DNA from: Leptolyngbyaceae cyanobacterium
GTDB taxonomy: Bacteria; Cyanobacteriota; Cyanobacteriia; Phormidesmidales; Phormidesmidaceae
Reading direction: 5' to 3'
DNA length: 64,000 nt
Assembly: GCA_965263355.1 (NCBI GenBank)
Contig: CBDHHL010000032.1
Location: 1-64,000 of the forward strand
Made by a program: the position numbers and the translations under genes. Shown here piece by piece: positions 1 to 64,000 of the stretch. A model generated the notes under the pieces. It saw only the letters and a list, made by a program, of their open reading frames with translations. It ran no database searches and was not told the DNA's origin. How positions within the stretch are numbered: the first letter of the stretch is position 1; every line of letters starts with the position of its first letter.

Positions 1-93
1 GGTGATGATAATGACGCCGCCAATGATCTCACTGGGATAACGAATAAACTGAATCCACGTTCTTTTTAGTTCGCCGATGAGTAAGTTAAACAT
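1..93 (-). CDS. 5' end of ABC-2 type transporter permease (partial, runs off the left edge)
   Basis: Hand translation MFNLLIGELKRTWIQFIRYPSEIIGGVIIIT resembles the N-terminus of ABC-2 permeases (ELKR.W....RYP followed by a TM helix). Not in the ORF track. Confidence 0.7.
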   Translation of the reverse strand, partial: MFNLLIGELKRTWIQFIRYPSEIIGGVIIIT

Positions 94-208
94 TCAGAAT
101 CCATATGGGATAGGCATTTCTACATGATGACGGATAATGGAGTTTAGCCCAAGGCTTGAGTTGAATCGTCAGTTTGGGAACTGGTAACTGATAAGAAGAG
201 GCTTAGCG
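47..208 (-). repeat. Repeat A copy 1: upstream region plus first 16 codons of the resident ABC permease gene
   Basis: Near-identical to 2267-2434, 5012-5187 and 6116-6291. Confidence 0.95.
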
Positions 209-220
209 GAAACATAGGCG

Positions 221-631
221 CTAAGCATGGACTGGAGGTGATTGGATGTCTAGCTGGGCCATGAGATCGGTTAGGGAGATCTGACGCAATTGAGCCAGGG
301 CCATCAGGGTTTTCAAGTGTTTAGCATCGGCCTGCTCAACGGTATCAATCAGGGTCAGCAGGTCCTGGTGTTCTTCTGGGGAAATGGTTTCTGCCTGTAA
401 TTTGGCCTGTAACTGATCTTAGTGCTGCAGGGTTTCTGGAGGTAAACCCTGGTTGATTTGCTGGAGTAGTTCGGTTTCTTGGGCTGACAGACTACTTATC
501 TTACGCTGGGCTAGCCGTTGGGTAACTTGCTCAGCAAAACGTTCCAGTTCAGGCGTTTCCAACTGAGCGACACCAGCCAGGAGCTGCTCCAGGTCAATGT
601 TGATTTGGGAGGTAACTTGAACCGATGTCAT
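221..631 (-). pseudogene. HNH-partner protein (family often labelled STAS/SEC14 in cyanobacteria) with premature stop
   Basis: Same 411-nt length as the intact copy at 6620-7030; TAA at 419-421 where copy 2 has TAC. Confidence 0.85.
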
Positions 632-761
632 GGGCTGAAATTTTGACAGAACGTTAGCTTGGCTCTGTTTCCTCAGCTTGAATTATAGTTCAATCGTGCC
701 CAGCAACTGAGTTGCTAGAATGTGAGTAAACCGCCCATTAACTTAATCGGCAGTGAGCGCC

Positions 762-908
762 ATGGCATCTCTTGAGCAAATCCAGCAAGAACTCAAAACC
801 CTCTCCCCAGATGCTTTGAATCTAGTTCATCAGTTTGTCCAACTACTCAAAAAAGCTATTGCCCTCGCCGAACAGCAAGAGAATACATTGTCCCAAGCCT
901 CTGATTAG
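762..908 (+). CDS. 48-aa DUF2281-like putative antitoxin or fragment
   Basis: MASLEQIQQELKTLSPDALNLVHQFVQLLKK...; duplicated at 2987-3133. Confidence 0.5.
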   Translation: MASLEQIQQELKTLSPDALNLVHQFVQLLKKAIALAEQQENTLSQASD

Positions 909-939
909 TTAATTGCCCAACTCCCTTGCTTATCAGCAC

Positions 940-1356
940 ATGCCTTCTAAGGACCTTCACCACAATGCTGTTAAAAATGCCTTAACAAAGGATGGTTGGC
1001 TAATCACAGACGATCCTTATATCATCAAATATGAAGACGCTGAACTTTATGCGGATTTGGGTGCTGAGAAAACCTTGGCTGCAGAGCGTCAAGGGCAAAA
1101 AATTGTAGTTGAGGTTAAAAGTTTCGTTGGTAAATCCATGATGTATGACTTTCACGGTGCCCTGGGTCAGTACATCGTTTATCGTGATCTTATTCAGCTA
1201 ACGGAGCCAGAGCGGACGCTTTATCTGGCCATTGATGATTTGGTCTATTCGGAGTTTTTTCAGCGTAAGTCAATATCTGTTATTGCTCGTCAGAATCAGC
1301 TACGACTCATAGTGGTCGATATTACTCGGGAGGCAGTTGTGAAATGGATACCGTAG
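940..1356 (+). CDS. xisH: XisH family protein (fdxN element excision factor-like)
   Basis: KDLHHNAVKNALTKDGWLITDDP, ADLGAEK, VEVKSF and ALGQY motifs; overlaps xisI. Confidence 0.92.
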   Translation: MPSKDLHHNAVKNALTKDGWLITDDPYIIKYEDAELYADLGAEKTLAAERQGQKIVVEVKSFVGKSMMYDFHGALGQYIVYRDLIQLTEPERTLYLAIDDLVYSEFFQRKSISVIARQNQLRLIVVDITREAVVKWIP

Positions 1357-1697
1357 AAAGCTATAGAAATACGATTAAAACCCTGCTGGTTAACTATTAC
1401 GACCGCTCTATCTCACAAAATCATCATCAGCTACAGACAGAAGTTTGCGATCGCTTAGCTCTAGATGATGATCGCGACCAATATCTCTGGTTTCGATTTG
1501 GCTGGCAAGATAAAATCCTGGTACAGCATATCATCATGTATCTCTGCATTAAGGATGGTAAAGTCTGGGTAGAGCAAGATTCTACCGACCTATGTATTGT
1601 CGATGATCTGGTTGTCGCTGGCATTCCGGCAAACAACATCGTTTTGGGTTTTCATCATCCCCAAAAGCGAGTTTTAACCGAATTTGCGCCAGCCTAA
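1344..1697 (+). CDS. xisI: XisI family protein
   Basis: IKDGKVWVEQD and GIPANNIVLGFHHP motifs; translationally coupled to xisH. Confidence 0.92.
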   Translation: MDTVESYRNTIKTLLVNYYDRSISQNHHQLQTEVCDRLALDDDRDQYLWFRFGWQDKILVQHIIMYLCIKDGKVWVEQDSTDLCIVDDLVVAGIPANNIVLGFHHPQKRVLTEFAPA

Positions 1698-1819
1698 TGC
1701 AAAGCAATAGAAACTTGACTGTCGGATTAGTCGATACATTGCGGCAACTGAGCCATGATGTTTTGACTTACTATGAGGCTGATAAGGGACTTGCCAAAAA
1801 ATAACACCCCCTACCTGAA

Positions 1820-1851
1820 CCATCCACCCATCCACTCATCGACTCATCCAC
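1820..1851 (+). repeat. Short tandem octamer repeat (C/T)CATC(C/G)AC x4, STRR-like
   Basis: ccatccac ccatccac tcatcgac tcatccac. Confidence 0.7.
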
Positions 1852-2001
1852 AGCCTTTGACGGGTACTTTATTTCCAAGCAGTTCCCTAATGCCAATCAG
1901 CGCTGCCTGATGATCAGGTTCTAGCCATTATCACAGTGATGGCAGGGCCATGCTCACTTGCAATTTTGGCTATCCCTTTCACCCTCTTAAATATTGAGAA
2001 T

Positions 2002-2128
2002 ATTGAGCTAAATATCGCAATTGAGAATACAGCTCTCAGAACAGTAGTCGTTTTTCTTTCCTCTGAGCCAGCGGGAACAAACTCATTCTTGTTATTATCT
2101 CAGTTTTTTAAGTAGTTCTTCTGTGAAG
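2002..2128. repeat. Repeat B copy 1 (~127 bp, diverged copy at 7175-7301)
   Basis: attgagctaaat...cagctctc...cagtagtcgttttt...agtagttctt..gtgaag at both loci. Confidence 0.85.
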
Positions 2129-2446
2129 TGATTGTTTCCCATTTTGGGGGCATCAATCAATTTTGTTGTTCAATAACAAATGGTCTAGCAAAGATAGAAC
2201 AACCTACTAATGGTTAAGCTTAGCTCTATCAGTTTGTTTAAACATGCTCATGAGATAAGCCATGACTTTCGGAACTGAATCCACGTTCTTTTTAATTCAC
2301 CGATAAGTAGGTTAATCATGCAGAATCTATATAGGGCAGGTGTTTCTATATGATGACGGATAATGGAGTTTAGCCCAAGGTCTGAGTTGAATCGTCAGTT
2401 TGGGAACTGGTAACTGATAAGAAGAGGTTTAGCGGAAACATAGGTG

Positions 2447-2856
2447 CTAAGCATGGACTGGAGGTGATTGGATGTCTAGCTGGGCCATGAGATCGGTTAG
2501 GGAGATCTGACGCAATTGAGCCAGGGCCATCAGGGTTTTCAAGTGTTTAGCATCGGCCTGCTCAACGGTATCAATCAGGGCCAGCAGGTCCTGGTGTTCT
2601 TCTGGGGAAATGGTTTCTGCCTGTAATTGGCCTGTAACTGGTCGTAGTGCTGCAGGGTTTCTGGAGGTAAACCCTGGTTGATTTGCTGGAGTAGTTCGGT
2701 TTCTTGGGCTGACAGACTACTTATCTTACGCTGGGCTAGCCGTTGGGTAACTTGCTCAGCAAAACGTTCCAGTTCAGGCGTTCCCAACTGAGCGACACCA
2801 GCCAGGAGCTGCTCCAGGCCAATGTTGATTTGGGAGGTAACTTGAACCGATGTCAT
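2447..2856 (-). pseudogene. HNH-partner protein, frameshifted copy
   Basis: 410 nt versus 411 nt; 1-bp deletion (tgtaattggcc versus tgtaatttggcc). Confidence 0.85.
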
Positions 2857-2986
2857 GGGCTGAAATTTTGACAGAACGTTAGCTTGGCTCTGTTTCCTCA
2901 GCTTGAATTATAGTTCAATCGTGCCCAGCAACTGAGTTGCTAGAATGTGAGTAAACCGCCCATTAACTTAATCGGCAGTGAGCGCC

Positions 2987-3133
2987 ATGGCATCTCTTGA
3001 GCAAATCCAGCAAGAACTCAAAACCCTCTCCCCAGATGCTTTGAATCTAGTTCATCAGTTTGTCCAACTACTCAAAAAAGCTATTGCCCTCGCCGAACAG
3101 CAAGAGAATACATTGTCCCAAGCCTCTGATTAG
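2987..3133 (+). CDS. 48-aa DUF2281-like protein, duplicate of 762-908
   Basis: Same sequence as 762-908. Confidence 0.5.
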   Translation: MASLEQIQQELKTLSPDALNLVHQFVQLLKKAIALAEQQENTLSQASD

Positions 3134-3164
3134 TTAATTGCCCAACTCCCTTGCTTATCAGCAC

Positions 3165-3340
3165 ATGCCTTCTAAGGACCTTCACCACAATGCTGTTAAA
3201 AATGCCTTAACAAAGGATGGTTGGCTAATCACAGACGATCCTTATATCATCAAATATGAAGACGCTGAACTTTTACAACTCTACTACGACTCATAGTTGT
3301 CGATATTACTCGGGAGGCAGTTGCGAAATGGATACCGTAG
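3165..3340 (+). pseudogene. xisH: xisH with 251-bp deletion and 10-nt filler
   Basis: Lacks the equivalent of 1049-1299; tacaactcta (3274-3283) sits at the junction. Confidence 0.9.
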
Positions 3341-3450
3341 AAAGCTATAGCAATACGATTAAAACCCTGCTGGTTAACTATTACGACCGCTCTATCTCAC
3401 AAAATCATCATCAGCTACAGACAGAAGTTTGCGATCGCTTAGCTCTAGAT
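3328..3450 (+). pseudogene. xisI: xisI 5' fragment
   Basis: Matches 1344-1466, then unrelated sequence. Confidence 0.9.
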
Positions 3451-3716
3451 TCTGAAAAATGAGGATGGAACAGAGAATAACAAGACCATAAACCCAATCC
3501 CCATGAAAATCATGCCGAAAGATGTGGGTCTGGGCGGCTCGGTGGTGGACATCGGTGAACTCAATCGCCAAATGAAAGAACAACTTGGGCCAATGACGGC
3601 AGGGCGCTTCGCCTTCCAAATGTGCGAGGGCACAGAGTCAGTCGAGTTCGGGGTAAAATGAAATATTTTTTCTACGATACAATTGAGTAACTGAGTAACT
3701 AGGTTAAACTCGATCC

Positions 3717-3917
3717 GTGGTCACATCTCTAAATATAAGCGAAACGTTATTGCAAGAAGCATTGGCCCTTGATGGCCAAGAAACGCTTGATACTTTAATT
3801 GAAACAGCACTGCGTGAATATATTCAACGACGCAAGCGCCTCAAAATATTAGAACTCTTCGGCACCATAGATTATGACGAAGGCTATGACTACAAGCAAC
3901 AACGTCATCAGCCATGA
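3717..3917 (+). CDS. vapB: VapB-type antitoxin
   Basis: 66 aa with LIETALREYIQRRKRLKILELFGTIDYD; ATGA overlap with the PIN gene. Confidence 0.85.
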   Translation: MVTSLNISETLLQEALALDGQETLDTLIETALREYIQRRKRLKILELFGTIDYDEGYDYKQQRHQP

Positions 3918-4324
3918 GCGTTATTGTTGATACTTCGGTTTGGTCATTAGCTTTGCGTCGGAAAACACCACCCGAGTCTTCCTCTGCCGTCCAAGCCTTG
4001 CGGAATCTTATTACTGATGATCAGGTTGCTTTGTTAGGGGCAATTCGTCAAGAAATTCTTTCTGGAGTCCGCAGCTCTGAGCAGTTTACTCGTCTGCGGG
4101 ATTATTTTCGAGGTTTCTCGGATCTGAAACTTGTTCCAGAAGACTATGAGCTTGCGGCAGAGTTCTTCAATACGTGCCGTCGCAACGGCATCCAGGGATC
4201 AAATACTGACTTCTTGATTTGCGCAACTACCCATCGTCGAAGCTATAGCATCCTTACGACTGACAAGGATTTTCAAAGATTTCAAGCACATATCCCCATC
4301 ACACTATCATCTGCTGACGGCTAA
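3914..4324 (+). CDS. vapC: VapC PIN-domain toxin
   Basis: VDTSVW, QEILSG, TDFLI and TTDKDF PIN acidic motifs. Confidence 0.92.
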   Translation: MSVIVDTSVWSLALRRKTPPESSSAVQALRNLITDDQVALLGAIRQEILSGVRSSEQFTRLRDYFRGFSDLKLVPEDYELAAEFFNTCRRNGIQGSNTDFLICATTHRRSYSILTTDKDFQRFQAHIPITLSSADG

Positions 4325-4416
4325 ACAGCTATTCGTAGGTTCGTTAGAACAGATCAATCCAATCAAAATACTGGCCCATCGACTACACTAAAACCATCAG
4401 CTCAACCACAAATTCC

Positions 4417-4980
4417 ATGGTTCCCAATGCCCTGCGCTGGACAACCCGAGACCTCGACGCCATGCCCGACGATGGCGGCTGGAAACGCTATGAAGTCATT
4501 GATGGAGACCTATACGTGACCCGTGCTCCCCATATTCGCCATCAGGGCGCAGGTGGCAACATTCATTTTGAACTAGAAATTTGGTCCAGACAGTCCCAAC
4601 TAGGTAAACCATTCCAAACCCCAGGTGTCATTTTCACTCCCACCGATGCCGTCATTCCCGATGTCGTCTGGATCAGCTACGATCGCCTCGCCAACGGCAT
4701 TGATGACGCTGGACACCTGATTGTCGCCCCTGAACTCATGGTGGAGATTCTTTCTCCCGGTGACCTAAATGAACAGCGAGATAAAGAAGTCAAACTTAAA
4801 CTCTACTCCCGCCATGGCGTTCAGGAATACTGGATCGTCAGTTGGCAATTGAAAACTCTAGAAATTTACCGCCGCACTGCTGCGCAACTTCAACTTGTCA
4901 GCACCCTGCTAGAGAGTGATACACTCACCTCCCCCTTGCTGCCAGGTTTCAGTACTCCCATGGCTCAAATTTTCCAATGA
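4417..4980 (+). CDS. Uma2 family endonuclease
   Basis: RYEVIDG, IPDVVW, APELMVEILSPG, DKEVKLKLY and GVQEYWIV motifs. Confidence 0.92.
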   Translation: MVPNALRWTTRDLDAMPDDGGWKRYEVIDGDLYVTRAPHIRHQGAGGNIHFELEIWSRQSQLGKPFQTPGVIFTPTDAVIPDVVWISYDRLANGIDDAGHLIVAPELMVEILSPGDLNEQRDKEVKLKLYSRHGVQEYWIVSWQLKTLEIYRRTAAQLQLVSTLLESDTLTSPLLPGFSTPMAQIFQ

Positions 4981-5011
4981 GAATTTCACCATTTTCGAAG
5001 CGAATCATCAC

Positions 5012-5187
5012 TTTCGGAACTGAATCCACGTTCTTTTTAATTCGCCGATGAGTAGGTTAATCATGCAGAATCTATATGGAATAGGCATTTTTACATGATG
5101 ACGGATAATGGAGTTTAGCCCAAGGATTAAGTTGAATCGTCAGTTTGGGAACTGGTAACTGATAAGAAGGGGCTTAGCGATCGCACC
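5012..5187 (-). repeat. Repeat A copy 3 (176 bp, HIP1 at 5177-5184)
   Basis: 175/176 identical to 6116-6291 by manual comparison; encodes MINLLIGELKRTWIQFRK*. Confidence 0.95.
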
Positions 5188-5360
5188 CGTATTGGACCGT
5201 TTACTAACGTATAACACCATGACCACAACAATACGGCAAGAAGCACTGCGGTAATTTTGGCAGAGCATTTTAGACATGGGTGAATGCTCTCGGTCGATCA
5301 GTGAGATTTCAATACCTATCGCTGGAAAATACTCACCCATTCCCTTTTTTTTGCTTTTCC

Positions 5361-5759
5361 CTAAATAAATAAACTAGGAGAGACCTTAAACAATTCAGCC
5401 AAAATCTTAGCTTGAGTCTTGCTAATCGATCTTTTTCCATTCACAATTTCCGATACCACTCCACTAGAGCCCAAAATCCCCACCAAATCTGCCTGACGAG
5501 TCCCACTTGCCGCCATAATATGACGCAGAATCTCATCTGGTGCAGACTCTGGCATAGGATATTGCTCTGTCTCATAAGCCTCAATCAACATCACCAACAG
5601 CCTATGAATCGCTGTTTCCTCAGGGGTCCGGTTAGGGTTAAACGTTAATTTCTCAACAATACCCAACGTGCGCTCATATTCTAGTTCTGTTTCAATCACT
5701 TTTGGAGTCGCTTCTAAAAGCAATTCGTTATAAGCCACCGGATTAAAAGTAAGGGTCAT
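5361..5759 (-). CDS. higA: HigA-type HTH antitoxin
   Basis: LIEAYE and QADLVGILGSSGVVSEIVNGKRSISK HTH; downstream of higB. Confidence 0.9.
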   Translation of the reverse strand: MTLTFNPVAYNELLLEATPKVIETELEYERTLGIVEKLTFNPNRTPEETAIHRLLVMLIEAYETEQYPMPESAPDEILRHIMAASGTRQADLVGILGSSGVVSEIVNGKRSISKTQAKILAELFKVSPSLFI

Positions 5760-6009
5760 TTTTCCACTTATCCTTATCGTATTCAGCGTGAGTTAAGAGG
5801 TACTTGTAATAGACAGTTTGGCTAACATAGTCAATACCAACAATTAGTCGATATTTATTACCCTTTACATTGAAGACAGTAAAATTACCCACTGCCTCAG
5901 CATCTCGATAAATTCTTCTCACATCCTCCAGCTTTTCCCAGTTAGCTTTTTTAACCACCGCGTACCAAGCCTCAATTGCCTGAAGTTTTCGAATCGAGAT
6001 CAAATGCAT
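5743..6009 (-). CDS. higB: HigB toxin (88 aa, apparently with a short N-terminal in-frame deletion)
   Basis: MHLISIRKL...WYAVVKKANW...VFNVKGNKYRLI...LTHAEYDK; shorter than typical ~100-aa HigB. Confidence 0.85.
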   Translation of the reverse strand: MHLISIRKLQAIEAWYAVVKKANWEKLEDVRRIYRDAEAVGNFTVFNVKGNKYRLIVGIDYVSQTVYYKYLLTHAEYDKDKWKNDPYF

Positions 6010-6115
6010 CGATGATGCCCACATTGAGGTTTCAAATAATTGTACTCTCATTTTGAGAGGATCGAGTATAATAAAGGTAATTACCGTCTCAATCCAGGGC
6101 ACAACGAATAGTCAT

Positions 6116-6291
6116 TTTCGGATCTGAATCCACGTTCTTTTTAATTCGCCGATGAGTAGGTTAATCATGCAGAATCTATATGGAATAGGCATTTTTACAT
6201 GATGACGGATAATGGAGTTTAGCCCAAGGATTAAGTTGAATCGTCAGTTTGGGAACTGGTAACTGATAAGAAGGGGCTTAGCGATCGCACC
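6116..6291 (-). repeat. Repeat A copy 4 (176 bp, HIP1 at 6281-6288)
   Basis: Direct repeat of 5012-5187; the pair brackets higBA. Confidence 0.95.
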
Positions 6292-6384
6292 ACTGTTGGA
6301 CACCTGAGTATCCATTAACTGACTATTCCACAAACGACTTACAACAATAATTATCAACCTATTGACCGTCTTACCACCCTACAG

Positions 6385-6627
6385 CTAACCTTCATTCGGA
6401 GGATGCAGCCCTGCCAATAGAAGCAGTCGTCGAAGATTATTGTAACCACCGCAGGCTAGGGCTAGATTCATTAAGGATGTTTCTCCGCCTGTAGATACTG
6501 GAATAATGTGCTCCATGACAAAAGGTTGCGAGGCGTAGTCCATAGAACTTTTACAATATTCGCAACGTCGCTTAGCACGTTCGATCACTTTGCGTTGCTG
6601 CTCTGCAGAAATATATGCACTAGGCAT
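6385..6627 (-). pseudogene. HNH endonuclease with in-frame internal deletion
   Basis: RCEYC..EHIIP..GG..NLALACGG is joined directly to the C-terminal NLRRLLLLAGLHPP; the second CxxC/N motif is incomplete. Confidence 0.75.
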
Positions 6628-7030
6628 GGACCGGAGGAGGCTGGATATCTAGCTGAGCCATAAGGTCGAGGAGAGGCATCTGACGTAGTTGAGCCAGTGT
6701 CATCAAGGCTTCAAGGCGCTTGGCATCAGACGGTTCAACGGTGTCAATCAGAGTCAGTAAGTCCTGGTGTTCTTCTGGAGAAATAGTTTCTGCCTGTAAT
6801 TTGGCCTGTAGTTGGTCGTAGCGCTGTTGGGTTTCTGGGGGCAAACTCTGGTTGATTTGCTGGAGTAGCTCGGTTTCTTGAGCTGGCAGGCTGCTTACTT
6901 TACGCTGGGCTAGAAGTTGGGTAACTTGCTCAGTAAAGCGTTCCAGATCAGGCGTTTCCAGCTGGGCAACATTGGCCAGGAGCTGATCCAGATCAATGTT
7001 GATTTGGGAGGTGACTTGAACCGATGTCAT
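6620..7030 (-). CDS. HNH-partner protein (putative antitoxin; often labelled STAS/SEC14), intact copy
   Basis: 136 aa, overlaps the HNH start; two decayed paralogs in the window. Confidence 0.75.
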   Translation of the reverse strand: MTSVQVTSQINIDLDQLLANVAQLETPDLERFTEQVTQLLAQRKVSSLPAQETELLQQINQSLPPETQQRYDQLQAKLQAETISPEEHQDLLTLIDTVEPSDAKRLEALMTLAQLRQMPLLDLMAQLDIQPPPVHA

Positions 7031-7174
7031 GGGCTGGAATTTTGACAGAACGTTAGCTTAGCCCTGTTGCCTCAAATTAAATTATAGCTAAACCATGGGA
7101 AATGGTTTTTCTTTAGGCAGTTTCTGATAAGTTAGCTTAGGTCAGCACATATCGATATCACCTCCGACAAACTC

Positions 7175-7301
7175 ATTGAGCTAAATGTCACAGTTGAGGA
7201 CGCAGCTCTCGGGGCAGTAGTCGTTTTTCTTTCCTGTGAGCCAGTGGAAACTAACTCATTTTTGTTATTCTCTCAGTTTTTTGAGTAGTTCTTTGGTGAA
7301 G
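7175..7301. repeat. Repeat B copy 2
   Basis: Diverged direct repeat of 2002-2128. Confidence 0.85.
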
Positions 7302-7330
7302 GGTAAGATTCGTTCAATCCATATTCCAGG

Positions 7331-7368
7331 AATAAAAAGCCCGTTAGCAACTAAGGTCACTAACGGGG
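7331..7368 (-). terminator. Rho-independent terminator
   Basis: CCCGTTAG/CTAACGGG stem followed by TTTTTATT on the minus strand. Confidence 0.65.
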
Positions 7369-7536
7369 TGGATGGTTTTGTTATTCGCTAAATCAATAAT
7401 TCCCGTTTTGACGTTCCCTCTAACAGCAATAGTTGCCGATTGGAATCAATACAGTCTCTGATTGTGTAGGTGAGTCGTGAATAGTGAGGCAGATTGGGTG
7501 ATATCCTGTAGCAACTGACGGAATGTCTAGGGCAGT

Positions 7537-7569
7537 AAAAACCCGCTAATAATCGAGACTATTAGCGGG
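7537..7569 (-). terminator. Rho-independent terminator of the PEP-CTERM-like gene
   Basis: CCCGCTAATA/TATTAGCGGG stem plus T5 on the minus strand. Confidence 0.7.
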
Positions 7570-7655
7570 CCAGTCTGTTGTATTACTTTTAGTATTCCCA
7601 GTTGAGCTGGGAGGCTTTTTGAGAACAAGCGACAAAACCACTCATCGCCCACCCA

Positions 7656-8270
7656 TTATTCTGCCCACTCATTGTTGTATTTGCGTAATGCACGCATTCC
7701 TAGCCCCAGAATTCCAAGTAATAAGCTGGGTCCCGGAACCGGTGTTGTTGTATCTGGATTAATCGGTGTGCCATGCAGATTAATAGAAAAATTTCCAATT
7801 TGATTTTCTGTTTGGACTGCAGAAAAGCTACCGATGGCAGTACCCAAAATCTTTCCATCTAAATCTACAATATTGCCGCTAAGCATTGAATCAACGGTAA
7901 AACGATTGTTACTGGAAAATCCGGCAAAAACCTGTTGACCAGCATCTAAGTTGAAAACAGCCGCTTCCCCAAGAAATTGAAAACCGGTGATATACGATGA
8001 AACAGGGGCATAGACACTGTTTTCTGTAATGCCAAAGTCTTCCAGTACTCCCTCTAGGAGTATAGAGCCAATTTGTAAAGCATTTGGGTCTACCACAGTG
8101 AACTGAGTATCGTTATCAGGAATTTGTACTTCATTAGTAACCGATAGTTCAGCTGGTAAACCATTTGAAGTATAGCTAGCATTACCTCCGATACTGAAGG
8201 CTTGGGCTGGAATTGCTGATAAGCTAATGGTGATAGCTGTAATCGCTGAAGAGAGTTTGATCAGGTTCAT
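7656..8270 (-). CDS. Secreted PEP-CTERM/PTPA-CTERM sorting-domain protein
   Basis: Signal peptide ending PAQA; C-terminal PVPGPSLLLGILGLG followed by basic RALRK. Confidence 0.8.
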   Translation of the reverse strand: MNLIKLSSAITAITISLSAIPAQAFSIGGNASYTSNGLPAELSVTNEVQIPDNDTQFTVVDPNALQIGSILLEGVLEDFGITENSVYAPVSSYITGFQFLGEAAVFNLDAGQQVFAGFSSNNRFTVDSMLSGNIVDLDGKILGTAIGSFSAVQTENQIGNFSINLHGTPINPDTTTPVPGPSLLLGILGLGMRALRKYNNEWAE

Positions 8271-8479
8271 TTGACTGCCAATGAAGAGTGAAAGAACTAC
8301 AAAACTGTCGGAATTTTTGTTAAAAGAACCCTGATTCTGACTCAGTTTTCCCAGCAACATTTATTGCTAACACCTGCCTTACTAGGTATAAGGAACTTAA
8401 CGCTAATTTGCGTCTATGCTGAAATAAATGGATTTGAAATAGTATTTATACGGATGTTATTGGATATGAGGTCAACATA

Positions 8480-8893
8480 ATGAAAAAGAACTATGTACTT
8501 CTTGCAGCAGTTTTGCTTGTGGGTGCCTTTGTGCCCCAGAGAGCCTTAGCCGATGAACGGTGGTCAACAGAAGAATATGACGTAGTCTATCAGGATGAGC
8601 GCAATAGGACTGCAATTTGGACCTATGGTGATGGTGTTGGTACCATTTTTATTGATGGTTTGGCAGGCGTTTACACAGACCGAGAATCTTATTCTGGCTA
8701 CTGGGTACAAGCATCTTCTTCGTTGCGCTGCGATACTTTTAGAGAAGATGCTAGTGGTGAACCGACTTACTATTGGGGCAGGTTTGAAATTACATTTATC
8801 GATCCAGACTTTCCTTCCCGTTGGCAAGCCATGATTGGCCTTTGCGATCGCACACCCACCATTACCCTAACCGGTACTCCCATCATGCCTTAG
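8480..8893 (+). CDS. Secreted hypothetical protein
   Basis: GAGG RBS, signal peptide ending ALA, two Cys. Confidence 0.75.
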   Translation: MKKNYVLLAAVLLVGAFVPQRALADERWSTEEYDVVYQDERNRTAIWTYGDGVGTIFIDGLAGVYTDRESYSGYWVQASSSLRCDTFREDASGEPTYYWGRFEITFIDPDFPSRWQAMIGLCDRTPTITLTGTPIMP

Positions 8894-8959
8894 TGCAAAA
8901 ATACTATACAGACAAGTTAAGGGTATCCACTCAAGTCGGGAAATTCTGGTTAAGTAGGA

Positions 8960-9020
8960 ATCTAGAATCCAGGGACCAGAATTCAGAAAGGATATGGCTC
9001 CTGGCTCCTGGCTTCTGACG
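8960..9020. repeat. STRR-type heptamer repeats
   Basis: (t)ccaggga/ccagaat/tcagaaa and tggctcc tggctcc tggcttc. Confidence 0.5.
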
Positions 9021-9087
9021 TCTATCCTTGAGAAAACTTCCTGCTTTAAGTTAGTACCCCGAATTAATTATTAGTTCCCGCCTGCCC

Positions 9088-10098
9088 ATGAGCCTTTCTA
9101 TATCAAATACGGAAATATTCGATTACGCCCAAATTAGAGCCGCTGCGCTTAAAGGTCCTCGGGTAAACTCTCTACTGCAGCATTTTGAAAATATTGCTGC
9201 TGGTATTTCCCAGGCACCTAAGCTGAGCATGCAGGCTGCAGCTGACTTTTTAAGCCTGAGCAATGAGTATCAGGCTTACCACAGTGTCTTTCAACGCAAT
9301 ATCGGCACATTCTACCAACATCTATGTGCCAGTATTCCATTTTTTATAGAAGAGCAATGTCGACTGGGGGTGGCCCTACAAAAATTAGCTGAACATCGAG
9401 CCCAGCAGCAAAAATCTCCCTTTACTCTGTATGAAACCAGTTCTGCAGACGGAACAAATGCAAGAACACTGTGTGAATATTCCCAGGGATTGACTAGGAG
9501 TTTAACCGATTCCCCCAATCTAGCAAACGGAGAAAATTTTCGTAGACTGTGTCAACATCAGTACTCCGATATGTATATCGGGCCTTTTGTTGATATCACC
9601 CCTGAGTATCTTGCAAGCAGACATGACCGTCCATACCTGAAGCATGGGTTTGATGCAATTTTTGAAAATACCACATTTCAGATGTACGGTCCTGACCGCA
9701 AGGCACAAATTGCCTATGTAAAGCGTGTACTTAAGGATGACGGGATAATGATCTTCTGCGAAAAGCTGATGCATCCTCTCCGTCATGAATATGAAAGACG
9801 AGAGGATATCAAGGATAATCTCTTCAAGGCCCAGTACTTTAGCAAAACCGAAATTGCTCAAAAGAGTTTTCAAATACTTGAGGAGATGGAAAAATGTCAA
9901 GTGACCTTGGATGCTTTAGTTCACTGCATCAGCTACCACTTTCGACATGCATACATGATCTGGAATAGTACTAATTTTTATGAAATCGTTGCATCTAATG
10001 ATAAATCTAACTTGAAAACGTTTATTGATTACCTTGGAGCATATTATGTGCCTGCACCCTTTTTATGCGAGGGCGGCATCACAAAGCAACTTCTTTAG
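9088..10098 (+). CDS. Class I SAM-dependent methyltransferase-fold protein, CmoA-like C-terminus
   Basis: FDAIFEN..FQ, RVLKDDGIMIFCEK and FK..YFSKTEIAQK...W...NF..IVA pattern. Confidence 0.65.
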   Translation: MSLSISNTEIFDYAQIRAAALKGPRVNSLLQHFENIAAGISQAPKLSMQAAADFLSLSNEYQAYHSVFQRNIGTFYQHLCASIPFFIEEQCRLGVALQKLAEHRAQQQKSPFTLYETSSADGTNARTLCEYSQGLTRSLTDSPNLANGENFRRLCQHQYSDMYIGPFVDITPEYLASRHDRPYLKHGFDAIFENTTFQMYGPDRKAQIAYVKRVLKDDGIMIFCEKLMHPLRHEYERREDIKDNLFKAQYFSKTEIAQKSFQILEEMEKCQVTLDALVHCISYHFRHAYMIWNSTNFYEIVASNDKSNLKTFIDYLGAYYVPAPFLCEGGITKQLL

Positions 10099-10171
10099 TA
10101 AACCTTGTCCATATCCAGAACTGTAGTTTTGCCGTAGAGGAAACTCTAAGCTTCAACTTGGAGATGGTTTA
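10099..10171 (+). repeat. ~73-bp MITE-like dispersed repeat, copy a
   Basis: TAAACC..TCCA...TGGA.ATGGTTTA terminal inverted repeats; homologs at 30180, 35914 and 46821. Confidence 0.8.
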
Positions 10172-10227
10172 GTAAGTTTGTAAGGTTATGAGGTATCTAG
10201 AAATTAGATAGGAACGGGTTAGATTAG

Positions 10228-10902
10228 GTGGCAATGCTCTCAAATTTTTTGCTAACGGGTATTTTTATCGGTTTCTGCATCGCCTTGCCTTTTGGCGGTA
10301 ATGCTGTGCTTTGCGCCAAAAATACCCTACTACATGGTGGTAAATCCGGAATTTCTACAGGATTAGGTGCAGCGACTGCCCATGCGTCCTATAGTCTATT
10401 AGGACTTTCAGGCCTGGTGGCGGTTGAAGCACTCCTGGCACAGTATCTTGGGATACTAGAAGTTCTGGGTGGACTGTTTCTCTGCTATTTTGGAGCGTCC
10501 ACTATCCTCAAAGAAATACCGGATCTTAATGCTGAGAATTCAGAAAAACAGGGATTAGTCAAGACCTATATCGCATCCACCCTTTTTGCATTTACAAACC
10601 CTAAGAGCATCATTGTGGCAGCTGTTCTCATTGCTGAATCAGGTGCTTTTGGTATTATCAGTGAGCATGTTAAAGCGCTTTCACTATTTTTCATTATATT
10701 TGGTGTTTTTATGGGGTCGACTCTATGGTGGATAATTTTGGTAGGTTCTGTCAGCTTCCTGAAAAAAATTCTGGACTACACATACTTGACTCTTTTAAAT
10801 CAAGCGTTTTCAGTCCTCGTCATTGCGTCTGGTTTATTTTTTGCGGTGCTTGGACTGGGAAAAATCTGGCCTTTTGCCTACAACGCACAGGTGCTGGGTT
10901 AG
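10228..10902 (+). CDS. LysE family exporter
   Basis: G..IALPFG, GLGAATA, TNPKSII and GSTLWW motifs; about 6 TM segments. Confidence 0.85.
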   Translation: MAMLSNFLLTGIFIGFCIALPFGGNAVLCAKNTLLHGGKSGISTGLGAATAHASYSLLGLSGLVAVEALLAQYLGILEVLGGLFLCYFGASTILKEIPDLNAENSEKQGLVKTYIASTLFAFTNPKSIIVAAVLIAESGAFGIISEHVKALSLFFIIFGVFMGSTLWWIILVGSVSFLKKILDYTYLTLLNQAFSVLVIASGLFFAVLGLGKIWPFAYNAQVLG

Positions 10903-10978
10903 GCTGTGAAACTCAAGATCTAAGCCGGTCTAGAAAGAACATTAGGCTATCAATAGGCCAACCGTTTGGATCGCCCTC

Positions 10979-12961
10979 ATGATGCTTCGAACTTTCAATA
11001 TATTCAAAAAACTACCGTTACGCACGATTCTGATTACTCCTATTGTGCTGCAGTTAATAGTGGTATTTGGAGTTGTCAGTTATCTGTCCTTTAAGAATGG
11101 ACAAACTGCGGTTAAAGAACTTGCGTCTCGACTACGTGATGAGCTAACTGAGCGCATTCTACAACAGCTCACGACTACTATTGAGCGGCCTTATAGGATT
11201 AATTCTGTTAGTTCGAGCTATGTTCAACAGGGCGATATTGATATTCTCACAGGTAGGGGCGAGCACTTGCTATGGAATCAGTTTGAAGTTTTTCCGGCGA
11301 CAAATCTGGTTTATTGTGGCACAGAAAAAGAGGGTGCATTTCTAGGGGTAGGTTCTAGTACGGGGGAAAATAGTGTCGTTCAAATTCATACGGCAAATGA
11401 AAGTACGAATCGCGATCGCTATATCTACGATGTAGATTCTATGGGTAGGCGCTCGTCTTTAGCCGAAAAATTAAACAAAACATATGATCCTCGGCTCCGT
11501 CCCTGGTATAGAAAAGCAAAAAACCTAGGACAGCCTACCTGGAGTGATATTTATCTAGACTTTGATACATTTCTGCCGACTATCTCAGCAATTACGCCTG
11601 TTTACGATGTAGGCAGTGGAGAATTATTGGCAATTTGTGGGACCGATATTATTCTTTCTCGTGAATTAACTGATTTCCTGAGAGGTCTAAAGATTAGTCA
11701 GGCAGGAATTGCTTTTATCATGGACCCTTCTGGGACTCTCATTGCCAGTTCAACAGAAGATCCTCTCACGTCAGGTACTGGTGAGAGTATGAAAACGCTG
11801 ACTGCTCGTGAAAGTGATAATCAATTAATTCGAAGCTCTGCTCAATTTTTAACCACAAAATTTAAAAGTTTAGACCAGGTTGAGTCATCGCAATTAAATT
11901 TCATATTAAATAATAGCCAACGACAATATCTTCAAGTAGTCCGTTTTGGTGATGACTATGGTCTAGATTGGGTTGTGGTTGTGGTTGTTCCTGAAGCAGA
12001 CTTTATGGGGAAAATCAATCAAGGTACGCGGACTACATTGATTTTATGCCTGGCTGCATTGGGTGGTTCTATCCTGATTGGAGTATTGATAACCCGATCG
12101 ATCACTAAACCTATTTTGAAGCTCAGCGCTGCTAGTCAGGAGGTTGCCAATGGCCGTATCAACCAGGCTGTTGATGTCAGTTACGTCCATGAAGTGGGCA
12201 TTTTAGCCAAGTCTTTCAATAAGATGGTAGCTCAACTCAGACGAGCGTTTGCAGACCTTGAGCACAGTAATGAAGTATTAGAACAACGGGTTGAGCAACG
12301 AACAAGAGCGCTGCGCATTGAACAGGAAAAGTCTGAACAGTTGTTGCTCAACATCTTGCCCCAAGAGATTGCGCATCGCTTAAAACAATCCCCAGGAACC
12401 ATTGCGGATAACTTCAATGAAGTGACTGTTCTGTTTGCAGATATTGTTGGCTTTACCCAGCTATCCTCCAGCAGTAGCCCATCTGAAACGGTTGAATTTT
12501 TAAATGCTGTGTTCTCTTTATTCGATGACTTATCAGACCACTATGGCTTAGAGAAAATAAAAACAATTGGTGATGCCTATATGGTAGCTGGAGGATTACC
12601 GAATCCCAGGATAGATCATCTAGAGGCAACCGCTGATATGGCGTTAGCAATGCAGCAGCAAGTCGCTGATTTAAATAATTTTAGATTTCAATCTGTTGCC
12701 TTACGCATTGGTATTCATTCAGGCCCCGTGGTAGCTGGGGTGATTGGCACAAAAAAATTTATTTATGATCTATGGGGAGATACGGTGAATATTGCCAGCC
12801 GGATGGAATCCCATGGAGAAGCCAGACACATTCAAGTAACGGAAACTGTGTATCAGGCTCTAAAAAATCGATATCGTTTTCAAGAACGGGGTATGACTGC
12901 CGTTAAAGGTAAAGGCGAGATGATGACCTATTGGTTATTGGGAAAAAGCTTGGGAAATTAG
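10979..12961 (+). CDS. Cache-HAMP class III adenylate/guanylate cyclase
   Basis: YDPRLRPWY Cache motif, HAMP, FADIVGFT, KIKTIGDAYM and YDLWGDTVNIASRMES. Confidence 0.93.
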   Translation: MMLRTFNIFKKLPLRTILITPIVLQLIVVFGVVSYLSFKNGQTAVKELASRLRDELTERILQQLTTTIERPYRINSVSSSYVQQGDIDILTGRGEHLLWNQFEVFPATNLVYCGTEKEGAFLGVGSSTGENSVVQIHTANESTNRDRYIYDVDSMGRRSSLAEKLNKTYDPRLRPWYRKAKNLGQPTWSDIYLDFDTFLPTISAITPVYDVGSGELLAICGTDIILSRELTDFLRGLKISQAGIAFIMDPSGTLIASSTEDPLTSGTGESMKTLTARESDNQLIRSSAQFLTTKFKSLDQVESSQLNFILNNSQRQYLQVVRFGDDYGLDWVVVVVVPEADFMGKINQGTRTTLILCLAALGGSILIGVLITRSITKPILKLSAASQEVANGRINQAVDVSYVHEVGILAKSFNKMVAQLRRAFADLEHSNEVLEQRVEQRTRALRIEQEKSEQLLLNILPQEIAHRLKQSPGTIADNFNEVTVLFADIVGFTQLSSSSSPSETVEFLNAVFSLFDDLSDHYGLEKIKTIGDAYMVAGGLPNPRIDHLEATADMALAMQQQVADLNNFRFQSVALRIGIHSGPVVAGVIGTKKFIYDLWGDTVNIASRMESHGEARHIQVTETVYQALKNRYRFQERGMTAVKGKGEMMTYWLLGKSLGN

Positions 12962-13305
12962 TGATGAAGTGCTCTGACCTTGGGAACAAAATCAACAATT
13001 GAGGATTCTACTAAATAGATATAGTTAAGATGCGTAGCGATATTTGATAAATCAAAAACTGTGTGTTACTTGATTTTTAGAAAATAAGCGTTACATTGCT
13101 AAGGGTGGATGCACTGCCAGCTTATTGGGTGCCTTGCAGGTATGCTCATTTCACAGGTTGCGTTACTGGTGCCGTGGTAGTACACAGGCATTTTTGCTAA
13201 ATTCCGCACATAAAGTAAAAGACTCATCAGATCTTTATAAACTAGCTCCTGCACTTTTTGAAATTGGATCGAATTTTTAAGTAATAGTGTTTTTCTAGCT
13301 CTACT

Positions 13306-14043
13306 ATGAAGATCCCCACTGCCCTTGTTTCATTACTAGCGTTAGCTGGTACTGTGGCTACTGCTGAAAGTGCTGATGCTGCAATTTCAACGGTAGAAAT
13401 TCCAGACGATTTAAGAGAGGCTATCTGTTATCAAAATTGGTATAAAGCGATTGAACTATCTAGTCGCTTAATAACGTCTTCAAAAATCACTCCCGAACAT
13501 CGTCAAACACTACTTGAGTTACGACGTGATTTTTATACCTATGCGAAGGGTAACGAGACTAATCCTGATAAAATTGTGGGCTGCCAAAATCTGCGGTCAT
13601 CCTCTGTAAATCAACCAAGGCAGGGCTATCAAAGTCCTGCACCAGCACCTCGATTTTCCAGCAGCAGTTCAAATGCGCCAGGTCGCTATTGCTATCAAAG
13701 AAGGATACGTGCGGGCTTTGATAATGCAGACTCTCGTTGCAGTAATGGCTTGTCGTTTGTATCAGAAACGACCGTACCCCTACGCCGGGTCAATGCGCCC
13801 ACTAGCATATGGACAGTGGGTGCTCGGGTAGAAGGGAATAGTGTGAGAGGGACGTTATTGAACAATGGGTTAGCTGCGGTCAGGGGGATTACCCTAACAA
13901 TTCGCTCCCAGCAAGCTGATCAATCAGAGGATGTGAAGACAGTGGCGATTGATACAGTTAATGCATGGAGTGAAACTGAGTTTGTGGCCACATTTAACCA
14001 TGCACCTGGAAATTGGTTAATTGAGAGTCTTGAGGTGAATTAA
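13306..14043 (+). CDS. Secreted hypothetical protein with a C-terminal Ig-like (FxLYD-like) domain
   Basis: Signal peptide; C-terminal VRGTLLNNG beta-rich segment. Confidence 0.6.
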   Translation: MKIPTALVSLLALAGTVATAESADAAISTVEIPDDLREAICYQNWYKAIELSSRLITSSKITPEHRQTLLELRRDFYTYAKGNETNPDKIVGCQNLRSSSVNQPRQGYQSPAPAPRFSSSSSNAPGRYCYQRRIRAGFDNADSRCSNGLSFVSETTVPLRRVNAPTSIWTVGARVEGNSVRGTLLNNGLAAVRGITLTIRSQQADQSEDVKTVAIDTVNAWSETEFVATFNHAPGNWLIESLEVN

Positions 14044-14161
14044 ACGGTTGTTATATTTTTCTATGGACAGTTTAGTGACCTCCTCCGTTTAGTGTGGCTA
14101 TGGCTATGGTTAACACTGGCATAACATAGACGCACTGGGTAACTTTGGGCAGGAGGTATGC

Positions 14162-14695
14162 ATGCTAGTAATCTATGTTGCGATCGCACTATTTTCCATC
14201 ATTATTATTTGGCTTGCATTCCAGCCAAAACAAGGAACAAAAGCATCTAATGCTCCTAAACCTGCTGATTGCTCCCATCAGTTACCCAAACCTCAGGAGT
14301 TACCTGACCGTCATGTAGACCCTTTGACAAGGGGGCAATCGCCCGTCTCTGGGAGTACCTCAGCTGTTGTAGAAACATTTGATATTGACCGTCATGATAT
14401 TAATGATCGTGTGCGACTGTTTATGCAGCAAGGCCAAAAAGTTGAGGCTAAGCTGATAAAAACAGTCACAAACTGGAACTTAAAAGAGGTGAAGGACTAC
14501 ATTGATCGTTATCCCGATATATCTCCTTTGCCAACACCAGAAAGCGATGGGCCTGTAAGTGCGAAAATTCGACAGTTACTGTCTGAAAGAAACTATATGG
14601 ACGCGATTCAACTCGTTCAAAGTCGAACTGGCATGATGAGTATGGCAGCTAAAGACTATATTGAGCAACACTTTGACTACACGTTTCCGTTTTAA
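14162..14695 (+). CDS. Membrane-anchored protein with two ribosomal L7/L12 C-terminal-like repeats
   Basis: GGAGG RBS, N-terminal TM, LIKTVTNWNLKEVKDYID and AIQLVQSRTGMMSMAAKDYIE. Confidence 0.6.
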   Translation: MLVIYVAIALFSIIIIWLAFQPKQGTKASNAPKPADCSHQLPKPQELPDRHVDPLTRGQSPVSGSTSAVVETFDIDRHDINDRVRLFMQQGQKVEAKLIKTVTNWNLKEVKDYIDRYPDISPLPTPESDGPVSAKIRQLLSERNYMDAIQLVQSRTGMMSMAAKDYIEQHFDYTFPF

Positions 14696-14709
14696 TTTGT
14701 AATCCTGGT

Positions 14710-14741
14710 CGGTAGGAACATTGCATGCAATGCTCCTACCG
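14710..14741. repeat. GTAG-type REP palindrome
   Basis: GTAGGAACATTGCATGCAATGCTCCTAC between convergent genes. Confidence 0.8.
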
Positions 14742-14756
14742 GGGTAAACGCACTTA

Positions 14757-15596
14757 TTACTTCACTCTAAAATTGAGGATCAAATAGCGTAATAGCCCTG
14801 CCTGAGTAATCTTTTTGACGGCGGCAACATCTTTCACCGCTTTTATGCAGCCTGCTTGCTCAAACACATGACACACCACCGGATAGGTAGGCAGGGTTTG
14901 GCGAGTAATATCCTCGTGGGTGCCAAGCTGGAATCCTGTTTTTTGAGCCAGTGCTCGATAATCTGCTAAGGTTACGCAACTGTCTGCTCGGCCAAAGGTA
15001 CTTGCGAGCATCGGGTTGGTAAACTTAGCGATAAACTGTTGTAATGCCTTAAAAATAGGTGTTGATACAAAATCACAAATGCCCAGTCGTCCCCCTGGTC
15101 GCAATACTCGTTTTACCTCTTGGAAAAAGAGTTCTCGACTGGGAAAATGAAAAATACATTCTACCGCCAGCACCACATCTAACGAGTTGTTGTCAAACGG
15201 GAGCTGGCACGCATCGCCTTCAACAAAGATAATTTTGTTGTTTGCTAGGGGGGTGACTTGCTGGCGTGCTCGATCTAGCTGACGTGGATCGATGTTTAAG
15301 CCAATCATGTCCAGGTTTTGGAACTGTTCATTGAGGCTGGCAATGGTGCCACCAAAGCCACAGCCTGCATCGAGTAATCGCTCACCTTCTGTTACTCCGG
15401 CTGTTTGATAAACCCGCTGACAGAGATTTTCAGCTGCGATCGCAAAATCTTCCACCGTCCCATCAGCCTCATTTGGATTAGCCCAATACCCCCAGTGCAC
15501 ATGACGACCAAAAACCTTTTGTATGCTCGAGTCACCCAGACTTAACTGCTCTAGCACGATATCAAAGTAGGGCATGGAGATGTGGGCAGAACGCAT
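14757..15596 (-). CDS. SAM-dependent methyltransferase (sterol/tocopherol MT-like)
   Basis: HVHWGYW, LLDAGCGFGG, GDACQLPF and RVLRPGG. Confidence 0.9.
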   Translation of the reverse strand: MRSAHISMPYFDIVLEQLSLGDSSIQKVFGRHVHWGYWANPNEADGTVEDFAIAAENLCQRVYQTAGVTEGERLLDAGCGFGGTIASLNEQFQNLDMIGLNIDPRQLDRARQQVTPLANNKIIFVEGDACQLPFDNNSLDVVLAVECIFHFPSRELFFQEVKRVLRPGGRLGICDFVSTPIFKALQQFIAKFTNPMLASTFGRADSCVTLADYRALAQKTGFQLGTHEDITRQTLPTYPVVCHVFEQAGCIKAVKDVAAVKKITQAGLLRYLILNFRVK

Positions 15597-15912
15597 AATT
15601 GTTGTCCAAATGAGGAGCTAGCATCAGAAAATGCCATTATTATGATACGGACAAGTACTGGTGTTTAGTGGATAGTGGCGCATAATGTGGATACTGGGAG
15701 TCATAGGGCGATGGCGTATTTGGGGATTAGTATTATTAGGGGGATTCCTATTTACTGCGCCAGCCTATGCCAACAGCTGGCCACCCATGGCAGTCCCATT
15801 GTTCTATTGATCCTATGCCTATGTTGTGATTCCTATTATGGTCGGTATCCTCATAGTTAGGTTGTGGTGACTAGCATGGGGGAAGTATGCATGTCATTTT
15901 GTGGTTGGTCAG

Positions 15913-16308
15913 CTATCTACGGAGCGAACGCCATTTTTCCATGTTGGCACCTATAAAATGTTCGCAGACTAAAACGGTAATAATACCCATGGTGTAAAAG
16001 ATAAAGTCTTCCCAAACAAATGTTGTGCCGATAACGGTTCTAGCGATTCGGTGAGAGCCTAAGCCAAGAATCTCTACAATTTTGAAGTATTGCAAAATCT
16101 CCACTAGAAATGAGAATAACAGAACGCCGATAGATGTGTTGACGATTGGATATTTAAAGAATGTACGAACAAAGGTGTAAATAAGAATGACAACCAGAAA
16201 ATCACCCATATAGGGACGGACAAAATCATCCTTGACAAAGACACCAATATAAACTTCGGTAAGAAACAAAAAAACAGTCCAATAAAAGTAGTATGCGTTA
16301 AATCTCAT
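15913..16308 (-). CDS. DUF2809 membrane protein
   Basis: FVRPYMGD, VEILQYF and IGTTF.WED. Confidence 0.8.
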   Translation of the reverse strand: MRFNAYYFYWTVFLFLTEVYIGVFVKDDFVRPYMGDFLVVILIYTFVRTFFKYPIVNTSIGVLLFSFLVEILQYFKIVEILGLGSHRIARTVIGTTFVWEDFIFYTMGIITVLVCEHFIGANMEKWRSLRR

Positions 16309-16498
16309 GGGTATCTGGCAATGGTGAAGAACTCACAATATGAATACCCTTGAGGCCGTGACGATTCCAGAAACGGCACTGTCATTTAAGCGAGACATCT
16401 GTATACATTGCATAAACTTTTCTGGGTTTTCTTTATGATCTCTTATTGTGTTGATGTACCTTTGCGTTAACGTCAGCGTTGACTTGTCAATTCGCACC

Positions 16499-17029
16499 AT
16501 GGCAGCATCCTATTATTCCTTTTGGTTAGTGCCCCAGGAACCTGACCTAACATTTTTTCAACACATTATTAACACCTTAGCCGAGCGTTTTAGTACCGTT
16601 TCCTTTTGTCCCCATGTCACGCTTTACAGTGGTCCTTTGCCAGCTACTGTTGATGTAAAGCAAGTCTGTGCATCACTATCATTGACGGAGTCTATGGGGC
16701 TTGAGGTTATCCATCTCAGCCATGAAGTGCGTTTCTCTAAAACTCTACATGTACAGCTTCGGCAGACGCCCTCGTTAAGCCAGTTGGTTAACCGTTTAGT
16801 GGCCGCGATTCCCAAGGCTCAACTGCCTGTACTAGATCCCCATCTCAGTTTGCTTTACCACCATATGGATACAGGAACCCGGCAAACGCTAGCAGAGTCC
16901 ATCACGCTGCCTCGCTCTACCATTCAGTTTAATCAGGTGCAAGCCATTGCCGCGCCCGAGAACTTTGAGACCCAGGCACACGTCGCCAGTTTACGCTGTG
17001 TCCATAGCCAATTGTTGCCTACACCATGA
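16499..17029 (+). CDS. 2H cyclic phosphodiesterase-like protein
   Basis: Two Hx(T/S) motifs, PHVTL and PHLSL; YSFWLVP. Confidence 0.85.
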   Translation: MAASYYSFWLVPQEPDLTFFQHIINTLAERFSTVSFCPHVTLYSGPLPATVDVKQVCASLSLTESMGLEVIHLSHEVRFSKTLHVQLRQTPSLSQLVNRLVAAIPKAQLPVLDPHLSLLYHHMDTGTRQTLAESITLPRSTIQFNQVQAIAAPENFETQAHVASLRCVHSQLLPTP

Positions 17030-17844
17030 CTGCATCGTCCCCCAGAATCATTGGCTTGCTTCCTGCTGCTGGCCAGGGCAGCCGTATTAGTCCCTTGCCC
17101 ATGAGCAAAGAGCTGTTTCCCATCGGGTTTCAGGACCTGGCGGATAAGGGCTTAAGGCCTAAGGTAGTTTGTCAATATCTGTTGGAGGCCATGGGGCGGG
17201 CGGGCGTGGGAGAATCCTTTTTGATTTTGCGACCAGGGAAATGGGATATCCCAGCCTATTTAGGCGATGGGTCGCAGCTAGGTATGCGGTTGGCCTATTT
17301 GACGGTCCATGTACCCTTTGGGGTGCCGTTTAGTCTCAATCAGGCTTATCCCTTTGTTAAAGATGCCATCATCGCCATGGGGTTTCCCGATATTCTGTTT
17401 AGCCCTGTCGATGCTTACAGTCGCCTAATCGAGCGGTTGCAGATGTCTCAAGCGGATGTGGTGTTGGGTCTATTTCCCACTGACCAGCCTGAGAAAGTGG
17501 GGCTGGTTGAGTTTGATCAGAATGGTGTGGTGTCTGGTATCTATGAAAAGTCCAAACTTACCCATCTGCGCTACATGTGGGCAGTTGCAGTGTGGCGACC
17601 TAGCTTCACGGAGTTTCTACATCAGTTTGTGGAGACTAAATGCAGGGCACTGATTGGAGATAAGTCTCCGATGTTGATCAAAGCAATGCCAGACTATACG
17701 GAGACGCCGATTGGAGATGTGATGGCGGGTGCGATCGCAAACAACCTCCGCATCGAAGCCATTCCCTTTGAAACCGGTCACTACCTCGATATCGGTACCC
17801 CCGAAAACCTGATCAATGCCGTTTATCATTACGGTAAGCTTTAG
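17026..17844 (+). CDS. Sugar-phosphate nucleotidyltransferase (RmlA-like)
   Basis: PAAGQGSRISPLPMSKEL and YLDIGTP. Confidence 0.88.
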   Translation: MTASSPRIIGLLPAAGQGSRISPLPMSKELFPIGFQDLADKGLRPKVVCQYLLEAMGRAGVGESFLILRPGKWDIPAYLGDGSQLGMRLAYLTVHVPFGVPFSLNQAYPFVKDAIIAMGFPDILFSPVDAYSRLIERLQMSQADVVLGLFPTDQPEKVGLVEFDQNGVVSGIYEKSKLTHLRYMWAVAVWRPSFTEFLHQFVETKCRALIGDKSPMLIKAMPDYTETPIGDVMAGAIANNLRIEAIPFETGHYLDIGTPENLINAVYHYGKL

Positions 17845-18000
17845 CAGACTTGAAAGGGCTACAGTTGCTGATCATCTATACAACCAGAGTTACCGAATCA
17901 CCTACAATGAGGGCAATCCAAATGCAATCTTGGTGGATGAACAACTCCTTCGTTTCCGAGTGGTTCAGAGCCTAACCCCCTGCCCAGTTTTTTGGGGCTG

Positions 18001-18120
18001 CTATACTTTACCCGAGACTTCTTCTTCCTTGAGTTTCCGAATCAATGCTTTGACTTGAGCTTCAAAGAGACTCGGCACTCTAATAATCTTGGTGCTTCGG
18101 CCAGTAGCAGGTCTACTCAT
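18001..18120 (-). CDS. 39-aa small basic protein, possible ribbon-helix DNA binder
   Basis: Hand translation MSRPATGRSTKIIRVPSLFEAQVKALIRKLKEEEVSGKV. Confidence 0.5.
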   Translation of the reverse strand: MSRPATGRSTKIIRVPSLFEAQVKALIRKLKEEEVSGKV

Positions 18121-18139
18121 CGCTGATAATGGTTAACCG

Positions 18140-18235
18140 CTAGCAGGGATACAGCTGGCTTATCAGGTAGGGAATCATGTAATTACTCCCTAACTATTAC
18201 TAACAGTTCGGCATGATAAGCCAGTCCCTGACTAG
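18140..18235 (-). ncRNA. Candidate structured RNA (three-way junction) upstream of the 39-aa ORF
   Basis: CTGGCTTATCA/TGATAAGCCAG stem extended by CAGGGA/TCCCTG, enclosing two hairpins with G-U pairs on the minus strand. Confidence 0.45.
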
Positions 18236-18257
18236 TGATGGGAGCTTTTGAGGCGCA

Positions 18258-18467
18258 TTACACGGATTCATCCATCCATCCGCATTGCTCGCAATCCCAA
18301 TACACTTGCTGTGGCTGAGTCTGACGGATCGGCATTTCGCAATTAGGGCAACGCCCCGTGAAGCTAGGATGCCAATTGAGTAGAGCTAATGGCTGCTGTA
18401 GCGTATAGCGCACAGCTAGGCTCAGTATGGCTTCTCCGTTGTAGGCTGGAGTGTCGTCAGTATTCAT
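18258..18467 (-). CDS. Small zinc-ribbon protein
   Basis: GRCPNC...WDCEQCGW. Confidence 0.65.
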   Translation of the reverse strand: MNTDDTPAYNGEAILSLAVRYTLQQPLALLNWHPSFTGRCPNCEMPIRQTQPQQVYWDCEQCGWMDESV

Positions 18468-18770
18468 GATTTAAAGGCTCCCCATTCCTGGAAGGCTGAT
18501 ACAAAAGTCAATATGTTGCATCTGGGGGGCGACAGATATGCGTGCAGATACCCTCTGTGATTCCACGTAGATATCTACATGATTTAGATTGACATATAAA
18601 TTCAGCGTAGGTTCCCCATGGGTATCTACGCGATACCAACTCAAAGAATAAGCGGTTCTTTGAGCTGGCATATTTGGGCTGAGCTGTGATCACAGCAGGT
18701 AGCTAAAACTACCTAGCCCTCTAGACACAGCTCCTGATCATCAAGATGTAACGGATTATTGAGCCTTAAA

Positions 18771-18953
18771 TCAATATAGCCTTAACGCTGTGGTACCCCA
18801 GCCATTTGGACCATACATGCCGTCGTACAACGAGAAAGATGACGACGAATGCCCTATAAGGTTTAAGAAGATGGGGGTCAAAATCAGGACAAGGCAAATT
18901 AAAACTAGTGAAATGACCGCTGCAAAGTTACCATCAATCAAGTTGCGTTTCAT
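18771..18953 (-). CDS. 60-aa single-TM small protein
   Basis: GAGGAGG RBS before ATG at 18953; hydrophobic helix. Confidence 0.55.
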   Translation of the reverse strand: MKRNLIDGNFAAVISLVLICLVLILTPIFLNLIGHSSSSFSLYDGMYGPNGWGTTALRLY

Positions 18954-19269
18954 AGTGCCCTCCTCTACTCCAAGAATGGGCTTACAATGAACATAGTAAA
19001 AAGACAATTTGAGGATTCTGTGAGGACCACGTCAAAGCAGCGTTTGCTCGCAGGAAAACACTACGTAAACACTGCAATCTAAGCATTCATAAGTTTCTTA
19101 TACCTTTAAAGTGCTCCCTCCCTCCCCCAAATGAATGGCAACGCTTTATTACTACACTGGCTAAACGCGGCAAAAGCTGTATAACTCTCTCATCAGAGGT
19201 GTACTCAAATGAAGTGTTGGTCGGTAAATTTGAGGGTAAATACGTTGCCCTGAGACCACAAGCGTTAAC

Positions 19270-21552
<2,283 letters not shown>

Positions 21553-21629
21553 CTATTTTGGCATTGAGGGTAATCTCAGCCAATAGAGAGCACGAGGTAA
21601 TTTGATGATTTGTGTGAGCCAATACTGAC

Positions 21630-23249
21630 TTAAACACCAGTGCCAGCCGGTACTGGTGTTCGCTGAGGATGGAGTGCCTCGCCTACTTGAGTGGCGCTGT
21701 ACAGGCGATTGAGTGCCTGCATATAGGCATTGGCCGAGGCCACTACAATGTCTGTATTCGCTGCGTGGCCGGAGTAAATATGCTGGTTATGACGTAAGCG
21801 AATAGTGACTTCGCCAATGGCATCAATACCGGCAGTGACGGACTGGACGGAGTATTCAATCAGGTCGTTGGGAATATCAACTACGCGGTTAATGGCTTTG
21901 TAGACGGCATCTACGGGGCCAGTACCGATGGCGGCATCCATAAGCTCGTCACCGTTGGGAGTAAGAACCGTAACCGTTGCGGTGGGGCGGGCATTGCTGC
22001 CGCAGGATACTTGTACTAGTTCGAGTTTGAAATGTTCGGCGACCTGCTGGGTTTCGTCATTAACGATGGCTTCGAGGTCGCGATCGCTAATTTCCTTTTT
22101 CTTATCTGCCAGTTCCTTAAACCGCAAAAACGCCTTATTCAGCTCCTGCTCCGATAGCTCATAGCCCAGTTCCTGTAGACGGGTACGAAACGCATTACGG
22201 CCTGAAAGCTTACCTAGGACGATTAGATTATCGGTAAGACCAATGGTCTGGGCGTCCATAATCTCGTAGGTGAGCCTATTCTTCAGGACACCATCCTGGT
22301 GAATACCAGACTCGTGGGCAAAGGCGTTTGCACCGACAATGGCTTTATTGGGCTGCACCAGCATACCAGTGACGCTAGAAATCAGGCGTGAGGTTTTGTA
22401 GATTTCTGTGGTGTTGATGTTGGTCAGCGGCGTCTCGGAGTCGGCGGGACGCCCAAAGAAGGGATTAAAATACTGACGGCGCACATGCATGGCCATTACT
22501 AGCTCTTCCAGGGCCGCGTTGCCTGCGCGCTCGCCAATGCCATTGATGGTGCACTCCAGCTGACGGGCTCCGTTTTTAACGGCTTCTAGAAAGTTAGCAA
22601 CGGCCAAGCCTAGATCATTATGACCGTGAACAGAAATGACGGCCTGGTCTACATTAGGGACGTTTTCTTTGATGCCCTTAATGAGCCCGCCGAATTCGCT
22701 GGGGGTAAGGTAACCAACGGTGTCAGGAATATTGATGGTGGTGGCTCCGGCTGCGATCGCACGTTCCAACACTTGATATAAAAACTCAGGCTCTGAGCGT
22801 CCCGCATCCTCCGGCGAAAACTCCACATCGTCTGTAAAGCCCTTAGCAAAGCGCACCATTTCATCCGTAATGGCTAGCACCTGATCCCGTGACTTTTTGA
22901 GCTTATATTTCATATGGATATCAGAGGTGGCAATAAAGGTATGAATGCGACCTCTGGCAGCAGGTGCAATGGCCCTTGCAGCTGCTTCAATATCTTGCGT
23001 TGTCGACCTTGCTAAACCACAGATAGTCGGTCCGTCAGCTGTGCCTACCTCTTGGGCAATGCGCTGGACAGCTTCAAAGTCACCGGGACTAGCGTAGGGA
23101 AACCCTGCCTCAATGATGTCCACACCAAGCCGGGCCAGCTGACGAGCCACTGCTAGCTTTTCTTCCACATTCATCGTTGCGCCTGGAGATTGCTCACCAT
23201 CGCGCAGTGTGGTGTCAAAAATTAAGACTCGATCAGGCTGTGTACTCAT
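21630..23249 (-). CDS. leuA: 2-isopropylmalate synthase
   Basis: [37 protein letters not shown] and the regulatory domain. Confidence 0.97.
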
Positions 23250-23602
23250 TGCAGGTCTTTCTGGACGTGGATAAAACTTATATTACCAACCAGGTTTAAT
23301 TGTAGTCATTACGTTTACAGTTATTCTGATCTGCTGCCCTTAGTATGTAGTGGTTATCAGAAGCGTAGTTGAGTGGCCAACGTGTCAGGCCATTGGCTGC
23401 AAAATCCGGATATTTAGTACAAAACTTTAGATAAAAGAAAAAATCTTAGAGTGTATTACGGACAACCAAGCATATTGGCTGATTAGACTTACATTTGGTT
23501 GTGCATCGGGCCATCTTATGCTTTTACCGATGGTTAACTCCTAAGCTGTTTTCAGTGAGTAACCTAGCTCCAGGTAGCCACTAGCGTTCCCACCCCTTCA
23601 TT

Positions 23603-24889
23603 ATGAGTTCCCGCGTTCAACTCACTGACTCTGCCACCCTTGGTGAGCTGCTTCTCGAAGAAGCACAAGTAAGTCCTCAAACCCTAGGTAATGAAGTTGT
23701 TCAGCAATTTGAGCGACGGCAGCAATTGTCAGGGGTTTTGGTAATTGAAAATGACACCATTGTGGGGGCCATTTCCCGTCATCAGCTATACCAGGGGCTC
23801 AGTCAGCCCTATGCCCTTGAGATTTTTCTAAAACGTCCTATTCAGGTGTTTTTAGATCTCAATCCCCATTGTTGCGATCCCCTTATTCTGAGGTATGACG
23901 AGCGGGTTGATATCGCTACTCAGAAGGGGCTGTCGCGTTCTTCGCAACACTTGTTCGAACCGATTGTCATTGAGTTTCAGCATCCTGAACTGCCTGATTT
24001 TAATCATTATTTTCTGTTAGATTTTCATACTCTGCTCCTGGCTAACTCCCAGGTGTTGGCCTTTGTTAATGGGCAGATGGAACAACAAAAGCAGCTGCTA
24101 GAGGAAGCCCGTAGCCATGCAGAAAGCTATTCTCAACAGCTAGAAGTCCAGCAACGGGAAATCAAATCGCGCAATATTCTGCTCGAAAACCAGCAGCAGC
24201 AATTGCTAATGCAGTCTAAGAAAATCCAAGCCCTCAACCAGCGATTTATGGAGATCGGCAAGGTCTTATCCAAAGAGGGTAAAAAAGCCTTTCAGGCGAC
24301 CTTTGCGGGGGTTAATGCCATCTGTCAAAATACAGACCAAATTGTCAACATTGGTCGCCTCTTAGAGTCAGAATTGGACACCATTCAATCCACATCTAAG
24401 TTGATTGAAAATGTTAGCCGTCAGGTCCGGCAACTGTCTGTCCAGGCATCAATTGCTATCCATAAGTCTGGCCCAGAGCTGGCTGGGTTTTCTTACATTG
24501 CTGAAGAAATCGCTCATCTGGTGAATCAAACTCGCGAGGCCGGACGGCAAATGAATTCCTTGGCAGAAGGATTTCATAATCACGTCCGGGCGTTTACGCA
24601 TTCGGCTCAGTCTGGTACAACTGTTGCCCGTGCTCTGATCTTAGAAATCGAGCAAGCTGCCATTGCGCTGATCGATCTAGAACGCCTACTACAGGATTAT
24701 GAAGCTACGCCTGAGGCGATGACGTTGACTGAGCAAAATAGCCGCCAGGAGATGGATGGTTTACGGCAAAAGCTGGCTTCGGCTGAAGCCACGCTCTCTG
24801 ATTTACGTCAGGCAATTGCTACTCAGGCAAAATTATCGGGAACTGAGCAATTATTCACATCAACAATCCACAGTCGTCGGGCGGGTTGA
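23603..24889 (+). CDS. CBS-like domain, coiled coil and degenerate MCP signalling domain
   Basis: GAISRHQL..LSQPYALEIFLKRPI CBS-like segment; RQLSVQASIA..GFSYIAEEI MCP hairpin-like segment. Confidence 0.7.
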   Translation: MSSRVQLTDSATLGELLLEEAQVSPQTLGNEVVQQFERRQQLSGVLVIENDTIVGAISRHQLYQGLSQPYALEIFLKRPIQVFLDLNPHCCDPLILRYDERVDIATQKGLSRSSQHLFEPIVIEFQHPELPDFNHYFLLDFHTLLLANSQVLAFVNGQMEQQKQLLEEARSHAESYSQQLEVQQREIKSRNILLENQQQQLLMQSKKIQALNQRFMEIGKVLSKEGKKAFQATFAGVNAICQNTDQIVNIGRLLESELDTIQSTSKLIENVSRQVRQLSVQASIAIHKSGPELAGFSYIAEEIAHLVNQTREAGRQMNSLAEGFHNHVRAFTHSAQSGTTVARALILEIEQAAIALIDLERLLQDYEATPEAMTLTEQNSRQEMDGLRQKLASAEATLSDLRQAIATQAKLSGTEQLFTSTIHSRRAG

Positions 24890-24906
24890 GTTTTTAGTAG
24901 CCGACT

Positions 24907-25740
24907 ATGAATGCCCCCACCTCGTTGCTATCACCCTACCAGTATCTCAAGCATGTAGGCCGTTCAATTATTTGTCAGACCTGGGTTGCTAAAGATACCC
25001 GCTGTGAGGAAGATTTTTTTCGCATTATCCAAAAGTTTGATTTTCATACCGATGATCTAAGTCTGATTGAGTTTGGTCATGTTTTGCTGAGTCACAAAGC
25101 TCAGGCCTTGCAGACGCTATTTATCGACATTGCGTCTATCTACAGGATTCATGACTTCTTTTGTGAAGGGGCATCGTTTTACCTCGTCCAGTCCATGGTC
25201 AAAGGGCAATCGTTGCATCGTTTAACCTGGCAAGACTCCCATGAACCTCCAATTTTGTCATTACTGTCGGATATTCTGATGGTGCTGCAACAGGTTTACA
25301 GTTGGGGATTGGCTAGCTGTTGTCTCTATCCCAGCGATCTAATCCAATCACAGTCAAATAATGAGTGGATTTGGACAGGCACCGGTATTTTTAAGATGAT
25401 TGTTTATCAGGTCTGTAAGCCGAAGATAACGTTGACTGGCTTCTTTCCAAAGGATACAGCTGCCTATTTTGCGCCCGAATTTTTGCAGGGAGATTTCGAT
25501 ATTGGGACTGATCTCTATACGGTCGGTGTGGCTATTATTCAGGCGTTAACACAGCTACCTTTAAAGGACTTAGTGTATGGTAACGACGGGTATTTTACGA
25601 TTCGACGTAGCTGGTATCGTCAAACTCAATTGCCTGAGGCCATTGTGGAAATCTTAAGTCGGATGGTTAATCCTAATCCGATGAAGCGATATGCAACGGT
25701 TACCGAGTTATCGAACGATCTAGATAAGTTGCACCCGTAG
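24907..25740 (+). CDS. Ser/Thr kinase-fold protein, probable pseudokinase
   Basis: AYFAPE, DLYTVGV and RMVNPNPMKRY are present; Gly loop, HRD and DFG are degenerate. Confidence 0.7.
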   Translation: MNAPTSLLSPYQYLKHVGRSIICQTWVAKDTRCEEDFFRIIQKFDFHTDDLSLIEFGHVLLSHKAQALQTLFIDIASIYRIHDFFCEGASFYLVQSMVKGQSLHRLTWQDSHEPPILSLLSDILMVLQQVYSWGLASCCLYPSDLIQSQSNNEWIWTGTGIFKMIVYQVCKPKITLTGFFPKDTAAYFAPEFLQGDFDIGTDLYTVGVAIIQALTQLPLKDLVYGNDGYFTIRRSWYRQTQLPEAIVEILSRMVNPNPMKRYATVTELSNDLDKLHP

Positions 25741-25773
25741 GGTGAGCACGGCCCAACAATCAACAAGGGTAAT

Positions 25774-26760
25774 TTAGCCCCGACGATCCTTATGGAGTTT
25801 GGCCAACATCCGATCAATTGCTTCGAATATGGCATCGGGCTCGTCGACCCAGACAAAGTGACTGCTTTGCTGGGTGGGCAGACTCAGGCTCTGACTAGAC
25901 AGCCTCATTAAATTGCGGTGCATTTTAAGCCATACATTATCAGCGGTTTCTAACGGCAGAGGTTTTAGTAAGGGGGCTGGGGTAAAGAAATGGTTGGCCT
26001 TGATATTAATAATGGGCAAGGAGCCTAAATTTTCTGTTTTACGCAGTTGTTCATTGCTTGCATTGATACTCATGATTTCGCGGGCCATGGTAAACCAATG
26101 TTTGGGCCGCACAAAGGAGCGGAGAACAGGGGCAAGTTGGGCCTGGTGGTAATGTCTGAGTTTAGGGCTAATGATTTGAAATAGACCAAACTGTTGGAAA
26201 ATTCGAATAAACCCCAGCGCCGAGCCCAAGACTGACATAAAAAAGCCCGCCGTAAAAATTGCCTTCATCAGCTGTAGGCTCAGGGGCAGTCTAGCCATGC
26301 CATCTTCATGGAGTCCATCGGTAAGAATCAACCCAGCGACATTGTCTGGATAGGTGTGGGCATAGAGACGCATGGTATAGCTACCTAAGGAATCCCCCAC
26401 CAGCACATAGGGGGGCTGAATCTCTGCCTGACGCAAGAGGGCTTCAAATTCTTGCATCATTTCAACACTGTTGCGGGGATTGGGGCTATGAGAACTCCAG
26501 CCGTAGCCTGCACGGTCATAAATACAGACGTCGGCAAACTCAGCGATTTCATCAATTAGCAAATAGCCTTCCACTCCGCCCAGGCTATGGTCCAAAATTA
26601 CCGTTGGTTGATGGGACCTTGCTCGCCCCTGTCGATAAAGATGCAGCTTACAATCTCCGATATCGTAAATTTTTCCGGGGGGGGGGGTTTGGTCTTCTTG
26701 ACGACAGCACCAGATGTGGTAAGCCGTTGTGCAAATAAGAATTAGATTATGAAGCCACAT
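25774..26760 (-). CDS. Alpha/beta hydrolase
   Basis: YDRAGYGWS, GDSLG nucleophile elbow, SHFVWVDEP. Confidence 0.9.
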   Translation of the reverse strand: MWLHNLILICTTAYHIWCCRQEDQTPPPGKIYDIGDCKLHLYRQGRARSHQPTVILDHSLGGVEGYLLIDEIAEFADVCIYDRAGYGWSSHSPNPRNSVEMMQEFEALLRQAEIQPPYVLVGDSLGSYTMRLYAHTYPDNVAGLILTDGLHEDGMARLPLSLQLMKAIFTAGFFMSVLGSALGFIRIFQQFGLFQIISPKLRHYHQAQLAPVLRSFVRPKHWFTMAREIMSINASNEQLRKTENLGSLPIINIKANHFFTPAPLLKPLPLETADNVWLKMHRNLMRLSSQSLSLPTQQSSHFVWVDEPDAIFEAIDRMLAKLHKDRRG

Positions 26761-26814
26761 AGGTTACAGGGGAGCTGCTAGCATCAGACCGTCACTACTT
26801 TACCTAAGGGCTGC

Positions 26815-28446
26815 ATGTTAACGCCAAATCTTATTTCCCGTCAGGGCGAAATTGTGGAGGTGTTTTTACGCCATGGTTGGGATTATATGCGGCGTTTACT
26901 GGTGGGTAAGGCTCCGGAAGAACCGGATATTCCACCCCCAGCGGTGTTGCGAAATATTTTGACGGATTTGGGACCAGTCTATATTAAGTTCGGTCAGTTG
27001 CTGAGTACTCGCCCTGACCTGTTGCCACCGGCTTATATTGAGGCCCTGAGTTCATTGCAGTCTACAGTCCCCCCTGTGGATGCGGTGACTATTCAAACGT
27101 TTTTGAGACAGCATCTAAATCCGGATGAGGCATTTGCGGAGGTAGAGTATGGTGCGATCGCATCCGGGTCCATCGGTCAGGTCCACCGAGCCGTCTTAAA
27201 AAATGGTCAACCCGTTGCCCTCAAAATTCAGCGACCGGGCATCGAAATCCAGGTAAGGCGCGATATGGCCCTGATTCGCGACATTGCCAAGCTAGTGGCC
27301 AGCACCCAGTTTGGTCAGCGTTACAACGTCATTGCCCTGGCGGATGAATTTAGTGCGGCCCTCAATGCCGAGCTGGACTTTACCACTGAGGCCACCTACA
27401 CGGACCAGCTGCGGCAAAACCTGGCCAAAGGCCGCTGGTTTGACGTCCATCAGTTAGCCATTCCCGACATAATTTGGTCCCTCACCCAGCCCAAAGTGTT
27501 AGTGATGCAGTGGTTAGACGGTCAGCCCATTTTATCGGCAGCCATTGGTGGACAGTCGGCATCAGCAGAAAAACGCAATGCTCTCAGTAGTTTGCTATTT
27601 CGATCGTTTTTTCAACAATATTTTATTGACGGGTTTTTCCATGCGGATCCCCACCCAGGCAATATTTTCTACCTGAGTGATGGCAGAGTTGCCTTGCTAG
27701 ATTGCGGCATGATGGGACGGTTAGATCCCAAGACCCGGACCACATTGACAGAGATGGTTTTAGCCATTGTCAGTTCCGATGCCCAGCGCTGTGCTCAGCT
27801 CACATTGCAGCTGGCAGAACCCCTTCAAGCTGTGGACTTGGCCGGTCTAGAACATGACTACAGTCGGTTGTTATCACGCTATTACGGCCTGCAACTCAAA
27901 AACTTCAATACCGCCGTAGCCTTTGCCGAGGTCTTGGAAGCAGGCACCCGAAATCATCTACGCTGGCCTGCCAACATTGGTTTATTTGCCAAATCGTTGG
28001 CAAATCTAGAAGGGGTAGCCCGTCAGTTTAACCCCCAAATTAATCTGCTTGCTGAAATTCGTCCCCTAATGGCTGATCTCTTTCGTCAGCAGCTAATTGG
28101 GGATGATCCGCTGCAAGCATTGTTAAGAACGGGGCTAGAGTTTCGCAACCTTTCCCTATCAGCGCCCCGTCAATTTGGCTTTCTGCTGGATCGCCTGAGC
28201 GAGGAAACCCTAACCTGGAACGTACAGCTTAAAGACCTCACTAATCTGCAGCAAAGTATTGAACAGGCGGCCAACCGTCGTTCCTTTAGTACGGTGGTCG
28301 CTGCCCTAATTATTGGAGCGGCTATTATTTCTAGCAATCAAACCAACATCCAGCTGCAATGGCTCAGCACCAGCTTATTTGCCGCTGCCACATTACTAGG
28401 CATCTGGCTAATTATTAGCATTCTCCGCTCAGGCCGTTGGCGTTAG
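26815..28446 (+). CDS. ABC1/AarF/UbiB family atypical kinase
   Basis: LGPVYIKFGQLLSTRPDL, ASGSIGQVH, FFHADPHPGN and LDCGM. Confidence 0.95.
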   Translation: MLTPNLISRQGEIVEVFLRHGWDYMRRLLVGKAPEEPDIPPPAVLRNILTDLGPVYIKFGQLLSTRPDLLPPAYIEALSSLQSTVPPVDAVTIQTFLRQHLNPDEAFAEVEYGAIASGSIGQVHRAVLKNGQPVALKIQRPGIEIQVRRDMALIRDIAKLVASTQFGQRYNVIALADEFSAALNAELDFTTEATYTDQLRQNLAKGRWFDVHQLAIPDIIWSLTQPKVLVMQWLDGQPILSAAIGGQSASAEKRNALSSLLFRSFFQQYFIDGFFHADPHPGNIFYLSDGRVALLDCGMMGRLDPKTRTTLTEMVLAIVSSDAQRCAQLTLQLAEPLQAVDLAGLEHDYSRLLSRYYGLQLKNFNTAVAFAEVLEAGTRNHLRWPANIGLFAKSLANLEGVARQFNPQINLLAEIRPLMADLFRQQLIGDDPLQALLRTGLEFRNLSLSAPRQFGFLLDRLSEETLTWNVQLKDLTNLQQSIEQAANRRSFSTVVAALIIGAAIISSNQTNIQLQWLSTSLFAAATLLGIWLIISILRSGRWR

Positions 28447-28753
28447 TAGCCTAGTAGTCCGTCAAGACTAAGATTTAGGATGAGGCTAGTGAAAAAAGAG
28501 TCATAGTTGTAAAGGGACAATTTTCTGCCACAATAAAGGGATTCTGACGCTACAGTATTTATATCAATAGGGCATTTATATAGTTAGTGAATGGCTAGGA
28601 CTCAATCCTGACGCCAACGGTCTTGCTATATCTACATTGGCGTAGGCTTTTCTCTAGCCATATTCTAAGTTTGGGTATAGATAGATATAGAGCTACTTCC
28701 CTTAATCGCTATTCCTTAACTAATCTCAAGTTTGTTTTTTACACCACACCCGC

Positions 28754-29470
28754 GTGACCGTTCTCATTTTTGACTTTGACGGTACGATCGCTGACACGTT
28801 GGAGACGATCGTCACCATTACCAATCGCTTAGCAAGTCACTATGGCTATCCGCAGACAACACCGGAGCGATTAAAGTATCTGCGGGCGCTCAGTACGGCT
28901 GAACTCTTAGCGCAGTCCCATGTGCCTTTATTTCAGGTGCCGTTTCTAATGCGGCAGGTGCGGCGGGAACTCAATCAGGATGCTGATGCTATTCAACCTT
29001 TTAAGCATTTGTCTGATGTGTTGTTGACCCTGGCAGCGGACGGTCACACGATGATGATTGCCAGTTCCAATGCCCCATCGACGATTGGTCCATTTTTAGA
29101 CCGTCATGGCTTAAGCCAGGTCTTTAGTCAGATTTATGGCAATATCGGTTTGCTGGGTAAGGCCCGGAGTCTACGGCGCATAATGCGCCGTCATCGCTTA
29201 ATACCGGATGAAATTCTCTACATTGGTGATGAAACTCGGGACATCGAAGCCGCCCACTGTCAGGGGTTGGCCGTGGCTGCTGTGAGTTGGGGGTTTAGCG
29301 ATCGCACCGCCCTAGAAGCCCAAGGTCCCACATTTCTCGTGGATACACCAGAGGAGCTATACCATGCAGTTGGCGAATTCCATTACAGTCAGCGGCGGTC
29401 GTTTTTTATTGGGTCCAAGCGGGGTGACACAGCAGAAACTCCATCATACGTACACCGCGCAGCTGATTAG
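28754..29470 (+). CDS. HAD family phosphatase
   Basis: FDFDGTIADT and YIGDETRDIEAA. Confidence 0.9.
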   Translation: MTVLIFDFDGTIADTLETIVTITNRLASHYGYPQTTPERLKYLRALSTAELLAQSHVPLFQVPFLMRQVRRELNQDADAIQPFKHLSDVLLTLAADGHTMMIASSNAPSTIGPFLDRHGLSQVFSQIYGNIGLLGKARSLRRIMRRHRLIPDEILYIGDETRDIEAAHCQGLAVAAVSWGFSDRTALEAQGPTFLVDTPEELYHAVGEFHYSQRRSFFIGSKRGDTAETPSYVHRAAD

Positions 29471-30140
29471 ACAGGGGCAAATGGCCAATAGGAGCAGATA
29501 AATCCCACACAAACCCACTGGGATAACGAGTCCAAACGTTGTCTGATTTCCAAGCTAGTTTTTCCCACAGTCGATTCCAATTTTGGTTCAACCCTAGCCA
29601 CAGTTCACGCTGTTTAGAAAACCCAAACCGATCTTCTGAATATACCCGCCATAGCTGGTCAATGGTAAGTAAATCAGCTACCGGAAAACTACCTACCTCA
29701 GTAAAATAAACCCACTTACGCTTTACGGCTGCTGGCCCCGCCAGTTCACAAAGTTTTTGCAGCGTAAGTCTGTCTGCCTCTTCAAACTTTTGGGCAATCA
29801 GTAGGTTCTGTAATGGCTGGTAGTCCATATCATTGTCAGAGGCAGGAGTAACTACTCCATCAGGCAGTGTTTCCGCTAAAAATGTGTGTGCAGTGTCCGA
29901 ATCGCTAGTGTTTAAGAGCTGATAAGCTTTGCCCGCCGCCACCGATGGTTCGTCAGCATTCTTAAGGAAATCCATCAAGATAAAAATGCCAGGAGCACCA
30001 GCATTGGCTAATTCTATGACGGCATTCAGCTGGCGCTTTAAGTTATTTGAAAGGAGCTGTTCGGCAAACTTGGCCGTCTTGTCATTATCTATCGGAAGAA
30101 CCGTTGGAGAATCAGCGGATGCGTTAGTCATATCGGGCAT
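29406..30140 (-). CDS. gun4: GUN4 (Ycf53) Mg-chelatase activator
   Basis: FEEADRLT, RKWVYFTEV, FGFSKQ and APIGHLPLSNQLRG. Confidence 0.93.
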   Translation of the reverse strand: MPDMTNASADSPTVLPIDNDKTAKFAEQLLSNNLKRQLNAVIELANAGAPGIFILMDFLKNADEPSVAAGKAYQLLNTSDSDTAHTFLAETLPDGVVTPASDNDMDYQPLQNLLIAQKFEEADRLTLQKLCELAGPAAVKRKWVYFTEVGSFPVADLLTIDQLWRVYSEDRFGFSKQRELWLGLNQNWNRLWEKLAWKSDNVWTRYPSGFVWDLSAPIGHLPLSNQLRGVRMMEFLLCHPAWTQ

Positions 30141-30179
30141 TTATAACACCAAGGTCTGGTGTGGCTTTAAGCATTTTTT

Positions 30180-30252
30180 TAAACCTTAGCTATGTCCAAA
30201 ACAGTAGCTTTTCTCAGAAAAACCTACAGGTTGAACTTTGGACATGGTTTTA
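30180..30252 (+). repeat. ~73-bp MITE-like repeat, copy b
   Basis: TAAACC..ATGTCCAAA...TTTGGACATGGTTT. Confidence 0.75.
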
Positions 30253-30310
30253 GTAATCAGGCAGCTCTCAGGCTACCTCACAATGTCTAGCCAACACAAG
30301 ACAATGCGTA

Positions 30311-30973
30311 TTAATTAGATTCATCAGAACTGCCGGGACGATAGCCATTTTCAAAGGCGTAGCGAATCAGCTGGGAACGATTTTCCAACGATAGTTTGCT
30401 CAGAATATTGCTTAGATGGGTTTGAACCGTTCTGGGACTAATGAATAAATGTTCGCCAATTTGCTTATTGGTAAAGCCCTGAATGACTTCCCAAAATACT
30501 TTTTCTTCAGCTGGTGTCAGAGGTAATGGCTCTGGTGGCGGTGGCTTCGCCGATTCAGTCGCTGGCATTTGTTGCACCAGGCGAATGATTTCTGCGTGCA
30601 TACGGCGAGACCGTTCCAACTGAGCATCGATTTTGGCAATCAACTCCTTGGGGTGAAACGGTTTAACTATGTAGTCGTCGGCACCTTTAGAATGGCCCTG
30701 AATCCGATCATCTAGCTCTCCCCGCCCCGATAGAAAGATAAAGGGCACCAGCTGACCCGAACGAATTTCTCTGAGCTTAGTGCAAAATTCATAGCCATCC
30801 ATCTCAGGCATCATCACATCTGATACCACCAAATCAGGCTGATCCTGTTCAAACAGAGCTAAGCCTTCGGTGCCAGAGGATGCATGGCTAACCTGAAAGC
30901 CTCGCTCTCGTAAGTAGCGGGTTAATGCCGATCTTAAGGTGACGTCATCATCAACAATAAGGATTTTTTTCAT
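30311..30973 (-). CDS. NarL/LuxR family response regulator
   Basis: REC domain (VDDD, DVMMP, KPF) plus LuxR HTH (ISPRTVQTHLSNI). Confidence 0.93.
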   Translation of the reverse strand: MKKILIVDDDVTLRSALTRYLRERGFQVSHASSGTEGLALFEQDQPDLVVSDVMMPEMDGYEFCTKLREIRSGQLVPFIFLSGRGELDDRIQGHSKGADDYIVKPFHPKELIAKIDAQLERSRRMHAEIIRLVQQMPATESAKPPPPEPLPLTPAEEKVFWEVIQGFTNKQIGEHLFISPRTVQTHLSNILSKLSLENRSQLIRYAFENGYRPGSSDESN

Positions 30974-31565
30974 CCTGGTGTCAGCTGCCTCAGAAAAATT
31001 GACTTGCTAAATTCTTGAACTGACTTCCCATAGCCATATCTAGTCTTACAAATCATTCTATCAATCCTACAGCTATGAAGCCTGTATGGCATGTTCTGTA
31101 TCACAGATAGTCCACACGCTTGGAATGAAAAGTTGAATTAGCTGGAAGGTTAAGGGACTCATCTTGAGCACCTAGGCACCTATATTATTTGGTCTAACTT
31201 GGTTTGATTAGGCCCTACATATCTATTAAGGCTAATATAATTCCCAACTAGTGGGATGAGTGCGCAGCCGTAATGTTTCAGGGTTAAGTTTTTCTAAGTA
31301 TGAAATTCAGTCCTGTCTTCCTCAGTTTAGATATTGTGATGGTTTCTAAATTGGATGCTATTAGATGTTATCCACAGCAGTTTTTGCTTGAGAAGCATAC
31401 AAATTAGCTAGGTTAGAGTACGGGTAATCGGCATTTATCTTCTGTTGTTTGGTACAGTGTCGACACCAATACGAAACTTGGGTATAAAGCAGGGTATGGC
31501 TTCGCCAGGATGGCATGTGGGGGATCAAGGTCATGAGCAGCGAAGCATAAACAAGAGGGAGCACC

Positions 31566-33254
31566 ATGGGTGAGTCTGAGAGCCAGGGCAGGAACGAACC
31601 ACTACTGCAATCACTGGATGATGACTTTCAAGCATTGCAGCAGCACTTTGCTGACCAGCTAGCTAAAGATATTGAATACTTACAAACGGAAAAGCAACGC
31701 CTGATGAGTGATCTTGAGGCGCTGCGTGTGGAGTATGACCAACTTTATATTGACTACCAGTCTCTCAAAAATGAGTCAGAGGCCACCCTATCCAAGCGAG
31801 AGCTAGCTCAGCAAAATGTTTGGGCAAAACGTCTAGCCCGCGTCCTGGCTCAAAACTTGCGGGATGACCTGCATGCTTATGTGACTAATTCGGTGGAGTT
31901 GCCCACGCCCACTCAAGACTGGCTCCATTCCCTGGATGACACCCTGAATCGTAGTGTCAAAGCCCTACAGCAAGATCTCAGCAGCTACCAAAGTGCCATT
32001 GCCCAGCAGCTGATGCGTATGCAAACCATGGAGCAACAGGGGGAAGTGATTTTAGCAAACCTGGTGGAACGTCTGAGTAATCAGCTGGGCGGTCATCAAT
32101 TGGGTCAGGCACCTACACCTACGGGTACGCCATTGTCCAGCGCTTTGGATAATCGTCCCCTGAAGGATGGGGGGACGGTGGCAGACAGTCGTGCTTATGT
32201 GGAGCGTCCCCGTCCTGACCAGGTAGCTGGAGCTACTCGTCGGGTAGTGCCCTCCTACGGTGGCCAAACTGTTGGTGGCCAAACCGTTAATCCATCACCT
32301 GTATTGGTAAGTGAGCCAAGGCGAGATCGCAACTTGAAAAAAGGAATGGTACTTTCTGCCATTGCTACCCTTGGTTTTGCTGTCATTACAGTACTTGTCG
32401 GGGGACTAAGTCTGGGCAGTAATGTCTTTGGCTTACCATTAAACGGTCTCGATAGCTTTAGTTTCTTTAATGCCAACGCCTTGCTATGGCTACAGCTAGT
32501 GATGCTAATACCGGCTCTGGCAGTGATGGCTCCACAGCTCTATCGTTCGGTATGGCGAGATATGGGGCAGTCGGTGCGCTCTACACCTCGGCTATTTGCT
32601 CTGATTGGTAGCGGCGTATTTTACTTTTTTGCGCAGGTTTTGTTATTTCAAGCGGCTGGCACTCTAGGGCCCTCTGTTGCAGCCCCCTTACTGTTTACCT
32701 ATCCGTTATTAGTGGTGCCCCTATTGTGGTGGCTCAATGGTGATCGGCCCAATCTTTTGAGGGGTTTGGTGATGTTGGCCATCGCTATGGGGGGAGTTTT
32801 AATTTTACGACCCCTATCGTTATCGAGTGCTGGGGCTGCGCTTTTGTCAGCGGTAGCGTTTGCCCTATATGTCGTGACCAATAATCTTAACAGCCGACAG
32901 AGTCATCCTATTGCAGCTGGACTAATTCAGCACTGCATAATGGCGCTTCTCAGTAGCGTTATTCTGTTGATCCGGCCCCTGGTCGTGACCCAGGATCTTA
33001 CCGGGCAATTTGTTGTAGGCGGGCTGTCCCTTGGGTTAGTCGCTAGTATTAGCTACTTTTTCTATTACACAGGTCTACGGTTGGTGGGTGGCCTACGCAC
33101 AGCCCTGATTGCATCGGCAACACCGTTAGTAACTGCTCTATTGGCTATTTTTTTACTGCCCAATCAGCCCATTTTGCAACTGATTCAGTGGCCTGGGATT
33201 ATTCTTATTAGCCTGGGCGGTATGGCGTTAGCACTTGATCGCCTCAATCGATAA
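31566..33254 (+). CDS. sepJ: SepJ/FraG septal protein (coiled coil, linker, DMT permease)
   Basis: N-terminal coiled coil with LQQDLSSYQS..QQL.RM..MEQQGE, Pro-rich linker, EamA-type C-terminus. Confidence 0.8.
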   Translation: MGESESQGRNEPLLQSLDDDFQALQQHFADQLAKDIEYLQTEKQRLMSDLEALRVEYDQLYIDYQSLKNESEATLSKRELAQQNVWAKRLARVLAQNLRDDLHAYVTNSVELPTPTQDWLHSLDDTLNRSVKALQQDLSSYQSAIAQQLMRMQTMEQQGEVILANLVERLSNQLGGHQLGQAPTPTGTPLSSALDNRPLKDGGTVADSRAYVERPRPDQVAGATRRVVPSYGGQTVGGQTVNPSPVLVSEPRRDRNLKKGMVLSAIATLGFAVITVLVGGLSLGSNVFGLPLNGLDSFSFFNANALLWLQLVMLIPALAVMAPQLYRSVWRDMGQSVRSTPRLFALIGSGVFYFFAQVLLFQAAGTLGPSVAAPLLFTYPLLVVPLLWWLNGDRPNLLRGLVMLAIAMGGVLILRPLSLSSAGAALLSAVAFALYVVTNNLNSRQSHPIAAGLIQHCIMALLSSVILLIRPLVVTQDLTGQFVVGGLSLGLVASISYFFYYTGLRLVGGLRTALIASATPLVTALLAIFLLPNQPILQLIQWPGIILISLGGMALALDRLNR

Positions 33255-33283
33255 AATCGCTCACAAGTAACAGGTTTTAAGAA

Positions 33284-33370
33284 CGGAGAGAGAGGGATTC
33301 GAACCCTCGAATGAGTCACCCCATTACAGCATTTCCAGTGCTGCGCCTTCGACCACTCGGCCATCTCTCC
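33284..33370 (-). tRNA. trnS: tRNA-Ser(GGA)
   Basis: GGAGAGATGGCCGAGTGG...CAGCA CT GGA AA TGCTG, long variable arm, GGTTCGAATCC. Confidence 0.97.
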
Positions 33371-33498
33371 AGGGACATATTTGCTAGAGAATTAAATCCT
33401 ATAGCCAAAATATCCTAGCAGAAAGTGGAACGTATTTCATGGGACCATCGCATTTCATGCGACTATTGCAGGGCAATGCTGCTTTTTAACTTGTTTTT

Positions 33499-33867
33499 AT
33501 GACCCAAACTCATACTATTCATATTCATCATCGTCAAAGAAATTGTCACTACACAGCTCAGGTCCCTGAAGATCGGTATATATTGCACACGGCAGAAAAC
33601 CAAGGGGCTGATTTGCCCTTTGCCTGTCGCAATGGGGCATGCACTACCTGTGCTGTACGTATTTTGTCGGGTGACGTTGAGCAACCGGAAGCCATGGGAT
33701 TGTCCCCTGCCCTACGGGAAAAGGGCTATGCGCTTCTCTGTGTTAGCTATCCTCGCACTGATTTATATGTTGAAACCCAGGACGAAGATGAAGTCTACGA
33801 GCAGCAATTTGGCCGTTACTTCGGCAAAGGTAAAGTACGGTTTGGTTTACCCCTCGATGAGGATTAA
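33499..33867 (+). CDS. 2Fe-2S ferredoxin, Fed2/FdC2 type
   Basis: CRNGACTTC...C plus C-terminal extension DEDEVYEQQFGRYF. Confidence 0.9.
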   Translation: MTQTHTIHIHHRQRNCHYTAQVPEDRYILHTAENQGADLPFACRNGACTTCAVRILSGDVEQPEAMGLSPALREKGYALLCVSYPRTDLYVETQDEDEVYEQQFGRYFGKGKVRFGLPLDED

Positions 33868-33870
33868 ACG

Positions 33871-33895
33871 GTAGGGTGGGCATGGCCCACTTTGC
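33871..33895. repeat. Degenerate GTAG-type REP
   Basis: GTAGGGTGGGCATGGCCCAC; related to the copy at 45061. Confidence 0.6.
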
Positions 33896-33911
33896 ATAAT
33901 TGTGGTTATAC

Positions 33912-34745
33912 ATGAATAACACACCCACCACCGAAGATTTACAGCGTTTTTTAGACGTAGCCACCGAAGCCGCCATGGCCGGAGGGGCTGTGCTGCAAAA
34001 CTATTGGGGAAACCTATCGTCGATTCAAGAAAAAGGGCGATCTGGTGATTTGGTTACCGAGGCCGATCGCGCCTCTGAGGTAGCAGTCTTGGATGTGATC
34101 AAGCGTCATTTTCCTGACCATGCCATTTTGGCCGAAGAATCTGGGCAATTAGGGCAGAGTGGTAGCCCATTGCTCTGGGCCATTGATCCGTTGGATGGGA
34201 CTACCAACTATGCCCATGGGTATCCCCTTTGTGCGGTTTCCATTGGGTTACTAGTGGCTGGGGTGCCCATGGTAGGGGTGGTTTATAACCCAATTTTGGC
34301 TGATCTCTATCGGGCGGCTAAAGGCTTGGGAGCGACTCATAACCGTCAACCCATTCAGGTTTCAACGACGGCGCATCTATCTGAGAGCCTATTGGTGACA
34401 GGGTTTGCCTATGACCGTCGTGAAACCATTGATAATAACTATGCTGAATTTTGTCATTTTACCCATTTGACCCAAGGGGTACGACGAGGTGGGTCAGCGT
34501 CTGTTGACTTAGCCCATGTGGCCTGTGGTTGTTTGGACGGCTATTGGGAACGGGGGTTATCGCCTTGGGACCTGGCGGCAGGTGTGGTGTTGGTGGAAGA
34601 AGCAGGGGGGCAGATTAGTGCCTATGATGGCAGTCCCTTTGATATATACTCTGGCAGACTGGTGGCGACCAATGGCCCATTGCATCAGTCTATTGTGCAA
34701 AACCTAGGACAAGTGCAGCCTTTCCCCCAATTTAAGCCTATTTAG
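33912..34745 (+). CDS. suhB: Inositol monophosphatase family protein
   Basis: DLVTEAD, WAIDPLDGTTNYAH and WDLAAG. Confidence 0.9.
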   Translation: MNNTPTTEDLQRFLDVATEAAMAGGAVLQNYWGNLSSIQEKGRSGDLVTEADRASEVAVLDVIKRHFPDHAILAEESGQLGQSGSPLLWAIDPLDGTTNYAHGYPLCAVSIGLLVAGVPMVGVVYNPILADLYRAAKGLGATHNRQPIQVSTTAHLSESLLVTGFAYDRRETIDNNYAEFCHFTHLTQGVRRGGSASVDLAHVACGCLDGYWERGLSPWDLAAGVVLVEEAGGQISAYDGSPFDIYSGRLVATNGPLHQSIVQNLGQVQPFPQFKPI

Positions 34746-34881
34746 GCTATGTTCATACGTTTTTTTATTTCCAAGGCGGGCTAGACACAATCTATGTGTG
34801 TTTGGCGTCACTCCTATGACAGGTATTAAATGATAATACGGATAAACTAAGATTAGGTTGTCACAAACAGCGATCGCAAAG

Positions 34882-35901
34882 ATGCAGGTTAACAGCGGAT
34901 TATTCAAGTTAGATCTAGTCGATCACCATGCAATTTTGGGAGTCCCTCTAGATGCTGATGCGAAACAAGTCAGGAAGCGTTATCTGAAGATTGCCCGGAA
35001 GCTGCATCCTGATAGTCTGCGAACGGCGACTGACGAACAAAAGCAGCAGGCCAGTGAGTTACTGTCTAAGTTGGTTAACCCAGCTTACGAAACCTTGAGT
35101 CAGGAAAGATTATCAGTTGAGCATAAGTTTAGCCTGAAACTTAAGGGTGAGCAGCTACAAGCCCAACCGTCGTTGCTGCCGTTTTCTACAGAACATGCCA
35201 AGAAAGTTGCCAATAGCAACAATGTAGACTATACGTACAACAATGCCTTGAAGGTTTTGGTGTTGGAACAGTATGAATCGCTAGATGATGTGCTTGATAT
35301 CATTGGTGCGATTAGCGAACTCAATGCAGCCTACGTTATGCGTCAAGGCGGAGCCCTAGCTCCAGATGATAAAAACGATGCCCAGCCGTCATCCGTTGAA
35401 GATAATGGCGCAGTCGCAGCAGAGAGCGAAGACAAGGTAACGGTACCGTCTCACCGTGAACGTCGGGCCCAGCTGATTGAAAGCTTTATCAAGCGAGCCA
35501 AAGAGTTTGAGTACAAGGGTAACTTCTCTCGGGCTATTGTCGAGCTGCGAGAAGCTGTTAAAGCCCATCCTCAAAATCCGCAATGCCATGCTGAGTTAGG
35601 CCGCCTATATATGCGGAGTAAGCAATTTAAGCTAGCCAGTATTCACACTAAGCAGGCCTTAAAGGTTGATCCTGAGAATCAGACTGCTACGGAGGTCAAG
35701 CAAAAGCTGGATGCTTATGCCAGGCGAATGTCAAAGGATACTTCCACGGCTCCGTCAAAAACTAGCAAGCCTTCTGCGAGTCCGTCCGTTAAGCGGGCCA
35801 GCGGTAAGTCTGGCGCTAAATCTGGCGGTTTACTTGATTCTCTACGCAATTTGCTGACTGGTTTACGTAACTGGTTTGTACGTTTGTTCGCTAACAAATA
35901 A
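34882..35901 (+). CDS. DnaJ-domain TPR protein
   Basis: ARKLHPD J-domain; C-terminal TPRs. Confidence 0.88.
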   Translation: MQVNSGLFKLDLVDHHAILGVPLDADAKQVRKRYLKIARKLHPDSLRTATDEQKQQASELLSKLVNPAYETLSQERLSVEHKFSLKLKGEQLQAQPSLLPFSTEHAKKVANSNNVDYTYNNALKVLVLEQYESLDDVLDIIGAISELNAAYVMRQGGALAPDDKNDAQPSSVEDNGAVAAESEDKVTVPSHRERRAQLIESFIKRAKEFEYKGNFSRAIVELREAVKAHPQNPQCHAELGRLYMRSKQFKLASIHTKQALKVDPENQTATEVKQKLDAYARRMSKDTSTAPSKTSKPSASPSVKRASGKSGAKSGGLLDSLRNLLTGLRNWFVRLFANK

Positions 35902-35913
35902 AGTTGACAGTTT

Positions 35914-35997
35914 TAAACCTTGTCCATAGTCAGAATGGTATCCAGAACGGTTATTTTTCCGGTGAAGAAGCCATCGGTTTCACTTGGACGTGGTTTA
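35914..35997 (+). repeat. MITE-like repeat, copy c (84 bp)
   Basis: TAAACCTTGTCCA...TATCCAGAAC...CTTGGACGTGGTTTA. Confidence 0.75.
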
Positions 35998-36065
35998 GAT
36001 TGCTAGTCGGTCATCCCCTAAAGCTTTAAGCTGGTATAAACGTAGAAACCGCAGCTAGTATAGCT

Positions 36066-37277
36066 ATGACCTACCAACCCCCAACGGGTGGACGCGATCT
36101 CTTCCCGGTAGATGTGGCGCAAAAGCGCTGGATTGAAGATCGCATTGAAGCCGTTTTCCAACGGTGGAGCTACCAAAGAATTATTACGTCCACCGTCGAA
36201 AGCATGGAGACGCTAATGGCGGGCGGTGCCATTCGACAATCTGAGGTGCTTGAACTCAACAGTCGAGGCGAACGTTTGGGACTGCGACCGGAACTCACGG
36301 CCTCTATCGCCCGTGCCGCTGTCACCCGTATTAGCAATTATCCCCAGCGGCTTTATTATCATGCCAATGTTTTTCGCCGGTCCTCCACCGGTAGTCAGGG
36401 CGGCCAGCAAGAGGCTTACCAGGCCGGTGTGGAGCTGTTAGGTGCTAGCGGTGCGTTGGCGGATGTTGAAGTCCTGTTAATTATGGCTGATTGCCTCCAG
36501 GCCTTAGGATTAGAAAACTGGCATTTGCTGTTGAGTGAGGCCAGTTTGACCGATTCTTTGTTAGCCCCGTTTCCGTCTGGAATTAGGGCGCAGGTCAAGG
36601 TGGCGATCGCAAATCTTGACCGTGTCACCCTGGAAACCCTGCCGCTGTCTGACGAATTGCAGACATTAGCGCTGACCATCATGGATTTACGGGGGCAGCC
36701 ACGTTCTGTGCTCACCCAAGTCAGTCAGCTTGAGTTGAGCGCTCAGCAACGGCAGAGCGTTAACGATCTTAAAAATCTAGTTGATTTGTTAGAGAACACC
36801 TTAACTGAAAACTCACCCCAATTAGTGCTTGATCTGAGCCTGATGCAAACCTTCGAATATTACACAGGCGTTGTTTTTGAAGCTGTAGTACGCACCGAGC
36901 ATACCTGTGAAGTTGTTGGCCAGGGCGGTCGTTATGACAATTTACTGAGCCTTTTCCATCCTGAGCACAAATCCTATCCAGGTGTGGGGTTTGTGCTTAA
37001 TGGTGAAACCTTGCAGCAGATTTTGTTGCCACACCTGCCGACCATGGTGTCTGCGAGTGATTGGCTAGTAGTTCCTGTCACCGCCGCCGCTGCCGCCGCC
37101 GCCATCACCCATGCCCAAACTCTGCGTCAGGCAGATGCCCTGACTCGAGTTGAACTCAGTCTGGACTCGTGCTTATCAGAAGATAGTCTGCGTCAGTTTG
37201 CGACTGAACGGAAAATAGCCAAAATAGCCTGGGTGTCAGACCAGGGAGAGGTCAGCGTAGAAAGCCTAACCGACTAG
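36066..37277 (+). CDS. hisZ: ATP phosphoribosyltransferase regulatory subunit
   Basis: PTGGRDLFP, LRPELTASIAR, QAGVELLG, YYTGVVF and GGRYD. Confidence 0.93.
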   Translation: MTYQPPTGGRDLFPVDVAQKRWIEDRIEAVFQRWSYQRIITSTVESMETLMAGGAIRQSEVLELNSRGERLGLRPELTASIARAAVTRISNYPQRLYYHANVFRRSSTGSQGGQQEAYQAGVELLGASGALADVEVLLIMADCLQALGLENWHLLLSEASLTDSLLAPFPSGIRAQVKVAIANLDRVTLETLPLSDELQTLALTIMDLRGQPRSVLTQVSQLELSAQQRQSVNDLKNLVDLLENTLTENSPQLVLDLSLMQTFEYYTGVVFEAVVRTEHTCEVVGQGGRYDNLLSLFHPEHKSYPGVGFVLNGETLQQILLPHLPTMVSASDWLVVPVTAAAAAAAITHAQTLRQADALTRVELSLDSCLSEDSLRQFATERKIAKIAWVSDQGEVSVESLTD

Positions 37278-37317
37278 CTATTGGTAGGGTACCAACACAA
37301 AGCAGGACGATTTATCG

Positions 37318-37370
37318 AGGGAGTTAGAGGTCGGAATGTGGAATTCGGAGGTCGGAATTCCGAATTCCAA
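37318..37370 (+). repeat. STRR-type heptamer repeats
   Basis: ggaggtc/ggaatgt/ggaattc units. Confidence 0.55.
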
Positions 37371-37516
37371 TCTAATCAAGACCTCCCAGTCAAAGCCGGT
37401 CTCTTATCCTTTAATCGCCCTTTAAGATAAACAAATGTAACTATTGCTCGTATATCTTTTGGGTGCGTAGCCTCGATAGATATACGTGTTGACGAACATT
37501 AAACCTAAGGAGCGCT

Positions 37517-37744
37517 GTGGCCCACTCTATTGTTACCGACGTTTGTGAAGGTGTTGCGGATTGCGTTGACGCCTGCCCTGTGGCCTGTATTCATGAGGGT
37601 CCCAAGAAAAACAAGAAAGGCACCGACTGGTATTGGATCGACTTCGATGTGTGTATTGATTGTGGCATTTGTCTACAGGTATGTCCGGTAGAAGGCGCGA
37701 TATTACCTGAAGAAAAACCTGATTTACAGAAAACACCGGTTTAA
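37517..37744 (+). CDS. 2[4Fe-4S] bacterial-type ferredoxin
   Basis: CEGVADCVDACP and CIDCGICLQVCP; AAGGAG RBS. Confidence 0.92.
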   Translation: MAHSIVTDVCEGVADCVDACPVACIHEGPKKNKKGTDWYWIDFDVCIDCGICLQVCPVEGAILPEEKPDLQKTPV

Positions 37745-37889
37745 TTTGAGCTAATCTAGGCTCAGTTTTAAAGACGAAAGGCGTTCGTGATGCGGAAACC
37801 TCTGCAATATGGCCGTTTTAGTTGGTTTAGTACTTGCGTCCTATATGGACCTGTGCTAAAAATACCTCGAAGTATTGATTTCTCTTGCT

Positions 37890-38165
37890 ATGAACAAAGG
37901 TGAATTGCTAGATACTGTGGCTGAGAAGGCCGGTGTTTCTAAGAAAGTTGCAGATGCTGTAGTGTCGGCAACCATTGAGTCCATTATGGAGGCTGTTTCC
38001 AGCGGTGATAAAGTGACCCTAGTGGGGTTTGGTAGTTTTGAACCTCGCGATCGCAAAGAGCGGGAAGGTCGCAATCCAAAGACGGGTGAGACGATGACAA
38101 TTCCAGCAACAACTGTACCTGCATTCTCCGCAGGTAAAGCATTCAAAGAAAAAGTTGCTGCTTAA
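37890..38165 (+). CDS. hup: HU histone-like DNA-binding protein
   Basis: MNKGEL, VGFGSF and GRNPKTGE. Confidence 0.96.
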   Translation: MNKGELLDTVAEKAGVSKKVADAVVSATIESIMEAVSSGDKVTLVGFGSFEPRDRKEREGRNPKTGETMTIPATTVPAFSAGKAFKEKVAA

Positions 38166-38222
38166 GATCAATTTCTCAATTTAGGTTAAAGGCATTAGGC
38201 TCAGACCAAAGCTTCAGTGACT

Positions 38223-38258
38223 ACGGCGTAGTTGTGCATCAGCCAACTGCGCCGTTTT
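38223..38258 (+). terminator. Rho-independent terminator after hup
   Basis: ACGGCGTAGTTG/CAACTGCGCCGT stem ending in a T run. Confidence 0.75.
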
Positions 38259-38429
38259 ACTGTTGCAATCGGAAGTAAATCTTTAGATCTGCTGTTCATT
38301 TATATCAAGTTGTGATGTTTTGAAGCTTTTTGGGCACTTTGAGGCGAACAGTGAGGTAACTCAAGTAGCTGCCCTGTCTGGTTTGTCTAATATTGGCTCA
38401 AGCCGATTGACTCGACGTTCACGATTCCC

Positions 38430-38870
38430 ATGCAACAGCTAGATTATTTTCAAGTGTTCCAGAATGATAAATCCATCGCAGCAGGCGTAAAATTGCCGTC
38501 GGGGCAGTTTGCTTTGAGCTGGTATGGTCTCTGTCATAGTCATGGTGTGTTTCCTAGTTTTGAAGTCTTTAAGGGAATGCAGGACAAACGTTCTGGGCGC
38601 ACGGTTCAAAATATGGATGCACCTTTGACGGCAACTGGTTGCTCAAGAACGTTTTATCTACAGCGCCATGAAGATTGGAGTGGTATTAGTGGCACAGGCC
38701 TAGTAGCAGTTGGGTTTGAGTTTGACCAATGGACCATGCTCCACTGGTTAGACCCCCATGGCTCTACGTTTTGGTATGAAAGTGTTGCGATGGTAGAGCG
38801 GGTTCATGGGCACGAAGGACGTACAGTTATTGCCCGATGTTTAACCCCTAGCGTTAGCTATGCCGTTTAG
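38430..38870 (+). CDS. Hypothetical protein with a duplicated small domain
   Basis: FYLQRHEDWSGISGTGLVAVG...HGHEGRT. Confidence 0.65.
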   Translation: MQQLDYFQVFQNDKSIAAGVKLPSGQFALSWYGLCHSHGVFPSFEVFKGMQDKRSGRTVQNMDAPLTATGCSRTFYLQRHEDWSGISGTGLVAVGFEFDQWTMLHWLDPHGSTFWYESVAMVERVHGHEGRTVIARCLTPSVSYAV

Positions 38871-38896
38871 TTTTTCGTTTATATGCCTATCAACGA

Positions 38897-39661
38897 TTAC
38901 ATCGCTATACGATTGCGACCATCCTGCTTAGCAGAATACAGCCTACGATCAGCGCAGGCTAATAATTCAGGCCATGTCTTGCCATCCTTACCATAGGAGG
39001 CAATGCCAATAGAAACCGTTATACCTAAAGTCCCAAATACGCTTTGAACAGTTTTTGCAATAGCTACTGCAGCAATTGGGTTGTGGTTTGGGAGTACAGC
39101 AACAAACTCTTCACCACCACATCTAGCAATGCAATTATCAGACGTTTGAACAACAGAAAATAAGTACTCCCCAATTTTCTGAAGCAACTGGTCTCCCGCC
39201 AGATGGCCATAGGTATCGTTGTATTGCTTAAAATGATCAATATCAATTACCAAGAGCGATAGCTCATGCCCCAATGAAGAAGCCGTTGTACAGGCTTTCT
39301 CAATATAAGTTTTGAGGTATCTTCGATTATAGAGCCCCGTCAAAGCATCATGATTTACTTCATAAATTAATCGTTGATTCTCTCTTTGTAATTCTTCATG
39401 CTTCTTTTGAAGTAGCTGATTCTCTCTTTTTAACTCTTTATACTTTTTCTGAAGCAGTTGATGTGCTGTCTTTAGACTTTGATGCTCTTGGTTTAATAGT
39501 TTCCAAAACGACCTAAATACATTTAGCAAACCCAGGGCATAGCAATTCTTCGACTGACAACAACTTTGACTTTGCGGGGTTAAAGATTGTTTGTTTTCTG
39601 ACCACCTAAGTTGTATTGCTATTTGATGCGTAACTAGTGATAAAGCCATCTTCAAATTCAC
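38897..39661 (-). CDS. Diguanylate cyclase (coiled coil plus GGEEF)
   Basis: DALTGLYNRR, DIDHFKQYNDTYGH and RCGGEEF. Confidence 0.9.
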   Translation of the reverse strand: MNLKMALSLVTHQIAIQLRWSENKQSLTPQSQSCCQSKNCYALGLLNVFRSFWKLLNQEHQSLKTAHQLLQKKYKELKRENQLLQKKHEELQRENQRLIYEVNHDALTGLYNRRYLKTYIEKACTTASSLGHELSLLVIDIDHFKQYNDTYGHLAGDQLLQKIGEYLFSVVQTSDNCIARCGGEEFVAVLPNHNPIAAVAIAKTVQSVFGTLGITVSIGIASYGKDGKTWPELLACADRRLYSAKQDGRNRIAM

Positions 39662-39720
39662 TTTCAGAAATCTTGATATAGAAACTTACTGTGATAAACC
39701 AAGTTGAATTCTAACCACTG

Positions 39721-39945
39721 TCATAGGTATAGACGCCTAGATTGCAACTTTCGATATAGTCTTCTAAAGACTGCTCTAAAGACCCTTAAAATACGCTGGA
39801 CTAGAGGACTTAACTCTTGACTCAGAATGTTAGCCAGAACTGAGACACACAGCTCAAAAAGAAACTCATACATCCGGAATGTCACCTTTGTTACGAAAAT
39901 GAATATTTTCTGCACAAATATCTTGAACTGAGTAATTTCGTTCAA
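39721..39945 (-). CDS. Hypothetical small protein
   Basis: ORF co-oriented with and upstream of the GGDEF gene; AT-rich. Confidence 0.35.
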   Translation of the reverse strand: MNEITQFKIFVQKIFIFVTKVTFRMYEFLFELCVSVLANILSQELSPLVQRILRVFRAVFRRLYRKLQSRRLYL

Positions 39946-40045
39946 GTTGAATCCATTACCCTACAGAATGATCAAGATCACGTTTAAACACAAGACAATG
40001 TGTTAAACGCTCTCTCTAATTTAAGATTCTATAAAGTTGAAGCCC

Positions 40046-40100
40046 TCCGAGGAAATACCGGTTTTACGGTTTTCTGGTTTTTTGGTTTTCTGGCTTTTGA
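40046..40100. repeat. Tandem 9-mer direct repeats GGTTTT(AC/CT/TT)
   Basis: ggttttac ggttttct ggtttttt ggttttct ggcttttg. Confidence 0.6.
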
Positions 40101-40578
40101 CTGCTATCGGTTTTTACGTATAACAAAAATGGCGAAGGAGAAGACGACAAAGTATTTTTCCAAAAATCGTATAAACAGATACAAAAAAACGATGAGAGAT
40201 AACTACGTTCTTTCTCACAAAAGAAACACCGATAACAAGTAAATATACGTAAAAAGACTAGTATGCCTTTAGGTTAAATACGAAAACTTACGGTGTCTAA
40301 AAAGCTAAACAACCGGGTAATATCAATCCTACTTTTTCTCTATAAGCCCCTACTGTATTAGCCATATAGCTAATTTCAAAAAATAGAAAAATAAGTTTGT
40401 CAAAGCCAGTTCATTTTTGAAGATCTTTCAAAACCTATGATTTTCTTCAGTATTTTTACTGTTCCATGTATAAAATCAGTCACTTATTATCTGTGATTTT
40501 GCTCAAGAACCAGTTATTCGGCTTGCCAAATAACCAGATTGCTGGCCCATCTACACGAAGTTTTACGTAATCCATAAG

Positions 40579-40770
40579 ATGAGTAGACCAAAAAAGATAT
40601 CTAAGAACCAATCAGAAGCTCCCGAGGAAAAGCAAGTAAATTTATGTGTAAAGGTACCTCTGAGCTGGCGTCAGTGGTGGGTGGCTCACTCTAAGTTACA
40701 TGGAGTCACTATTACTGATGTCATCATTGAGTCACTAGCTGAAAAGTTTGGAGTTCCTGAAGAGCAGTAA
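40579..40770 (+). CDS. Ribbon-helix-helix protein (ParG-like)
   Basis: VNLCVKVP beta strand followed by two helices (ITDVIIESLAEKFG). Confidence 0.6.
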   Translation: MSRPKKISKNQSEAPEEKQVNLCVKVPLSWRQWWVAHSKLHGVTITDVIIESLAEKFGVPEEQ

Positions 40771-40973
40771 TGCGATGAGTGACATCGCTGGTTGCCTGGG
40801 CTGAGTAGGGCGGACAGGCTAATTGGCCACTGAAGATGGCGATGGTTTATTTGCGAACTTCTGGCAGGGTAGATGATGAAGAGGGGTGCCCTTGTGGGGA
40901 GCAGTGGTTTGGGTGGCCAGCCTCTAGCTGGCCACTAGATAGTACGAAATCCTGCTTGATAGCGCCCGGTATC

Positions 40974-41002
40974 GAAGGGCATCCACAAGGGAGTGCCCCT
41001 AC
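40974..41002. repeat. GTAG-type REP palindrome
   Basis: GAAGGGCATCCACAAGGGAGTGCCCCTAC. Confidence 0.65.
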
Positions 41003-41054
41003 AGGCTTGTCCATTTTTAATCGGGTTTAATGAATTCGGATTTGTACAAGATGG

Positions 41055-41534
41055 CTAGGACTGAAAACGACGCCAGAGACCTAAGGTGATTAATGTGCCG
41101 AGGGATAATGCCCAGCCTAAATGGGAGGCGGTGCCGTAGTGGATGTCAGTGTTATGGCCATGGCTAATCAAGTCAGATGCCACACCGGCTTCATTCACTG
41201 GTACCGTCAAAATATCTCCGTGGCCCTGCTGTTCAATTTTTACTTCCCACTCTCCGGTCAGAGCCTGATCCGGACTAAAGCTAAACCGACCTTCATTATC
41301 CGTGACCCCTTGGGTCCAGGGTGAAACCGGATTATTAGGAGAATACACATTTACCTTAGCGCCCTTGAGGGGAGCCCCATTGCTAAAGGTGCTCTGCATC
41401 GTTAACACCTGTTGCGCTTGATTGTTAGACAGCTGGTCTAGCACATAGTTTGTCTCAACCATGTGAGCTGAAGATTTCCCAGCGACTGTAAGCAGCCCGA
41501 GTACTACAAAGGGGGTTAGTTTTCGAAGAGTCAT
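41055..41534 (-). CDS. Secreted carboxypeptidase-regulatory-like domain protein (possible Ni/Co uptake accessory)
   Basis: Signal peptide with His at +1 (SAH), GAPLKGAKV..QGVTD..GRFSF, C-terminal TM. Confidence 0.65.
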   Translation of the reverse strand: MTLRKLTPFVVLGLLTVAGKSSAHMVETNYVLDQLSNNQAQQVLTMQSTFSNGAPLKGAKVNVYSPNNPVSPWTQGVTDNEGRFSFSPDQALTGEWEVKIEQQGHGDILTVPVNEAGVASDLISHGHNTDIHYGTASHLGWALSLGTLITLGLWRRFQS

Positions 41535-41670
41535 CTCACAAATTCCTAAAAAAAATTGACGCCTGGACCAGCTACTAGCGGAGCTAGCTAACAAAACATC
41601 CTAATGCTACCCTGCCAACCCTATAAATGTGTATTCAACGATGGCATATTGCTACTCCCTACTCCCCTAC

Positions 41671-43467
41671 TCAGGGCCGAATCAAGCTTCTTTCCACGTT
41701 ACGACGATAAAGGGCAATGGCCTGGGCTCGCTGAATCGGTAGGTAGGTCAACATGGTGCCGATACCAATACCGTTAGCAATTAGGCCAAGGGTAATCCAG
41801 GGATTGCTAATCGCTAATCCCTTAACCAGACCTAGACCAGTGCCCATTAACCCCGTCAATAACGATAGACATAGGGCAAAGCGTGGTCTAAAGCCCCGTT
41901 GCCAGAATCGGTCGATGGTTAGCCCGTCCATCGTACCGACAACAGTGCCGCCAATGATACCTAGACCAATGGTAATCATGGCGGTGATGCCATCGGTGGC
42001 CGTAACCCTCAACAACAGACATAGCGGTGCCACCAAAGCAACAGCAACAGCGCCCAAAATGCTCATAATACGAGCTGCTGGAGACCCGAGTCTGATCTCA
42101 TATAATATCCAGCCAGCGATTTGCATCCCCAGGCTATTGCCAAATATTGCCAGTAATATCAAAGCGTTTCTGACCTCAGATAATTGAGGATCGTACTCTG
42201 GTGCCAGGGTCGATAAGACCCAGACGGTTACCCAACAGGTGGTTAATAAAACCAGTAACGATGGATAGGGTGAGCCTTCATGAACAAGCAGAGGCATGGG
42301 CGCTGTCTGTACATTTAAGGTTAGGGAATGAACCTCTTGTTGGGCATTGCTTTTTAGCAATAGAGTGCGCTGGTAAGTTTGCCCTGCCATTAACTGGCCC
42401 GTGTCAATCTGAAGTTTAGTCGTAATGTCATTGTTCTGGAAATCAATAGGAGAAAATTGAATCCAGCTATGATACTGATTGCTCAACGTCGGGTCGCTGT
42501 TGTGGGTAGCCACCTGCCAATGACCAGTTAACGTGGTATCGGGGACAGTGTTATTTAATGTGATCGCCGTTGTTAGTAGTTCCCCTCGCTCATGCGCGAC
42601 CAAGTCTATGGTGGCCCGACTAAACTTTACCTGGGGCTGGCGCAGACCATGATCTGGAATATGTTCCAAGGCGACACTGGCATTTGCAAACCGTTCGTTC
42701 AGTCGTGGTTGCACCATTCTTTGCAGCCATGTTACCCATTCAGAGCTTAAATCAGCCTTGAGCTGTGTGAAATCAACTTGATACGTCACATCGACTAGCT
42801 TGCCTACATTATTGGCTGGTGTATTAGTCAATAGACAGAGCAGGGTCATGCCTAGGCCATAAAGGTCCGATGCTTCGGTTAATTGTCGATTAAAAATTTG
42901 TTCTGGCGGCATAAAGCCCAGGGTGCCTTTGACCACGCTGCTCATGCCCACTTCACCATCGCCGATGCGAGCAAATCCAAAGTCTACAAGATAGACTTTT
43001 AAGTCATCGCTGACCAAAATGTTGGCGGGTTTAAAGTCGCGATGAATAATTGGTGGAATCCGAGTTTGTAGATAGATTAAAATTTCTAGACATGAAATGG
43101 CGATCTGACGAATAGCATCTGGGCTAAAGCTACGGGGGTCAGCAAGGCTTTTAGCCCGCTTATATTCCTGTACCATGCAAAAGCCATCGGGGGATTTAAA
43201 GACTCCCAAATATCTAGGAATGCCCCTATGCTTTAAACTTTTGAGGACCTGACCCTCCTGCATCAAAGCGTCGTATCCCCCCCAATCAGACGACTTAGCA
43301 AATTGGAATTGTTTAATAACTACCCGTTGATTAGTTTTGAGGTGGGTGGCTAAATAGGTAACACGTCCTCCAGCCCGATTAACTCCCAGTTCAGCCTCTA
43401 TTTGAAAACCATAGTTAGAAAAGTCGGGTAGGTCAGATGCCAGAGATGAACCTGTAAGGTCTGTCAT
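41671..43467 (-). CDS. Ser/Thr protein kinase with C-terminal TM segments
   Basis: VVIK, IHRDFKPAN, DFG, GTLGFMPPE and SDLYGLG. Confidence 0.93.
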   Translation of the reverse strand: MTDLTGSSLASDLPDFSNYGFQIEAELGVNRAGGRVTYLATHLKTNQRVVIKQFQFAKSSDWGGYDALMQEGQVLKSLKHRGIPRYLGVFKSPDGFCMVQEYKRAKSLADPRSFSPDAIRQIAISCLEILIYLQTRIPPIIHRDFKPANILVSDDLKVYLVDFGFARIGDGEVGMSSVVKGTLGFMPPEQIFNRQLTEASDLYGLGMTLLCLLTNTPANNVGKLVDVTYQVDFTQLKADLSSEWVTWLQRMVQPRLNERFANASVALEHIPDHGLRQPQVKFSRATIDLVAHERGELLTTAITLNNTVPDTTLTGHWQVATHNSDPTLSNQYHSWIQFSPIDFQNNDITTKLQIDTGQLMAGQTYQRTLLLKSNAQQEVHSLTLNVQTAPMPLLVHEGSPYPSLLVLLTTCWVTVWVLSTLAPEYDPQLSEVRNALILLAIFGNSLGMQIAGWILYEIRLGSPAARIMSILGAVAVALVAPLCLLLRVTATDGITAMITIGLGIIGGTVVGTMDGLTIDRFWQRGFRPRFALCLSLLTGLMGTGLGLVKGLAISNPWITLGLIANGIGIGTMLTYLPIQRAQAIALYRRNVERSLIRP

Positions 43468-43577
43468 TCTTACAATTGCTGGGGGATTTTATCTTTTACC
43501 CATATCGCACAGCTTACCCGTAATCTAGAAAAAGTAGGGTGTCTTTAAGATGAAAACATCTGTCAAGCTAATAATGT

Positions 43578-43626
43578 GTAGGATGTACCCCAATGCATAG
43601 CGAATTGATACTCATTATGCATTGGG
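43578..43626. repeat. REP-like hairpin
   Basis: GTAG start; 11-bp stem CCCAATGCATA/TATGCATTGGG. Confidence 0.5.
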
Positions 43627-43655
43627 AAATACGTAGACAGTAGCGATCCCTCACG

Positions 43656-44996
43656 TTACTCTCCTGTAATTGAAAGCTCATCGATCCATACGTGGGGAGC
43701 AACACCGCTGGGGGTAATTTTTTCGTCAGGGGAAACGTAGATAATAGATTGCAGCAGCTGACGAAAATCTCCAGCAACGGTGGCTGACTCAATGCTTGTG
43801 CGTTTGCCTTTTTGGAGCAGCCAACCGTCAAAGGGAAGCGAGAAGGCTCCTTGCAGCGCATTCACACCGGCATGGAGAGCCTGGAGGTCATCGATCAAAA
43901 CAACATTTTCGGCATCGTCTAAGCTGTAGCTGGTTTCTGCAGGCTGACCCTGGGTGATATGGAGAAAGTTGCTGCCGACGCTAACTTTGGCACCGATGCT
44001 GGCATGGCCTGTAGGTTTTGTGCCCATGCGCTTGGCGGTACCGGCGCTGTGGAGAAAATTTGTCAGAACACCATTTTCAATAATGGGTAGACGCCGGGTG
44101 GGTGTGCCTTCTCCGTCAAAGGTTTCAGGACTGATATTACCTGGGTGAAGGGCATCATCGTAAACCGATAATAGGGGTGATGCAACAGTAGTATTGAGAC
44201 TCTCGGCAGTGGATAGACTACGTTTGTCTAGAATGCTTTGGGCGTTGTAAAGGTTGCCAAATGCCCGGATCAGGCTCAAAAATGCGTCTGGTGAAAAGAC
44301 GACGCGATATTTACCCGATTCAATTTTTTCGTAGTCGAGATGGCTGAGGGTTTTTTCAGTGGCTTCCTGAAGACAGCCTTCAATGTCGAGGGTATCGGTG
44401 CCTACTCCCACCCGGACAGCGTGGCCAGAACGTGGTTTACGGCCTTCCTGTTCGGTCTTGGTGTACAGATAAACGGAGGCGGAGGTACGCTCAGCACTGC
44501 GCTGGGCACCGTCGCTATTGACATAAAACTCCTCGCTAGTGTTTTGGGCAAGACCGTTGTAAGGGACACTTGCGATCGCATCATGGGCACCTAATAACGC
44601 CTGTTCTACCGTCACTAACCGCTCAATCAACGTGTTCACAGGAGCCGGGTCTGCCAGGGTAATCTCCACCTCTGGCAACGGAGCCGTCGCTTCGGGGCTA
44701 AAGTCAGGAATATGTTCGGTGGCCCCAAAGGCACTGGCCTCAGCCGCTGTTTTTAAGGCAAGTTCTAGACCCCGCTCATCCACATCGGTGGTGGAGGTAA
44801 TCCCCAAGCGCCCCTGGTCGTTCCATACTCGTACCGTAATACTGGCCCGGTTCGAAGCTTTGACTTGTTTAGGTTCACCTTTATCTACCTGCACACTAGT
44901 GCTATCGGTGGTGGCACCGTAGATGTCGTATTTAGTGATGCCGAGGCGTTGGGCAATGGCTTGGGCGTTAGTAGAAATTTCGGTGACTTTCGACAT
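43656..44996 (-). CDS. pmbA: TldE/PmbA family protein
   Basis: FDGEGTPT..IIENGVL..FLH; no HExxH; downstream of tldD. Confidence 0.9.
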   Translation of the reverse strand: MSKVTEISTNAQAIAQRLGITKYDIYGATTDSTSVQVDKGEPKQVKASNRASITVRVWNDQGRLGITSTTDVDERGLELALKTAAEASAFGATEHIPDFSPEATAPLPEVEITLADPAPVNTLIERLVTVEQALLGAHDAIASVPYNGLAQNTSEEFYVNSDGAQRSAERTSASVYLYTKTEQEGRKPRSGHAVRVGVGTDTLDIEGCLQEATEKTLSHLDYEKIESGKYRVVFSPDAFLSLIRAFGNLYNAQSILDKRSLSTAESLNTTVASPLLSVYDDALHPGNISPETFDGEGTPTRRLPIIENGVLTNFLHSAGTAKRMGTKPTGHASIGAKVSVGSNFLHITQGQPAETSYSLDDAENVVLIDDLQALHAGVNALQGAFSLPFDGWLLQKGKRTSIESATVAGDFRQLLQSIIYVSPDEKITPSGVAPHVWIDELSITGE

Positions 44997-45060
44997 GGGT
45001 TAACAATATGGGTTAACAATAACGACAAGATGGTTGAAGGGAATGTCGTGGGATTTGGTA

Positions 45061-45085
45061 GTAGGGTGGGCAATGCCCACCCTAC
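45061..45085. repeat. GTAG-type REP palindrome
   Basis: GTAGGGTGGGCA-A-TGCCCACCCTAC perfect palindrome. Confidence 0.85.
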
Positions 45086-45111
45086 CGGCCCTCTGGAGAG
45101 GAAGTCGTAGT

Positions 45112-46590
45112 TTAACGGCCACCAACGGTGATACTGTCGACCTTCAAATGAGGTTGACCAACGGTGACATAAACATTGCCGCTAATAGAACCACAAAAGC
45201 CAGGGGCCAGACTCAAATCTTGGGAACACATGGAAATCTTTTGCATGATGTCCACAGCTTCGCCAATTAACGTAGCCCCCTTAAGCGGGCGAGTAACCTT
45301 ACCATTTTCAACCAGATAGGCTTCATCCACTGCAAAGTTAAACTTGCCAGTGGGACCAACGCTGCCGCCCCCCATCTTCTTGCAGTAGATGCCTCTATCT
45401 ACAGAAGCAAATAGATCGTCCATACTGTAATCACCTGTATCAATAAAGGTGTTACGCATGCGAGAAGCAGCAGAAAATGTATAGTTCTGACGGCGACCAC
45501 TACCAGTACGGGGATGTCCAGTGCGCACTGACCCAGCCCGATCAGACAGGAAGTTTTTCAACACACCGTTTTCAATTAACAAGGTGCGCTGGGCCGGCAT
45601 CCCTTCATCGTCCATATCAATGGTGCCAAAGGATTCAGTAGACCGTCCCTCGTCCCATGCAGTCAAATTCTCATGGGCAATTTTTTCACCTTTTTTGTCG
45701 ATAAACGGTGTGGTACCCCGCTCAATCTGAGTGGTCTCTAACAGGTGACCACAGGCTTCATGGAAAATCACACCACCGAAGTGATTGGCCATAATAATGG
45801 GATAGTTACCTGATTCGACGTAGTCTGCATAGAGCATTTTGCCAGCAGACTCAGCCAGTGCTTCTGCCGTACTACCATAATCCCAAGCCGTTAGAAAACT
45901 AGGATCGCTGGTATTGCCCAGTCGCTGCCCAATGGAGGAACGATGTTCGCCATCGGCACAGAGCACATTAGCGCCCACGGACTGAGTCAGGCGAATATCA
46001 CGGGCAAAGGTGCCATCGCTGCTAGCAACCAGGATTTCTTGCCAGTCCCTAAAGTAAGCCGTGCGCCGTGCCTGTAAATGTTTAGCTACTTTCTCAACAG
46101 AGGCATTAGCACCTAGCAGAACATCGCCCATTACCTGCATAGAACTACAGTTAGCCAGCCAGTTTTCCTTGGTGGCAGCATAGTCCCGAAACATTTCCAG
46201 GGTGACTTCTGGCACATAGGCTGAGGTGGCTGGCAGCAGCAGACCCATGATGGATAGTCCCTTCTCAAGGGCAGCTTTGAGACCATGGAAACTAACGTCG
46301 TTGGTACTGACGTAGCAGTCGGCTTTACCCTTAAATACCCGTACCCCTGCGCCCGTGATCAGACTGGGAGAGATGCTAGTAATGGCATCGTCTTCTGCTA
46401 AACAACTGATGTAATTACGCCGCTCCAGAAAAAATTCAATAAAATCGGCTCCAGCTGCTCGTCCCAACCCCAATAATGTTGAGAGGGGAGCAGCCCAAGT
46501 AGCATCAAAACGATCGGTGGCCGCCTGATAGGTTTGATTTGGGATTTCCTGCAGGCGTAGGGACGACAGGGGCGGAGCAGCAAGGGTCAT
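45112..46590 (-). CDS. tldD: TldD metalloprotease
   Basis: [20 protein letters not shown] and GFCGS..GQP. Confidence 0.93.
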
Positions 46591-46820
46591 AGCGGTTGCC
46601 TAGTCTCTCAAAACATGGATTAATCTCCACTAGTTTAGCGCATGGGTTTAGTTAGCGCTCTTAAGGGTCACCTTAAGTCATTCCTCATAGGATCCTCTGC
46701 TAATTTTCAGGATGGAGTCAGGGGAATTTTATATGATGGATGGGGGGGCTAACCCAGTATGGGTCCGCCATAACATCAGCGAGCGTCTGTCCTTATCGAT
46801 GGGTATTACATCTATATAGA

Positions 46821-46893
46821 TAAATCGTATCCAAGTTGAAACCTGTAGATTCTTCTACGGAAAAACTACGGGTCTGGACGTGGACAAAGTTTA
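46821..46893 (-). repeat. ~73-bp MITE-like repeat, copy d (inverted)
   Basis: Reverse complement aligns without gaps to 10099-10171. Confidence 0.8.
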
Positions 46894-46940
46894 TTTAAGG
46901 CTATGTCTTGTTCTCAAGTTGTGGTGGTTGACCAGTAACC

Positions 46941-48383
46941 ATGGTGAGTGTTTTACAGACGTCTTTAGGGTTATTAAAATCTCGACTGTCTCGGAAAATT
47001 GTTACGTCGATTTTTCTGAGCCTGGTGGCGATTGAATTTGTTGTTTTTATTCCGTCCTATCGTCAGCGACGGGCAGATAAACTGAGGGAGCTAGAGACGC
47101 TTTCGCAGGAGGTGATCGCGACGATTAAGGCCAACGCGATGCTGGATATGTTGTCCACGTCGCTGTTAGCCGAGGCTCAGACGGCACTGAAGACGGACTC
47201 AATTATTCTTGGGGCCGCTCTCTACGATGAGACGGGACAGTTGATTGATACGTTTGGAGAAACGCCTACGTTAGGGATTCCAGCCAGTGGATTAACTCGG
47301 ATTAAAACAAGGTTAACAGAGTCTGGCACTCGCTATGATGTGGCCTGGCCCAGTCAACAGTTTCAGGATCGCTATATATTGGTCATTCGCCATGATGCGA
47401 ATTCTGTTAAACGCTACATGGTGCAATATTCTATTCTGATCTTTTTTATCGTTGTTATTATTGCGGCCTTTGTCACCCTGGTGACAATTTTTATGCTGGA
47501 GCGGATGTTGATTAACCCGCTGCTGTTGTTACGGGATGATTTATGTCAAGCGGCAGATGTGGTAGATAGGCCCCAGCTAGCTGAGTTTAAAAGTCTCAAA
47601 CAAGCTCAACAGGATGAACTGGGAGATGTGATTCGGGCGTTTGCTTCGATGTTTGGCCAAATCTCTCAAGAGGTACAGGAGCGTCAGCAGGTAGAGTTAG
47701 CCCTACGAAGCGAACAGGTGAAAACAGAGGCGCTGTTACAAAATGTGTTACCGGTTGCGATCGCAAACAAACTCAAAAACGATCTCTCAAACCGTACAGT
47801 TATTGCCTCCCGGTTTGAGAACGTCACGATTCTGTTTGCCGATATTGTTGGCTTTACCCAGCTGGCGGCTAAGACGGCCCCCACTAAACTTGTATGCCAG
47901 CTAAATGACATTTTTTCCATTTTTGATACTTTAGCTGAACGTCACGGGCTAGAAAAGATTAAAACCATTGGCGATGCCTACATGGTAGTGGGGGGCGTCC
48001 CTACACCGATGGCCAATCATGCCGAAGCGGTCATGGCCATGGCCATTGATATGCAGGCAGCGGTAAAGCAACACCCTTTTAAGCTCAGGATTGGAATTAA
48101 TACAGGGCCGGTGGTGGCTGGTGTGATCGGCAAAAAGAAATTTAGTTATGACCTCTGGGGAGACGCTGTCAATATTGCTAGCCGCATGGAGTCCCATGGT
48201 GTAGTCGATCGCATTCAGGTGAGTGCCGATACCTATGACCTGCTCAAAGATAAATTCCAGTTTGAAGATCGAGGATGTATTGCCATCAAAGGACGGGGAC
48301 AGGCCCGAACGTATCTGTGGGTGCCAGCATCATCTGTAGGGGCGTTGCATGCAACACCCCTACAGATGAGCCAAAAGGGTTAG
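46941..48383 (+). CDS. Membrane class III adenylate/guanylate cyclase with HAMP domain
   Basis: Two TMs, DELG HAMP, FADIVGFT, KTIGDAYM and DLWGDAVNIASRMES. Confidence 0.93.
   Translation: MVSVLQTSLGLLKSRLSRKIVTSIFLSLVAIEFVVFIPSYRQRRADKLRELETLSQEVIATIKANAMLDMLSTSLLAEAQTALKTDSIILGAALYDETGQLIDTFGETPTLGIPASGLTRIKTRLTESGTRYDVAWPSQQFQDRYILVIRHDANSVKRYMVQYSILIFFIVVIIAAFVTLVTIFMLERMLINPLLLLRDDLCQAADVVDRPQLAEFKSLKQAQQDELGDVIRAFASMFGQISQEVQERQQVELALRSEQVKTEALLQNVLPVAIANKLKNDLSNRTVIASRFENVTILFADIVGFTQLAAKTAPTKLVCQLNDIFSIFDTLAERHGLEKIKTIGDAYMVVGGVPTPMANHAEAVMAMAIDMQAAVKQHPFKLRIGINTGPVVAGVIGKKKFSYDLWGDAVNIASRMESHGVVDRIQVSADTYDLLKDKFQFEDRGCIAIKGRGQARTYLWVPASSVGALHATPLQMSQKG
48334..48365. repeat. GTAG-type REP inside the cyclase 3' end
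   Basis: CTGTAGGGGCGTTGCATGCAACACCCCTACAG. Confidence 0.8.
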
Positions 48384-48403
48384 TCAAATTTTGTTAGTAG
48401 AAA

Positions 48404-48553
48404 CTACCCCACAGCATAATCTGTAAATTTTCTAAACTCAGGAGCTTGCAGCCTAAGGACAATATCTTCCTTATCACCATGGGCAAGATTAATGTTGCCT
48501 CGTTTCAAGAGCATGTCTTGAACTGTTTTACGATATTGTTCTAGCTTTTCCAC
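48404..48553 (-). pseudogene. xisI: xisI with large in-frame internal deletion (49 aa)
   Basis: MEKLEQYRKTVQDML...HGD fused to the C-terminal KEDIVLRLQAPEFRKFTDYAVG. Confidence 0.75.
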
Positions 48554-48875
48554 AGCACAATGACCTCCTGTTGCACATCATAAACAATGAGTTTCACCTG
48601 GTTTTCTTCTATGATGGCTTTAGGAAACTCTAGCTGAAAAAATGATTCAAATGTTCGATTAGGAATTGCTAAGAATAGGATTATGTCGGGCTCTCGACGT
48701 TTTAAAGCCCCCCGATAATTAATAAATTGTCCTAGGGCTGTATGAAACTCTGAAATCGCAGAAGCTGTTACTAAAAAGCTTTTAATCTCAATCACTATTT
48801 TCTCTCCATTCCGTTCTGCAGCGACTAGGCGTTCTGCACCTAGATCAATAGCCATTTCTACTGAACCTCCGCCAT
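48541..48875 (-). pseudogene. xisH: xisH lacking its N-terminus
   Basis: IDLGAERL, IEIKSF and FHTALGQF present; the KD.FH..VK.AL.KDGW start is missing. Confidence 0.85.
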
Positions 48876-48938
48876 ACCCAGATTCAATATTTCTCTGCAA
48901 GAGAGTTTATGTTTTCACCCTGGCCATGGTGTAGCGCC

Positions 48939-48982
48939 TTTGATGACATTTTGATGACATTTTGATGACATTTTGATGGCAT
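48939..48982 (+). repeat. Tandem 11-mer TTTGATGACAT x4
   Basis: Three perfect copies plus TTTGATGGCAT. Confidence 0.9.
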
Positions 48983-49021
48983 TTTAACTTAATTTAGTTT
49001 TATTACATAGACGAATGATTG

Positions 49022-49035
49022 GTAGTTAAACATAC
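49022..49035 (+). promoter_or_regulatory. Putative NtcA box
   Basis: GTA-GTTAAACA-TAC about 170 bp upstream of the NHase operon; no clean -10 at canonical spacing. Confidence 0.4.
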
Positions 49036-49207
49036 AACTGTTATCAGTATCTTTCGCTTTACTAATTAAGCAATTACTAAGTAGATGCTTTAGCAAATTA
49101 GTAAATACTTTGGCATTTATATTGCTTTTTGCGTGATTTGTGTCTTCAAATTTACTTTTCCTGAAAACTGTTCTCTCGGTGCCTACATACACTAAGGATT
49201 AAATGGG

Positions 49208-50167
49208 GTGATGAAACGGCGAAGATTCTTTCAATATACAGGGTTAGGCGGTTTAAGCCTTGTGCTGGCAACCCGAAACGGTGCATTCGCTTCAGCGCTT
49301 TCTAACCCCATAGATTCCCAAAAACTAGGGTTAGAAACATTTTCTTTTCAGGTCACTACGGTTGATAAAACAGGAAAAACGCAGTATCCACATACCCATA
49401 CTGCAAAGTATTTCCCAGAGTCGCTCAATCATGTTGAACGACTAGATATGGTCGAGATCACACCGGGTAAATTTTTGATGGGCTCCACTCGATCTGAAGC
49501 CTACGCTAAGGGGAGTGAATTTCCTCGCCATCGTGTGAGCCTGTCGTCTTTTTTCTTGAGTAAATATCCCATTACCCAGGCGCAGTGGGCTGCTGTTGCC
49601 GCATTGCCCAAGGTGAATCGAGACTTATCCCTTGATCCTTCCCACTTTCAAGGTGGTGCTCGTCCCGTAGAAAGTGTTTCCTGGTTGGAAGCAACTGAGT
49701 TTTGCGATCGCTTAAGCAAGCATACTGGTCGTCAGTACCAGCTTCCCAGTGAGGCTCAGTGGGAATATGCCTGTCGTGCTGGCAGCAAGACTCCTTTTAG
49801 TACAGGAGATACAATAATCAGTCAGCTGGCTGATTATCGCGCCAATGTCACTTACAAGGCTGAATCTCCTGGAGACTATCGACAAGCAACCATGCCGGTC
49901 GGCAGCTTTTCTGCCAATGGATTTGGATTACATGATATGCATGGGAATGTCTGGGAATGGTGTGCCGATGGCTGGCATCGCAATTATCGCAGTGCTGCAA
50001 CCAATGGCAGGGCACGTAGACAGGTGTCAGGTAAGCTAGCCCAGCTAAGAACAATTCGTGGTGGTAGCTGGTTAGATTCCCCTGACAAAGTGCGTTCTGC
50101 CAGTCGGTCTGGTTATGCTGAGACAGCCTTGAACCGTACGATTGGCTTTCGCGTGATGATGGCATAG
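49208..50167 (+). CDS. Formylglycine-generating-enzyme (SUMF1) family protein with Tat signal
   Basis: [41 protein letters not shown] and IGFRV. Confidence 0.88.
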
Positions 50168-50178
50168 GGAGAAGGCGC

Positions 50179-51162
50179 ATGGTATTGATTCAAAAAGTCC
50201 CCGTTACTGTATTAACTGGCTATCTGGGGGCTGGCAAAACCACATTACTCAATCGGATTCTCACAGAAGAGCATAATCAACGGGTTGCCGTTATTGTCAA
50301 TGAATTTGGCGAAGTTGGTATTGACCATCAGTTAGTGATGGATGCCGACGAAGAAATTTTTGAAATGAATAATGGCTGCATTTGTTGTACGGTGCGGGGA
50401 GATTTAATTCGGATTATTAATGATCTGATGACCCGGCGAGATCGGTTTGATCATTTGGTGATTGAAACCACTGGGTTAGCCGATCCGGCTCCGGTTATTC
50501 AATCCTTCTTTGTGGACGAGGTAATGCTGCGTCAGACCCAGCTGGATGCGGTGGTGACTGTGGTGGACGCCAAGCACATTTGGGCTCATTGGGACAGTAG
50601 TGAGGCTCAAGAACAGATTGCCTTTGCCGATGTGATTTTGCTTAACAAAACTGATTTGGTGTCTGCTGAGATTTTGGAGGCGTTAATGCAGAAGGTAAGG
50701 GGGATGAATGCGATCGCAAAAATCCACACCACCCAAAACTGTGACATTGACCTCAGTCTTTTGTTGGGAGTTCAAGCCTTTGACCTCAAAAATGCCCTGA
50801 GTATTGATCCTACCTTTTTAGACGAAGATGCCCATGAGCATGACAATTCTGTCTTTTCTATAGCGATTAAAAATGCAGAAGCCATTGATATTGATGAGCT
50901 AAATCGCTGGCTCTATCGGCTGGTACAGGCAAAAGGCCCCGATATCTTTCGCATGAAAGGGATTTTGAATGTGGCTAATGCTGAACGACGGTTTGTATTT
51001 CAAGGTGTACACATGACCTTAGATGGTCGGCCTGGTAAACCATGGCGACCAGGGGAGACTCGTCAAAATGAGCTGGTTTTTATTGGTCGCAATTTAGATG
51101 AGGCAGAGCTTCGAACTGGATTTGAGAATTGTTTTGCAAAAGCCTATGCCCATTCAATGTGA
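50179..51162 (+). CDS. CobW/COG0523 metallochaperone GTPase
   Basis: [27 protein letters not shown] and NKTD. Confidence 0.95.
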
Positions 51163-51164
51163 GG

Positions 51165-51196
51165 CTGACCCACCCCGGAGCCCCTCCCAGGAGGGG
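51165..51196 (+). repeat. 32-bp hairpin repeat CCCCTCCCAGGAGGGG, copy 1
   Basis: 3 mismatches versus 52680-52711. Confidence 0.8.
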
Positions 51197-51281
51197 CTAG
51201 GGTATCGGTTCTTGCGTTAAGTATTGCATTTTACTAAATCTTTTTTCGACTTTTTCATCCTACTGAGAACAAGACAAACCT

Positions 51282-52028
51282 ATGAAACTACAACATGCCC
51301 TTGGCGGGCTGCAAGGATTAGACACCATTACCCCAGAAATAGAGGTATTTGTTGAGCCTTGGGAAAAGCGAATCTTTGGCATTCATACGGCGATGATGGC
51401 CCTTAGTAACCATCTTGATACAGCCTTACCGGGCTATGCCATTGATGAGGTGCCTACCACCTTTAAGAGCTTTTGGACCTGGGGCCATTTGCGCATGGGA
51501 GCAGAGGGAATGCATCCCTTTGAGTACTTCCGATTACGGTATTACGAGAAATGGCTGGGGGGTATTTCAGGCTTCTTTGTTAGCGAAGGTTACATTACCC
51601 AGGAAGAGCTAGATGCGCGCACCGCTGAGTATTTAGAGGACAGCGAAGCCGCAGCAGCCCCTTTGCCCAGTGGAGGCGACGCAGCCATTGATGATCAGGT
51701 GGTGAAATACTTGAGAGAAGGGGATTCTCCCATGCGTCCCTTGGTAGCTCCACCCAAATTTAGTTTGGGTGATCAGGTCAAGATCAAGATTGTCTCTCCT
51801 GGTGCCCATAGCCGCTTGCCTGGTAATTTGCAAGGCCGCGTAGCCACAGTGGTCAAGGTGTATGAAGGGGCGTTTACCTACTTCTTTCCCACCGCCGATG
51901 GCATTGGTGTTCCCATGCCGGTTTATAGTCTGGCTTTTCAAGTAGAAGACCTGTGGGATGAATCGTTGACTGAGCCGAATACGGTTTACTACAACGACAT
52001 TTTTGAAGTGTACATAGAAGCCGCGTAA
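51282..52028 (+). CDS. nthB: Nitrile hydratase beta subunit
   Basis: H.LGG, F.EPWEKR, LR...E.M.P..Y...YYEKWL and HSRLP. Confidence 0.9.
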   Translation: MKLQHALGGLQGLDTITPEIEVFVEPWEKRIFGIHTAMMALSNHLDTALPGYAIDEVPTTFKSFWTWGHLRMGAEGMHPFEYFRLRYYEKWLGGISGFFVSEGYITQEELDARTAEYLEDSEAAAAPLPSGGDAAIDDQVVKYLREGDSPMRPLVAPPKFSLGDQVKIKIVSPGAHSRLPGNLQGRVATVVKVYEGAFTYFFPTADGIGVPMPVYSLAFQVEDLWDESLTEPNTVYYNDIFEVYIEAA

Positions 52029-52052
52029 ACAAGGTGATTGAAGGAGTCTATT

Positions 52053-52676
52053 ATGCCAAGTAATTACCCAGGATTTAGATACGGTGCTGATCGAGAAACC
52101 TTTAGTGCTGCTAAAGTCAAAGCCCTAGAGTCTCTTCTAATCGAAAAAGGAATTATCACCGGGAATACGGTAGATACGATTCTCAGTTATTTTGAAACTG
52201 AGATGGGTCCCTTTAATGGCGCTAAAGTGGTGGCAAAAGCATGGGTTGATCCTGATTTTAAGAAGCTGTTGCTAGAAGACTGTAATGCGGCCTGTGAAGC
52301 CATGGACTTTCCTGAAGGAATGTCGGGGGCAGAGGGGGAACACATGCGCATTGTGGAGAATACGCCCGAGGTGCATAACGTAATCGTGTGTACCCTATGT
52401 TCTTGTTATCCCTGGCCTACATTAGGCTTACCCCCCTACTGGTTTAAGGATCCTACGTTTAGAGCAAGAGTCGTTCGAGAACCTCGCGTTGTTTTGTCTG
52501 AATTTGGCGTAGAGTTAGATGACTCTGTAAAAGTTCTCGTGTGGGATAGCAGTGCTCAGATTCGCTGGTGGGTGTTGCCTATGCGTCCTCCTGGCACAGA
52601 AGCCATGAGTGAGACAGAGCTAGCGAGCTTACTAACACCTGAAGCCATGATGGGCGTTGCTACCGTCTCAGTTTAA
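52053..52676 (+). CDS. nthA: Nitrile hydratase alpha subunit, Co-type
   Basis: GAKVVAKAWVDP, VCTLCSCYPWP and VWDSSA; AAGGAG RBS. Confidence 0.96.
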   Translation: MPSNYPGFRYGADRETFSAAKVKALESLLIEKGIITGNTVDTILSYFETEMGPFNGAKVVAKAWVDPDFKKLLLEDCNAACEAMDFPEGMSGAEGEHMRIVENTPEVHNVIVCTLCSCYPWPTLGLPPYWFKDPTFRARVVREPRVVLSEFGVELDDSVKVLVWDSSAQIRWWVLPMRPPGTEAMSETELASLLTPEAMMGVATVSV

Positions 52677-52679
52677 ATG

Positions 52680-52711
52680 CTAACCCACCCCGTTGCCCCT
52701 CCCAGGAGGGG
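52680..52711 (+). repeat. 32-bp hairpin repeat, copy 2
   Basis: Direct repeat of 51165-51196. Confidence 0.8.
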
Positions 52712-52801
52712 ATGAAGTCTCGGTCTTTGCATTTGAGCACTGCATTAGATTCTCGACTCTTATGTAGCCCAAATGTATTCATTTCCCTCAGGTTCCTTGA
52801 T

Positions 52802-53167
52802 ATGTTTACACAATTCGAACATTTTGCGGCGACTAGCTTAATGGGTTCGCCTGAAGAAGCACCACCCCGGAGCAATGGTCATCTCCAGTTTGATCGTGAC
52901 TGGGAAAAGATGGCCTTTGGTGTGGCCATTGCCCTCTCAAAGCAGGGTTATTATGAGTGGGAAGAATTTCGTCAAACATTGATTGCAACGATTGGTGAGT
53001 GGGAAGCTACCCACGATCTAGACGATCCAGAATGGGATTATTACCAATGTTGGTTAACTGCCCTAGAGAAATTGGTCGTTGCCTCAGGTGTACTCAAAGC
53101 AGGTGAATTGGAATCACAACTATCTCAGTTGTTGAACTGCAAAGCAACGACTGAGATGAAATGCTGA
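52802..53167 (+). CDS. Nitrile hydratase accessory/activator protein
   Basis: PPRSNGHLQF..WE..AFG, WEEFRQ.LI and YYQCWLTALEKL. Confidence 0.9.
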   Translation: MFTQFEHFAATSLMGSPEEAPPRSNGHLQFDRDWEKMAFGVAIALSKQGYYEWEEFRQTLIATIGEWEATHDLDDPEWDYYQCWLTALEKLVVASGVLKAGELESQLSQLLNCKATTEMKC

Positions 53168-53336
53168 TTATTTGACCTTATACCCGTGGACTACCATGAA
53201 ATAGCGATTTTTGATGCTAATTCAACTATTACAGTGAATTACATCAGGCTCGATTAGTTGCCCGTAGTGTTAGTGTCGTATTTCTTTCTTCAGCAGGTTA
53301 AGAGTAATCTCTTCAACAGTTTTCTATCCGTGCTCT

Positions 53337-53369
53337 AAATACCCTGATTTTAGTATCAGGGTATTTTTT
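53337..53369 (+). terminator. Rho-independent terminator of the NHase operon
   Basis: AAATACCCTGAT/ATCAGGGTATTT stem plus T run. Confidence 0.75.
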
Positions 53370-53390
53370 ATACCAATACTCCGGACAGAA

Positions 53391-53692
53391 TTAGGAGACT
53401 AGAACCCCATAGTCACAAAGACTCGAATAGTTGGGATGTGATTTAATCAAAGTCTCGTCTAAGTCTAAGTTGCGAATAAACCTGTCCATCAGATGTTGAT
53501 TGAGTTTGCGACGTTTGTAGGAGGCCATGGAAAAGACAAAGGGTTCCCACGGTCTCGCTGCTGATACTGTTCCCATTTGGCGATATTCAAAGCGGTTAGC
53601 GAGGCATTGAAATGGAAATCGAGTTTCTGTTCATCCCTGGCTTGGCAGTCCGTTAAGCCGGTGAACTGTTTTGCATCTCTAAAAATAAATTC
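53391..53692 (-). pseudogene. IS4-family transposase C-terminal part
   Basis: EFIFRDAKQFTGLTDCQARDEQKLDFHFNASL, a frameshift, then FSMASYKRR...YGVLVS. Confidence 0.88.
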
Positions 53693-53866
53693 AATGTGCC
53701 AGCCATAACACCCCCATAAGAACGAAATCTACTTCGTGCCCAACGATTGGATTAACAGGCCTATTGCGATTAGTAAAGACGATCGCGAAAATGAAAACTC
53801 ATTCCCTGTTGTCAATAGAGGAAGAGCCTTCATGCCAAAGTGTCCTGAGCCCCCCCGTCAATTCGT

Positions 53867-54001
53867 GTGCAACCCAAGCACCTATGGCAAACACTGCCGG
53901 AGCCACAGCGGCAACGGCTAATGAGCATCCTCAGTCAGATGCTAGAGAGTCATCTGAGCGCCTCTGTGGCAAAGGAGGCGAGCAATGAGCCTGAAAACTG
54001 A
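53867..54001 (+). CDS. Small helical ORF overlapping the recombinase start (candidate directionality factor)
   Basis: VQPKHLWQTLPEPQRQRLMSILSQMLESHL...NEPEN*; may start at ATG 53832 across a C7 run. Confidence 0.5.
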   Translation: MQPKHLWQTLPEPQRQRLMSILSQMLESHLSASVAKEASNEPEN

Positions 54002-56141
54002 ACTCAGCTGGGTTTCCGAAAAGCTTCAAGCGCATCACCTAGAGCGATTGGCTATCGTGTACGTACGCCAGTCCACCTTGCAACAAGTGCTAGACCATCA
54101 AGAATCGACGCGAATTCAGTACAGCTTGGTAGATCGTGCCCAAGCGCTGGGCTGGCAACCAGGCCGCATTCTGACGATAGATGAAGACTTGGGTAAGTCG
54201 GGTAGCAGCGCCGAAGGCCGTTTAGGCTTTCAGCGTCTGGTCACTGAAGTCGGTCTCAACCATGTGGGCCTGATATTAGGTGTAGAAATGTCCCGTCTGG
54301 CTCGCTGCTCTAAAGATTGGCATCAATTGCTGGAAATCTGTGCACTGTTCGGTACGCTAATAGCAGACCTCGATGGCATTTATGACCCCAGCGGGTATAA
54401 CGACCGCTTACTGTTGGGCTTAAAAGGCACCATGAGCGAAGCCGAACTCCATATCCTCAAACAGCGCATGGTTCAAGGGAAGCGCAACAAAGCCAAGCGA
54501 GGCGAACTAGGCTTCAGCGTCCCGATAGGCTATGTTCGTCGCCCCTCGGGAGAGATTCGCTTTGACCCAGACGAACAGGCCCAACAAGTGGTCAAGCTCA
54601 TCTTTCGTAAGTTTGAGGAGCTAGGTACGCTGAACGCGGTACTGCGCTATCTTGTTAGCAATCACATCCAAGTCGGTGTCAGGGTTCTATCGGGTCTTAA
54701 CAAAGGAGATTTAGAGTGGCGCAGGCCGAATCGGCCCACCTTACAGAATCTGCTGAGAAGCCCAGTCTATGCAGGTGCTTACGCTTATGGCCGCAAGCAG
54801 ATGGATGCGAGACGAAAAAAGGTTGAACACCCTCATGGCGGCTTAGTCGTGAAACCAATGGACGAGTGGCTCGTGTTGATTAAAGACCATCATCCTGCTT
54901 ACATTTCCTGGGCGCAATATGAACAACATCTGGCCCAACTCAAATCGAATCGAGCCAGAGCTGATGAATGTGGCCATGCCCGCTCAGGCGCAGCTTTGTT
55001 ATCAGGGCTGCTGACCTGCGGTCGCTGTGGCGCTCGCATGACGGTTCGCTACCATCGAGGGCCAGCCTCTCATTGCTATGTCTGCAACCGTGAGATGGCA
55101 GACTATGGTGGAGAACTTTGTCAGCAGTTGGCAGGGGTGTGTTTAGATGAATCTGTCACCGAACAAGTTCTACGAGCATTAAAACCAGCGGCATTGGAGC
55201 TATCGTTAACGGCTGCAACCCACATCGAACAAGACCGTGCCGAATTAGACAAGTTATGGCATCAGCGATTAGAACGTGCCCGTTTTGAGTCAGAGCGTGC
55301 TGGTCGGCATTATCATCTTATAGAGCCCGAAAATCGTCTCGTTGCTAGGCAACTAGCTCAGGAATGGGAGCATGCCTTACAAGCAGAGCAACAGCTCAAA
55401 GAAGAGTATAAGAGATTCTCTCATGAACAACCTAGGCAGCTCACAGATGAAGAAAAGAAACAGATTCGTCAACTCTCAGAATGCCTGCCTAACTTGTGGT
55501 TTGCTGAAACAACGACCCATGCACAGCGAAAAGAAATTGTTCGTCAAATAATTCAGAAGATTGTTGTAAATATTGAAGGTGAAAGTGAACAAGTTCAGGT
55601 TAGTATTGAGTGGAGTGGTGGTTTTATTGGAAAAGCGAGTGTCATTCGCCCCGTGGCCAAATGGACTCAGCTAAGCAACTACTCACAACTTTGTGAGCGC
55701 CTTAGACAAATGGCCGAAGCACAGTTAAGCACTGATGAAATGATTGCGCGACTCCACCAAGAAGGCTTTCATCCACCGAAGCGTCGCAAAACGTTCAACC
55801 GAGAGATTTTGCGGTCATTAATGCGGCGACTCGGACTCGGTACTCGCCGTAGCCCAAAATCTAGAAAACCCTTGGCTACGCATGAGTGGTGGTTGCCTGA
55901 TTTAGCGCTGGCTTTAGAGATGCCGGAGGTAACCCTTTATAATTGGGTGCAACGAGGCTGGGTCAATGGACGACAACTGCCTGAACCACCTAAACACTGG
56001 GTGATCTGGGCGGATGAAGCCGAGCTAGGACGACTCCGTGCCCATCGAGCACGCCCTGTCGGTGACGTGCGACGACAGCTGTGGCAGGGAGAAGTGCTTG
56101 ACATCACTGTTCCGCCTACAATACCCCAAACCAATGAGTGA
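53985..56141 (+). CDS. Large serine recombinase (resolvase, recombinase, Zn ribbon, coiled coil, C-terminal HTH)
   Basis: YVRQST catalytic Ser, DLGKSG, EMSRLAR, LSGLLTCGRCG and EVTLYNWVQRG; GGAGG RBS. Confidence 0.95.
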   Translation: MSLKTELSWVSEKLQAHHLERLAIVYVRQSTLQQVLDHQESTRIQYSLVDRAQALGWQPGRILTIDEDLGKSGSSAEGRLGFQRLVTEVGLNHVGLILGVEMSRLARCSKDWHQLLEICALFGTLIADLDGIYDPSGYNDRLLLGLKGTMSEAELHILKQRMVQGKRNKAKRGELGFSVPIGYVRRPSGEIRFDPDEQAQQVVKLIFRKFEELGTLNAVLRYLVSNHIQVGVRVLSGLNKGDLEWRRPNRPTLQNLLRSPVYAGAYAYGRKQMDARRKKVEHPHGGLVVKPMDEWLVLIKDHHPAYISWAQYEQHLAQLKSNRARADECGHARSGAALLSGLLTCGRCGARMTVRYHRGPASHCYVCNREMADYGGELCQQLAGVCLDESVTEQVLRALKPAALELSLTAATHIEQDRAELDKLWHQRLERARFESERAGRHYHLIEPENRLVARQLAQEWEHALQAEQQLKEEYKRFSHEQPRQLTDEEKKQIRQLSECLPNLWFAETTTHAQRKEIVRQIIQKIVVNIEGESEQVQVSIEWSGGFIGKASVIRPVAKWTQLSNYSQLCERLRQMAEAQLSTDEMIARLHQEGFHPPKRRKTFNREILRSLMRRLGLGTRRSPKSRKPLATHEWWLPDLALALEMPEVTLYNWVQRGWVNGRQLPEPPKHWVIWADEAELGRLRAHRARPVGDVRRQLWQGEVLDITVPPTIPQTNE

Positions 56142-56253
56142 CAACTATTTGAATCGTCTGTAGGAGAAGATATATGCTCAAAAAACAGCCTCTGGAAAAC
56201 CTACCTCGGCAGAATCAACTAAATGCCTATGGGGGTAATGAGGCTGGCACATC

Positions 56254-57167
56254 TCGATTTGGAAGCGCGCTCGGTACGCCTCGACTAGTTGCATCGGGTC
56301 GAGGTCAATATCGGTGGAGAATAGCAATGCATAGCATAGCCGTTCGGGATGCTTGCGATTGAGCAGATACACCACTCGAATCTTGTGCTTGAGGTAAACG
56401 GACCAGACCACAGCTGTGTAGAGTTCGGTTTCGGGGTCGACCTCACCGAGTGCTGCCAGCGAGTGAGGTCAGTCAAATCAACCTTACCGTCATATTTACG
56501 GCGCGCGCCACGAGGCTTTTGCGGACCGTCATAGAGATAGTTCAAGTTGGCATCGCAACGGAGCTTACCAATCGTGTCTAGCCCCAACTCAACCACACCA
56601 TTCACCCACTTTTGCTTGCTGTAGAAGCCATCCCCCACCAAGTATCGAACGGCTGCTGGGAAGGTATCTCGGGTAGCCTGCAAGTGGTCTAGATAGTCAT
56701 CAACCCGTGTGTCCGGTCTGTGTCCACTTCATCGACGGGCTCAAGTGACGGTGGGGTCTGTTGCACCGATAGCGTGTAGCCAATGAGTTGTTCGACGTCT
56801 ACCACCGCGATCATCGAGATCTCTAACCCCCGTTCGGTCCGACTGGCTTTGCCATTGTAGAAACGGTCTACGCCGTAGGTGGCTTTCCCACTTTTGGGCA
56901 CAAACGACGCATCCACCACCCCCACCTGGAAATGGGTTGGCACAATGGCGGCCTCAATCACGACTTGAGTGAAGCTCATGAATTCATAAGGCTGCTCAAA
57001 GTGACGACGATAGGTCCGCTCCGACAGGTCGCTATAACGACTCAGATTGGTGAAGTTTACCTTGCCACACATCACATAGATGGTCGTAAACAGGGTGATT
57101 AAAAACTGGCGACGAGGTTTGCTAAATGGCCCACTTTACGCAGTAGACCCGGTATCATGCATAGCAT
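56254..57167 (-). pseudogene. IS4-family transposase N-terminal part with several frameshifts
   Basis: VNFTNLSRY, VDASFVPKSGK, VGDGFYSK, GKLRCDANL and YRARFQIE spread over several frames. Confidence 0.9.
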
Positions 57168-57443
57168 AGCTATTCAGGTTGGTTTGTCTGTTAACAAAAC
57201 CTTAGAGCCTGGATAGCTTTTCTGTCTATTTCTCTCGCTTTTCTGTCCGGACTATTGTTATACAAGATACATATCTCTGCGTCGTCTTCAATACATTCGT
57301 TGCTCTAATAAAGGCCTGACATTTCTTAAGCTTGTATTGCTTGTCGGGTAAAATCATTAACTGCTCTGGTATACTAATCTCAAGAAAGAAATAATGTTTT
57401 TAGTGATTGAGATATCTGAAATGCTGCATTATCTTATGATTAT

Positions 57444-57457
57444 GTAAATAATGCTAC
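57444..57457 (+). promoter_or_regulatory. Possible NtcA box
   Basis: GTA-AATAATGC-TAC upstream of the dehydrogenase-like gene; could be chance in AT-rich DNA. Confidence 0.25.
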
Positions 57458-57488
57458 TTTCTTCTCATTGTTTTGTCCCTTCTTCCCG

Positions 57489-58535
57489 ATGGTAAAGCTA
57501 GTCGTTACTCAAATGCACAAAATTCTTATTTCTCATTCCATTGATCCATACACTATTCATGATCTAGGGTTACGCCAAATAGACTATCCGGCAAATGAGA
57601 AATTTACTGGTGTAAATGAGCAGACATTTTATGCCTCTAACTCTTTTGAAGAGTTGCTTTACATGCCGAGCATAGCTGCAAAACAACGTCCTCAGGAGGA
57701 GTGCGATCCAACCCTCGAGGTGCTTCGACGCGTACTGATAACATTTCAGCCTGATGTTCTGATTGTGGGTAATAATGCTGTGCCTGGTAGGGCAATTCGT
57801 GCCTGGCGACAGGCTGTTGGTCCTAGCCGTGATTTACTTATTATTCGGCGAGGCGTTGATAAACGTGCAATTGATTGTAAAGTAGCGGCTGAGGAATCGG
57901 TGAGAGTTGGTAATTTGCCAGGGATCAATTCTCCTTTTGTTGCTAAATTTCAAGTCGAATGGTTGAAGCTCAGTGAAGATCGAGCCAACAGTAAGATAGC
58001 GATCATTGGCGTTGGCAACATTGGTAAAAATATTGCCTTAAGGGCTTTAGATTTTGGTCTTGATGTTCATCTTTTTAGTCCATCTTTACAGGATATAGAA
58101 AAGCGAGATCGTACATTAAGAGAACGCTCAATTCCACCTGATCTTGTAACCTGTGCAACTTCGTTGGAAGCAGCGTTTGAGAATGCTAAGTACATTGCTA
58201 TTTCTGTGCCCTGGCTTGATAGTTATGGTAATCCTCATAGGGGACTTTTGACTCGAGATTATGTTGAAAACGTTCAAAATAACGCCAAGATTAGCTCTGT
58301 CTCCCCCCCGCGAATGTTTTCCGATCAAGCTCTGGCTTGGATGAATCGACAAGTTAAGCAGGGCCATCTTGCTGTTCGAATTGATTCAGCCAAGCGTCTT
58401 GTTAAAGAAATCAGTTCTGATTACTCCCACCTCGAATTAGGTCATGATGTAGCATTTGCTGATAGTGCTTGTCAGCAAGCTCTTGATAGGGCTATGTTGA
58501 ACCAAGCTAGAGATTTTGCTGCGGTGCCAGTATAA
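57489..58535 (+). CDS. D-2-hydroxyacid dehydrogenase-like NAD-binding protein (divergent)
   Basis: IIRRGVD..ID, VGNLPGINS..VA and IAIIGVGNIG Rossmann motif. Confidence 0.7.
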   Translation: MVKLVVTQMHKILISHSIDPYTIHDLGLRQIDYPANEKFTGVNEQTFYASNSFEELLYMPSIAAKQRPQEECDPTLEVLRRVLITFQPDVLIVGNNAVPGRAIRAWRQAVGPSRDLLIIRRGVDKRAIDCKVAAEESVRVGNLPGINSPFVAKFQVEWLKLSEDRANSKIAIIGVGNIGKNIALRALDFGLDVHLFSPSLQDIEKRDRTLRERSIPPDLVTCATSLEAAFENAKYIAISVPWLDSYGNPHRGLLTRDYVENVQNNAKISSVSPPRMFSDQALAWMNRQVKQGHLAVRIDSAKRLVKEISSDYSHLELGHDVAFADSACQQALDRAMLNQARDFAAVPV

Positions 58536-58642
58536 TTTCCTTGAAATTGGAAAACCTGGGCACCTCGTTTTAGGGGTGCTTGATTTTCAATTTTTTTATG
58601 GCTTACAATTGTACTGATGCACACGGAGTCATTGAAGACACC

Positions 58643-59482
58643 ATGCTACTACTACTGTTGATACTGTCAAGCATTTTTGGATGGTTTGTCAGTATGATTG
58701 TTGGTGGGGGAAGCTCTCTTATTCTGATGCCAGCTATAGGTATTTTATTGGGGGCTTCAGCTATACCCCCAGTGATTACTATTGGCGGTATTTTTGGCAA
58801 TGCAGAGCGCACTTACTCCTATTGGAGCAACATAAACAGGCAAATTCTATGGTGGGAACTTCCTGGTGCTTTAGTTGGGGCAATCTTAGGGTCTTTTGTT
58901 CTTAGTACGCTAGATCTAGAATGGGTAGTTGTCATTGTTGCAGTTTTTTTAATAGGTTCTGCCCTCAGTTCCTTCTTACAGAAAAGTGAGCAATCTTTTA
59001 CAGTAAAGCTTTGGTATTTTCTGGTAGGCGGTTTTGTCTATGCTTTCCTGTCAGGGTTAATTGGTAGCATGGGGCCCATCATTGCTCCTTTTTATATCAA
59101 TTATGGTCTTAAAAAAGAGGAATTATTAGGAACTCAAGCATTTGTTCGTTGTTTTGTTCATTCTGTCAAACTTGTGGCTTATTTTGCCTTTGGCACCTTA
59201 CAACTACCCTATGTTGGTTATGGTATTGCAATTGGCCTCGCTTCTTTCCCAGGTAATTTTCTTGGGGGATTGGTGTTGGAGAAAATTAGTGAAAAATTAT
59301 TTAGGCAGCTTGTATTTACCTTCGTGATGTTCAGTGGCTTTTGGCTCCTATGGGAACATCACGACTTGTTTGCTTTTAATGTTCTACAGGGTAAGAGTTT
59401 ACCATTCTGGTTCTGGTTTTTTCAGGATGAACAAAGTGTAGGTGTTTTGCACTTAATATCTAATCTACCGTCCGCTTGCTAA
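58643..59482 (+). CDS. TauE/SafE family exporter
   Basis: VGGGSSLILMP and FLSGLIGSMGP; about 8 TM segments. Confidence 0.88.
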   Translation: MLLLLLILSSIFGWFVSMIVGGGSSLILMPAIGILLGASAIPPVITIGGIFGNAERTYSYWSNINRQILWWELPGALVGAILGSFVLSTLDLEWVVVIVAVFLIGSALSSFLQKSEQSFTVKLWYFLVGGFVYAFLSGLIGSMGPIIAPFYINYGLKKEELLGTQAFVRCFVHSVKLVAYFAFGTLQLPYVGYGIAIGLASFPGNFLGGLVLEKISEKLFRQLVFTFVMFSGFWLLWEHHDLFAFNVLQGKSLPFWFWFFQDEQSVGVLHLISNLPSAC

Positions 59483-59582
59483 AAATAAAGTTCCCAGATT
59501 GAAAAAGAGAGAAGGTAAGGGGATATTTTATTTACCTGCGGGCCCCTTAAAACAGTAGGATCTGTCAAAATTCTTTGGAGTG

Positions 59583-60284
59583 CTAATTTGCAAATAACCT
59601 TTGTGTCAGGGCAGAATGAGTCATTTGGGCAATATCAATAAATGGAGTGCAGGACCACATATCGTCAAGGTCCATAGAAATCGGTTTTTGGGCAATGGTT
59701 TCAAGCTGAGGGACCATCTCTTTTAGCAAAATTTGAGCATTGATATGGCCAATAAGACCCAATCTTAAGGCAGCTCCACATAATCCAGTGAGAAAACTAT
59801 GCAGAAAAGCAAAGACCGTATTGTGTTCGTCCAATCCTATAGATTGTCCCACCACCCCAAAAATTATCGGATGTAAACCATGCATTTTATCTGTCTGAAT
59901 GCATGTGTGAATTGCATCCAGTTTGGGGTTGCTCCATGTAGAGCGGGCAACCATTAAGAGGGCTCGACCGCTTTTGCATTGGCTTTCTCGATTTGTTTGT
60001 AACAGAGTTTGGGCCAACAATCGTGCATCGATCGCTTGAATTTTTTGATCATCATTGCAGGTACTGGCCGCATGGGACTGGCGCAGTGCGACTAAATCCA
60101 TTGAACCGATTTTATTATGGAGAATTAACTCTAAATAATTGCGTAAATCTTGGGTAGAACGAATTTGTTGAGATTGGATCAGGCTTTCTAAACCGTGGGA
60201 TAAGGTAAAACTACCGCTTGGGAAAAATGAATCAGATAGTTGCATTAGAGACCATCGCTGGTCTGAAAGCAGAGAAGTATTCAT
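59583..60284 (-). CDS. ureF: Urease accessory protein UreF
   Basis: LSDSFFPSGSFTLSHGLE and C-terminal H....RLFAN. Confidence 0.93.
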   Translation of the reverse strand: MNTSLLSDQRWSLMQLSDSFFPSGSFTLSHGLESLIQSQQIRSTQDLRNYLELILHNKIGSMDLVALRQSHAASTCNDDQKIQAIDARLLAQTLLQTNRESQCKSGRALLMVARSTWSNPKLDAIHTCIQTDKMHGLHPIIFGVVGQSIGLDEHNTVFAFLHSFLTGLCGAALRLGLIGHINAQILLKEMVPQLETIAQKPISMDLDDMWSCTPFIDIAQMTHSALTQRLFAN

Positions 60285-60333
60285 AGGGAGAATTTCCACA
60301 AAATATTGCTTAGGAGCATTGTATGCAATGCCC

Positions 60334-60852
60334 CTAAGCGTGTTGGTGATATGTAAACGTTAGCGTTTGGTCGTGAGATCGCATTTCATATCCAATCTTC
60401 AACCCTGCAATGTCGAAGGACCTAATAACAGATTCGAGGGTGGCAACATTTTCACTGATTTGGATATAGATCTTATCGTCAGTGACCAAAATAGGATAAT
60501 GATGATTGCCCAAGGTATGACCAAGATGGATCAGTTTAAAAACATCAACCGAATGGTGGGCATCAAAACTTAAGGTCATCAACGATTGAGACTTGAAATG
60601 GATTAATAGGAATCTATCATTCTCAAGTTGAAACACATCCCCATCAGTTAATTGCTTATCTCGTTGTTTCAACAGTCCAATGGCATTACCAGCATTAGTT
60701 TTGGTATAAATTCGGCTTTTCTTTTGATCAGTCTGGGTCAACTCAACCTCCATTAATCGATGGTTGGACCTTGCTCTCTCCAAGTTATGTTGTAGTTTCG
60801 GCATAGCAAAATAGTTGCCGAGATAATTTTGAATGCAGTCAACGCTTATCAT
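60334..60852 (-). CDS. ureE: Urease accessory protein UreE
   Basis: L.DGDV and LGHTLGNHH. Confidence 0.88.
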   Translation of the reverse strand: MISVDCIQNYLGNYFAMPKLQHNLERARSNHRLMEVELTQTDQKKSRIYTKTNAGNAIGLLKQRDKQLTDGDVFQLENDRFLLIHFKSQSLMTLSFDAHHSVDVFKLIHLGHTLGNHHYPILVTDDKIYIQISENVATLESVIRSFDIAGLKIGYEMRSHDQTLTFTYHQHA

Positions 60853-60863
60853 CTCTCTATTGC

Positions 60864-61805
60864 TTATTTAGGAATATAAGGTAAATTTGGCTCGTTGCTC
60901 ATGGTTCTTACACAAGATAAAATTTCAAAAATATAGGATTGAATATGTTCAACACGATTGCCCATGATTTTAATCAACAACCCATTACAATTGGGTAATG
61001 GAGACAAACCTGTTAACAAATGAGCCAATTGTAATCGAGGATGTATTGCTAATTCGTGACTTAATTTGTCTAAATCAAAATTTGGTAAAACAGTAAAAAC
61101 ATTGGCGATCAAGGGATATTTAGCGAAGAATAAACTGTCTTTGAAAGGATTAGATTGCCCCATCAGCCTGATGGCATCACCAAATAATAAGTTGCCATCA
61201 GGCGATAAAACCTGAAGACGATTTTGATATTCTCGAAATTGATAATATTCTGATCGGGCCAAGCGACCAGGTACAATAATTTCGCTAAGGAAAAGGTTGC
61301 TGGTAGGTTCGAGTGTAATAGTAGTGCTCTGGTAAAGCTGAGCATCTGCGTACAGCATCAAAGGTTCAGGAACAAACTCTAAGCTGGCTCCAGTCCCAAC
61401 AGTAATCTGCCACGATAGCTGGGCGCGGGCGGCAGCAGCATCAGTGACGGGCATTTTATGGACTTTGGTGGCTGCTTGATCCGTCAGATAGAGTTGGGCA
61501 TTAGGGTCTACTGTCAGGCCAAGGGTTAGGCGATCGCCCCCAAATAGGCCAGGGGCTGAATTCATCAGATAAAGGTAGGCACGCCTATTGTTGTCCTGAT
61601 CTAAACGAAAGGTGTGGGATAAACGAAAGGGATAGGCCATGTATTGTTGGGCTACAAAGGTTTGATTGTTGCGATCGCACCCCATCCGAGCATAAAAATC
61701 AAAGTCCTTAACCGCAATATTGTTGCTAATTCGACTGGTTGTAAAGTTTGTAATCCCCCTACTAAGTTTCTGGTGGTCCGCAGGAGATATCGGGAACAAC
61801 GTCAT
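60864..61805 (-). CDS. ureD: Urease accessory protein UreD
   Basis: PGLFGGD, TDQAATKV, LEFVPEP and GRLARSE. Confidence 0.92.
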   Translation of the reverse strand: MTLFPISPADHQKLSRGITNFTTSRISNNIAVKDFDFYARMGCDRNNQTFVAQQYMAYPFRLSHTFRLDQDNNRRAYLYLMNSAPGLFGGDRLTLGLTVDPNAQLYLTDQAATKVHKMPVTDAAAARAQLSWQITVGTGASLEFVPEPLMLYADAQLYQSTTITLEPTSNLFLSEIIVPGRLARSEYYQFREYQNRLQVLSPDGNLLFGDAIRLMGQSNPFKDSLFFAKYPLIANVFTVLPNFDLDKLSHELAIHPRLQLAHLLTGLSPLPNCNGLLIKIMGNRVEHIQSYIFEILSCVRTMSNEPNLPYIPK

Positions 61806-62458
61806 GCCCATGGTTGTACTCCTGATAGGACAACCGCATCAGGAGAGACCGGTTGAAAAAGAACCGTTTCCTCAATAAATTTGACTACCTCGTCCAGCCC
61901 GTCTCCTGTTTTGCAGTTGGTGTAGGCAATTGCTTTTTGCCCTCGCCGTTCAGCTGCATCTTTACGAATGATGTCTAAGTTGGCTCCCACATAGGGGGCG
62001 ATATCAATTTTGTTAATAATCGCCAAATCCGCCTGCATAAATCCTGGCCCATTTTTACGGGGAATATCGTCTCCGGCACCGACATCAATCACAAACAGAT
62101 AGGAGTCCACCAGGTCATAGCTAAAGGTAGAGGCCAAGTTATCGCCACCGCTTTCGATAAAGACAATATCTAAACCAGGAAACTGTTGTTCCAGACCTTG
62201 AACGGCCAGCAGGTTCATGGTGGGGTCTTCCCGAATGGCGGTATGGGGACAACTGCCGGTTTCCACACCAATGATACGTTCTGTCGGTAGAAATCCCTTT
62301 TGTTTAATGCGTTTTGCATCTTCTTGAGTGAGCAGATCATTAGTGACAACGGCCACCTCAATGCCCCGTGCCATCAAACGCGGCACCAAACATTCTAATA
62401 AGGCTGTTTTACCACTGCCGACGGGACCGCCAATGCCTATGCGTGCTGCTTGTTTCAT
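61802..62458 (-). CDS. ureG: Urease accessory GTPase UreG
   Basis: GGPVGSGKT, ETGSCPHTAIRED and ESGGDNL. Confidence 0.97.
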   Translation of the reverse strand: MKQAARIGIGGPVGSGKTALLECLVPRLMARGIEVAVVTNDLLTQEDAKRIKQKGFLPTERIIGVETGSCPHTAIREDPTMNLLAVQGLEQQFPGLDIVFIESGGDNLASTFSYDLVDSYLFVIDVGAGDDIPRKNGPGFMQADLAIINKIDIAPYVGANLDIIRKDAAERRGQKAIAYTNCKTGDGLDEVVKFIEETVLFQPVSPDAVVLSGVQPWA

Positions 62459-62469
62459 GGGATTCTCCT

Positions 62470-64000
62470 TTACCGAAACATGTAAAGCCGCCCAAGGGGA
62501 ACTTCTGTAACCGGATCACAGGTGGCTAACTCCCCGTCTACTCTCACCTGGAAGGTGTCAGGATCCACCTCTATTTCAGGACAGGCGTCATTGTGTACCA
62601 TATCTGCCTTAGAGACCGATCGCGTATCCTGCACCGGTAACAATTCTTTTTTCAACCCCAGCCGATCTGGCAATCCCTTCTCCAATGCTGCTTTGGTAAC
62701 AAATCCCACCGATGTAGCCTGGGGTGCGGTGCCAAAGCTACTCCACTGGGGACGATACAGAATGGGTTCACAGGTCATCAGAGACGCATTGGACTCTCCC
62801 ATGGCGGCCCAGGCAATAAAGCCCCCCTTAAATACCACCTCCGGCTTGATGCCAAAGAAACCAGGCTTCCATAGAACAATGTCCGCGAGCTTTCCTGGTT
62901 CGATGGAGCCAACGTAGGCAGAAATTCCCCCGGTTTTGGCTACGTTGATTGTATATTTGGCCAGATAGCGCAAAATACGCTGATTGTCGTTGCGATCGCT
63001 ATCCTCCGGCAATGCCCCCCGCTGGTCCTTCATTTTCGAGGCCAGTTGCCAGGTGCGACAAATCACCTCACCAATGCGGCCCATGCCCTGGCTGTCCGAG
63101 CCCAACATGCTGATCGCTCCCATATCATGGAGAACATCTTCCGCCGCAATGGTTTCCGCCCGAATGCGAGACTCGGCAAAGGCGACATCTTCCGGCACCT
63201 TAGGATTCAGGTGGTGACACACCATCACCATATCCAGATGTTCATCAAAGGTATTGACCGTATAGGGATTGGTAGGATTAGTAGACGACGGCAAACAATG
63301 GTTATAGGCGGCCACTTTAATGATATCTGGGGCATGGCCCCCACCCGCTCCCTCTGTGTGGTACATGTGGATGGTACGGCCTGCGATCGCAGCCATCGTA
63401 TCTTCCACATACCCCGATTCATTCAAGGTATCCGTGTGGATTTGCACCTGAAAATCGTAGCTATCGGCCACCGACAAACAGGTATCAATTAAGGCGGGCA
63501 TGGCTCCCCAGTCTTCGTGAATTTTGAGACCGTAAGCCCCATTTTCCACCTGTTCAACCAAACTTTCTGGCAAGCTGGAACTGCCTTTGCCTAAAAAGCC
63601 AAAGTTAATGGGGAATGCCTCCGCTGCCTGTAGCATAATTCCCAGATTATGCACTCCGCTAGTGCAAATACCCACGGTGACAGGCCCTAAGCCGCCCCCC
63701 AACATTGTTGTAATGCCGCTGGATAACGCTTCGGCACACAGACCGGCACTGTCAAAGTGGACGTGGCAGTCCAGGCCCCCCGGCGTAGCAATCAACCCTT
63801 CCCCAGCCCGGACATCGGTATTGGCACCAATGAGTAAATTGGGCAATACCCCATCCATGATGCCGGGATTTCCTGCTTTGCCGATGCCAACAATTTTGCC
63901 ATCCTTAATGCCGATATCCGTTTTCACGACACCCTGAACCGGGTCAATCAGCACCACATTGGTAATCACCATATCCAGGGCACCTGCCGCCGCTGTGGCC
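62470..64000 (-). CDS. ureC: Urease alpha subunit, divergent type (partial, 5' end outside the window)
   Basis: [37 protein letters not shown] and SDSQGMGR; frame open to the window edge. Confidence 0.95.

Follow-up and report, generated by a model that had tools for sequence, protein, structure and literature searches.

What has entered the transposase gene of an insertion sequence (IS) in a Leptolyngbyaceae cyanobacterium, and how did it come to lie in what appears to be the active-site codon? The window, i.e. the whole stretch of DNA analysed (64 kb), contains an insert of 2563 bp flanked by TC at both junctions (53693-56255 or, equivalently, 53691-56253). The left junction reads ...AAATAAAT-TC-A-ATGTGCCAGCC-ATAACA-CCCCCATA and the right junction TATGGGGG-TAATGA-GGCTGGCACAT-C-TC-GATTTGG. 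Deletion of the 2563 bp in silico restored ...YRARFQIEFIFRDAK on the minus strand, with an open joint reading ...DPMQLVEAYRARFQIEFIFRDAKQFTGLTDCQ and an exact Y-2-R-3-E-6-K motif. Thus, the junctions, the dinucleotide and the restored YREK frame of an earlier note on this DNA were all reproduced, confirming that the insert is an element of little beyond a large serine recombinase (LSR), located inside the transposase of another mobile element. The left crossover dinucleotide (TC at 53691..53692, no strand; GA on the transposase strand), placed by the junction and by comparison with relatives, provides bases 1-2 of the Glu codon. From what is known of the YREK motif (E326 in Tn5), we take this Glu to be catalytic.

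The left end of the element (53693..53718, plus strand) forms one arm of the predicted attP and consists of A, ATGTGCCAGCC (53694-53704), ATAACA and CCCCCATA (53711-53718). The right end (56162..56255, plus strand) contains a Shine-Dalgarno-like AGGAG, an ATG at 56174, TATGGGGG (56228-56235), GGCTGGCACAT (56242-56252), a C and the right TC core (56254-56255). The ends are thereby inverted repeats of 11+8 bp. Circularisation of the insert would generate the attP tatgggggtgttatGGCTGGCACAT-T-GA-G-ATGTGCCAGCCtcattacccccata, the palindrome around a GA core that had been written out before, and the predicted empty site is CCAAATC-GA-ATTTATT, also as given earlier. A repeat search revealed no second copy of the element or of its host IS inside the window. 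A promoter scan of 53600-56400 was uninformative (2 sites versus 2.5 expected).

The LSR is encoded on the plus strand by an open reading frame (ORF) of 718 codons (53985..56141). Pfam profiles identified a Resolvase domain (PF00239; 66.7 bits, cut-off 23.3) at residues 23-174, followed by Recombinase (PF07508; 48.5 bits) and zinc-ribbon (PF13408, Zn_ribbon_recom; 33.8 bits) domains, both exceeding the Pfam cut-off, in agreement with the original call. This order, with the catalytic domain N-terminal and Recombinase preceding the zinc ribbon, is that of serine integrases. Residues R28, Q29 and S30 were invariant in an alignment with 21 relatives, and the motif suggests that S30 is the nucleophile. 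The retention of a central dinucleotide at both junctions, between inverted half-sites, is consistent with LSR-type crossover. The C-terminal part (~330 amino acids) belongs to no Pfam family, residues 401-718 giving chance-level matches only; DUF4368 had no match in the LSR at E<=0.01, nor one at E<=1 when residues 401-718 were scanned. The best PDB match, SPbeta SprA/YokA, is very distant (E 9e-9) and covers residues 70-353 only.

The host IS carries the terminal inverted repeats (TIRs) CAATA[C/G]TCCGGACAGAA at 53374 and 57257. TTATAC is present on both sides (53368..53373 and 57258-57263) as a 6-bp direct repeat, a putative target-site duplication. The TIRs and duplication are thus intact, as had been noted. 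The left arm (53374..53690, minus strand) comprises the TIR CAATACTCCGGACAGAA (53374-53390) and, from 53689 downwards, codes for the C-terminal part of the transposase (FIFRDAKQFTGL...), with one more frame change near its 3' end. The right arm (56256..57257, minus strand) encodes the N-terminal and catalytic part, ending ...AYRARFQI at 56256, with two frame changes and the TIR at 57241-57257. Compared to an intact 411-residue homologue, the transposase runs through frames 1, 3, 2 and 1, i.e. three frame changes, contrary to the description of this IS copy as otherwise intact. Its closest intact homologue (L032; 51-70% identical) has an IS701 model as its best NCBIfam match (85.8 bits, cut-off 170). 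The window's own fragment (56689-57075) points only weakly to an IS701-like host, with 23.9 bits for the IS701 model NF033540, far below the cut-off of 150, and 27.9 bits for Pfam DDE_5 (cut-off 27). IS701 is a relative of IS4. The earlier assignment was to IS4; the NCBIfam models tend to place the host with IS701.

We next consider relatives of the LSR. At least 8000 scored candidates had E<=1e-20, the longest contig often being about 2.56-2.8 kb, and 295 stretches of genome contigs encode LSR relatives. We kept 79 related loci from at least nine phyla, giving 80 cases with the window, and located the element ends by a fixed rule. Where both ends were found (53 loci and the window), the two junctions had the same dinucleotide, GA or TC, positioned 7 nt outside a conserved CAGCC, in 52 of 54. 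Relatives with LSRs 49-95% identical have the same anatomy and a length of 2.5-2.6 kb unless secondarily inserted into. Because it recurs in relatives, the anatomy of the insert is not due to chance. Contigs as long as the element and delimited by the core (L003, L067) fit a circle or a collapsed repeat alike. Note that the copy in the closest relative itself carries an IS630 insertion, resulting in three layers.

Into what have these relatives inserted? Of the 80 cases, 7 lacked an end, 3 had doubtful ends, 2 unlike cores and 3 no flank, leaving 65 informative ones. In 50 of the 65, integration is at the GA of the codon for the third DDE residue, in transposases of the IS701, IS4, IS5, IS6 or IS1380 families. 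The remaining 15 are in IS21 istA (7), in istB (2), nested in another such element (1) or in no recognisable IS gene (5). Note that these cases do not amount to as many events, 25 of them being from one genome; when counted by distinct attB sequence, 29 of 34 are at the DDE codon. NCBIfam names on 35 flank pieces were IS701 (7), IS4 (8), IS5 (9), IS6 (1), IS1380 (2), IS21 (1) and IstB (2), most scores falling short of the curated cut-offs, as the scan covered gene pieces only. In the flanks of the DDE families the NCBIfam match stops where the junction lies, and for each model this is always the same profile position. Likewise, the match to Pfam DDE_Tnp_1 stops at position 163 of 200 in one IS701, one IS4 and one IS5 target. 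Thus, the check proposed in the earlier note, whether junctions of homologues fall in transposase Glu codons, had a largely positive outcome, and a minimal LSR element crossing over at the GA of the YREK Glu codon is supported by junctions, restored frame and flanks of relatives. Use of this codon as attB is not strict, however. One lineage, with seven copies in Leptolyngbya sp. PCC 7375, occupies a Ser codon of IS21 istA inside the Mu-transposase C-terminal domain, and another a Glu codon of istB (two cases). The C-terminal part of the istA target has no Pfam or NCBIfam name beyond Mu-transpos_C_2, and the targets of L020, L056 and L074, as well as that of L051, have none.

Alignment of the 34 unique sites yielded the attB consensus cG.TGGg..aT.GAa......ttc, to be compared with GGCTGGc..ATtGA in the attP arm; conservation is weak in the downstream arm of attB. 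The resemblance of one target half to the attP arm would follow from the genetic code, since R-(W/F)-x-(I/V)-E is encoded by CGN-TGG/TTY-NNN-ATH-GA. These alignments suggest that the target is recognised by the LSR itself.

The association with the Glu codon might instead reflect descent: a few ancestral IS copies would have been entered once and the element then carried passively, as in the earlier suggestion that it hitch-hikes on its IS. The intact TIRs and 6-bp repeat of the window's host IS are in line with this. So is Leptolyngbya sp. PCC 7375, where one IS4-type IS contains near-identical elements in 11 of 11 copies, present as IS-plus-element units at different places, four of them with their own 9-bp duplications. 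However, nucleotide diversity (pi) in this genome, the only one testable, is 0.0148 for the IS arms and 0.00055 for the element. The arms are thus 27 times more diverse, which argues for independent invasions of already diverged IS copies, i.e. for separate insertions rather than hitch-hiking. Moreover, identical LSRs occur in different IS types within PCC 7375 (at L012, another IS4 type, at L013 and L016-19, and at L020). Sister LSRs are found in unlike IS families (L010 in IS4 and L023 in IS701; L003/L004 beside IS701-targeting ones), and the LSR tree requires 20 changes of target label when the minimum possible is 7. Note that the window's host IS has one weak partial match only in PCC 7375 (73% over 261 nt).

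The window's own organism also speaks against passive carriage. In an independent run of this organism, a contig joins 53690 to 56254, omitting exactly 2563 bp, and loose contig ends contain the empty joint on a paralogous copy of the host IS. The empty copies that the earlier note had suggested looking for are therefore present. They carry base differences and are thus paralogous copies, not the window locus after excision. In addition, the left end of the element is joined to an IS4-type flank, a second target. The joint of the circle was not among the assembled contigs of this organism, which drop rare forms and cannot prove its absence. Taken together, we consider descent from a few entered copies improbable.

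A loose specificity combined with survivorship appears about as improbable. In this case the LSR would need GA and a few further bases, and selection would have purged insertions outside of IS elements. Such tolerance might explain that one identical LSR in PCC 7375 has at least four unlike flanks (L012, L015, L020, L039), that the window element and that of L001 are 95% identical but occupy sites differing at many positions, and that five targets are not recognisable IS genes. However, insertions would then be expected over the whole length of IS genes and also in dispensable DNA of other kinds, not at one codon in 50 of 65 cases with the profile match ending at one fixed position per family. 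Nor would the upstream arm of attB be expected to have G.TGG...AT.GA in common with attP. The least probable explanation is a selected on/off switch, as proposed earlier, in which reversible precise excision regulates the transposase to the benefit of IS or host: without the insert the frame is exactly restored and the same organism has an empty form, but the window's host copy has decayed by three further frame changes and therefore would not be turned on by excision, the 11 IS copies of PCC 7375 have one frame change in common when compared to an intact homologue, the empty forms are the paralogous copies described above, and the element moves among IS families and phyla in the manner of a selfish element.

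We favour the view that the 2563-bp insert is very probably an integrative element, IS-like and autonomous, with the LSR as its sole enzyme, aimed mostly at the DDE Glu codon of transposases. Since its relatives lie mostly at the same codon in five kinds of IS, it would be a parasite of parasites. The element would excise as a circle, its joined ends forming attP (GGCTGGCACAT-N-GA-N-ATGTGCCAGCC), and the LSR would recombine attP with the target by crossover at GA. Such a target would be held constant by catalysis, multicopy and horizontally mobile, and its loss would be costless to the cell, while the IS copy entered would be killed. Excision by LSRs normally requires a directionality factor. 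None was identified in the element.

The tiny ORF considered as cargo in the earlier note appears to be part of a conserved gene that is split by integration and complete only across the circle junction. A conserved coding region without a start of its own (53695..53856, plus strand; CASHNTPI...GLLRLVKTIAKMK...SPP) has an open frame right from the element's end up to a conserved run of seven C (53850-53856), in which it closes. Conserved coding resumes in the +1 frame after the C run (53849..54001, plus strand; ..LWQTLPEPQRQRLMSILSQMLE..), with a stop 13 nt past the recombinase ATG. The ATG at 56174 in the right end reads outward and, in the circle, would be in frame with 53695 onwards. The frame across the circle joint is open in 46 of 47 unique elements. 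An in-frame ATG stands at a fixed distance from the right end in 39 of the 47 (82 nt in 21, 88 in 10, 58 in 6 and 85 in 3). In seven of the remaining eight its distance varies (16-211 nt), and one element has no such ATG. A Shine-Dalgarno-like GGAG, GAGG or AGGA precedes the ATG in 38 of 47, and a run of 6-9 C is present in 49 of 55 5' regions. Diversity at the three codon positions is 0.473/0.384/0.615 before the C run and 0.458/0.314/0.563 after it in the next frame; in the right end, which supplies the 27 N-terminal codons, codon periodicity is almost absent (0.548/0.517/0.594). Two sister copies differ at the run (C8 versus C9), and in some records the frame change could stem from a homopolymer sequencing error. 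For the small protein, no Pfam family worth naming came up at E<=5, and no Atlas match reached 0.9.

These observations hint, less strongly than those on targeting, at a small conserved gene that is whole only in the circle and contains a +1 frame change at the C7 run. Translation would start at the Shine-Dalgarno sequence and ATG in the right end, proceed through attP into the left end, shift by +1 at the C7 run and overlap the start of the LSR. This would tie expression to the excised state, comparable to the circle-junction promoter for TnpX of Tn4451, and, if true, would constitute a new link of integrase expression to excision. More tentatively, and at somewhat less than even odds, LSR mini-elements across many phyla may read the DNA of DDE active sites and act like a natural gene drive against IS elements. 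They might be able to occupy and inactivate all copies of an IS that a genome contains, as with 11 of 11 in one cyanobacterium, and to change IS family by small changes of their ends, with the integrase controlled by a circle-only gene requiring a programmed +1 frame change at the C7 run.

Among bacterial mobile elements, this would be a clear case of layered parasitism, with a site-specific element living in a codon for the active site of other transposable elements. In genomes rich in IS elements, such as those of filamentous cyanobacteria, the family may hold IS activity down, which bears on the control of IS load. Being compact, with short natural sites, a GA core that is fixed and natural variety in specificity, these LSRs may also be of value as tools, for the study and re-targeting of serine integrases.

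The clostridial elements Tn4451/Tn4453 (TnpX) and Tn5397 (TndX) resemble the window element by description in that an LSR serves as transposase. The target dinucleotide of TnpX/TndX elements is GA. Reportedly, in work by Lyras & Rood in 2000 and Lyras et al. in 2004, the joint of the circular intermediate activates the recombinase and TnpX is the sole element protein needed. As in Tn4451/Tn5397, the window element has a GA core, its ends join to a near-palindrome and the gene upstream of the LSR would be complete only in the circle. Several unlike targets per recombinase are a further likeness (identical LSRs with unlike flanks in one genome; the second flank in the window's organism). In contrast, the window element is without cargo (2.56 kb versus 6-21 kb), its family targets conserved transposase codons, and its joint, unlike that of Tn4451, would restore an ORF with a frame change and, as far as seen, no promoter. 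TnpX has a 2-bp target site, according to the accessible part of one report (PMC3158075). DUF4368, which the window LSR lacks, is present in 63% of the TndX-like multi-targeting clade in the section available of Durrant et al. 2022 (PMC10083194).

Phage-type LSRs such as SPbeta SprA/YokA have the same domain order of catalytic, recombinase and zinc-ribbon domains. The window element differs in being without a phage and multi-copy, with several targets per genome and an extra C-terminal part of ~330 amino acids. IS607 family members, as far as the excerpts at hand describe them (PMC4058570, PMC6188088), are likewise small IS-like elements moved via a circle by a serine recombinase. However, their TnpA is a small serine recombinase with an N-terminal DNA-binding domain, and they have no terminal inverted repeats and minimal target specificity, whereas the window LSR has 718 amino acids with the catalytic domain first, inverted repeats of 11+8 bp and a defined target.

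LSR elements aimed at transposase codons were not described in the literature searched. The portions available of Durrant et al. 2022 (PMC10083194) do not report LSR targeting of transposase codons; the GO term 'transposase activity' applies there to 6 of 1069 targets versus 2 of 908 in the background, which is not significant. Cyanobacterial genes are interrupted by serine-recombinase elements also in Hilton et al. 2016 (PMC4874684), where the text at hand describes XisF-type interruption elements, single cases being inside transposase genes, and states no catalytic-codon or IS-targeting rule. The two transposase-gene cases given there have recombinases of 460 and 396 amino acids, 6-bp repeats (GGTACT, GGTAGG) and lengths of 3.9-4.1 kb. 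Phage WO prophages of the sr3WO type are flanked by transposases, according to the part available of another study (PMC9203015).

Deleting the 2563-bp insert (window 53693-56255) in silico gives a single open minus-strand frame, ...AYRARFQIEFIFRDAKQFTGL..., with an exact Y-2-R-3-E-6-K (YREK) motif. In the window sequence, the plus strand reads ...AAATAAAT-TC-A-ATGTGCCAGCC-ATAACA-CCCCCATA... across the left junction and ...TATGGGGG-TAATGA-GGCTGGCACAT-C-TC-GATTTGG... across the right one. The element ends are inverted repeats with 11 + 8 perfect bases, with TC at either junction. Joined to each other, they form a near-palindrome, GGCTGGCACAT-T-GA-G-ATGTGCCAGCC on the transposase strand. The junctions, the TC core, the restored YREK frame and the near-palindrome around GA, the predicted attP, are all as the earlier note had described them. 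The sole long open reading frame of the insert (53985-56141, plus strand) encodes a large serine recombinase (LSR) of 718 amino acids, in which Resolvase, Recombinase and Zn_ribbon_recom exceed the Pfam cut-offs. The observation and the core of its first interpretation are correct, and the phenomenon is far broader than this one window.

The host IS (53374-57257; 1.32 kb without the insert) has CAATA[C/G]TCCGGACAGAA as its terminal repeats and is flanked by TTATAC, a direct repeat of 6 bp. Pieces of it hit Pfam DDE_5; a 128-residue fragment matched the NCBIfam IS701 model weakly (23.9 bits, cut-off 150). The nearest intact homologue found is the target occupied at L032, one of the related loci analyzed below (411 amino acids, 51-70% identical), whose own top NCBIfam model is of the IS701 type (85.8 bits, under the cut-off of 170). 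Without the insert, the host IS aligned to this homologue as four segments that lie in frames 1, 3, 2 and 1, indicating that this copy has decayed beyond the insertion; stops are visible in the three-frame translation. We read the frame changes as real, because the recombinase frame and the neighbouring genes are intact; assembly error is the alternative. The IS is thus not otherwise intact, as had been supposed, and the proposed on/off switch does not hold for the window copy.

A protein search with the LSR returned at least 8000 candidates, every one at E<=1e-20. The best 120 of these were 61-96% identical, many of them on contigs of ~2.56-2.8 kb. Scanning one genome per species yielded 295 stretches encoding LSR relatives, of which 79 loci (L001-L079) were retained. 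The relatives come from Cyanobacteriota, Chloroflexota, Actinomycetota, Pseudomonadota, Planctomycetota, Deinococcota, Acidobacteriota, Myxococcota and other phyla. Leptolyngbya sp. PCC 7375 alone contributed more than 20 of the 79 loci, including the one closest to the window LSR (L001, 95%). Note that the LSR gene of L001 itself contains an IS630-family IS (NF033545, 210.9 bits; L001:6926-7924), making three layers: an IS630 within the LSR element within an IS701-type IS.

The relatives share an inverted-repeat core, CAGCC-A-Y-AAT-R-CCCC-N-ATA, with the crossover dinucleotide at each end 7 nt outside CAGCC. Applied blindly to 80 cases (the 79 loci and the window), this rule located both ends in 54. 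The dinucleotides at the two junctions matched in 52 of the 54, reading TC or GA when oriented by the LSR gene; the exceptions were L008, with a poorly located right end, and L014, a recombinant. Element length was 2.50-2.68 kb, and greater only where insertions were present (L001, 3649 bp; L029, 3686 bp).

To identify the targets, flanks were translated in the frame in which GA begins a codon. After removal of 7 cases with no end, 3 with doubtful anchors, 2 with unlike cores and 3 on flankless contigs, 65 of the 80 were informative. In 50 of these 65 the target was the codon for Glu in Y-x2-R-x3-E or in a family variant of this motif, bearing out the suggestion that the flanks of homologues would repeatedly show such codons. 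We take this Glu to be the third catalytic residue, E326 of the YREK signature in Tn5. With the targeted residue set off by hyphens, the sites read ..Y.(A/L)RFQI-E-FIFRDAK in IS701-type, ..YRCRWGI-E-QFFKDCK and others in IS4-type, ..RW(V/I)V-E-RTFGWL in IS5, ..NNRA-E-NSHRPT and E-QDHRFIK in IS6, and ..YNGRGTA-E-QWIKEGK in IS1380 transposases. Counted among the 50 are two imperfect sites: L044 has GAC, and L040 is out of frame downstream. The remaining targets were the Ser codon of HYY-S-VPYW in IS21 istA (7/65, a single PCC 7375 lineage), LCEL-E-VDRR in istB (2/65), the end of another such element (1/65) and sites with no assigned gene (5/65: L002, L020, L056, L074 and L079). A rule that the elements always enter the catalytic Glu codon would therefore go too far, given the istA and istB lineages and these five sites. 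Counted by distinct attB sequence, 29 of 34 lay at the DDE codon.

NCBIfam models assigned 35 flank pieces to IS701 (7), IS4 (8), IS5 (9), IS6 (1), IS1380 (2), IS21 (1), IstB (2) or no family (5), many with scores below the curated cut-offs because the queries are gene pieces. For the DDE families, each model's match breaks off at the junction and always at the same profile position (for IS5, 221/258 in 9/9 pieces). Likewise, the Pfam DDE_Tnp_1 match stops at 163/200 in one IS701, one IS4 and one IS5 target.

Lineages differ in whether the core, read along the LSR gene, is TC or GA, the gene being antiparallel or parallel to its target. In the sister elements L003 and L004 the central four bases are inverted (C-TC-A / T-GA-G), which therefore places them in opposite orientations in their targets. 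L039, the nested PCC 7375 case, has integrated into the end of a sister element of the istA type. L014 combines the left flank of the L039 site with the right flank of an L012-type IS4 site, with unlike cores (GA/TC), and looks like a rearrangement between two element copies.

To compare attB with attP, all sites were oriented by GA. The consensus of the attB upstream arm is cG.TGGg..aT.GA and that of the attP arm GGCTGGc..ATtGA; given this likeness, the element end reads like codons for (R/G)-W-x-I-E. In the downstream arm of attB, little beyond the Phe codon is conserved. The istA lineage, with its changed target, has changed ends as well (GGCTAGTACATC-GA), and L056 is located after ..DQVWHI, encoded by GTGTGGCACATCGA, which is nearly an attP arm. 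From these sequence comparisons we infer that the LSR would bind a half-site kept constant by catalysis in DDE transposases.

PCC 7375 carries 11 copies of one IS4-type IS, and the element is present in all 11, in the same codon. The copies sit in unrelated surroundings, four with 9-bp duplications of their own (AGGATTTTC, ATACCCGTC, GTCCTCTCC and GTTCGCGAG). Both IS arms (362 and 932 columns) had a mean pairwise diversity of 0.0148, against 0.00055 for the element over 2565 columns. The simplest reading is a recent spread of one element into already diverged IS copies; alternatively, elements may be replaced continually as they excise and re-integrate. Hitch-hiking on the host IS, as first envisaged, is unsupported: a composite that moved as one unit should have similar diversity throughout, and the 27-fold excess in the arms is beyond what purifying selection can produce. 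An identical LSR protein also occurs at L012, within a second IS4 type, at L020, within an ORF, and at L039, in the istA-type element end. In the LSR tree (FastTree, midpoint root, 61 intact rows of 80) target labels are clustered, yet 20 changes are needed compared with a minimum of 7, and some sisters have different targets, such as L010 (IS4) and L023 (IS701). Relative to the intact L010 homologue, all occupied IS4-type copies examined (11, among them L015-L019, L021, L025 and L071) share a frame change at about residues 113-128, which could reflect programmed frameshifting or a defect they have in common.

Empty sites were sought in assembled contigs from three runs (X1, X2 and X3) of the window's own organism, compared over 53000-57600. 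One X3 contig passes directly from 53690 to 56254, so that precisely 2563 bp are missing and TC is shared, and loose contig ends in all three runs have the identical empty joint (..AAATAAAT-TC-GATTTGGAAGCGCGC). The contigs with these loose ends represent other, empty copies of the IS, since some of their bases differ from the window (5/319). In X1 and X2 the left end of the element is also joined to CCCGGTTTTACAATCTTTGAAAAATTG, an IS4-type E-QFFKDCK site. Thus, the predicted attB exists as such, and in this organism the element occupies two or more targets. The circle joint was not found among the assembled contigs of the three runs, where rare forms do not appear.

The left end of the element would encode part of a second, small gene. 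In 22/22 elements examined a frame is open for ~95-105 codons from the very first bases, with SHNTPI and GLLRLV..VAKIKA conserved through synonymous changes and no start codon ahead. About 157 nt from the left end lies a run of C, past which conservation shifts to the next frame (LW..LP...RQRL..LLSQMLE). Among 55 distinct 5' regions the run has 7 C in 30, 8 in 12, 6 in 6, 9 in 1 and fewer than 6 in 6. Diversity by codon position (17 elements) was 0.473/0.384/0.615 before the run in the first frame; after it, the values were 0.458/0.314/0.563 in the second frame and 0.563/0.458/0.314 in the first. The shifted frame reaches its stop 13 nt past the LSR start; the stop of the unshifted one is in the ATGA at that start.

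If the element is closed into a circle, 46 of 47 distinct elements keep this frame open through the joint. In 39 of the 47, an ATG in the same frame is found at one of four set distances from the right end (as reported, 82 nt in 21, 88 in 10, 58 in 6 and 85 in 3); in the remaining 8 it is at scattered distances (16-211 nt) in seven and absent in one. GGAG, GAGG or AGGA occurs within 22 nt upstream of the ATG in 38/47; in the window, the ATG is at 56174 and AGGAG close to 56162. Conservation is poor over the 27 codons within the right end (0.548/0.517/0.594). These patterns suggest a small gene that would be complete only in the excised circle and translationally linked to the LSR. To include its conserved C-terminal part, the frame would have to shift by +1 at the C run, either on the ribosome or during transcription. 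The small protein matched no known family. The run is C7 in the window (53850-53856), C8 in L028 and C9 in L029, the latter two being near-identical copies in one genome. C8 in this lineage fuses the two conserved coding parts in frame, and the difference between the sisters may be true slippage or a homopolymer sequencing error.

The element belongs to a known kind, the LSR-driven transposon. Closest in working are Tn4451/Tn4453 (TnpX) and Tn5397 (TndX), which likewise have an LSR transposase, a 2-bp core and a circle, with recombinase expression tied to the circle joint (the circle and this link being predicted for the present element). Their core is GA. The circle joint and TnpX of Tn4451-type elements were reportedly treated by Lyras and Rood in 2000 and Lyras et al. 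in 2004, and TnpX is reported to reverse integration unaided. The present LSR lacks DUF4368 and is at most a candidate member of the TnpX/TndX clade. The nearest solved LSR, SprA of SPbeta, is remote (E 9e-9). Identity with IS607 is ruled out by the domain order and terminal repeats of the element. TnpX has a 2-bp target site (PMC3158075). In the available sections of Hilton et al. 2016 (PMC4874684), single serine-recombinase 'interruption elements' are described inside cyanobacterial transposase genes; their recombinases of 396-460 amino acids and 6-bp repeats are unlike the 718-residue LSR, and those sections derive no targeting rule from the transposase-gene cases. The accessible portion of Durrant et al. 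2022 (PMC10083194) does not report IS targets of LSRs. A full-text search, covering few subscription journals, found no published description of LSR elements aimed at transposase codons. As far as found, the habitat in transposase active-site codons, the minimal form and the predicted circle-only split gene are new. Wolbachia sr3WO prophages, which bear a large serine recombinase, are described with flanking transposases in the accessible part of another report (PMC9203015). Among the loci analyzed here, L070 is a Rickettsia-endosymbiont relative of the window LSR (49%).

Upstream of the host IS, 50179-53167 holds a putative nitrile-hydratase-like cluster, judged by eye to comprise a CobW-like GTPase, two subunits (one with VCTLCSC) and a small accessory ORF. 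Two copies of a 55-nt intergenic repeat (51164-51218 and 52679-52733; 80% alike, with the internal palindrome CCCCTCCCAGGAGGGG) each trail a gene of this cluster. At the start of the window (30-7301), long direct repeats (197-300 nt, 78-99% alike) fall into several families, with spacings of ~2.2 kb and 4.2 kb.
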